A DNA stretch of 50,072 nt, filler included, from Bipalium vagum (taxonomy: Eukaryota): NCBI GenBank assembly GCA_037834085.1. It is 3 parts of 3 records of this genome, joined end to end, with 100 filler letters (N's around TTAATTAATTAA, not from the genome) between each part and the next. Parts side by side here need not be neighbours in the genome. Positions count along the whole stretch, not along the records: positions 1 to 16,927 come from JBBMKC010085840.1; 2 more parts are not named here. One strand, 5' to 3'. The position numbers and the translations under genes are program-made. Each line of letters starts with the position of its first letter. Positions within the stretch are counted from its first letter, which is position 1. The notes below the pieces were generated by a model, which ran no database searches, had not been told where the DNA came from, and was given only the letters and a program-made list of their open reading frames with translations. Positions 1 through 50,072 of the stretch are shown here, in pieces.

Positions 1-717
1 ATAATTGAAGAGCCTTCATAAATAGATTGTCTGAAAAGAAAGGTAAGAAGGCATGTGGTTTGATAATTCTGAAATAAGATAAACTGAACAGTAACTTTAG
101 ACTAAAATGAAGAGTGCAAATATTGAGTTACAGAAGTTAAAAATTGATTATCATATACTTTAATAGATAATATAATATTTAATAATAATAATAATAATAA
201 ATGTGATACCATAGGGAATTTTAATGTTACCAGCAAGCAAAATAAGTAAAATTAAACTTCAACTTGTTATCCGGATGGGAAATAAGCATATTTGTATGTT
301 TGCTTAACTAATATAATTATTTCACCACTATTTGAATTTATATTTATAATTTCTGTCCACAAAATATTACATAAAATATTACACATCAAAAACTGGATCA
401 ATTTAATATGACACTTAAATAATTTGACCAATTTATGCTTATAATCTAAATTAAATTTAATAAGACTTGTGTTTGTCTGTATATATTATTGAACCACTGC
501 GAAAGATACTCCTAATAATATTATCAGCTTTTGGCTCACTAACCAGTGGAACATTTCACTTTCGTTGAATCTAAAATATTTAATAAATGATAAATTATTT
601 ATTTAGAAATAAGAAACTAACCCAGCTCTCATATCAAGAAAATCTTTATTCATTTTAGTCTATCTTCATTATTTTAAAGTTTGTATTTATATCAGTTAAA
701 TCTGACACTACATAATA

Positions 718-1911
718 TTAGGTAGGTGCAAATATAATGTATCCTTTTGCACTGTTTAACTAAAGCATTTTTTAAACTAAACAATCCACTTTTTAAAATC
801 TAATTGTTATTCTTAGTAACATTCACTTGTTTAGGAGCATTAATTAAATAATAATTTAAAGTAAAATTTAAATATTTCATAATTTATTTAGAAATGAAAA
901 CTGTGTTTTAGATGTAGAAAAAGGACTTCTGTAAAATATATTTTTATGAGTTCAAGCTAGGCAGAAGCGCTGCGGAAACAGCACGAAATATTAATGCAGT
1001 ATGAGGCATAGGAAGCGTGAACAAAACAACAGTACAGTGTTGGTTCTTAAGGTTTGAAAACAATAATTATAGTCCGGAGGATAAAGAAGGTCATGGCCGT
1101 CCATCAGCTGTAGAAAATGATCAATTAGAGGCTGTCATTGAATCTGACCACAAGAAAACCACAAGATAAGTTGCAAAAGAACTTCAGGTTCACCATTCAA
1201 CAATTGTGAGACACCTAGGACAAATTGGAAAAGTGAAGAAGCTGGACAAATGGGTGACGCACGGGCTCAATGCAAACTAAAAATTACGCCCCTTTGAAGT
1301 TGCGTCTTCCCTTCATTTCCATTACAAGAACGATTCATTTCTCAATAGAATTGTAACATGTGATGAGAAATGGATCTTGTACGATAATAGGCAACGCTCT
1401 GGTTGGCTGGATAAAAATGAACGTCCAATAACGTTTCCGAAACAAAAATTGCAACAGAGAGGTAATGATAACTGTTTGGTGATGCGTACATGGTTTGATC
1501 CATTTCACTTTCCTGGATCCTGGAAAAACGATTACGTCCAACAGTTACGGTCAGCAAATCAACGATATGCACCAAAAATTACAAATTTTGAGTCCAGCTT
1601 TAGTAAACAGAAAAGGACCAATTATTCTTCAGCATAATGCAAGACGACACATCGCAATATCAACCTTGCAGAAATTTAACGAACTGGGTTACAAAATTCT
1701 GCTTCATCCTCCATATTCCCCAGACTTAGCATCAATAGACAAATAGGTTACTTTTTAAACGTCTACTTTTTAAACTACTTTTTTAAACATCTACAAAACT
1801 TCCTTCAAGGTAATTGCTTCAATAACCAAGCCGACGCTGAAAACGCCTTCTTGGAATTTATGAGGTGAAGTTTGGAGTTATAAAAGATGCATTATGTTTG
1901 CACCAACCTAA
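718..1911 (+). mobile_element. Mariner DNA transposon, cecropia subfamily (Hsmar1-like), both ends intact but transposase dead
   Basis: Left TIR TTAGGTAGGTGCAAATATAATGTATCCTTTT (718-) and right TIR reverse-complement TTAGGTTGGTGCAAACATAATGCATCTTTT (-1911). TA target duplications at 716-717 and 1912-1913. The internal reading gives a mariner transposase. Confidence 0.95.
912..1860 (+). pseudogene. Mariner transposase pseudogene
   Basis: Translation from ATG 912: ...YEFKLGRSAAETARNIN..., GRPSAVENDQL, IGKVKKLDKWVTHGL (WVPHEL motif), IVTCDEKWILYDN, LQHNARRH, HPPYSPDLASID. Several in-frame stops and frameshifts. Confidence 0.93.
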
Positions 1912-3367
1912 TATAATCAATCTAATATAAATTTGAAAAGGATTAAAAGCTTCAATAATATTGGATATCCTATCACCAGCCTTCCTATCGGAGCAAGACT
2001 CAAACACTTTATCCCCCTGGTGCTGTTCATATTCTTTTTTCAATATCTGAAAAAATAAATAAATAAATATACAAAAATAAAGAGCTCAATTTTTATTATG
2101 ATGACACAGAATGTTTAAGAGTAGAAAACTAAGACAAAGGAAACCAATTGGCAAGGGTAACTGAATACGAGAAAGTATCGATGACAGGAAATGATTCTTT
2201 GGTAAGAAGATTAGATGTAAGTTGAGATATCATAATAGCTCTGGTACATCTACATCAACAACACCTTAGTGAATTTCCTGAAGCTTTGGCAGAGCACCAA
2301 GACATAAAGACAGAATTATGAATTTGTTTAGCCAGGTAACAGAATTGGTGGTTACTCCAAAGGTTTAGGAAAGAATAGCAAAGCCTATATAACCCAGAAT
2401 AACAAAATGTAGAATGCCACAAGGAGAAACGAGATTAGATAAGATAAGTGTGGATCAGAGACAGATAAAAATTGGTTGGATGGGTACATCAAGAACGATG
2501 TATACACTATTGTGCTAGAGTAAGAGCAGTTACAGAAATAGCGACTCAGATAAGAGTTTGTTAATGGATTATTGTATTGTTCTGAAATATAACCATTTAT
2601 ACCAGTTGGATGATGACGAATTTGATCTCACAATTAACATTCAATCGAAAACTTTGGATGGTTAATTTTGTTTCAATATTAGAAATAAAGGTTGCGAGTT
2701 TCAAAACCAAAATAAGGATTGTTCAAACAATTAAAGTATTACCTCAAAAGTGGACCTTATTTTCATTATAATTATAGTAATTTATAACATAAATACCGAG
2801 ACTTTTCAATGAGACAGTGTTTTGATAAATTCAATTCATTTTAATAATGTTTGTCTTCATCAACAATATTATGCTAAAATGTCCGTAACCTTGTGGGTCA
2901 TCCTCGTATTTACTGAAAATTATTATTTTTCTTAGATTTTCTCTTTTCTCAGAGATACGGAAATGAAATGGGTAAAATCCGCTTTAGATGGTTTCAATGT
3001 TACTCCTTTGTTAAGATATTTCTGGAAAATGCAAAATATTAAAGCAAAATCCTTTTTTCTTCGAGATTGCTTCGATCTTCGGAACAGTGTGACAAGCAAA
3101 ATTGAGATAGAAACAGAGCAAATTGTTTGTCAATACAATTGTTTGTTTCTCAATACATTCATTCAGCGTTTCCTCTAGGGAATCAATAATTAATAAAAAG
3201 AACAGGAAGTGTTCAGGTGAAATTTGAAAATGTGTCGTGCGAGTCGATAGTTGTAAAGAGAACAATAGAGATAGGATAATAAAATAGGAGAGAACATTAA
3301 CATCTTTGCTGAAAATGGATAAATAAGCAATGAAAATATTCTCCCACTTTTAGTTTGACGATATATC

Positions 3368-4227
3368 ATGATATTCCCTTTTTGTTTCATCCTCCTGTTA
3401 CCAATAATCGATTCAAGCATATTCTACCGTTCTATTAAGAAGTGTATTCCTCCAAATCCAGAAAGACTGGCATTGTCGTCTTTGATCGAATGTGCTGTTC
3501 AATGTCACGTGATCGATTGCACCGATTTCCAATTTCAATCGAACACAATGATTTGTCTTTGGTTTGGATCAGATGAAATAAGTCAAACCAGTCCCAAATG
3601 TTTCCCTGAAACAGTTTTTGTCTCCACTAAAAAATTTTTCATAAAGGTGAGAACAGGTTTAATGAAAAATATATAATCATTTATTTTTAGTCTCACATGA
3701 AAGTAAAAGGTCCTCAGCTTGATTTTTGGAAAAAAATTATTATTGATATTGATTTAAAGGAACATGAATATTCCATAGGCCGAATAAGTGCATCCAGCTC
3801 TTTGATTAAGTTTAAAAATAACTCTGTTCTCATTGTTTTAGGAGTTGAAAGGGATAGCAAGCTATTTATATTGAAACATCCTTTAAACCAATGTCTGATG
3901 AACATGTACCAAAACCAATGTTATCAAGTCCTTAATGAGATAGCAAAGTTCGCAACCAACGGCCTTTGTGTACATTATGCTAAGTGTAGTCTGGATATTA
4001 GAAGACTGACTTCAAAACCTGGGAATCCGAATGTGATTTTTGTTGTTAAGCGGAGAGATACGAGTCTTGCTATTCGTATTGAAGCAATAATGGAAAAGAA
4101 GTGTCACTTGATCTTTGATGGGGAAGTCGAAGGTAGACTTAAGCAAGATGCTCTCAATAGCTACAAAATCTGTCCGTCGTCGGAATTAGTAGAAGAAAAG
4201 ATCTGTCTACTATTGCCTAAATGGTAA
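3368..4227 (+). CDS. Predicted secreted protein (271 aa) with N-terminal PAN/Apple-like Cys domain; exons 3368-3646 and 3691-4227
   Basis: A 44-nt phase-0 GT..TTTTTAG intron (3647-3690) joins the two listed ORFs in frame. Hydrophobic signal peptide MIFPFCFILLLPIIDS. The motif SLIECAVQCHVIDCTDFQFQSNTMICLW fits the PAN pattern C-x3-C..C-x2-F-x-F..C. The C-terminal domain is not recognised. Confidence 0.75.
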
Positions 4228-4399
4228 GATAATGTACAACGAAATCCAATTTATAAAAGAATCAGAAGAAATGGTTCTGTCTAGATCTAGTTTGGAGAAT
4301 ATTCATATTAACACTCATGACATTTCACTTTTTATTTGAATACATTTTTGTTTAAGTATTTTTGTGATCTTTTGTAACAATATTCAATCCTGTTATAAA

Positions 4400-4600
4400 A
4401 GAAGTTTGATATTGGTGGTTAGCCATTATTCTCGTGTATCAATTTTTAAAGACACTCCAAAAGTTTTCAATCGAACGACAGTCGGACATGTATGGAGGGT
4501 TATCATGCTTCTCTACAAAGTTAATATTTTTTGGTAAAAGATATCCTTGTCAAATCTTCTGAAAAGATATGTTGACCATCAGAATGATATTATGTAATTA
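4400..4600 (+). mobile_element. Possible MULE transposase C-terminal fragment
   Basis: A short NRTT..EGYHASLQ reading resembles the MULE RTNN..EGWH motif; very degraded. Confidence 0.25.
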
Positions 4601-4703
4601 AAAAACGGTTTTCAGGATTGATTTTTCATTATTTAACTTGAAAATAAATAAGGAGTAGAAATACTTTCACCAGTTTTGGAAAACATAAATTTTAATTTTA
4701 AAA

Positions 4704-5290
4704 ATGGAGAATGAGATCTTCAATATCAATAAAAAGAGTTTAAGTAAAAAATTTACTTTTCAAATAAAAACAAAAGAATGTCATAAATATTTTCAAATAA
4801 AATTAATTACAGATTTAATTGTAAATGCTGTCACCTAACTCATATTAAAAATCGGAGAAATATTCCAGAAAACAAAATAAAATATAATGATTATCATAGA
4901 AATAGAAATCAAAAAAATCCAATGCTAAAATTTAAACAAAATTTATACTACTTTAAATAGAGTTTTAAAAGAATAAAGAGAATCTAAACATTCAAAAGAA
5001 TTATTTGGATGTAGTTTTGATTTTCTATATGAAAGGTTTTAATTTTATGATGGAATGACATGAGAAAATCAAGGAAAATATTGGAAAAAAAGATCATGTT
5101 TTACAAATTTCAAATTTTAATTTATATAACAAAATACATTTAAATTTTGTAATAACTGAAAAAAATTAAGACCCTTAACTGTTCAAAAGAATTTATCAAA
5201 AAGTAATAAAGTAGATTATTAGCAATATATTTCAAGAAATTAAAAAATATTTTATAAAGAAATATGAAAAAGAAATGATAATCTTTAATA
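4704..5290 (+). pseudogene. HNH/endonuclease VII-like nuclease pseudogene of the type found in large DNA viruses and Polintons
   Basis: Joined frames read FNCKCC...KELFGCSFDFLYERF*FYDGMT*ENQGKYWKKDHVLQISNFNL...FCNN*KKLRPLTVQKNLSKSNK. This matches the LGCS..F..GMTWENYG.W.IDH..P...F.L....C..Y.NLQPL...NLSK family pattern. Confidence 0.75.
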
Positions 5291-5465
5291 ACTTTTTAAA
5301 ACAATTCATTTCCATTATCTTTCAAAAAAACATTATTTCATGAATAAATAAAAATAATAATTTTAAAAACGAAAAACTTTCTGGTTGGAACAAAAGAATA
5401 AATAAAGAATATAGATAATAATAATTTAGTATGTTAGTTTTATATTAAAAATATTCTTTTATAAA

Positions 5466-5759
5466 ATGAATAATTATCTGCAAAATTTTAATAAAATAAG
5501 ACAACATATAATTTCGACTTCTAATGATGAAAGTTTTATTAATTCTGTTAATAAAATTAATGATTATTTATTAATACCTGATAATCTAACCCTATTTAAC
5601 AATAATAAGAAAATCGAAGATAAGGAAAAAAATGCTGAAGAATATTTACAAACAAATTTAATAGAAGTAATGAATAATATGAAAAAAATATCTAAAAGGA
5701 TGTTGTACATTGATCAAAGTCTAGCAGGAGGTTCAAAAGTTATAGAAATACTTAAATAA
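5466..5759 (+). pseudogene. Fragment of an unidentified ORF within the viral element (decayed coding region continues to about 6160)
   Basis: N/K/I-rich open frame of 97 aa among broken frames on the same strand, lying between the HNH gene and the convergent capsid gene. Confidence 0.4.
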
Positions 5760-6464
5760 TATTTACTCAATCAAAGTCATTTAATAAATAATACTCTTTT
5801 TAATGGAATAAATATTGGTAGTATTTATTATTATTTATCTCAATCAATTAAATCATTTAATAAAATAAAAAATTATTTATCTAATGAAAATATACATATT
5901 ATTAAATCAGATTTATATTTTTCAATAAACATCTAAAAACTTGCTTATCAATATCTAAGATTTAGATTACTATCTATTTCTATATATAATTTTGCTATAA
6001 TTAAAAAAGTTATTGAAAAAGTTGTTGCATTTTGGAAATTTTCTGACTTTAACGTTGATTATATAATTTATACCAATCTTCAAAGAGGTGGCTACGACGA
6101 TTATATGTCTTCCGATGAAGATGAAGTTCGGTCTTTAAATGACCATGATTTTGATTAGAGAAATATAATCAAATTAGTTAAAAGTAGTTTCAAGCTGTGA
6201 TACTCTTAAAATCAATATATTTATTACATTAATTAAAAATAGTCTAACAGAATTGTAACTTAATAATTGAATATTTTTAAATTAAATAAATAATTTTTTA
6301 CTCCTTAGTTTATGACGGAATATAAATAATTATTTGTAAGATTATAATTATTAACTAACTATTATGATTTTTAAAGAATAATTGTTTAATTTTTAACCTT
6401 ATTTTAAAAAGTAAATCAAAGATAATTCATAATCATTATTTTAAGCTATCTTTTAAGTTTTATT

Positions 6465-7714
6465 TTAGAGTTTTTGTCTAACTTTTGTTTCAATATTAAA
6501 CATTTTTCCACCTATTATTTTTATTTCCATAAATTTTTCCTGAAACATAACAACATTGATTTTACCTTTAAAATCTGAGTCTTTTAAAATATGTAAAGTT
6601 ACAACTGCAACATTAATACATAAATATTCTGGTTGATCTTATAAATCAAAACAAAATACAGAATATTAATTTTGAAATTCTAATAAACTTAATTGAGGAT
6701 CATTATTAAACTATTTACATGTTTTCACATAATTTGAAGTTCTATTATTTTTATCTTTTTCAAATTTTATAGCTTTTAAAGGATAGAATGAACTATTAAT
6801 TTGAACTCTTAAACTTTTTATTTTATTTTGAATAAACAAATTAATATTTTTATTCAAATTTAATTCTGATTTTCTAAAAGCAATACATATATATATAGGT
6901 TTATTTGGTACATTAAATAAATGTACTGTTTGTGTAGTTCCTTCCGTTAAATATCTTTCTTCACAATGTCTAGATAAAAAATTTATATTTATAGATTTTC
7001 CATCATTTATTCTTGACAAAAGAATTAATTCACTAGATGGTTTTAATTGTAATTCTGGAATAAATAGTTTTAAATTCAATTATGTTGTACCAAGCGTTGC
7101 CGTTTCTCCTTGGAGTTCATAAAATATTTCTATATCAATATCAATTCTTCTTGTAAATATTAATTCTCTTTGCATTTTATAAATTACACTCTTATAATAT
7201 TGTAAAAATCCAAACATTAATTTTAATGGAAATTCTTCTATATGCTTATTATTTGAGTATATATTTTTACTAGTTTTAAATCTTTTATTATCTTTAGTTT
7301 CATTATCTTTGATTTTATCTGGAATCCAATCATATTTGGATTATTATTATTTTTATCAATCATTACAAAATTAGTTATAGAATTTGACGAACCAACATTT
7401 TCAATTGTTTCTATTTCAGTTCAACCTAATTTTAAAGTAGTATTATTAGAAAATAAATATTGAAAGAAGTTATTTTGTTAAGTTATTTTTTTACCATCTT
7501 TCATATCTTGAATTTCAAATTAAAAAGCTAAAATTAATTCTGATAAATCTAAATCATTTACCAATTGTACTAAAGAAAAAGTTAGATTTCCATTAGTATT
7601 TAAGTTTGTTGCAGTTGCAGGATTTATATAAATTTCTAAATACTCACATTTTTAGTTTTTAGATCTTGATGATAGTATTAATAATTAATTGTTATTTAGA
7701 TTTAATTTAGACAT
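6465..7714 (-). pseudogene. Polinton/adintovirus-type double-jelly-roll major capsid protein pseudogene
   Basis: About 1.25 kb from ATG at 7714 (MSKLNL) to TAA at 6465. Motifs NLNTNGNLTF, NNFFQYLFS..LKLG*TEIETIENVG, PLKLMFGFLQYYKSVIYKMQRELIFTR, KPIYICIAF, IKSLRVQINSSFYP and PQLSLLEF..YSVFCFDL*DQPE occur in the order expected for Polinton MCPs. Multiple stops and frameshifts. Confidence 0.82.
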
Positions 7715-7739
7715 TTTTATTAAAAAATTTGAAAAATAA

Positions 7740-8265
7740 AATTTTTAAAAAAGCAGAATGTTTTACACTTTTTTCTTCTAAATTAATAAAAAATAATTAT
7801 TTTGTTCTCTCATATGTAAATTATATAAATAATCAAATTCATCTTTTTCTATAGTACTTACTAACATTTTAGGATATATTTAATCTGTATCTGATTTTGA
7901 AATCTTAAATAAAATTAAAACATTTGCATTATTTCTTATACGTCTTAAAAGTATAATCAAAATATTATTGAAATAAATATATTACTAAACATTTATTATA
8001 CCTTCCGCTTGTAAAATATATTTCAATTATATGTTAATTTTTTTCATTTATTACATCATCAAAAAAAATTAAATCTTTCTTATTTTTTACTAATTTATCT
8101 GGAGCTTGAATTTCATTTGCTTTATCAAAAAATAATTAAATTGTTGTAATCAATATAATATTTTTTTAATAACATATTATATAATAACATTGTTTTTCCA
8201 GACTAATAAGGATCAACAATTAACATTCTAAAATTTTGTGGCAAATTATAATGAATTTTAAATTT
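7740..8265 (-). pseudogene. A32/FtsK-like viral DNA-packaging ATPase pseudogene
   Basis: LPQNFRMLIVDPY*SGKTMLL (degraded Walker A), KDLIFFDDV (Walker B), YFTSGRYNKCLVIYLFQ*YF (degraded GRH..Q motif) and RRIRNNANVLILFK. Confidence 0.88.
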
Positions 8266-8332
8266 TACGTCTCAGGAGGCCCAACTTCGTTTCGCGAAAA
8301 GCTCACTTAAGTTTTACCGACTTCGTCTTAGA

Positions 8333-8790
8333 TCAAACTTGTGTGAGGTGTATAGTAAAACTTATTTCTTCTACATTAAAATTAACTAATTCTATATTAT
8401 TATCAAATATCTTAAATTTTATTTCAGAAATATCTCTTGTAACTAAAGGATGATAAATTGGAAAATTTTGGTCTTTCAATGATTCTATATCCTCTTGGAA
8501 CATTATTCGAAGGAAAATCAAAAATAATATTTTTTCTTCTACCATTATAAAGCCTCCTTCTACAATATTGCAATCAATCACGATTTTATTTATCTTTGAA
8601 ATTTTCACTGTTTTTGATTCAAAAAACTTTTTTTATAAAATTTTTTTAAAAATCCATACAATTCAGCAATTGAATTATCTGGAGAAGAAACAATACAACC
8701 TTTAAATATTCTCATTAAATAGTTTGAAGAAATTGGTTTACCATTAATTTTTATATAATATTCCTCTTATTTTAATGGTTCTCAATTTTC
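8333..8790 (-). pseudogene. Polinton-type minor capsid (penton) protein pseudogene, 5'-truncated
   Basis: DNSIAELYGF..KISKINKIVIDCNIVEGG(fs)NGRRKNIIFDFPSNNVPRGYRIIERP(fs)PIYHPLVTRDISEIKFKIFDNNIELVNFNVEEISFTIHL. This is the typical C-terminus of Polinton minor capsid proteins. Confidence 0.85.
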
Positions 8791-8799
8791 TTAACTCAG

Positions 8800-9503
8800 T
8801 AGATAGATAAGAATGGAGATACAAAAAATCTAAATTCACGAAATCATCTCTAAGCATTCGGACAAACTCTTGGTTGTCCAATTTCAAAATTGCATTGAAG
8901 CACATCATCAGGTGAAAAGTTAAATATGCACCTCAGCTCCAGTTTTCTTAAAGTTGAGATATATTTTAATCGACAAAATTAAATTGCATTATACTAATAA
9001 CCATATTCGACTTAGAGAAAGGGGAATTTTGTGGAATGTGACGAAGTGAAACTCAATTTTAATGTAAATTGAAATCGTGGGAAAGGTCCAAGAGAACAGA
9101 TTTGAGAATAATGAATTTTAGATACTTCAAAAACTCCTTCTAAAGGATTTTGTCAAATCATTTAACATAAGAAAAGTGAAACTATTTGCCTATTATTTAT
9201 AATGTTGTACGTCCAGGATCAATCATAAGCACGGATGAACACAAATCTTATAAAGCTTGCTTTAAAATACGTAAATCAATCCCTAACTCATAAGTATAAC
9301 AACCTGAAACGGTAGTGCATACTCAATACGTAGAAAGTTATCACAATAAGTTAAAATTGCGTATCAAAATGACGAAAAGCATGAACAATGGTAAAAAAAA
9401 CGATTTATTTATCCTTGAATTCGTTTGGCTACATACCTTCAAAGAAAAAACTTTTGAAAAAAGATTGGAATTACTAAAATATGAAAATGTATTGACAAAT
9501 TGA
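8800..9503 (+). mobile_element. Merlin (IS1016/IS1595-like, ISXO2 DDE) transposase pseudogene
   Basis: VECDEVKLNFNV..NRGKGPREQ, LPIIYNVVRPGSIISTDEHKSY and VHTQYVESYHNKLKLRIK..FILEFVW give the D..D..E motifs of ISXO2-like transposases. TIRs were not resolved. Confidence 0.85.
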
Positions 9504-10586
9504 ATTAAATCAATTTTGTATCGTCAGATAAAATTGACAAAATTTGTATCATAAATTCTTTAAGTTAAAAAATAATTTGCCTTAATAGGTATTAAGGTAC
9601 GCTAAAAGTTAAAATACGGTTAGAATTTTAATAATAAACTTAAATTTTTTAGGTTAAAAAAATTGCCCTAATCTTATTTATTAATTGATCCAAGTTTTCT
9701 AATGTATAATATCTTATGTAATATTTTTCTTACAGAACTTATTTTTCAATCATATAAATTCAAATAATTGTGAAATAATTACATATTAGTTTAACATAAA
9801 AATTTTTTATTAAAATACACAATTGCTTATTCCTTATTCGGATAATAAGTTGAATTTTAATTTTTAAAAATTTAAAGTACTTTCTAATTAATCCGAATTT
9901 TCTATTATTATTTATTATTATTATTATTTTGTTGTTATTATTATTTCAATAATTATTCAACCCAGTATATAGAAATAGCACCATAAAACGGTATACGGCA
10001 GAACAGAGATTAAAAGTAAAATCAAACTTTTCATTGTGAAATAAAAGGTTGAATATATAAAAACACCTTACGCATGAAATGATTTCAGAAACATTCAATT
10101 TATTGCTACATGAACCGTCATTTTCACAAATGAACAATGCGTTGCCATGAAGATTTCGTAGCGGTTAACGGAAACTGACATATTCACATTCGATATAGTG
10201 ACAGGCACAAACGTGTTGACAATTTTTACAAAGATATACATTCAGTAAAAATCTCATCATTGAAAAATAAACCTTTTTATATATAACAAAAAGAAACATA
10301 ATTTCCAAACGTCTTTCAGGTTTCAGCCAAGTATGGGTGAATTTCCTTTTTTATCACTAATGTAACATCGATATTTTTATGGTTTACAGCTGAACGATGT
10401 TTTAAGAAGAGGTAAGGTTTTGAAACAATTCGTTAAACAAAAATCAATAACACTTAAAGAATATTGATTTATCGATTTTATGTCAAAAGTAAAAAGCATC
10501 CAAATTCTAAAAAGTTTTCCGAATATTGCCAAAATGAAAGAGATGTCTCTTTGAAAAGATCCTTAAAGATTTCCTTAAATCTTGAA

Positions 10587-13500
10587 TTACATGGTCGATT
10601 TAATAACCCGATATGAGAGTTCTGATTCAAGATGACCATCATTTATTAAATTGTAATGCTGAGAATCATTGAGCTCGTCTTCATCATTCATTGTCAAATA
10701 GTTGTCAGATTGACCGAGTAATTTAGATTTTTGATCTGAATCAATATCTTGAGATGAATCTTGTATGTGATTTTCGTGTGAAGGTGAGACATATTGATCT
10801 GAAGAAATGAAAAGTAAAATCAAATAAATTATTATTAGAATCAAATAGAAAATCAATATGATGTTAATGGTTATTATCTAAACTACGGTAATATAGTTGA
10901 GTTCTTATCCTAATCAGTCTCTCAGACACACCTTTGGTAAACAATAATCTAGCAAGATATGGCTCCAGTTAGATAAACAAAATCCACTTCCTTCAAAACA
11001 ATCAATATGTAACAGACATACTGAACTAATTTTCTAAGATCATAACAAAAACGAAAAACACCAAAAGGAACATCTAAAATTCGATTATCTCTTCAACCAT
11101 CGATTTCAAGTCAAATGGTCAATTTCTACATTTTAATAATTAATTATTTTGCTTAATCTGTTTTTCCGGTAAATATTAACTTAAACAAAAATCAATCAAA
11201 TTCAATAATATTTGTTAATCTGTTCAGTATTATCGAGAAGAAATTCGATAATACAAAAATATATTTCAAAAACAATCTTTCGTTCCTGCTCTGATTATTT
11301 AAACAATAATCATTAATAAATTTAATTATTTCTATTTCATCCCCTCTCAAAGAAATCGTTTTAGGTTTTCCTTTCTTAGCTTCTTCATGTTGTATCTGAC
11401 ATTGAGTGGCCTATCCATTTACGGTACTCTAATTGAATATGTCAACTGCTCAAATAATTGATTCACGTTTGGAACTGGGACGTGATTGGCTTCTTTGGGC
11501 TTAGGATAAATGTAATGGCCTTGTGGTCTCTTCGTAATAAAAATTTAATATATTTAAAATTTAATATTGTGATTAATATATTTATAATTAATTCTTTAAT
11601 TTTCAGAATTTAAATATTTATTTAAAAAAATTAAATTAATTAGTTAAAAATAAATTACAGTTTAAATATTTATTTAAAGATTAAATATAAATAAAAAAAT
11701 TAAAAATATTTTTTATTATCGAATAATTATTATTATTTATTATTTTTTCCCTATGATTTAAACCACAACAAAAATATCTAGAAATCACAAAAATATAATT
11801 AATAAAATTAAATTATAATCCAAACATTAATCCTATTACCAATGGTTATTTGTTAGAGAATTTTAAGATAGAATTTTGATAAATTTTTGAATAATTTTTA
11901 TTTATACAATATAGCTACTTATTAATTGTAAGTAGATAACCTGAATTCTTGGTATACATTATATATACATTACGTCGCACTATGGTTATTTTTCCGCTCA
12001 TAAAGAGATGCAACAATCAAATTATGTAAAAAATAAATGGAAAATTATATTCAACCTTGACTTCTAAATGTTTTGTTTGAATTTTTCACTGGTTCCAAAT
12101 AATCATCAGTGTTGGTGATAACTGATTGATGATCATTAACATTAGTCTTCACTGGTTCCAGATAACCATCAGACTCTTCATTAATTTTACTTGTTTGAGA
12201 TATATGGTGATTCTTGGATTCTTTGATAATGTTTGGAGATGTTTTAGTCTCATTAAATAATGGACTTTGGATTTGTGGAGATCTGATCTTTGGAGATATA
12301 TCTGTTGGATCAGATACATACCGCGGGATCTCATCATTGATATTTGACTGATTACCATTCATACTTCTTAATTTTGAACTATTGCTGTGGCTATTGTTGA
12401 CAGAGTTTGGTGAGTGACCTAATTATTATCATAATATTTATTTCGTAACAGATTGGACGAACTTACTATTTTCGTGAAACATTTTAAATATATTGTTAAT
12501 CTTATTAGTCGTTCTGGTCGGAAGCATATCTTTATCAGACATTGAGTAGAACAAATGAGGTGAATTATGATCAGGAGATATTTTTTTCATATCAGAATCT
12601 ATTGAAGTATTACCATTACTGAGAAGAGGTATTTCGGTCTCTTTATTCTTTGAATCTAAGTCGAATTGGAATCCAAAATAATGATTATTTAAATTCGTCA
12701 TTTCAACATCAGCAGGAGATGGAATTTCATAAGGATCACCCTAATAAAATACAGTTTAGTTAAATATTACTAAAACGAGAGACTTGAGAGGAGGATTTGT
12801 TTATTTAAAAAATTATCGATTAACGGAAATATTAATAAAATTATGAAAAGGTACTTAGATAGAACTTAATTGGACTGTAAATCGTCATAGTTATAATACC
12901 ACCTGTTAAAAGGAAAATGTAATTTAAATATATTTTAATTAAAAAATAGAAGACAAAAAATAAATAGACAATATTTTCAGAAAGGAACAAAAAATATAAG
13001 TGATAAACTTTAACAAAGCTAAACCAGTTTTTATTTCTAATAAAAAACCCCACGTAGAGTAATATTAAATTATAATTAATTATAACCAGGAAATTATTCA
13101 ATCATGATTAATTAATAAAAACGTTACTATTTTCACAAGCAATCTAATCAATTCAACGAGAATTAGGAAAAATAATCAAATTTATCAAAATATTCCTTCC
13201 CTTTTCTCAAATCAAACATTTCCTGCATTCTTAAGCAATATTATTTTTCAATAACAAACCATATTCCTTTTATTTCAGATTTAATAATAAAAATAAATAA
13301 ATAAAATCACGAGGTTTGTTGATATTTTTGTGGAAGTTGATTAAATATATAATCACCACTTTCTGTTGTTTCTTTTCAATCAATGTAATAAATCTGCCGA
13401 AGAAAATCGATTATTTTGCAGAAACTTATGGTGATGGAACAATAGCCGAGAGCTTTTTCAAATAGCTTAGATGCTTTAAATGCAGTGATATTGATTTAAA

Positions 13501-16500
13501 GGAAAGAAAATTTGACTTAGTCTAGGAAGAGTTGACGAGAAGATTGCATGTTAATCAGAGAACTGTACTTCGGTGATTGTATCAGATGGGAAAAATTTTG
13601 AACAGTATGATCAACCGATTCACAATTTGTCTTTCGCATCTTCGTAGACTTGAACATGTCTTTTTGTTTAGAATGGAACAGTACACGAAAAGTGGACATA
13701 TTATTATAATTTCAATAGGAAAAGATCTTGGAGAACTAGGATCTTTAAAACGATAAGGAAGTATTCATAATCACAAGATGAGACATACAGGGAGTGCTTT
13801 ATTATGAACTATTTATTAGGTGTACAACTATGACTCCGGCTTTTTTTTAAAATGATAATAAATTTTGTTTTGCATATATATCGAAATTAAATTGAATTGG
13901 TTTATAAACAAAAATATCATATAAAATAATAATATCACGAGATAGTTGTTTTAATATTCCTTGTTTAAATATTATAACGATTCAAAATGTCAATATTCAT
14001 CCCAAATAAACGACATTTGCGGGAAGTAATTCTACATTACTTTATTTCCAAGAAAACTGCAGTGGAAGCGGAAATTTTTTACAATGAATGTGAAAATAAA
14101 TGGGTACTTGTTTAATGTCTACCCACAAAGATAACGCCAGGACGTAATCTGTATAATATATAGACACACCAATTTAAAAAAAATTATCTACCAACAAATA
14201 TTTTTTTAAAAATATTTTTACTCTTTTGTGAGTAGATATTAGACAAGTTCCAAATGTTCTATTGAATCTTGAGAAGAGTTACAAGTTTCCTGAAACATTC
14301 TTAATGTTCTCTTTTCACTTATCTTATTTCCTCCAATTATATCAAATGATACAATCATAATAAAACTTATTAGACATTTCTGCTTTTATAAAACAGCGTC
14401 AAATCAAAATTAAACATCTTGACTCAGGGTTTATTATATTTCACCCCTCAAATGTATATTAAGATTCTCAAAACTGCTTTATGCGACAGAAAAGCGTAAA
14501 TTTGAATACCCAGATGACACTGTTGTAAAGAAACTCATTATTTTCGAATTATGCCTCACATATAAAATGACTTCTATGGTATAGCATCTCCCCCGTATTT
14601 TGATTGGCTCGCAACAATCGAATAATTAAGACCAAAATTAAGATTAATCAAAAATTAAAACTGATCAAAGTTGTCAATATTATTGAGATGGTTCATAGTT
14701 TTTATTGATTTTTGCATTACATGAGACTTTTTGAAATAATTTGTAGGTCTCTTAAATTGCACAAAGAAAGATGAACACTACTTAACGAAGCACAAGAACA
14801 TCGATATTGGGATTCCCAAAAATGGAATCTCCAAAGATATATATAAAAATTGAGAAAATACAAAGCGATTTATCCGAATATTTTCAGACAAATGCATCCA
14901 TATCAACGAGACAATATCCCAAGACAATTGAATCGTTTGATTACAGGTTCAGAAGGATTCAATTTGCTGAATGGTTACACCAGAATTTTTTTAAATATGT
15001 CATCATATTTGTGATTATTTAAACAAGCATTTAATATATTTTTAATTATAATTTCATTATAATTTTCCATATTTTTAATATATTACTTGATTCTGGTTCT
15101 AGTCGAGACGAAGAATCATGGTATCTTTTTTGCCATCAGTATAGTTCACAACTGAACCCGATTGAAGAGATTTCTTGTGTTAGGAAAGAAAATATCAGGC
15201 TACAGAATTGTAAACATACCACAGAACTTATGGCTGCCAATAACTTATTTCCAGGATAATCACTAACACTCGGTTCATGGGTTTCTTTCAGTACATGAGT
15301 ATATTTTAAATCAAAGCTATGTCAAAAGAAATGTTTTAAATAAATGTTGATCCATATTATATAAAGTTATCCGTCAATTAGTTACTTATCTAATTTAACA
15401 TTTATTTTTGAGTGACCTATAAATTATTTCGAAGATCGAATGTAGTTCGTGCCTATGACAGGGTGTAATTTGCCATGTAGGAAAAATCTATATGTTTCAG
15501 GTTACATGTAATACGGTAAAGTTAAAATAATTTTAACAAATCACTTCTCTTTCCTTAATCTGAGGATATGACTTTTCCAGATATTATTGTTTATTACTTC
15601 AAAAAGGGAAACACGCAGCCGAAACATTTAGAAAGATGAGCAATAATAACGGAAAAGGCTGAATGTTTCAAAATGGTTTACAAAATATAGTTCCCGGGAT
15701 ATCCGCATTTTTCTTCTAGATCATACCATGTTTGGAAGAGATTCTGTTATATTTTTATAAAAAGGTACGATATCAAGACTCCACGTGTATTATCGAATTT
15801 TTGGTCAATAAAATTGAAATGAGTAAATTTTAATAAAAATCTTTACAAAGATGTGCATAGAAAAATAAATGGTATTGAGAACGGTAACAGCTCTAAAAGT
15901 AGAAGATAGTAAAATAATATTTTTGATGAGATTGGTCGAAGTCTGAGCTCAACTACACAAAATTGTATAATTTGATAGCAAAGGTTGAAGAAAATCACCC
16001 AGTTAGGCCAAATAAAATTAAGGTGATATTTCAAAGAGATCATGCAAGATTATACAGACCTGTTAGAACTCCTCATAAATTACACTATGTTTGACGATAA
16101 CTGCTTATACACCCTGCATATTCTCCAGATATTGCATTTTCCTATTATAACTTGTTTCGATCGATTCAGGACTATTTTAATGGAAAAGAGATCGGATTTT
16201 TGATGATTCTCAAACTAGAATGTTTCAGATTCTCTTAATTATTAGGTATTAATTCTACGAGGGTGGATTTATACAGCTACTTCATAGATTCAGATAATTA
16301 ATGACAAAAATGACCAAGACATATATATATCCTCATCCGTGTTTAAATTCATGTATGGATAAGAATTAGAATAGGCAAATAAAAATCTGGTAATAAATAA
16401 TATATTAATAATAAATATTATTATATTATTAATTAATATTTAAATAAATAAAAAGGATGATTACATCATTAAGAATAATAACAAAAACATTACTTACTTT

Positions 16501-16786
16501 AATGCTTAAATATCGACCAGGATTTTTACAATATTCCACAAAAGTTCTCATTAAGCTTTGAAAGTCTGGTCTCAGATTTGGGCTTTCCAACCAGCCTAAT
16601 TGAAACAAATAATTATATGAATATATTCAAAACAATTACAGTTGATCATCACGATGTAGACATCCAAAGAGCAGATTTCAGGCTGCATCAGCCTCCCTCC
16701 TTTCATCACGAAATCAAAAATATCATGAGTAGGCTGATCTTCATACGGTATTTTGCCAAATGTAAATATTTCCCATAGTGTTACGC
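10587..16786 (-). CDS. EGFR: EGFR/ErbB-family receptor tyrosine kinase, 3' part; exons 16786-16640, 16595-16498, 12740-12467, 12418-12056, 10798-10587
   Basis: Spliced translation GVTLWEIFTFGKIPYEDQPTHDIFDFVMKGGRLMQPEICSLDVYIVMINC|WLESPNLRPDFQSLMRTFVEYCKNPGRYLSIK|GDPY aligns to the EGFR kinase C-lobe ([45 protein letters not shown]), with introns at the positions I recall for vertebrate EGFR. The tail contains RYVSDPT (EGFR RYSSDPT). All intron phases are compatible. Upstream exons are lost at the contig join. Confidence 0.9.
11370..11535 (-). mobile_element. Ty3/Gypsy RNase H C-terminal fragment in the last EGFR intron
   Basis: DHKAITFILSPKKPITSQFQT*INYLSS*HIQLEYRKWIGHSMSD resembles TDHK.L....W...L..Y...I.YRKG..H..AD. 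Confidence 0.65.
13816..14070 (+). mobile_element. Mauritiana (Mos1-like) mariner 5' fragment
   Basis: TA followed by TTAGGTGTACAACTATGA (Mos1-like TIR). ATG 13987 gives MSIFIPNKRHLREVILHYFISKKTAVEA, resembling the Mos1 N-terminus MSSFVPNK..LKKTAAE. Confidence 0.75.
14700..15340 (+). mobile_element. IS630/Tc1-like transposase remnant
   Basis: RRIQFAEW segment and FLP.YSSQLNPIEE motif near 15125-15170; heavily degraded. Confidence 0.55.
15560..16330 (+). mobile_element. Degraded mariner transposase remnant
   Basis: N-terminal KG.HAAET and C-terminal LIHPAYSPDIAFSYYNLFRSIQDYFNGK..FYEGGFIQL readings. Confidence 0.7.
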
Positions 16787-16865
16787 CTATTAAGTAAAGG
16801 ATAATTAAGATTTCGATCATTAAAAAAATTTGATTTATTATTATTTTTTTTTATTATTATTGTTA

Positions 16866-16867
<2 letters not shown>

Positions 16868-16927
<60 letters not shown>
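16868..16927. repeat. (TTA)n microsatellite running into the contig end
   Basis: Directly visible. Confidence 0.95.
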
Positions 16928-17027
16928 NNNNNNNNNNNNNNNNNNNNNNNNNNNNNNNNNNNNNNNNNNNNTTAATTAATTAANNNNNNNNNNNNNNNNN
17001 NNNNNNNNNNNNNNNNNNNNNNNNNNN
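16928..17027. other. Artificial contig spacer (44 N + TTAATTAATTAA + 44 N)
   Basis: Symmetric N runs around a 12-mer with stops in all six frames; genes on both sides are truncated here. Confidence 0.92.
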
Positions 17028-17368
17028 TGTCCTTACCACAACGTTGGCAACAAGTAATCGACAACAATGATCATTATTTCTGTGATTAAAATAAATATTT
17101 TGATGTTAGAACTTTGAGTTTTATTTTTTTTCCACAACCCAATAGTAGCGCAAAATATAAAATATTGATTTATTATTAATAATGAAATGATAAATATTAA
17201 TTAATTAAAACAACAATCCATTTTCATAACCTATGCTTTAATTGGAAATGACTTATGAAATACCCTATATATTTTGTGACCGGTGTGGGTTAAGAAAATT
17301 AAAACTCACAAAAAACAATAAAACCTGTTTATTGAATTTACTCGAAAAAAAAACAAGTAGAACCATAC

Positions 17369-20300
17369 ATTTCGCGATTTGATGATTTGCATGGTTGATC
17401 GAACTTTGTCCGATTTGTTGTCATGACTGAAAGAAGAAGCGTAAAGCGATGAATTGCTGGTGCTGCGTGCATTGGATCTATATTGTACTGGGCAATCGAC
17501 GCTGTCGCTACTGGAAGAGAACTGAGAACCGGACGAACTTTCGTTTTTTCCATCAGTTTTGCTCTCTTTAGAAGACTTGGACGCATACTGTTTATAATCC
17601 ATATCGATGAATTGCAGTTCGAGTGGAGGAACATCGCCAGTTTTGTACTTTTGGACGAGCAATATTGCATCCTGTAAACAGCTCAAATGTCACTAGAAAC
17701 TGGGAATAAGAAACTTGATTTTATTTCAGAAGATATTGTCATACTTTAGGAATTTTTAATTTAAAAATTCGATAAAAACTCAATGAAGTGAAAATATTTT
17801 AATTAAAAAAATTGAATAAAATCAATAAATTTTAAAAAACAAGAATTAAAAATCGATTTCTGAAAATTTCCTTTTTGTTGAGAAATAAATAAAATTATGA
17901 AATTGAAACTTGTTGACGTTAATGTGGCGACCACCGATTAATGAAAAGACGTTGTTTAAGCAAATGACTCATTTCTACCTTATCAAAATATTTTATTTCC
18001 CAAATAAGATATTAATAGACCACCAAAAAACTATTGAATTTTTAAAAAAAAAATTAAATTGAAAATAATTAAATAATGAATATTGTTTTAATTTATACAT
18101 TTTATAATAGTAAAAATCTGTTGATAAAAACTTTTGATATTTCTGTACAAAAATAATAATAATTAACCAATAGAAAAAAAATTCAATCAAGTTATGAACG
18201 TTTCTAAAACCATTTTATCTAATACATCCATTAAAAAAAGATACAGTGCTCCAACTAATTATTGCCGCACTTTGAAAATATAATAAATCTTCGATTATTG
18301 TACTGTGCATGAAATATTTGTAAGATTTTAAATAACTTTTGGCTAACTAATCAACTATTTACTTAAAATAAAACTGATTTGTTATAATATATCAGATAAT
18401 TAATTCCAACTAATTTAAAAGTGAAATTATTTAAATCTAATTACAGTAACCGCTCGATATAAGCAATTTTTCGATATAAGCAAAAATTATTAATTTATTT
18501 ATTTTTTAATAATTCTAAGTCTATTTGATTAATATTTATTTATTTACATAAATTAAACGTTCGAAGATTAAATATTAAATTTAAGTACTTCTGTCTGTCG
18601 AATACTAAGATTTTATAAAAAAAATTATTTAGTAAGATGAGTAAAATTGCAAGATTAACCGACACTGAGAAGGGAATGATCTATGTCTACCACGACACCG
18701 GAAAATCTAACAGCTGGATCGGCACTAAGTTAGGGAAGAATGAAAGTAGTATAAGATAGTTTTTGAAGAATAAAAATAAAGAAAAGAAGACATGGGGTCC
18801 TAAGGCGAAGATTTCCGTAGCAACGAAGCCTACCATTATTAGGAATACCAGCAACCAAAGCATAACCTGTGCGAAAATAAAAACGCTATTCAACCGAAAT
18901 TTGTCCATAGAGATTATTAGAAAGATTTTAAATAAATCTGGGACGATCCGGTATAAGATGTTGGTAAAACGACCTTTGAAGCCACAGCATAAAATCAATC
19001 GTGTCTACTGGGCTAAAGAGAAAATGTCGTGGGTCATCGAATGGGACAAGGTCATCTGGAATGACAAGAAGAAGTTTAATTTGGATGGACCTGATGGTTA
19101 CGCATATTACTGGCACGATTTGCGGAAGGAGGAGATATCTTTTTTGAATAGACACACTGAAGGAGGTTCCTTGTTGATTTGGGGTTGTTTCAATACCACA
19201 GGAAGTCGACTCTCGCGATTTTAACCTGCAGGCTAAATCAATTTGTTTATCAAATGCTTTTAGGAGAACATTTACTTCCCTTTATGAATGATTTTGGCGG
19301 AGACAAATTAATTTTCCAACAGGATAATTGTCGATGCCATGTTGCACATTTCACTTCGAAATGGCTACAAGACAGAAATATTGATGTTATGTCTTGGCCA
19401 GATGTTATATCACCAGACCTGAATCCCATAGAAAATCTTTGGGGGATACTAGCACGTCGGGTATATGTTAATGGGTAACAATATGAATCCATTTCAGAAG
19501 TGGAACGAGAGTTAATTCGCTGTTGGGAAGAAATCGATAACAGCGTCTTTTGTAAATATGCGGCAATCAATTATTGGTATTTTTTTAGTTAATTTTTTTT
19601 TAAAAATTTTCGTATATATATACATTAATAGGATGGATATATTGTTATATTATTTATATATAAATATTAATAACTTTGATAGCTTCTACAAACAAAAAAT
19701 ATGCATTTTCTTAGTGTGGCAATAATTAGCACTGTATTAAACGTTTTCAAGGGTCCAGTTTATTTTCATTTAAATTTAGTACATGATTGTTCAGGCACAA
19801 CATTTTATAATATAAATTATGAATAAAACCCATACGTTCCCATTCATTTCAATAGACTCAGATCTGGTCTGACACAAGGTCATTTCAGTTTATTGTAAAA
19901 ATAAATTCTTCGATCTCCAGAGGGTAATAAAATCAACAGGGCACTTTGGAGTTTTTGATTGCACTATAAATTCAAAGTCTCACGATGTACTTAGTAGAGT
20001 TATCAATTGTAAAAAAAATTATTCAGTCTACAGTTGCCTACACGCTAAAACCAACTACCAATTTCAAAGATCTTTGAGTTGATTTATTCCTGATTTAAAG
20101 ATTTACCTTTTTGAATTCAATTTGATATTTTTAAATAAATAATTAAAAATACAAAAATTTTTCTTTCTAAGTAAATCTCGAAGGTAAATTTTGAATTTAA
20201 AAATTTTTACATTAGACCAATTAAAAATATTTTTTTAAATAATTAAAAATTAATAAATTTAATTAATAAAATATTAATTTATAATAATTAATAATATTAA

Positions 20301-23300
20301 ATATTATTCAATTTTTATTATTATTAATTAGATTTCTACGTTAGAGTAATCAAAAATATTTTATAAAATAATTAAATATTAAAATATTAATTAATTAAAA
20401 ATCAATCATATATTAATTAAATATTTAATTAAAAATTAATAAAAATAATTATTATTTTAGAATCAATAAAATATTAATTCTCCAGACAATTTTTCACCTT
20501 TGAAAAATTAATTTGACTTGATGCATCGGAAAATCGTGTAACGGAATAGTTCAGTTTGGAAACCATATCACTAGTGAGCTTCGAAAACTGGGTAGAAAGG
20601 TTCTGTATTAGATTTAGTTTTTGGTCATAAATTTCTTCTCCTTTTTTGGCCCATTGTATGATTTTAAAGTCGAAATGTGACTTTTGTACTTCATTGTAGT
20701 CCCTGAATTCCACGGCATAGTCTTGTTTAGATTGATCGTACTCGTCCTTTCTCGTTTGCAATGTCTGATAAACCTAAACAGAATGTAAATAATTCCTTGA
20801 ATCTCCTTATGTTGTGCTTATTATTTATTATTTGTAATACTTTACTACTTTACCCCATCTAACTGCAGTCTTGACAAGTTCCGATTGTCTTCAGATCTCT
20901 TGTAGTTGTCTTGTGCAACAAGCATTGCTTGATATCTTTCTCTATAACGTTTTAAAGAATTGTCGTACTTTCTTCGCTGTTTAAATAAGTCATCTTCCAT
21001 TTTTCGCCTAAGATAATTTTTGAATATATTATAATTGGTTTAAAATATATAATGTCTGNNNNNNNNNNNNNNNNNNNNNNNNNNNNNNNNNNNNNNNNNN
21101 NNNNNNNNNNNNNNNNNNNNNNNNNNNNNNNNNNNNNNNNNNNNNNNNNNNNNNNNNNNNNNNNNNNNNNNNNNNNNNNNNNNNNNNNNNNNNNNNNNNN
21201 NNNNNNNNNNNNNNNNNNNNNNNNNNNNNNNNNNNNNNNNNNNNNNNNNNNAATAGACGAATAAATTTCTTTTATCAAATGACTTAATCCGGATTTAAAA
21301 GAATGAAAAAAAACCTTAACCGAAATTGCTCTATTAGGAAATCGAAAATTATCATAAAATTACTCGCTAATAGACAAACTGGGGATGTTACCTATAAAAA
21401 CATACTCATATTGTATTTTACTGATATTTAGGAAAGTTGATTGATTTCGATCAGCTTATGATGGTTAAAAATTCTGTTTTAAGACTCATCGTTTCATTAC
21501 ATAAGCAAAATTTTTGAGTTACCATTTTGTGTTAAACAGACGTTACGATCAATTTTTTGTAATAGTCAGTTTGGTTAAGAATTCTTCAGCTGTCTGAAGA
21601 CTTTACTCAGAAGATTATTATGGATGAAGTAAATTGATACAATAGAATAAAAAAATTAAATTTAAATAAAAACCAAGTTTTAGGAAATTTAAACAAAAGT
21701 AAAATTTTACTTTAAATCAACTAATCATAGGTGAACGGTACGTCATACCTATTGAATGAATTTCGCAATTAACGAAATTGGTAATATGCGAATTTTTATA
21801 TAATTTATAAATGGTTATTTTTTCGGTGCTTCGTGTGGCCTTTTTATTAAAAGAATCTTGTTCTTAAACCACTTGCTAATACAGCAGTTTCACTGTATAT
21901 ATTTCATTACTGAAGTATTAATTGGACGACACGAGAGAACAAGTATCATTATTAATTAATGTATAAAGCTTTTAATAGTTAAAAGTTTCATTGAGATTTC
22001 ATTGACAAAGTCACTAAGAATCGATCGTTTAATTCAAGGAATGTAAGTTTTACCTTGATAATCTTTAAGCAATCTTCGAGGTTATGAATGTAAAGGAAGT
22101 AACTGGATCCCTTCTATATTTTGAGAAATTAAAGAAAGATTGGCAGAATAAAATTATAATAAAAATGTAACAATTGGATTTCAGACTTTACAACTAATTA
22201 TCGAACATTTTTATTTTTCACAAATCAATCGAAATTTGTTAAAGGTGTGACAATGAAAGATTTTGTAAAAAGAATAATTAATCGGTTGACCTGCGACTCC
22301 TTTACTTACATTAACTGTAAAACGAGAAAAAACTAATAAATGAATGAATGCTAAAAATACCATTTTATTTATTTATTTAAAATAATCATGAACACGTGAC
22401 AGCGAAATGTATCATTTAAACAGATTTCCCTAAAAGTTATAGCACTAAAAATTCTTGTAAAAAATTACATAAAAACTGAAGAAGAAAGAAATAAAAAGTC
22501 CACTATCTGTTTTCCAATAGAATCTCTAACGAAATACCTTTACAAAGTAAACAAAGTCAAAATAAATATTATTAAAATATGTTTAGAAACATTGCCTTGT
22601 ACAGGTTAGAGACAGCTTTTAAAATTGTAATAAAATTAATCAATATTTAAACCAGACAATTTAAATTATGAGACAAATATCCTCACGGTTGTGAGAAAAC
22701 CGGCTCTATATTAATTATCTTATATTATATTATATATTATAATAAATTGATGTATTATTATTATCATTATATTATTATTTGATGTTTTTTTTATTAATAT
22801 TCATATTTATTAATAATTTAATTAATTTCGAGTAATAAAATCAATGAATATTGTGTTTGATTTTAAATAAAAGGCGAAAAATAGTAAGGCACAAGTAATC
22901 AATAGAAAATCAATATTTTGTTCATATTTATAATAATAGTCAGAATATTTAAGAACTCATAAGACCATTCAATGTCAACTGCTTACCAATCAACAAGCTT
23001 TACTAGACCTCAGTTCAGAAAATGATGAATTAATAATTGAACTGAAAAGTGAAGCCACAAAATTGAAATTCTTGATTACAGGATCAATAACTATTTTCCA
23101 AAGAATTTCTTTTACTTCTCATTCAAAGTTATGTCCATTTAAAACACCATAATACCTTTTTTCAATCCTTTATAGCTATTTAAATAAAAATCATAGTTTG
23201 AATGCACTAAAACTTTTTTTTAAAAATAATTTTTCATAAAAAATGCGTAAAATGTAATTTTTATTTATTTTTGAAAAATATAAAACCTTAAAAGAAATCA

Positions 23301-26300
23301 AAATTAATTTCATGTTTNNNNNNNNNNNNNNNNNNNNNNNNNNNNNNNNNNNNNNNNNNNNNNNNNNNNNNNNNNNNNNNNNNNNNNNNNNNNNNNNNNN
23401 NNNNNNNNNNNNNNNNNNNNNNNNNNNNNNNNNNNNNNNNNNNNNNNNNNNNNNNNNNNNNNNNNNNNNNNNNNNNNNNNNNNNNNNNNNNNNNNNNNNN
23501 NNNNNNNNNNNNNNNNNNNNNNNNNNNNNNNNNNNNNNNNNNNNNNNNNNNNNNNNNNNNNNNNNNNNNNNNNNNNNNNNNNNNNNNNNNNNNNNNNNNN
23601 NNNNNNNNNNNNNNNNNNNNNNNNNNNNNNNNNNNNNNNNNNNNNNNNNNNNNNNNNNNNNNNNNNGAATATGAAAATGTTTACAAATGAAAAAAATCTG
23701 CTTTATTTCATTTTAGACTCAGACATGGAATGAAAGTTGAGGCTTACGTAGGCGAAATCTAGTAAAAAAATCAGTAAAACAATTCAGTAAAACACACATT
23801 GAAAGCTTTATATAGTTGACGGTTTGTTTATTCTTGTCGAAAATAGACATGTTCAAATTAGACATTTTTTACTCTTATTTGTTCAGAAAAACAATTCTGA
23901 AATTTTTGTGCCAGAAATTCACTGCTGAGGCCGATGTGTTAATCCTCTGTATGTATCAAAAGTGATGAGAATCTTGCTGGTCCCAGGTTTACCATGAAAC
24001 AACAAATATAATATAATTGATTTCAGTTAATCGATTTTAATTAGCGAATAATCCATAGAAAATTAATTCAATAAATTTATTTTATGTATAATTTATTTAA
24101 ATTGATTTTTGATAAAGCACATTTACGGTCACATTAATAAGTATAATGAGCGAATAAAAAAATCAAAGATTCTCAGTTATTTGGAAACCTTGTTAGAAAA
24201 GACTTGTTAAGAAATCGATACACGAGGTTAAGTGTTATATCGACGTCTGAATGATCTTCGGTTTCTAAACTGAAATTATCTCTAAAATAAGACCTGTCTT
24301 TCATAGAAATAAAAAATGAACGAGAACATAGGTTTTGTGAAGAACTGTCCTGAACAATATTTTTCCAAACGTTCTTTAAGAGAAGACTTCTTACTAAATT
24401 GAATTTGAAGTTAGCGACAGAATTTTTAAAATACGATTCCAAACGATCAGTTATTATACCTGTTATAAAAAGGTTTTTACTGACAAATTGTTCTTAAAAT
24501 AAATTATAATGGGATTATTTATAAATGAGCATTGCCCCTCCATTTCGAGGAAATTATGTATAATTAAAACGATTGTGGATTGTCTATTTTGTTTTCTTCT
24601 TTTTCTCAGTTTAAATAATTTATGATATAAAAATAAACAATGACTGAGTCAAAGAATTCTGATATTATTTCAATATTCATTCAGTAATTCTACAAGATAT
24701 TTAACCACCTTCCGTAACTAAGTGTTCCGGACTTTATTTGTGATTTAGGAAGTTACCTGTTAACATCTTGCATCACTAGTTTTAATTGTTTTAGTCAACT
24801 CAAAACAAGTTTGAAACCTTCTATCTATTTTCTTCGATGGCTTCAGATATTGTTTCAATTTCAATATTCGACAGATAAACCAGTGGACCTTTCGCCAAAG
24901 GATAATTACAAAGTATGTTTGCTCTCGAACTGTTGGATGGCTTCTCACTCTACCCACTGTCTATTCAGTTTAATGAGGTCCCAAGTTTAAAATATTTTCA
25001 ATCGATTTCAATTGAAAAACACTACAATATGTACGATGTAAAATAATCCCCTTGGAAATTGTTTTTCTTTTATTTTCTAATTTCATTTAGAAATATCGAT
25101 TTAAACGTTTATAAATATCTTTTGAAAAAGAAAAAATGTTTCACTTAAATTTTTATTTGAATAAGTTAAGCTTGAGAGATTTTAAAACTAAGGTGTGGAT
25201 AATTAGCTTGTCTCGATACAATCTGTAGAAATTATCTATTATTTAAATAAAATCACACATGGGAAATAATAATAACTATAATTATATTTTTATTTTAAAA
25301 ATTCAATTATAATACAATTAAATATAAATAAATAAATAAAATAATAATAATAATAAATGTAAAATATTAATTATTTACATTTTTGCTTTTCAATCTACCT
25401 TACAACCTTAAAATATTCACAAAAATCAATATGTATATATTTAGTCGGCGTTGCTCTTGAAAAATAATCAATTTTTATTACATGTTACATTTTATTGCCA
25501 AGCTACTTTTTGATTTTGAGTCCTCTAAAATTGCATTGTCCAGAATTTTGTCAATTTGTTGATCATTTAAACAAAAAATGTAAGAGCTAATTATTTTTAG
25601 CTAGTTATTTTATTTTACTGTTATTAAAAAATTGATTCCAGTGAAATGTCATCGACCCGTCCCTCACAAGAACGGAATTATCAAACGTAATTTATTCAAT
25701 AATTTAAAAGGATGGAGGGGGGTAAATGATAAAGACCGCTGACACTGTTCAAAAAATGTAAAAAGAAAAGAAAAAAACCTCTTTGTAATTATTGATAATG
25801 TTTATGAATGTAATTGTTCAGACAAAATTTACTTTTCCGTCTCCCAGTCAGTCGACAGTTTTTTTATTTGTAAATGAGATTTTTTGAAAGATTCCTTATT
25901 TACTGTAGCAACGGAATTGGAGAATGTCGATTTGATGTTGTAAATACTAATGAAATTGTTGATAATGCTCATGAGACCCGTCGTCAAGGTGAATTCCGTA
26001 TACCCAGGATCATTGATTTCGGCTTGCAATTTTTCCAAGATTCTCCTATTTGCAGAAAAGGTAATGAATTTGTATTGAAAATACCATGGATAACAAAAAA
26101 CAATGGATAATTAAACTGCCAATCAAGATAAAGAGGAACAAATACAATACGCCCAACAGCAGGTCATCGTTACGCAAAAAAAATACTACCAATCCTTTCC
26201 AAAACGCTTGTTAATAATATATAGTATTAATAAAATATAAATTAATATTTTGAAAAATAATTATTTTTTTATTATCAATTATTATTTATTATTAATAATT

Positions 26301-29207
26301 TCTTTTATTATTGTAAAAGCAGATCAATAGAATTTTATGAATGAAGTGCAATTAAGGTACTCTTTTATAATAATAAAAATAATTGAATTTCCGTAAATAA
26401 CTAGATATTTAGATATGGAGACCAGGATGTCCTCTTACCATTGACAGTAAAAGACAAACATGCAGATTTCCAAAGTTCCACTCATCATTGTCTTTATACC
26501 TTTACAAATTAACCAGTTTATTTCAATCAAACTAAATAAATCGATACCAAAAATATTTGAAGGTTGCATTATTCTGGACCTTTATCAAAATAAATAAAGC
26601 TGGCCATCATTAACAAAAGTCAATATTGTAATGAGGCTCTGTTGTCCTCAAAATGCAAATTCTGTCTTGTAAAATTCTTTATCAAAAGACTTTGACGTGA
26701 AGACCAAGTCAATCAAAAGTATTTTAACACAATGATTTTCAATACCCGTGGTGTCCTGATCACATCTTTGCATCCCAAAACACACTAAGCATCGGTCAAA
26801 TGTCTATCAACGAAGCATTTTTGTGGCTTTTTCTCTGGTAAGACTCATACATGAGACTCGTAAACATCAAGATTCAAAACATAAATAACTCGTTTTAATA
26901 TTCCTCAAAGAATTCTCTCAAAGAGCACGGAACAGGGTGAAATTCATTTTTGAATGTTTGAATTCGCTTTTCTCGCGCTGTTGGCAAAACGTTTGAGATG
27001 AATCAGTTGCATAATTTTCTACTCCAATGCTCTCCAGCATGTTCTGTGGTCTTCTCTCTGTAGTCTTCTGTCTTTTTTCCTTCACAATAATATTAAAAAA
27101 TTGGAATTTCTCTTCACCAATTTCGTTTGTTAGTCCACTTCTTTCTTCATCAAACACATTGTTCATGTCAGAAGCAAACTATTTGATCTAATTATAAATA
27201 GTAACCTTGTATGGAATTCATTTCCATAAGCTTCGTGTACCTGACAAATAATGTTTTTCTTTTCTATCCTGAGAAGCAAAAAACACGAATTCAACTTGCT
27301 GGTTCTCTTTAAAGAAAGCACCGTAAATAATGTCATTAAACGATGGTATCATTTAAAACAGATCAATAATATTTGCTTATATTTATTAATTTAATATGCA
27401 GAACATTTTATGGACTTCTTAATTTTATTTCTGTACGAGTCTAAGAATTTCTTAACCAGAAAATGTGTTCAATCAAAATGTTCTAACAATATATTATATT
27501 ATATTATTCATTATATTAGTTATATTAATTATATTATTCAATAAATATAAAACGATTCAGAACTTTTTTCAAAGATTTCCAGTTCTGTTTCTCTCGTGCA
27601 CTGTTCAGAGCTATAATTGAAATTCATTGTCTTTATAATCAATCATGAATGAACACAATAATCTTTCAAAAACGTCTTCACTAAAATGAGAATCAAATCA
27701 GATCACATTCTCTGTCTTAAATTTTATCAATAATAAATGCTTAGGCTTCAAAATGTCGTTAAAAATAAATAATACCTTAATGAAAACAATGGATAATCCA
27801 ATCTTAATCAATCTTAGAGAAATAAATAATGATCTCAGAATAATCGATATTTGAGAATAGATTTTCAATATTTTTACATTTTTATCATGTTTTAATCAAT
27901 AAAATTGTACTTCATAAATAAAACTGAACTTATTTGAACCTTGAAGGTCAAAGGGTTTATTTTTCGTTTTTAATCAATATCAAATATTTTTTCTTACAAT
28001 CTTTGATCTACAGGATTTTTTCAGTATTATTCATGTATGGCACAACAAACACTTAAAGGAGAAAACAAATCAGTACATGAAAAATTTGACTTTTTAATAA
28101 GTGATTATTATTAATTTTTATTATTTTATTAATATTAATATTATTATCATTATCATTATTACTATTATTATTACTATTGCTATTACTGTTATTATTTTAT
28201 TATTATTACCATTATTTTTACTAATCATATTATTCATTTTTATTATAATAATATTAATTTTTATTCACAAGAAAAATATGCGTAAACATTACATAAGTAG
28301 TGAGATTTCTCAATTATTTACATAATAAATTATAAATAAATTGAACAATATTGTTCTCATATAAAGAAATTAATTTTCACAATGAAATTGAAATATCAAA
28401 TTTCAAACATCATTTCCTTAATTATGTTTTGGTAATCATTTTTGCACTGAAATATCTTTTTTTAAAAAATGTTTGGAACAATAAAAACTTGAAAGAATAC
28501 ACCAGGTACCGAACATTTATCATTTTCTGATATACAGATGCACAATTGAAATAAACTATAAAAAATAATTATCTATGATCAACTGTCGAAAATAACCTTT
28601 ATTTCGTGATCCTTAAAACGAAGTAAAAAATATATAATGTAAAATTATTACTTTTTAATTATAATATAATGTAATATAAAACTAAAAATTATTATAGAAA
28701 ATATTTTTTAAAAATTTCACTAGTAATATCAAGTGATAATAATCAATAATTATTATTCATACTAACAATCAATATTTATAATAATAATCAATAATAATAA
28801 TTAAAATTTAAAAATCAATTCAAAAAATATTTTATTCTGAAATCAACGTATTAAATGGTTTTATTTAAAAGAAAAAATTTCAAAAGTTTCTTCATATCAT
28901 TTGTTGATAACATTAAAATATAATCTAATTTGAGGATGATTCGTTAAATAAAAAATAAAATGTCTGAAGCTTCTTATGTGGTATATTATTATAATTTAAA
29001 GATTATCATACTTTTGCTTATGGATTGCTTTTACCATAATCTGATGACATTCTACAATGCATTTGTAAAATTTGTCAATGAACGTTGAAGCCATATTTGT
29101 ATGATTTATTATCTCTTCTAAGCGATCCTTTTATAACATTTTACTTATTTAAATAAGTTCAAAATTATTATTATTACCCAAAGATCAATACCCCAAGATA
29201 ATTCCAT
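17369..29207 (-). CDS. CIP4/FBP17/Toca-1 family F-BAR protein, 5' part; exons 29207-29178, 29127-29012, 26045-25833, 21007-20854, 20773-20498, 17671-17369
   Basis: Spliced translation MELSWGIDLW|DRLEEIINHT..KQK|RILEKLQ..EFT..TEK|RKMEDDL..AQDNYKRSEDNRNLSRLQLDG|VYQ..DQSKQDYAVEFRDYNEVQKSHF..SQINFSK|DAILLVQKYKTGDVPPLELQFIDM. It parallels FBP17 (MSWGTELW|DQFDNLEKHT...SKADYS..FN.EQ...[24 protein letters not shown]). All GT-AG phases are compatible. HR1 and SH3 exons are absent because the contig ends. Confidence 0.88.
18244..19734 (+). mobile_element. Tc3-like Tc1 element with both TIRs, in an intron of the F-BAR gene
   Basis: TA-flanked TIRs CAGTGCTCCAACTAATTATTGCCGCACT and (rc) CAGTGCTAATTATTGCCACACT. 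The transposase from ATG 18637 has KKFNLDGPDG, FQQDNCRCH and SPDLNPIENLWG, with stops and a frameshift. Confidence 0.92.
21059..21251. other. Assembly gap
   Basis: N run. Confidence 0.99.
23318..23666. other. Assembly gap
   Basis: N run. Confidence 0.99.
26500..27350 (-). mobile_element. Decayed retroelement-like coding remnant (possibly gag/protease); dispersed repeat
   Basis: Broken minus-strand reading. The part at about 27130-27270 has a diverged copy at about 37580-37700 (TCCACTTCTTT..TCAAACA.ATTG.TC.TG..AAACTA.TTGAT..AATTATAAATAGT). Confidence 0.35.
28697..28850 (+). repeat. About 150-bp AT-rich repeat with a diverged direct copy at about 29651-29820
   Basis: Shared blocks AAAATATTTTTT.AAAAATT..TAGTAATAT.AAGT.ATAATAATCAAT, CATACTAA and AAAATCAATTCAAAA..TTCTGAA. 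Confidence 0.6.
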
Positions 29208-30836
29208 TAAAAATTATTTCAAAAATCCAAGTGCTAAATTGTAATTTAAATCGTTTTATTTGATAGTTAATATAATTACAGGTTTAAACAAATAACTATT
29301 TCCTGTATGATAATTGTTAGTTTTATTCTTGATAAATTAAGTAATAATAACATGATGATCTCATTTTTATATCACAAATATAAAATATATTAAAATATGA
29401 GTGAAATATTAATTTATTTTACTTTGACTTTCATTCATATTTATTTAAAAGATTTTTTTCCAACAGGCACTGAAGGAAAATAAATTTTTTAAGAAATTCT
29501 TTTCTTATTTATATATAATTAATTTGTAATAAGAATATTATTGAAAACTACCTTTGTAAAACTAAAAATATATGTTGAAATAAATTATCACAAAATAAAA
29601 TCTGTTACTCTTATTATTTATTAATTTTTAAGAATTAAAATTATTATAATAAAAAAATATTTTTTTAAAAATTCAATAGTAATATTAAGTAATAATAATC
29701 AATCATTATTAATAAGTTTTACATACTAATAATTAATATAAATATAATAATAATAATCAATAATGATATTAAAATTTTAAAATCAATTCAAAATATATTT
29801 CATTCTGAATTAAAAGTCAATAGTGTAAATTTGAATAGATTTTCTATAATCGTATAAAATACAGGTATCGAACTAAGTTTTTTCGTTGTTTAATTAAAAA
29901 CTAAACTAAGACTGAAGTTAAATTTGTTGGGTTTACCCAAAACACCCACCTGTTCCAAAGGAAAATGGTAAAAGGGTGCTCAAAATAATAATAATAATAA
30001 TAATCATTATGAAATTGGGCCCAAAAGGACAAAATAATAATTATAATAATAATGCTAAGAATAATAATTAAATAATAATTTTAGCTAATTAAAAGGACAA
30101 AAGTTAATTAAAAACAAAAGAAGGCAATAAATTATATTTTTTTGGATCTAATCTTGACAATGGCGAACCTAAATTGGCAAGATTAGATTAGAGTCCGTGT
30201 TAAGATCCTAAGTTGATAGACAAAAGGTTTGAGCGTAAATGTGTCTTAGGTCTCAACGGTTGAAGGTTGCTTAAGGTTGTGTTCGAACTAATTAAATGAA
30301 CTGAGAAAACGATTTTCGGTTTAATACTTTTATTTGAATTAATATCAAAATTATTATTATAATTACAATGAGTGATAACAATCCTAACCGATTATTGATT
30401 TTATTAATTGTAATTATTAATTATAAAAATCCTCTCGCTCTTAGGCTCAGAGGTCCTGGATTAAGAAAAACAAATATATTTCAAATATATTTATTCATGC
30501 ACAATAAAATTTCGCAAATGACAGTTTTTCAAAATAAAGTTTCAAATCACAAAGTATAACAGATATGAGGGAAAGTTTAAAAGTTATAGAGAGTTATTGT
30601 TAAATCTTTTTTTTAAAATCACAAATTGGTTGATCCACTTGACTTTGACTTCTCTGCAGAATTTGGGCGTAGTCTCCACATCCACAAGGAGGGACCGATT
30701 TAGTATTAATGGTCCTAAAAGGGAATTGATATTTCCCATTAATAACATTGGTCTACGACTCATTAGTCGTCGACCAAAATACTGTATATGGAGAAGGATT
30801 TCTCCATAATTTCGACCTCGACTGGAAACAGTTATT

Positions 30837-30953
30837 TCGATTGTTGAAGACATAATTGTTGAAGACTCGATTACTGAAGACTTAATTGTTGAAGACATAA
30901 TTGTTGAAGACTCGATTACTGAAGACTTAATTGTTGAAGACATAATTGTTGAA
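30837..30953. repeat. 45-bp tandem repeat (about 2.5 units) built from 15-bp subunits; encodes MSSTIKSSVIESSTI on the minus strand
   Basis: TTGTTGAAGACATAATTGTTGAAGACTCGATTACTGAAGACTTAA is exact at 30841-30885 and 30886-30930, with a partial third copy. Confidence 0.9.
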
Positions 30954-31604
30954 AAATCAAGATGAAAGACGTATTTGTTGATTGCTGAAAACGTGATTGT
31001 TGAAGACTTATTTGTTCGAGCCTTATTTGTTGAAGCAGACTTTACCGTTGAAATGGGAAGAAGATTTGGTTATTTTAAAGAAGCAGATTTGAAACACAAG
31101 TACGTTAATAAAATGACCTTGTTCCTGGGATCGTGTTTGTGTTCCCCACCAGAGGGCTACTTCTGAGCAACTAAAAAGGTTCAGCTAATAGTTCAAGAAG
31201 CTTAAACGAAGCTAATCTGTAACCTCGTTTATTTTATTTTTTTCCTTATCTTAACAGTTTACTTTATTATTAATATAATTATTAATTAATTATTATTATA
31301 ATTCGACTATTGAATCATTTAAGTATTTATTTTGTTTTAATGGGTTTCATTTTATAAACCTTTTGTACTTGATTGATTATTAAAGACAATTGCTTACATT
31401 TCAGATCTTATTGTGATCCCTTTTTCTCTTGAGTTTGACGATTTTTGTGTAACTGTTATCACTGTGATTTCGTGTGAAGTTTATGTTATAACTACAAGTT
31501 TTGGTTTGCTGATTGTTATTATTGTTGCACCATCTAAGAGTCGAAGTCAGATTTAACGTTTGATACACTAGTTAGTGAAGTCATTTTCACTTCAGTGAAG
31601 GTGT

Positions 31605-32190
31605 TTTTAATAAACAAAATTGTTGAATTTAGGCAGGAAATCAACCCTATGTTTTCAAGGAAGAAGCTTTACATTCGCCAAAATTTACTGTATAGTGTGG
31701 AATATGGGCAAGAGGTGTAATTGGTCTATACTTTTTCGAAAATGCTGCAGGTAAAACAGATACAGTAACGGAAGAGAGATATCGTCACATGATAGAAACA
31801 TTCCTTAAGCCTTATCTGAATGATTTTAATGTGGAGAATACTTACTTTCAGCAAGATGGTGCCACATCCCATACAAATAGGAAAACAATTACATTATTAC
31901 ACGAAACTTTTCCACCTGGCATGATCTCACGTTTCGGTGATGTTGATTGGTCTCCCAGATCTCCCGATTTGACGGCTCCAGACTATTTCTTATGGGGATA
32001 TCTAAAAATAAAATTTATATTAATCAATCTAAAACTATTACACAACTCAAAGACAACATTTCCGAACAAATCTCTATGATCTCAATTGAAGTATGCCAAA
32101 ATGTTATGCAAAATTCCATAAAATTGCCAAAACCCATATGGTTGCAGGAGGTGGCCATTTTAATGACATCATATTTAAAATATAAAATAT
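31605..32190 (+). mobile_element. rosa-type (DD41D) Tc1/mariner transposase 3' fragment
   Basis: FQQDGATSHT...SRFGDVDWSPRSPDLTAPDYFLWGYLK; I count 41 residues between the second and third catalytic Asp. Confidence 0.85.
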
Positions 32191-32260
32191 AAATATAAGA
32201 TATAAATAAAATTACTTGGCTTTTTAACTTTCATGTACGGAGAAATAGCGACTTAAAGTA

Positions 32261-32629
32261 TTAGGTTTCCAAAAGAGTAATTGCGGTTTATAACCATATA
32301 CTTTAAGAAGTCATAACTTTTTTAAAAATCAACTTTATTAAACAAAATAATTTCCATGAGAATCAACAATTTTTCGCCAATTATTAACAAGTTTATATAT
32401 ACCCACCCGTACAATAAAAATCTGAATTCTGAGAATTAAAAAAGTTTACAATATCGTTTTTTAGGGAATCATCAGAATCAGAGGTTTTATTTCTTTGAAA
32501 ATTTGATAAGATTAAAAACAAATAATAATCAGAAGGGGAAATGTCTGGGCTGTACGGTGGATGAGGAAGCGTTTCAATTTTTAATTCTTTTAGTGTTTCT
32601 TGAGCAAGTTTTGAAGTATGTGGTTTTGC
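32261..32629 (-). mobile_element. Mariner 3' end, cut by the contig spacer
   Basis: TA + TIR TTAGGTTTCCAAAAGAGTAATTGCGGTTT at 32261. The minus strand reads LPHPPYSPDISPSDYYLF...GIYKLVNNWRKIVDSHGNYFV*. Confidence 0.88.
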
Positions 32630-32729
32630 NNNNNNNNNNNNNNNNNNNNNNNNNNNNNNNNNNNNNNNNNNNNTTAATTAATTAANNNNNNNNNNNNNNN
32701 NNNNNNNNNNNNNNNNNNNNNNNNNNNNN
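32630..32729. other. Artificial contig spacer (44 N + TTAATTAATTAA + 44 N)
   Basis: Identical structure to 16928-17027. Confidence 0.92.
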
Positions 32730-32944
32730 TGTAATGGATTTTTGTAATACATACTTTTCTTTATATAAAACTGATTTAAATTTTTAATGACAAAATTAAA
32801 ATAACACTGTATTTAACGTTTAAATTTATTCCGAAAATATCGCACTCACCCTGTATATTGAAAAAATAATACTCCTAAGCGAAAGAAATATGGAAATAAG
32901 GTTTTTAGGAATAATTGGACATATCAAAAAGATGATATAATGTG

Positions 32945-33910
32945 TCATACTGGACGAAAATCAATGGTATGGTGTTCTAAAAATTTTCCAAATTTTATTC
33001 CAAAATATCTTTGGCCTTCTACAGTACCTGGCCATTGAAATAGACTCAAGTATTATTTTACAAACAATTGTATAACCATAAAGCACAATTTACCCGGTTT
33101 AAAGTGCTTTTGATTAAGGTAGGATCGAATAACATCCAAAAAGAAGGTGATCAGAGAACTGAAGATTGCAGTGAAGAAAATTGACAAGGATACAATTGTG
33201 GAAAGTTGTAAATCTTGGTACCATCGATTGTATCGCACGTGGAAACCTAACGGTGAATATATTTTTTGATGTTGATAAATAAAATTATTCTACACATTTT
33301 CTTTTACTTAAAAAATATTGGAAAATATTTTAATTTAATTTATTTAAAAATTATGAAATTTAAATGAGTACCATTATATGTTGAACACCCGTTAATAGTT
33401 TTTACATAAAGTTTTTATTAAGTGTGTAAAAAGAGAAACTCAGTGGAGTACTCATAGGATAAAAGAAAAGATTTGAATTATAGATATAAAAACAATTCTT
33501 GTCCCTTTTACATCTTGATTGAAATAGATCTTTATTGATAATAAAATAAAAGTGAGAAAATAATATCAATATTAAGCTAATTAAACTTAATAAAATTTTC
33601 TTGAATAAATTGGATTTGGAAATAAGGTCGTGTGGCTTTAGTAAAGAAATAAAATTAAAAATACTCAGTGAATTATATACTTACCCCCTTTCATTTGTCA
33701 TTGGATTTTTTCTGTGTAGGTAATTCGTAAAATTCACAGTAGTGGAAGATATGAACTCTGATCTTGTTGGATATGCAGTAACAGTTGGATTATCGATTAC
33801 AGGAAGAAATGGAAGTCGGAGGGAAGGACTGGAGAAACTGCACATAGACGCAAAGTTTTGGCAGAAAATTGATAATGCTAAAAGAGTTGGTTAAGTGCAA
33901 GTTGAGTCGC
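32945..33910 (-). pseudogene. Probable small single-pass membrane protein gene or pseudogene; candidate exons 33910-33685, 33246-33094, 33027-32945
   Basis: The last two exons splice in phase (GFHVRYNRWYQDLQLSTIVSLSIFFTAIFSSLITFFLDVIRS..KP|GTVEGQRYF..RPV*) and include a hydrophobic helix. The upstream P/T/S-rich exon has an in-frame stop and a phase mismatch. Confidence 0.4.
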
Positions 33911-34350
33911 CTAAACATTATCTGTAAATTGAATTCTCGAAAACTTCAATTAGTACCAGCGAAAATATCAAACCTGTTTCTAAAAATATAAAATAAGGGA
34001 CTCTATTCATATTTATACGGGGTTCTCTTAACAGAAACTTCACCAATATCATTAAAATTATTTTACACATTAATGAAAACGAGCCAATCTCTTATATTTT
34101 TAAGCTTTAGATAATAAGGATAAATTATTTGTTTAATAAATATATCTCAATATTTGCATCACTTTTATTTTAATAGATTTGATCACAGTATTTTGATCAC
34201 GAATACTTTGATCGATACTTGAAAAATAATAACTTAATAATTATGAATATAATTAATAAGGGGACAAAGGTGAATATATTTTTTTCTAAATATAATATTT
34301 TATTATATATATTCCTGTTAATATTTTGATTTCTGATTATTTTAACTAAA

Positions 34351-35927
34351 ATGCAAAAATTAATTTTTATTTTCTTTATTTTTTTTAGTGGTAATTATAA
34401 TTGATTTACTGCATAAATGAAATAACGTTTTTCAGCTGCGAAATGCACATTTGGTCAAGAAAATGAAAATGAAAAATCGACCATAACGAGTTCATCCACA
34501 AAATACAGTTCAACGACAAAGAAAATTGAAACGACTACAACTCCTACTCCGAGCACAAGTAAAAGCTCGACTTCACATTCAAAATCTTCAAAAACTACCG
34601 TCACTTCGACTCCAACCATTACAACAACCCATAGTTCAAAGTCATCCTCTCCGACTACAAAATCTTCAGCAACTACCGTCACTTCGACTCCAACCATTAC
34701 AACAACCCATAGTTCAAAGTCATCCTCTCCGACTACAAAATCTTCAGCAACTACCGTCACTTCGACTCCAACCATNNNNNNNNNNNNNNNNNNNNNNNNN
34801 NNNNNNNNNNNNNNNNNNNNNNNNNNNNNNNNNNNNNNNNNNNNNNNNNNNNNNNNNNNNNNNNNNNNNNNNNNNCCATAGTTCAAAGTCATCCTCTCCG
34901 ACTACAAAATCTTCAGCAACTACCGTCACTTCGACTCCAACCATCACAACAAGTCATGGTTCAAAGCCATCCTCTGAGACTACAAAATCTACAACTACAA
35001 CGCTTACTCCGTCTCCATCTGTCACGACAAGTCATGGTTCAAAGCCATCCTCTGAGACTACAAAATCTTCAACGACAACGCTTACTCCGTCTCCATCTGT
35101 CACGACAAGTCATGGTTCAAGTTCTTCTTCAGGTACTACAAAACATTCAACAATAACAGTCACTTCGTCTGCATCCATCACAACAATCCATAGTTCAAAT
35201 TCATCCTCTCAGACCACAGAATCTTCAAAGACAACACTCACTCCGTTTCCATCTGTCACGACAAGCCATGGTTCAGATTCTTCCTCAGCTACAACAGAAC
35301 ATTCAAAACCAACATTAACTTCGTCTTCTTCTGTTGAAACAACCACAATTCATCATGAGGTAATTCAAAATTGAAAATATTATTAAATGTGAGTTCGGCA
35401 CAACTGAATAAAATAAAAACAATAATATTTTTTTATTATTAAAAAAATTCATTATATCATTTTATAAACGTTTTATCTATTCCTTTGTCAGACGTTCCAA
35501 TTGGTTTGAGTATAACCAATTTCTCGAACCTCAAATTCAGTAGGATTATTATTTTTCATATTTTTCACAAAACATTTTTATTCAACATTTTTTTAAAAAT
35601 CTTAGAAAATTTTTTCTAAAAAATTAAATAATTCAAAAATTTTATATTAATAATAATTCATTTAATTCAGAAAAAGACCGAAATTTTTGATTGGTGGAAA
35701 ATTGCTGTAATCATAATAGCAATAATTGTATTCATCCTAATCACCATAATTGCAGTATGTTGTATGTTAAAGAGGAAGAAAAGGTATTCCTTTTTCGATA
35801 TTATATTTATATTATTTTTTTTAGAATAATTGTCAGTAGCACTGCGAATTATGGTAGTATCAGTGAAGAAGTGAAAGTCGATATCGAAACGGGACACGTG
35901 AAGAAAAATTCCAAGAAATTAATTTAA
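34351..35927 (+). CDS. Mucin-like type I transmembrane protein A; exons 34351-34390, 34436-35359 (N gap 34776-34875), 35671-35783, 35825-35927
   Basis: Signal peptide MQKLIFIFFIFFSAAKCTFG, Ser/Thr-rich 26-aa repeats, TM exon KKTEIFDWWKIAVIIIAIIVFILITIIAVCCMLKRKKR, and a short tail with NYGSI. GT-AG introns have phases 1, 0, 2. Confidence 0.85.
34594..35330 (+). repeat. 78-bp coding tandem repeat (TTVTSTPTITTTHSSKSSSPTTKSSA), degenerating toward the 3' end; copy number unresolved
   Basis: Unit starts at 34594, 34672 and 34750; a 100-N gap lies inside the array. Confidence 0.9.
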
Positions 35928-36200
35928 TTGATACATTAAAACAATTTTAACTGATTTTAGAGTAGAGGAAAATGTGCATTATTTTATTACGTTAATTGTG
36001 TATGTAAATAATTAAAGTTTTATTGTATTAGTCAATTTTCAGTGGTATATTTTGTTTAAATCAAATTGAATATCAGTATCATTATCATCTTACAATCCAG
36101 TAACCGTGAATTCTATGATAATAAGAGACTTACAAAGTCTGTACAGTAAGCAAAACCCGTCTTATTACTTTTTCAAAAATTCAATTTAAGACTCTTAATA

Positions 36201-36279
36201 CACTTAAGCTTTGTATAACACGATGATATGGTTCTGGAAAATGACTTATACAAATCCGTGTTATGCAGGGTTAGAAGTG
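36201..36279. mobile_element. 79-bp TA-flanked MITE, probably pogo/Tigger-related
   Basis: Imperfect TIRs CACTTAAGCTTTGTATAACACGA and (rc) CACTTCTAACCCTGCATAACACGG, with TA on both sides. The AAATCCGTGTTAT motif recurs upstream of the neighbouring Tigger transposase (about 37298). Confidence 0.6.
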
Positions 36280-36419
36280 TATATAAAATTCGTCTTTGCG
36301 TTTCGAAATAATCGAAGTATCGTAGTAAGAATTTTTTTTATATTAATCAATAGACAAGAAGTATGTGTACTGACTTTAACAACATAAATATTCATCATGA
36401 GCACAGTTAATATTGTTAT

Positions 36420-37320
36420 AATAAACATAAGAGTACAGATATTCTTTCTTTCGCCACCTTGAATCTCTTAGCATTTTTTTCATTTTTTGATATTTAAGTT
36501 GGATTTGGTATATTTTTCCAACATAATCCAGTTTCATCCACATTGAATACCTGGTCTGGGTGTATCATTTATTTTGTTTAATTTCAACAAAATCTGAAGT
36601 AAATCTTTGAGCAGATTCGTTATCTTCCAGAATTTTTATATTATGTAATGAGAATCTTTTTCAATTTTTTCAACCAATCCTCTGTTAACATCGAAATCTG
36701 AAGGTGATTTTTGATCTTCTAATAATTGTTCAAGTCTCTTTAAATTATCATAAATGTTCAGTAACCTATTATGAATAATTTATATATATATGTGGTTTTG
36801 GCGCTGCAATCTTCTATCCATATTATTAGACCCATTTTCATCTTTTCGATTATTACTGGGAGTGTGTCAGCAGTATTTTCTTACTGTTGAAAGATAACGC
36901 CGAACGTATAGATCTAATTTTATTTTCATTTTTTGAATTATTCTAACTGTTGTCTCATTCACCATTAAATTTTTTGCAATAGACGATGGTTTCTCATCAT
37001 TTTTGATTGAATCTAGGATATTAATCTTTTCTGCGATGGAAATAAACTTTCTCTTCTTTTGAATTTTATCCTTAACGTTCGACATTTAATATTCAATTAA
37101 AATCCCGAGTTTTGTAAACTGACTCAAATCCAAAACATTTAAATGACCACAAAAATTTTTGCAATGTATTAGTCACAATTTTTTAGATTTGACAGTTTGA
37201 AAATTGTTAAATTTTTAGTTCATTAATCGATCAGTTTTACCAAAACTATATTCTTATATAAATTGAAATAGAAAATAGAAATTACATAGTTTTTGTAAAA
37301 TCCGTGTTATAAATTTTTTT
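36420..37320 (-). mobile_element. pogo/Tigger (TIGD1-like) transposase pseudogene
   Basis: CENP-B-type HTH KRKFISIAEKINILDSIK..SSIAKNL.VNETTVR from ATG 37085, then IIWIEDC, RFSLHNIK, PDQVFNVDETGLLWK and RFKVAKERISVL. Confidence 0.88.
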
Positions 37321-37857
37321 AACTCAGTTTGTAAAACTAAAACTAATCTTCATTTATTGGATTTTTGTTTTTCGGTTTATTATTTGTAAACAACAAGTCT
37401 TCCATTGGATCTGAACTACAAGAACCAGTTTTGAGATACTTTGAAATCATTTTGAATTTAATGTTGGAGTTTGAAAACGTAATCATCATTTGGAAACAAT
37501 TTTTTATGCTGGATATCTTACTTTTTAATTAACTTCTTCTTTCGCAATAATTTTTAATTTCTCTTCTTCAATTTATGTGGTAATCCACTTCTTTATCAAA
37601 CATATTGCTCCTGCCAAGAAAAACTAATTGATTCAATTATAAATAGTTGTTTCATTTACATATGCCTCATATTACTAATAAATATTTACCTTTTCTATCC
37701 TCCTTTCTATTATTAGTACTTTCGCAAATATAAATATTTTATAAATAAAAATAATTAATAAAGTAATTTATTGGTATAAATATGAAAATTATTAAAAAAT
37801 CAAAACATCTCTTAAAAGATTAGTTGAAGTAAATTATTAGGCGCACAATATCGTACA

Positions 37858-38860
37858 TTATTTCTTATAAGCATTATTTGGATATCCTTCTTCCCCTTGA
37901 AAGTTGACATCATTTGACAGGGTATTGAATTGAGCCGTAAAATTCCTTGAATCACTTTTATAAAAATTTAAACAGTAATTATAAATAATAATAATAAAGT
38001 AAAATACTGCTTTTTTTTCAAAAAATAGTAAATTAAGAAAGCAACCAAAGCGACCACTACTATTACACAGACAACGATTACAGCAATAGCCCAGTCTGGA
38101 AATTTTTTCTAAAAATTAAATATATTTTATTTGTTTATTATCAATATATCATTAATTGTGAAAAGAATTGTAAAAATTGATTATTATTAAAAAAATTATT
38201 ATTATTGTGACGAAAATATTTACTGAAGGAGTTGTTGTTGGTGCAAATGTAGTTTGGGAGGTGGTGAATGTGCTTTGGGAACCATTTGTAAAATATTCTC
38301 TCGTAGTTACATCAGTATTAGTTATTGGTGCAATTGTAGTTTGGGAAGTGGTAAATGGGCTTTTGTTATCAGTTGTAATATATTTTGTTGCAGTTCCATC
38401 AGTATTAGTTGTAGTTTGGGAAGTGGTGAATGGGTTTTTGCTACCAGTTGTAATATATTTCGTTGCAGTTCCATCAGTATTAGTTGTAGTTTGGGATGTG
38501 GTGAATGGGCTTTTGTTACCAGTTGTAATGGTCGATGTTAAGCTGCTTTGGGTTGTAACGCTTGGGCTTGGACTACTAGTAGTTCTAACGCTGGAAGTTA
38601 AACTGGATTCTGTTATAACACTTGTAATTTCGTCCGTCCTAGTACTGCTTGTAGAGGACGTTTCTGAACTTATTTCAGATAAAAGATTATCGGGTGATGG
38701 TTTTGATTGAGGTAAATCACCGTTACCATTAAATATTGAATGTTGTCCTCGTATGTTATAGGGCTGGAAACAAACAAAACCTTAATTATAATAAGAAAAC
38801 AAATAAATAATAACAAAATCAGTTACCGAAAATAACAAAGACTATGTAAGACTTGATCAT
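37858..38860 (-). CDS. Mucin-like type I transmembrane protein B; exons 38860-38827, 38780-38224, 38108-38008, 37954-37858
   Basis: Signal MIKSYIVFVIFGFVCFQPYNIRG, S/T-rich ectodomain with 25-aa repeats (ITTGNKSPFTTSQTTTNTDGTATKY), TM exon KKFPDWAIAVIVVCVIVVVALVAFLIYYFLKKK, and tail ..GEEGYPNNAYKK*. Fully open after splicing, phases 1, 0, 2. Confidence 0.88.
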
Positions 38861-39749
38861 TTTTAATTTTCCTGCATTAAGTATCGGTATTATAAAAATT
38901 AGTTTTTTATGAAAATTATTTTGATCTTCGTACTCAACTATTACATACTCATAAGGCTGGATATTGACCCTAATGAATGTGACATAACAACTTCAAATAT
39001 TAAAATAACCTTTGATTCGAAAAACACATTCAACATATTTAGAAAGATATTGATTTTTTAATTTTTCAAAAATTTTCTGAAGTACCTTCTTTTACCCTTG
39101 TTTTTGATCCGAGACACCTTTATAAGTCTCGTCGTATTAATATTATTTTTATAATACTTTTTTATTGATATGTCAAAGAAAGATTTACATATTGCGGTCA
39201 TGTTTTTAATATATAACGTTTCACATTGATCATTTCATAATCAAATTGATTTTTTTTCATTGATTTATTGAGAATGTAAAGAATTAGAGATTGTGAAACC
39301 AATCTTTTATGTGTTTTGTTTACAATTTTTTATTAAATCACGTTCAAAAATTAAATTAACGTTTGAAATTAAATTAAAATCACATTATTTAATTTAAATG
39401 GAAATTTATCTTAAAATTTATGAATTTAAATAAAATTTTTCAACTTTATTATATATATTATATTAAAAATCGAATGTGTTTATTATATTATAATACCATT
39501 GTGTTTACAATATTATATTATCTTGGTGTAAAAACGTGAGGACTTCTCAATTATCAACCATTGAACAATTAATGGTAAGATTGGTTAATGTAAAATACTA
39601 ATTTTAATTTATGATTAATTTAATTTATTATTTAATTTACTAATTTATTCATTATTTTGTTATTCTGGATTATATTAGATTTTAATGTAATTATTCGTGA
39701 TTTTGAATAATATATACATTTAGTAATAAAACATTTTTTTAACAAATAA

Positions 39750-40200
39750 TAAGAAAAATCCAATCGATGTATTTTCGGATATTGTGTTTGGTCTTCATTC
39801 ATTTTTCAATCAGTTTGGTTGAAATCTTTATTCCATAAATTGCTAGATCTGCTCAAAATGAAATTGATCAACATTTAAGGTTCTCCTCAAAATTAATGTC
39901 TTTCGTTTGGTTATAAAAAGAGCGAGAAAATAGAAATGTGATGGATCAAGTTTTAGGGAATATGGAGGGTGCTGAAAAATCCCCAATCGGTTTTGAATAT
40001 ATTTCCTGTGAAAAGTTATTATAGATGTCAGCGCACCGAACTTTAATAAGGTTTCTATTGGCTAAGTCTCACTTCTGAGCTCAGATATTAACAAAAACTC
40101 TGCAATACTTTTATTGAATAATATATAGGAATACAACCCTTTAATTATGCCGACGATTTTCACAATCACTCAGCAATCAAACTTCTCATTTAAACTGCTG
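39750..40200 (-). mobile_element. Degraded mariner remnant
   Basis: The minus strand shows HPPYSLKL at about 39950-39975; little else is readable. Confidence 0.4.
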
Positions 40201-40469
40201 TGCCAGAATTCCGCTGGTCAACATAGTTATTGTTGGAGATCTTTGGGCAAAAAGTATAGATTTTACGTTCGATTATATAGAAATTTTTTATTTTTATTTA
40301 ACTTTCCTGATTGGAAAGATAAACTGTCAATAATGTTGTGCTTTCTCTAAAATAAATTTTTCTAAAAATAAATGTAATTTTTTAAATTTTCAAAAAATAA
40401 TTTTAATTTAAGGTAGCATACTACTCATTAAATATCAGTAGCTGTGCCTAAACTAATATATATAATTTT

Positions 40470-40745
40470 CTTTAAAGTTAAATTAATATTTTGGTGTATT
40501 AGAGTCCAGCTGATTAATCTGTGGGTATTATCTCGGTTTTCCAATAGTCATTGTAAAGGGTGTGATTAGTAAACAGAATTATTTTTGGTCTTCATAGATA
40601 ATGTCTAAACTTTTGAACGCAAAACTTATTGTTAAGGCTTACTTTTCAATTGCCGCATAATTTGTCCTGTGCTTCTTTAAGCCTTTGTTTTCGGAATGAA
40701 ATAACCTGCTCTTTTTTTCCTTCTTCTTTTCGACTAAATACATCC
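40470..40745 (-). mobile_element. Ty3/Gypsy RT-RNase H fragment
   Basis: EQVISFRKQRLKEAQ(fs)NYAAIEK*AL..VQKFRHYL..ILFTNH.PL..RLISWTL matches VIAYASR.L..AE.NY...EKE.LA....KFRHYL...TDH.PL...RL.RW.L. Confidence 0.8.
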
Positions 40746-41843
40746 TCGTGTGTATTCACTAGTTTCAATACAATTGTATTTTCCTCTCATTCTTAATATT
40801 CTTATCTATAATTACAACCATATCACTACTGAGTAAAATCCATATAAATATTTTCATTATGTATTTTTTACATAGTTGTACATCTGAGGTGGTTACACAT
40901 TTACATATATATCGGGTGTGTAACTGATCTTTACTTTTTATTCAGTGTTTTGTGTTCAAATACTGAATTAGTAGGTATGCTTATGCATCAGTTATGTTGT
41001 CTACTACGTGTGGGGATACATAAATGATTGTCTTTTATGTAAATAAGGAATAAAATACATACATGTAGAAATAATATTCTTTTGATCGACTTTTTGTCAT
41101 ATTTTTTATAAATGGTTGTAAGGATTAAATTTTAATTAATTTTAAATAATAAATCATGAATATTCTTTAAAAAATTTTTAAAGTAATATATAATTAAAAT
41201 TTAATCCTTTATTTAAAATAAATTTTTTAATAATTTTAATAGATTTAAAGGTTTTTTAAACAATTAAATAATTAAATTAATTTTAATAAAAGTCTCAGAT
41301 AATTAAATTGTTTAAGTAAATAAGAGGACACATATTCAGGCTATACAATTATTTTCATCAAATAAAAATGTTACCAAATCTTGAGTTTATGAATTCAGAA
41401 GCTGTAACTAACAATGGCGTTTGCTTTTTATTTCTTTTTAACAAAGAAATATGTAAAGTTGACGAAAGGAAAATTTTGCATTTGGGAGGTGAAAAATGGT
41501 TTATGAACTTCCATGATTCTCATATTTACAAGAGAATGAAGATAAGGGATTTCCACCACTGCTGGAACCAGGCCTCAAAAAGAAGTGCGGAATTTAGGAA
41601 AGGATCCTTGATTATTAGCAGTGTTGGAGATACGGAATAATGGTGAATCCTTCTGATGTCTGACTAGGGAGCTGAGTTTAATTCTAGGAGGTCTTTTAAC
41701 CACCTGAAAAGATCCCATGTGGCTGAATCCCATCAGGAACAGTGGTTAATGGACAAGTCTGCTGATATCTTCATGCTAGCCTAGATGTTTTTACCAGGAA
41801 ACTAGGTTGAATTCCAGTTGAGACGCAGAGCTACTCCTCTCTT

Positions 41844-41905
41844 GATGATCCCATGATGATCCCATGATGATCCCATGATGATCCCATGATGATCCCATGA
41901 TGATC
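41844..41905. repeat. 11-bp minisatellite (GATGATCCCAT)x5 plus a partial unit, in a GC-richer, probably retroelement-derived segment
   Basis: Directly visible. Confidence 0.9.
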
Positions 41906-42799
41906 TCCTCTAGCAGAATACTCTGTTTCTCCTCATGTTAGCCTGGTCCTGATGAGTTCGTGAAAAATTGGAAAAAAATATTATAAAAATCAAAAACGGA
42001 GCAATACAATCAAAGATATGAAAATATTTGAATACAATGAAATTATAGAAGATAAAAAATTTTATGATGTATATTAATGTCGTAAAGCGTTTTGAATAAA
42101 TAAATAAAAATAAATTGGAGATTTACTTATTTTAGTAGATCTACAGTAGTATGTAAAACCAGACTTTGAGGACAGGACCCCTACTTTTATTATTTTTTTA
42201 CTCACTCCCAGATGGGGGCTCCCTCAAAAAATAAAAAACGATGGGGAATATTTTTTTACTCTTACCCCTAACCCTCAAAATAGAAAAAATATTTCATCTC
42301 CTCAACGTCTGGTTTTACTACTTCATTTATTATATTCTTATATTACTAGTTTTTAAAAACTTAAAAATATCAATTTTTTTCTTAAAAAATAAAATTAAAA
42401 AATCACTAAATAAAATAGAAAAAAATTAAATTTTTTCTTAAAAAATGGAAACCAAAAGAAACGATTTAAGTGACCTATCAAATCTAGAATTAAAGAAAAT
42501 TGAAAATAAATTTCCACAAAATAAATATTATTAAATATATTTACGAGCGAAAATTTTTAATTTTAGAAGAAAAAGATTTAAAACCTTATTTTAAAGATTT
42601 ATTATGGTTAATAGATAATTGCACATTTGAACCATATCAAAATAAAATAAAAGAACAACATTAAAATCTGAATGAATAGAAAGGAAGAAAATCAGTAAAA
42701 TATTGTTTAACATCCGGGTTCAATTTATCAAATCAATCGGAGAAAAATGATATCATATCTTTATTAGTTGCATAATAAAAGAATCCAAATTTAAAATTA

Positions 42800-43180
42800 A
42801 AAATGAGAAATGGACATTTAAAGAAAATCGAAGAATTAATAACAATGAAAGGCTATTGTGAATTTAATGTAGAGAATATCATCGAAAGCGAAAATTGAAA
42901 AGCTATACAAAGATATGATAAGAGATTCGACAATAGATGAGAAATGTAAAAAAGAAAAAACCAAAACGTTTAAAAGAGCAACAGAAACATATATAAAAAA
43001 TAATAAATATCTGAATAAAAAGAAGATATAATGAAAAAATTGAGCAAAAGATCTGATTATTACAAAGTTTGATAAAGAAAACGGCTATATGAACAAAGAC
43101 CAATATTTAGATAAAGTTAATAGCATTCTAAATTGTGATAAATTCAAAAAATTGAAACTTAAAAGCATTAGCATAGAAGA
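42800..43180 (+). mobile_element. Penelope-like retroelement fragment (region just N-terminal to RT)
   Basis: DLIITKFDKENGYMNKDQYLDKVNSILNCDKFKKLK resembles the PLE motif DIII.K.DKGN.VV.MDK.DY..K...L.D..Y..L. Confidence 0.65.
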
Positions 43181-43466
43181 CTAAAACGTCAATAAAATAT
43201 CTTTTATTTACATTTCAAATGATCAAATCTACAATTATTTCGATATTTACAGGGTGGCCCAAAACTTATGGACGGCATTGAATACAAAATGTAATTTAAG
43301 TCGTAAATTTGTTAGATTTTAAAAATTATTTAAATAATTACATAATAATATATTTAGAATAGATAAGCAAAGATGATCCTGGAGTATTAGAACGGAATTT
43401 TCACCAAATTTTCTAATCGATATGAATTTAAACAGTTTAAGTGTATTTCTTAGTTTTCCTTTTATA

Positions 43467-43545
43467 TTAGGTGTTCCAGTATGAAATGTCGTTTTTTAAT
43501 CTAAATTTCCACGAAAAATACGACATTTCATACTGGACAACCTAA
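43467..43545. mobile_element. 79-bp mariner MITE with Mos1-like TIRs
   Basis: TTAGGTGTTCCAGTATGAAATGTCGT versus (rc) TTAGGTTGTCCAGTATGAAATGTCGT (24/26 identical); TA at 43465-66 and 43546-47. Confidence 0.92.
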
Positions 43546-44573
43546 TATTTAATTTTTCTGGTTTTTAATATTTCATTTTTACTCAAGAAATTTTAAATGG
43601 TTGAATAAATTTATATTTAATAAAAATTTGATAACAAAATTTATTCTTAACATATTTACAATAATATTTAATTATATATACATATTAATTCATCTTAAAT
43701 AAATTTAAAATATTTTTATTATTATTATCTTGAATATTTTTTAATTCCATTTTACTGAATTTAAAACTTTATTTATAATTATATTTTTCAGTTATCTACA
43801 AATTTAATTTCGTTTATATAGAATCATTTCCAGGTAATTCCTTAAAAATATCATTATCAATTTTATTCAAAGTTTCCTTATGATTTCTAGATTTGAACGG
43901 AATTTCAATCGTCATTTTTATAATAATAAAATGCTTATTACGTAAAAAATCAAAACCAAATTGGGTTTATTCAATATTTGTAAAAATTAAATAAGTTGTT
44001 ATGGGTGTGGGTGTTTAAAAAAAACTTAAAACCAAATTGGATTTAATCAAAATTCAGTTTTCGAAATAAAAACTCTAAACTAAATTGGATTTCTAAGTAA
44101 TAAAATATTCAATTTTCAAAAATTTTAAAAATCAAATTTTTTGGTGTTAGATGCAACCTTTAATTTACACACATAAAAATGAATTTAAATCAGAGTTTAT
44201 TATTTCTATCTTCAATTTATCGAACTCCGGTATTAGCGCATGAAGTTAAACTCTTAATGAACCCCAAAATTTGATTTTTATTGATCGCCACTTATAAATG
44301 ATAAAAGTCGCCACTCTTTCTTTAATATTATTGATATTATACTGTACCAAATATATTTTCAAAGTGATTTTACAGTTAGACAATGGTTGTCATGGTTGAT
44401 TGTCTTTACATATTAAAAATTAAATACAAACATACAAGTTAGATTCAATTTGAGTATATCTAGACAGTAACTCAGTTAATTGAATTTCAAAATAATTTTA
44501 AAAATACAATTTTTAAAATATAATCTCAAAATATTATACATAGGCATGAAAAGAATGATTAAAAATGAAACAA

Positions 44574-47500
44574 TCAAAGGACATTGGTCAACAAATTATT
44601 ATTATTAGTTTTGTTAGATCCTTTTAATGACCGAAAAGGTTGTAATAATTCTGGATAATTGTCATTAATTGATTCCTTTTCACCATTTAATTGAGAAATT
44701 ACATCACCTATAACTTTCTTAATTTTATCCATGTGCTTTTCCGAAAAGGATTTTGACTTCTTATACTTGCCTTTTTCATTGTTGATTTTTAATGACTTCG
44801 TTTCTTTTTCATTTACATCTCCAACAATTTCATGTTCCGCAGTATCAGTACCCCACCAACTTTGCCTGCAATTTGACTTTGAAGTCGATCTCGAATGGTT
44901 TTTTTCCTTTTCATCTTTAACACTCACAGACTTATCAGCAATAGACAAGGTATTTGATTTCTCATTCATTCGCTGTTCAATTTCAGTGCTTGTAGTCTTA
45001 TTCAAATCAAAAATTTGCTTATCACTTTGAATTATATTTGTTTGTTTTTCAACTTCTGAACCTGAATCATTATAATTGGTACTAAATATAGTTTTTTTAT
45101 GATTCAAATTTGAGCCTGAGCATGATACCAATGGCGTACCTGTTTGTCGAAGGCTAGCTTGATTAGAGAACATTTCCTGGCGTTTTATGGCGAAAATTTC
45201 ATGCAACTTTTTCACCTGTTTAACATTAAATTTTTCGTTTTTCATTTTCTTTGTACGCCTCTCATTGATTATACTACCACTACTTTTGAAAAAACTCCTT
45301 TCATTTAAAGAAACACGCGATTTTTTGGATTTTTCTTTCACTTTCTTCGATGATTGAAAATTTTTTGGCGTAGAAAACAACTTTGGGTTAAATTTTGAAA
45401 CATTTACTGATTTGTTGACGAACTGATTATTGTTGCGAATATTTTCTCTTTGAATGAACGACGGATCAGAAGATTTTTTACTTTTAATAAATGTTTTAGC
45501 TTTGGCCGATTCTGATATTTCTTTACTCGATTTATCAATAGTATGAGAGGTAGTCTCTTTCTGATCAGGCTGCTTGGTAGTGTTCTGAACTGATTTTAGA
45601 TTAAGCTCAATTTTACTATTTATTCTATATATTGAGTTTTCAACAGGTATATTCATAATTGGTTCTTTCTCATATAACGATAACGGAATGGTACTCGTTT
45701 TATTATCGTTATCCTTAGGATGCCTTGTACTGACCGAATTCTTCTGTAAAACAGTAGTCTTACCGGACTGTTCTTTCAAAGATTGTTTCAAATCCGTACT
45801 ATAACCTCGTATTCCACCAATCTCGTTAGAAAAAGAATTTAAACTACTCATTTTCAGTAATTCGACATTTTCCCACCGTTTTGTCAATCTTGTACAACTT
45901 TTCAAAGTCACTTTACAATCATCAATTTGATCGCCATCAATATCTTCATCATCAATATCAGTTTTCAACCTTCTTTTGAAAATAGATGGTGTAGTACGAT
46001 TAAAATCTTGTAGCAGGATATGTTCATTTTGAAAAAATGATTTAGGATTGACCTGCTGATTTTGATCATTCAAAGTGTTTTTGTTACCAGTCGATTGCAA
46101 ACATAAATTTACATTTTCGTTCAGATATTTTGTCTGATCTTTTCCTTTAGGATTATCAAAAGATTTAATCCTACAATCAATAATTTTCAAATTGCACTCT
46201 ACCTGTTCCCGTGAAACATTTTCCTCATCCTTACTGCAATCATTACCACTGTCTATTTGTAATACTCTTACATCCGATCTCAATATTCTTCGACAAAACT
46301 TTTCTCCAACATCATCTTCGTTTAGACATAGGTCACTAGGTTCTTTATCGATTTTAAAATTTATATTTTTCTTAGCACATCGATCGCAAGAAATTGATGA
46401 TTTCTTCTCATTCACTAAACGACCGTTAATTATTTTATTTTTTCTCGATGGTTTAATGCAATCAATATCACAATTTTCTTCGGTGTCAGAACTGATTCTA
46501 GGAATTTTACGAGATCCTTTTCTGAAAACAGAATTTTCAAACGAATCCAAAGAGCTTCCATCGATTATTTCAAACTCAGATGGATAGTTTTCTAAATTCA
46601 AATTCACACTAGAAAGTAAATTGTTAGCACTTTCACTTTCGTTTGATAAATATAAATTTATATTTGGTTTAAGACTATGATTTTCAGAAGAATGTAAGGA
46701 AACAAAATTAGATTTTAAAATTGATTCCGTTGATTTTGTATTATTATTCAGCACGTTATAATTGGGTTTTATTGTTATTTTAGAGTTTTTAGATTTTTTT
46801 GTACAATTAACATTTGTATTTTTTCTGGAACCGATCAAAGTCGAAGATCTGGTGGTAACGGAGATATCATTTTTGTTCTGGGACGACTCAGAAAAATTAT
46901 AATCAGATTCCAATATTTTAATTTTTGGACATGCTGAAAGAGTTGAAAAGACTTCTGTAGAGCTTTTCTCTAAATCAGAACGTTTTCTCTTACTTACAGA
47001 ATTAAGAGCGTTAGAAACAACAGATTGCGGAGTTTTACTATGTCTCATCCTAGATATGGAGGAGTTTGAAATTATCTTTTTTATCGATGGAGTGATACAT
47101 GAATTGTTTTTGTCCCTGTTCCCAATACCATCATTTTTGATTTTTGATAAATCAGATTTCGAATTAATTGGTGATTGGAATAAAAAATTATTATGAGCAG
47201 AACAAAGATTTTTTTCTATCATAATCACCGGATCGAAAAAAATTGTTCCTGAAATACCTGAGCGCAGTTTCATTCCCAAAGTAGATGAATTTGAAATTGA
47301 ATGCTCTTTGGTTTTTTGTGTGATAAACGATTCTTGCTGTTTTTTGTTACTAATATCCTCGTCAAAGTCACCCGTCACATTTTTCTGTGAAATTGTTGAT
47401 GTTTCTTTTTTAACTTCCGAAGTCGAGATTGCAAAATCAGAAATGTCATGTTTTGAATCATCTGAACGCAATTTCCATCTCGGGGTGGAAGAAAATTGCA

Positions 47501-49085
47501 AACAATTTTCTTTTTCCAGCACTTTTTTGCAAACATTCGTTAGAGAATTTTTTGTCGACTGTTTTTTTGATTTATTATCATAATACGAATGATTTTTCAG
47601 ATATGATGATGCAGGAGACTTATTTTTTATCTGTTTTTCTAAATGTGCTTTCGATTTAATCAAAGTCGTGGGTTTCGAAGAAACAATTTCATTAATTGCC
47701 AATTTAGATTCTTTATCTTCCGAGTTTGAAGAGTACAGTTTAGGGGATTGACTAGAAATGTTATCACACCGAGATGATTCGAAATCACAACTTTGTAATG
47801 TATATTCAGAACTTAAATGGTACACAGAATTTGCTGATCGCAATCTCATTCTTGAACCAACTGACTTTGAATTTGTAAATTCTTCATTTGATGAAGACAG
47901 ATTTTGATTTTCCTTCTGACAGTCAGGATGTACCATATCCGCTCGATTATATCTTACTTTGGAAATTAAAGAATCTTCCTTTTCCTGGTTTGGACACATT
48001 AGATCTTTAAAATTAGAATTGAGCTTTAACTTCTCAGTGTTGAAAGAATTTTTCTCAAGAGACAATGTTTTTGAATGTATTTCATTGTTTCTGGAATCAT
48101 CAGAACGCAATCTCATTCTTCTGGAGGAATTGTTTTCTGAATTTTTCACTGATTTGAGTTCTAAGCTCGGACACTGTTTGCTTATATTCAAAGAAATGGA
48201 AGAATCATCGATCTTGCTCTTTTTTGTATTACCTTTAAAAATTGGTAATTTCGAAAAGTTACAATCTGCGATTGAAATATGCGATTCTTTATTGGTCAAG
48301 TTTAATATATCAAGATTCGAATGACTTATTGATCTGAGAGAGATTTGATGTTCCGAATTATTTTTTACAGATTTCGGTCTAGATTCTCCAATTTGTGATT
48401 CTGATTCCTCTAAGGTTATTGAGTCCAAATAAGTGCTGCTCAATTTATCTGATCGCAGCCGCATTCTTGAATATACCTGACTAGTACAGTGATCAGATGA
48501 AGTGATTATCTTTTTTTTCACTGACATTTCAGTAATATAGTCCGGTAATTGAGATTTTGTACATGGGGATGATTTGTCATTCTCTTTTCCACCAATGGAC
48601 TTATCTTGTCGCTCTGAAATCTGTTTTGAAGCATCTGTTGATATCTTCTTTCTTTTAGCAGAGAAAACTTGAAGATAAATGTCGCGAGTTGTTAATCTCT
48701 TACGCTTGTTTACGATCAATTTTTGACTCTCAGTTGTGACATTAGTCAAACAATCGATAGAAGAAGATTCCATTTCCGTTTTGCTTATTTCAAAATGTAT
48801 TTCATTCAATGTAGATTGTGAAATATCTTGAGAATTGTTGATCGTCTGTTTTTTATAAAGTTTTTCACGTGGTCTACCTCTTTTACTATTAAGTACAGAT
48901 TGGTTTAAGAACATATTTGTTGATAAACTTATTGCAGATAAGTTGAGATCCTCGCAACTTTTCCCACCGTACAATTTGTCGAACTCTGATCGATAAAAGT
49001 GAGTCATAGGTACTATATGAATGAGACCGCACTCAAGTCCGAGAGCAACCCATGTTGATGAAGAAGGATTTGGATTGATTGCGAT
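44574..49085 (-). CDS. Giant (4512-bp) probable terminal exon: WD40 blade resembling the GTF3C2/Tfc6 (TFIIIC) C-terminus plus about 1480 aa of S/K/N-rich disordered sequence with an AT-hook and MxLRS repeats
   Basis: Acceptor TTTTCAG at 49087-49086 opens the frame IAINPNPSSSTWVALGLECGLIHIVP-MTHF..., continuous with the listed 1477-aa ORF. These first residues resemble human GTF3C2 [32 protein letters not shown] lies at about 48867-48884. A 4.5-kb stop-free frame in such AT-rich DNA implies real coding. The gene identity is tentative and upstream exons were not found. Confidence 0.8.
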   Translation of the reverse strand: MAINPNPSSSTWVALGLECGLIHIVPMTHFYRSEFDKLYGGKSCEDLNLSAISLSTNMFLNQSVLNSKRGRPREKLYKKQTINNSQDISQSTLNEIHFEISKTEMESSSIDCLTNVTTESQKLIVNKRKRLTTRDIYLQVFSAKRKKISTDASKQISERQDKSIGGKENDKSSPCTKSQLPDYITEMSVKKKIITSSDHCTSQVYSRMRLRSDKLSSTYLDSITLEESESQIGESRPKSVKNNSEHQISLRSISHSNLDILNLTNKESHISIADCNFSKLPIFKGNTKKSKIDDSSISLNISKQCPSLELKSVKNSENNSSRRMRLRSDDSRNNEIHSKTLSLEKNSFNTEKLKLNSNFKDLMCPNQEKEDSLISKVRYNRADMVHPDCQKENQNLSSSNEEFTNSKSVGSRMRLRSANSVYHLSSEYTLQSCDFESSRCDNISSQSPKLYSSNSEDKESKLAINEIVSSKPTTLIKSKAHLEKQIKNKSPASSYLKNHSYYDNKSKKQSTKNSLTNVCKKVLEKENCLQFSSTPRWKLRSDDSKHDISDFAISTSEVKKETSTISQKNVTGDFDEDISNKKQQESFITQKTKEHSISNSSTLGMKLRSGISGTIFFDPVIMIEKNLCSAHNNFLFQSPINSKSDLSKIKNDGIGNRDKNNSCITPSIKKIISNSSISRMRHSKTPQSVVSNALNSVSKRKRSDLEKSSTEVFSTLSACPKIKILESDYNFSESSQNKNDISVTTRSSTLIGSRKNTNVNCTKKSKNSKITIKPNYNVLNNNTKSTESILKSNFVSLHSSENHSLKPNINLYLSNESESANNLLSSVNLNLENYPSEFEIIDGSSLDSFENSVFRKGSRKIPRISSDTEENCDIDCIKPSRKNKIINGRLVNEKKSSISCDRCAKKNINFKIDKEPSDLCLNEDDVGEKFCRRILRSDVRVLQIDSGNDCSKDEENVSREQVECNLKIIDCRIKSFDNPKGKDQTKYLNENVNLCLQSTGNKNTLNDQNQQVNPKSFFQNEHILLQDFNRTTPSIFKRRLKTDIDDEDIDGDQIDDCKVTLKSCTRLTKRWENVELLKMSSLNSFSNEIGGIRGYSTDLKQSLKEQSGKTTVLQKNSVSTRHPKDNDNKTSTIPLSLYEKEPIMNIPVENSIYRINSKIELNLKSVQNTTKQPDQKETTSHTIDKSSKEISESAKAKTFIKSKKSSDPSFIQRENIRNNNQFVNKSVNVSKFNPKLFSTPKNFQSSKKVKEKSKKSRVSLNERSFFKSSGSIINERRTKKMKNEKFNVKQVKKLHEIFAIKRQEMFSNQASLRQTGTPLVSCSGSNLNHKKTIFSTNYNDSGSEVEKQTNIIQSDKQIFDLNKTTSTEIEQRMNEKSNTLSIADKSVSVKDEKEKNHSRSTSKSNCRQSWWGTDTAEHEIVGDVNEKETKSLKINNEKGKYKKSKSFSEKHMDKIKKVIGDVISQLNGEKESINDNYPELLQPFRSLKGSNKTNNNNLLTNVL

Positions 49086-50072
49086 CTGAAAATATGATCA
49101 TAACAATTTTTCTTAGACAATAAAATAAAAAGTGATATTTTGATTTAAACAAACAAATCTTGAATTTTTGGTTCATTTTTAAAAGAAATTTTATGGAATA
49201 GATTTAAAAGTATAATAAACAGTTTTTACCCATTAAAAATTTACATAGTACAACGTACTATGCTAAAATTAAGACGTAGTTGATAAGTTGTGGACGATGT
49301 AATTTTAAAAATAAATTACCATTACACTGCTAAATCAATGGTTCACGAATCCCTTATCTCTAAATCAAATTAAAATAATTTATCATAAGATTATCATACA
49401 TTTAATACGAGCGATGTCTTTTCGAAAATACAAATTATATAACCATAATGAATAAAAAGAAACAAAAATAATCCGAAAAATTATATATTCATTACATATC
49501 TCCAATGCTTGATTTTTGCTAATTTTTTCTCTGGTGTTGGGATGTTTACAATTAGTAAGAAAAACAAAGATCATTTCTTTCAAAATTTGTCATTTCATTT
49601 TTTAATTCAAGCAACTCTTTTCAGAGGATCGCTTCAACATCACCTACAGTGGATATAAATGTACTAATCGTCAAGAAATAACTTGAAAAGGTTTTAGAAA
49701 GTCTATTCATTTTAATTTTTTATAATAGATATTAAGTTAACTTAAAACACAACCAAGCAGATGCCGACTGGTTTTTTCTACCTAAGAACGTAACCATAAT
49801 ATCTTTAAAAATCTTATTTTCAAAAAATATCTGGTTATCTGAAAGTTTTTGGAAATACCCAACTGTGTGATTTATCTGGAAATTCATTTCACTTCAGATA
49901 TTAGTTACCTTTCTAATAATAATTCGGAAAATTTCTTTCAACATATACAGTTGCCGCCAAAAGTTTAGCATATTCACAAAATTAATGTTGTTTGCATGTT
50001 TTAATGTCATAGTGATGAAATACTATCTGTATATAAATGTTTTATTGATTTTATAGATAGATAATCATTTAT

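Follow-up and report, generated by a model that had tools for sequence, protein, structure and literature searches.

A dead, truncated Maverick/Polinton fragment from Bipalium vagum, likely one copy of an abundant family

A 50,072-nt stretch of the Bipalium vagum assembly GCA_037834085.1 (filler included; hereafter the window) is likely to hold a Maverick/Polinton remnant, dead and truncated, with broken capsid, ATPase, penton and endonuclease genes, one of what are probably hundreds of copies in the host genome. Because its relatives carry genes for pPolB (a DNA polymerase B of the protein-primed type), an RVE integrase, PLA2 and pX, the stretch is classed by sequence as a fragment of a Maverick/Polinton (adintovirus, Polintoviricetes). 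It probably belongs to group 2 of these elements, and the window copy is predicted to make no working protein. The broken genes were laid out from a six-frame reading of positions 4200-9600 (Table 1).

Table 1. Genes of the Polinton fragment and the transposon remnant beside it
Feature	Positions	Strand	Remarks
Broken endonuclease VII (His-Me finger) homologue	4704..5262	+	Matched part 4804-5261; start 4704 taken from first ATG
Broken reading frame	5466..6158	+	231 codons, 3 stops, acidic end
Major capsid (double jelly-roll, Polinton PY/hexon) pseudogene	6474..7714	-	Nearly full length, two frames, frame change near 7340
A32/FtsK-type packaging ATPase pseudogene	7826..8268	-	Three frames
Minor capsid (penton) pseudogene	8336..8778	-	Covers just profile positions 107-257 of 257; lacks the 5' part
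Merlin-like (IS1595-family DDE) transposase remnant	8813..9480	+	PF12762 E 8e-6, 26.3 bits, just under cut-off 27

The major capsid pseudogene contains 9 stops in 412 codons. With X written at the stops, its larger piece matches the Pfam double jelly roll family PF21738 (E 2.2e-15, 57.1 bits against a cut-off of 27). Among 1.84 billion representative proteins, the same piece retrieves 185 matches at E values up to 0.001, including 8 up to 1e-30. The best of these is P0007, an intact relative that is identical to the larger piece at 143/289 residues (49%) and to the 5' piece at 34/83. A structure model of P0007 (pLDDT 92) is matched by Foldseek to double-jelly-roll capsids in BFVD; none of the 50 matches listed is above 14% identity to the model, and named adintovirus relatives may still exist. 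The profile score above its cut-off and the fold of P0007 together identify a double-jelly-roll major capsid of the Maverick/Polinton type. The window capsid does not fit the description of Polinton-like viruses (Aquintoviricetes) or virophages, whose capsids have little similarity to those of animal Maverick-Polintons, and it retrieves Polinton-type capsids of aphids and a beetle by sequence. A word-indexed search with the broken capsid yielded 0 relatives among 554 candidates, a PDB sequence search gave chance matches only and scans of IMG/VR with the capsid found no relatives. The window contains one copy of the capsid gene.

The packaging ATPase is recognised through related proteins. The Pfam Pox_A32 profile gives a match to the window pieces that is weak on its own (E 0.012, below cut-off), and the pieces are 57, 54 and 44% identical to metagenome A32 ATPases that are positive for PF04665. 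It is this identity to PF04665-positive relatives that marks the gene as the A32/FtsK packaging ATPase of a Maverick/Polinton. An internal stretch of ~65-80 residues is missing near 8130, where the window has ~13 residues compared with 79-95 in all four relatives measured, and a stop lies inside the Walker A region. An IMG/VR scan with a related ATPase found no relatives. One metagenome locus has an ATPase frame of 528 codons (L024:1560-3143, plus strand).

Only the 3' 60% of the penton gene, encoding the last ~150 of ~257 residues, is present; the first ~105 residues are gone. The minor capsid piece has no match in Pfam. Its segment 8611-8336 is 27-31% identical to a protein of 253-263 residues that occurs in five metagenome loci, and a penton profile weakly extends the match to 8778 (position 107 of 257), with 6.3 bits compared with a maximum of 3.5 in 100 shuffles. 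A model of the relatives' protein, built from 5 sequences (pLDDT 71.5), has the mavirus penton as its best structural match (Z 10.5, 211 aligned, rmsd 8.0). The pentons of Sputnik (Z 9.3) and adenovirus are also among its top six structural matches, and minor capsid proteins are matched in BFVD. Through the fold of these relatives, a single-jelly-roll penton near the capsid gene can be recognised, as in other Mavericks/Polintons. The truncated gene adjoins a transposase frame, starting at 8813, which is not part of the Polinton and for which no terminal repeats were found. Merlin is the name used for eukaryotic IS1595-like elements.

Two broken genes lie on the opposite strand. The matched part of the first corresponds to L005:4586-5188, the gene next after the capsid gene in metagenome locus L005, whose protein belongs to the endonuclease VII family phrog_1035 (E 1.7e-14). 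The second has no homologue in Pfam, PHROGs, protein or Atlas searches. A Pfam match of this frame to CheD (E 0.01) was rejected as not credible. To judge from its position and low GC, the frame is probably cargo of the element. GC content in the gene block is 17-24%, compared with about 25-37% to its left. An intact 176-codon frame of 33% GC lies directly left of the element (3697-4227, plus strand) and has no Pfam, PHROGs or Atlas match; it may be a host gene, cargo of the element or something else. In a control with 50 shuffles, the best tblastn scores of the four genes (247, 64.7, 48.9 and 52.4 bits) compare with shuffle maxima of 21.9, 23.1, 22.7 and 29.6 bits.

These results bear out most of an earlier note made from the sequence. 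It had described minor capsid, A32 ATPase and major capsid pseudogenes in tandem on the minus strand, and their place, strand and order are confirmed, as are the plus-strand genes said to converge with them (now a broken endonuclease VII homologue and the 231-codon frame) and the Merlin remnant. Its Polinton/adintovirus assignment and gene identities hold in Pfam, in matches to relatives and in predicted folds. The jelly-roll capsid and A32 matches on which that assignment was said to depend are found in the capsid profile (E 2e-15), the penton fold of relatives and the ATPase identities (44-57%). The note had also seen no pPolB, integrase or adenain-like protease. With queries from relatives, genes for pPolB, integrase, a protease-like protein, pX and three unnamed proteins were not found anywhere in the 50-kb window.

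No termini bound the fragment. There are no terminal AG/AGT motifs, inverted repeats or 6-bp target duplication, and on the right side the copy is cut inside the penton gene. An inverted pair of segments lies at 184-408 and 9679-9928 (256 nt, 71% alike, E 2e-25). It was rejected as the possible ends of the element: the arms are AT-rich, lack AG/AGT ends and also enclose unrelated mariner and Merlin-like remnants. They are probably two copies of a dispersed repeat.

The missing genes are found in relatives. Scanning JGI metagenomes with a capsid alignment produced 199 pattern matches, from which 24 loci were obtained. In L001, pPolB lies beside a related capsid gene; this frame (L001:3-4211, minus strand) has 1,403 codons and an N-terminal zinc finger. 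L005 carries RVE integrase, PLA2, pX, A32 ATPase and endonuclease genes, L003 carries PLA2 and RVE integrase, and pX is found in L005, L007 and L013. The PLA2 domain and RVE integrase of L005 are fused in one frame (L005:5191-6513, minus strand). Short ORFs in L001, L013 and L017, which we take to be proteases by motif, have no Pfam match. Since the window copy is linked to no ends, target-site duplication, polymerase or integrase, the autonomy of its parent rests on relatives at 38-49% capsid identity. The gene order of the window (penton > ATPase > capsid) occurs in none of the four loci that have all three genes (L005, L013, L017 and L024). The pX gene is common in these loci and is not seen in the window.

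Two trees describe the position of the capsid. One is a 103-row FastTree of rows of 330-500 residues plus 9 locus frames, with 4 near-duplicates dropped, and the other is a quick 43-row IQ-TREE. In both, the capsid from the window has P0007 and P0175 as its sisters (SH-aLRT 99) and falls inside a 19-row clade (support 99); the 18 other rows are from assemblies in ENA, JGI or Logan and carry no organism names. Organism-named members occur in 2 of 30 clusters looked up and are from aphids and a beetle. These named insect capsids are 26-31% identical to the window piece and lie across a branch with support of 100. By sequence, the window capsid thus sits on a distinct branch among the capsids compared; since the Repbase and adintovirus reference sets were left out of the trees, this distinctness does not show novelty. 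The sublineage is possibly unnamed.

Among described systems, the nearest in gene content are the group 2 Maverick-Polintons/adintoviruses with the Mayetiola-class (Alpha) virion module, which (PMC8502044; bioRxiv 10.64898/2026.06.19.733378) resemble the window in having a double-jelly-roll capsid, a penton and an A32 ATPase. The PLA2, pX, RVE integrase and pPolB genes of this group are shared with the window's relatives and not with the window copy, which lacks pX/PLA2, protease, polymerase, integrase and termini and differs in its order of penton, ATPase and capsid genes. The 'double jelly roll-like' proteins of aphids and a beetle belong to the same Pfam capsid family, PF21738, as the window capsid, which is set apart from them by its low identity and its separate, well-supported branch. 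The unnamed metagenome Polintons P0007, P0175, L004, L005 and L001 are closer, with capsids 36-49% identical to that of the window, and L005 also shares the penton, ATPase and endonuclease VII genes. They differ in having mostly intact frames and another gene order.

Polintons are already known from flatworms. Four of the 72 elements listed in Table S1 of PMC4028283 are from Schmidtea mediterranea (Polinton-1_SM, -2_SM, Polinton1_SM and Polinton2_SM). All four have penton and ATPase genes and three are marked for a capsid gene, a likeness to the window in gene content. Planarian Polintons are described as silenced piRNA targets (PMC8532177), and bioRxiv 10.1101/2025.04.19.649669 reports Orthopolintovirales insertions in flatworms. 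No study of planarian Polinton capsid lineages was found in the literature searched; supplements outside that search may bear on it. Degradation is also familiar, in that most genomic copies of vertebrate Mavericks are mutationally degraded and have no discernible termini, like the window copy (PMC8097293). These elements are from other hosts, and their conserved eight-gene architecture is not comparable with the window.

Copy number was approached through contigs from one public run of unrecorded type, which holds 0.35 of the sampled words and may itself be the source of the window. Contigs were placed on 6300-9600, the right part of the element with its flank. In total, 4,623 contigs are placed: 308 are at least 99% alike to the window, 820 are 95-99%, 1,695 are 90-95% and 1,800 are under 90%, so that 3,495 are under 95%. 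Summed depth is 1,337-72,058 in all 22 bins over 6411-8852. It is 145-324 in the 6 bins over 8853-9518 and 343 in 6300-6410, just past the end of the capsid gene. A 562-nt contig identical to the flank at 9039-9600 has a depth of 22.5, and the gene block thus stands at 60 to 3,000 times flank depth. Summed depth adds up contigs and does not measure copy number, and other organisms may contribute to it; it is therefore read only as the sign of a high-copy family, whose copies probably number in the hundreds. Depth rises again to 1,372 at 9519-9600, near the 9679-9928 repeat arm.

The contrast between summed depths of 1,300-72,000 and a flank contig depth of 22.5 makes it likely that the window holds one dead copy of a high-copy family rather than a solitary old insertion. 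Counting 13 stops in 648 codons gives an estimate of 0.07-0.13 changes per site (95% range 0.04-0.22), or ~7-13% decay, which agrees with the 80-95% likeness of most contigs. One 348-nt contig that is ~85% alike to the window has a depth of 443, ~20 times that of the flank contig, and this suggests near-identical young copies or free DNA. The earlier note's description of an old germline integration thus understates the case: the sequence behaves in this run as part of a very high-copy family, and its decay is moderate. No RNA run containing the stretch is listed among public runs.

The shape of the depth profile raises an unlikely alternative, namely that the amplified unit is itself a non-autonomous or split Polinton. 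Its capsid-ATPase-penton module would lack a polymerase and depend on a helper or partner segment in trans. Depth is high only over 6411-8852 and falls on both sides, just 6 of the 4,623 contigs cross the ends of 6300-9600, and the compact gene order without pX is unlike that of all four three-gene relatives. However, the right depth drop coincides with the point where the penton gene is cut at a foreign transposon, and is therefore not a natural element end. Intergenic bins within the block also dip (to 1,337 and 2,033), and neither terminal AG/AGT motifs nor inverted repeats are present at its edges.

If a Polinton-like virus had integrated just once, long ago and by accident, and had never multiplied in the genome, this would account for the lack of ends and integrase in the window, for the one copy in 50 kb and for nearest proteins that are environmental. 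Thousands of diverged contigs at far above flank depth make this very improbable, as do the integrase-bearing Polintons among its relatives and the moderate decay. Least credible is an origin of the deep signal, or even of the fragment, in a symbiont, in prey or in a free virus co-sequenced with the animal. In its favour, run type and library are unrecorded, the closest relatives are metagenomic and none of the contigs listed spans the whole stretch. Against it, the window copy is riddled with stops, no gap separates it from the transposon remnants and the spliced kinase exons of animal type that enclose it, and the contigs range widely in divergence, as in a repeat family.

If the window holds a dead copy of an amplified Polinton, its relatives and what is established about Polintons allow its history to be sketched. 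The parent would have measured 12-20 kb, with pPolB for its replication and an RVE integrase for its insertion. The capsid, penton and ATPase would serve to assemble an icosahedral particle and fill it; the gene for endonuclease VII would be a passenger. After insertion, the ends and enzymes may have been lost by deletion and by the neighbouring Merlin-like insertion. The copy would then have decayed neutrally to about 0.07-0.13 changes per site.

A dead Polinton copy alone matters little, since degradation is usual among Mavericks and Polintons have already been described from planarians. This one serves as a pointer: it links a capsid clade, of which the 18 other members in the tree are metagenome sequences without a name, to the genome of an animal. 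It also draws attention to a very abundant family in which some copies seem to be young. A bolder proposal, which we regard as distinctly doubtful, is that an animal, probably a flatworm, is host to an unnamed Polinton branch known so far only from anonymous metagenome contigs, and that a penton-ATPase-capsid module with no polymerase multiplied there to hundreds of copies. Young copies would remain, and the module would be a satellite or half of a split virus genome. If a capsid module does spread without a polymerase, this would bear on the use, if any, that animal Polintons make of their capsids.

The window as a whole is ~75% AT and contains tyrosine-kinase exons (PF07714) and mariner remnants. 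One mariner remnant lies at ~900-1800 on the plus strand (PF17906, PF01359), and two more Tc1/mariner-like frames, recognised by eye, are at 18760-19480 and 31696-32079 on the same strand. The runs of N at 16928-17027 and 32630-32729 surround a 12-nt all-frame stop linker and are artefacts. At 44574-49097 (minus strand), 1,507 codons form one uninterrupted frame, which is rich in Ser, Lys and Asn and has no Pfam match. Ser/Thr-rich repetitive frames resembling mucin-like stalks occur at 34426-35374, 38152-38781 and 30584-31069, with repeats of 75-78 nt and 15 nt. The kinase exons, at ~12050-17700 on the minus strand, encode a receptor-type tyrosine kinase (PF07714) with a Tyr-motif tail, presumably EGFR-like.
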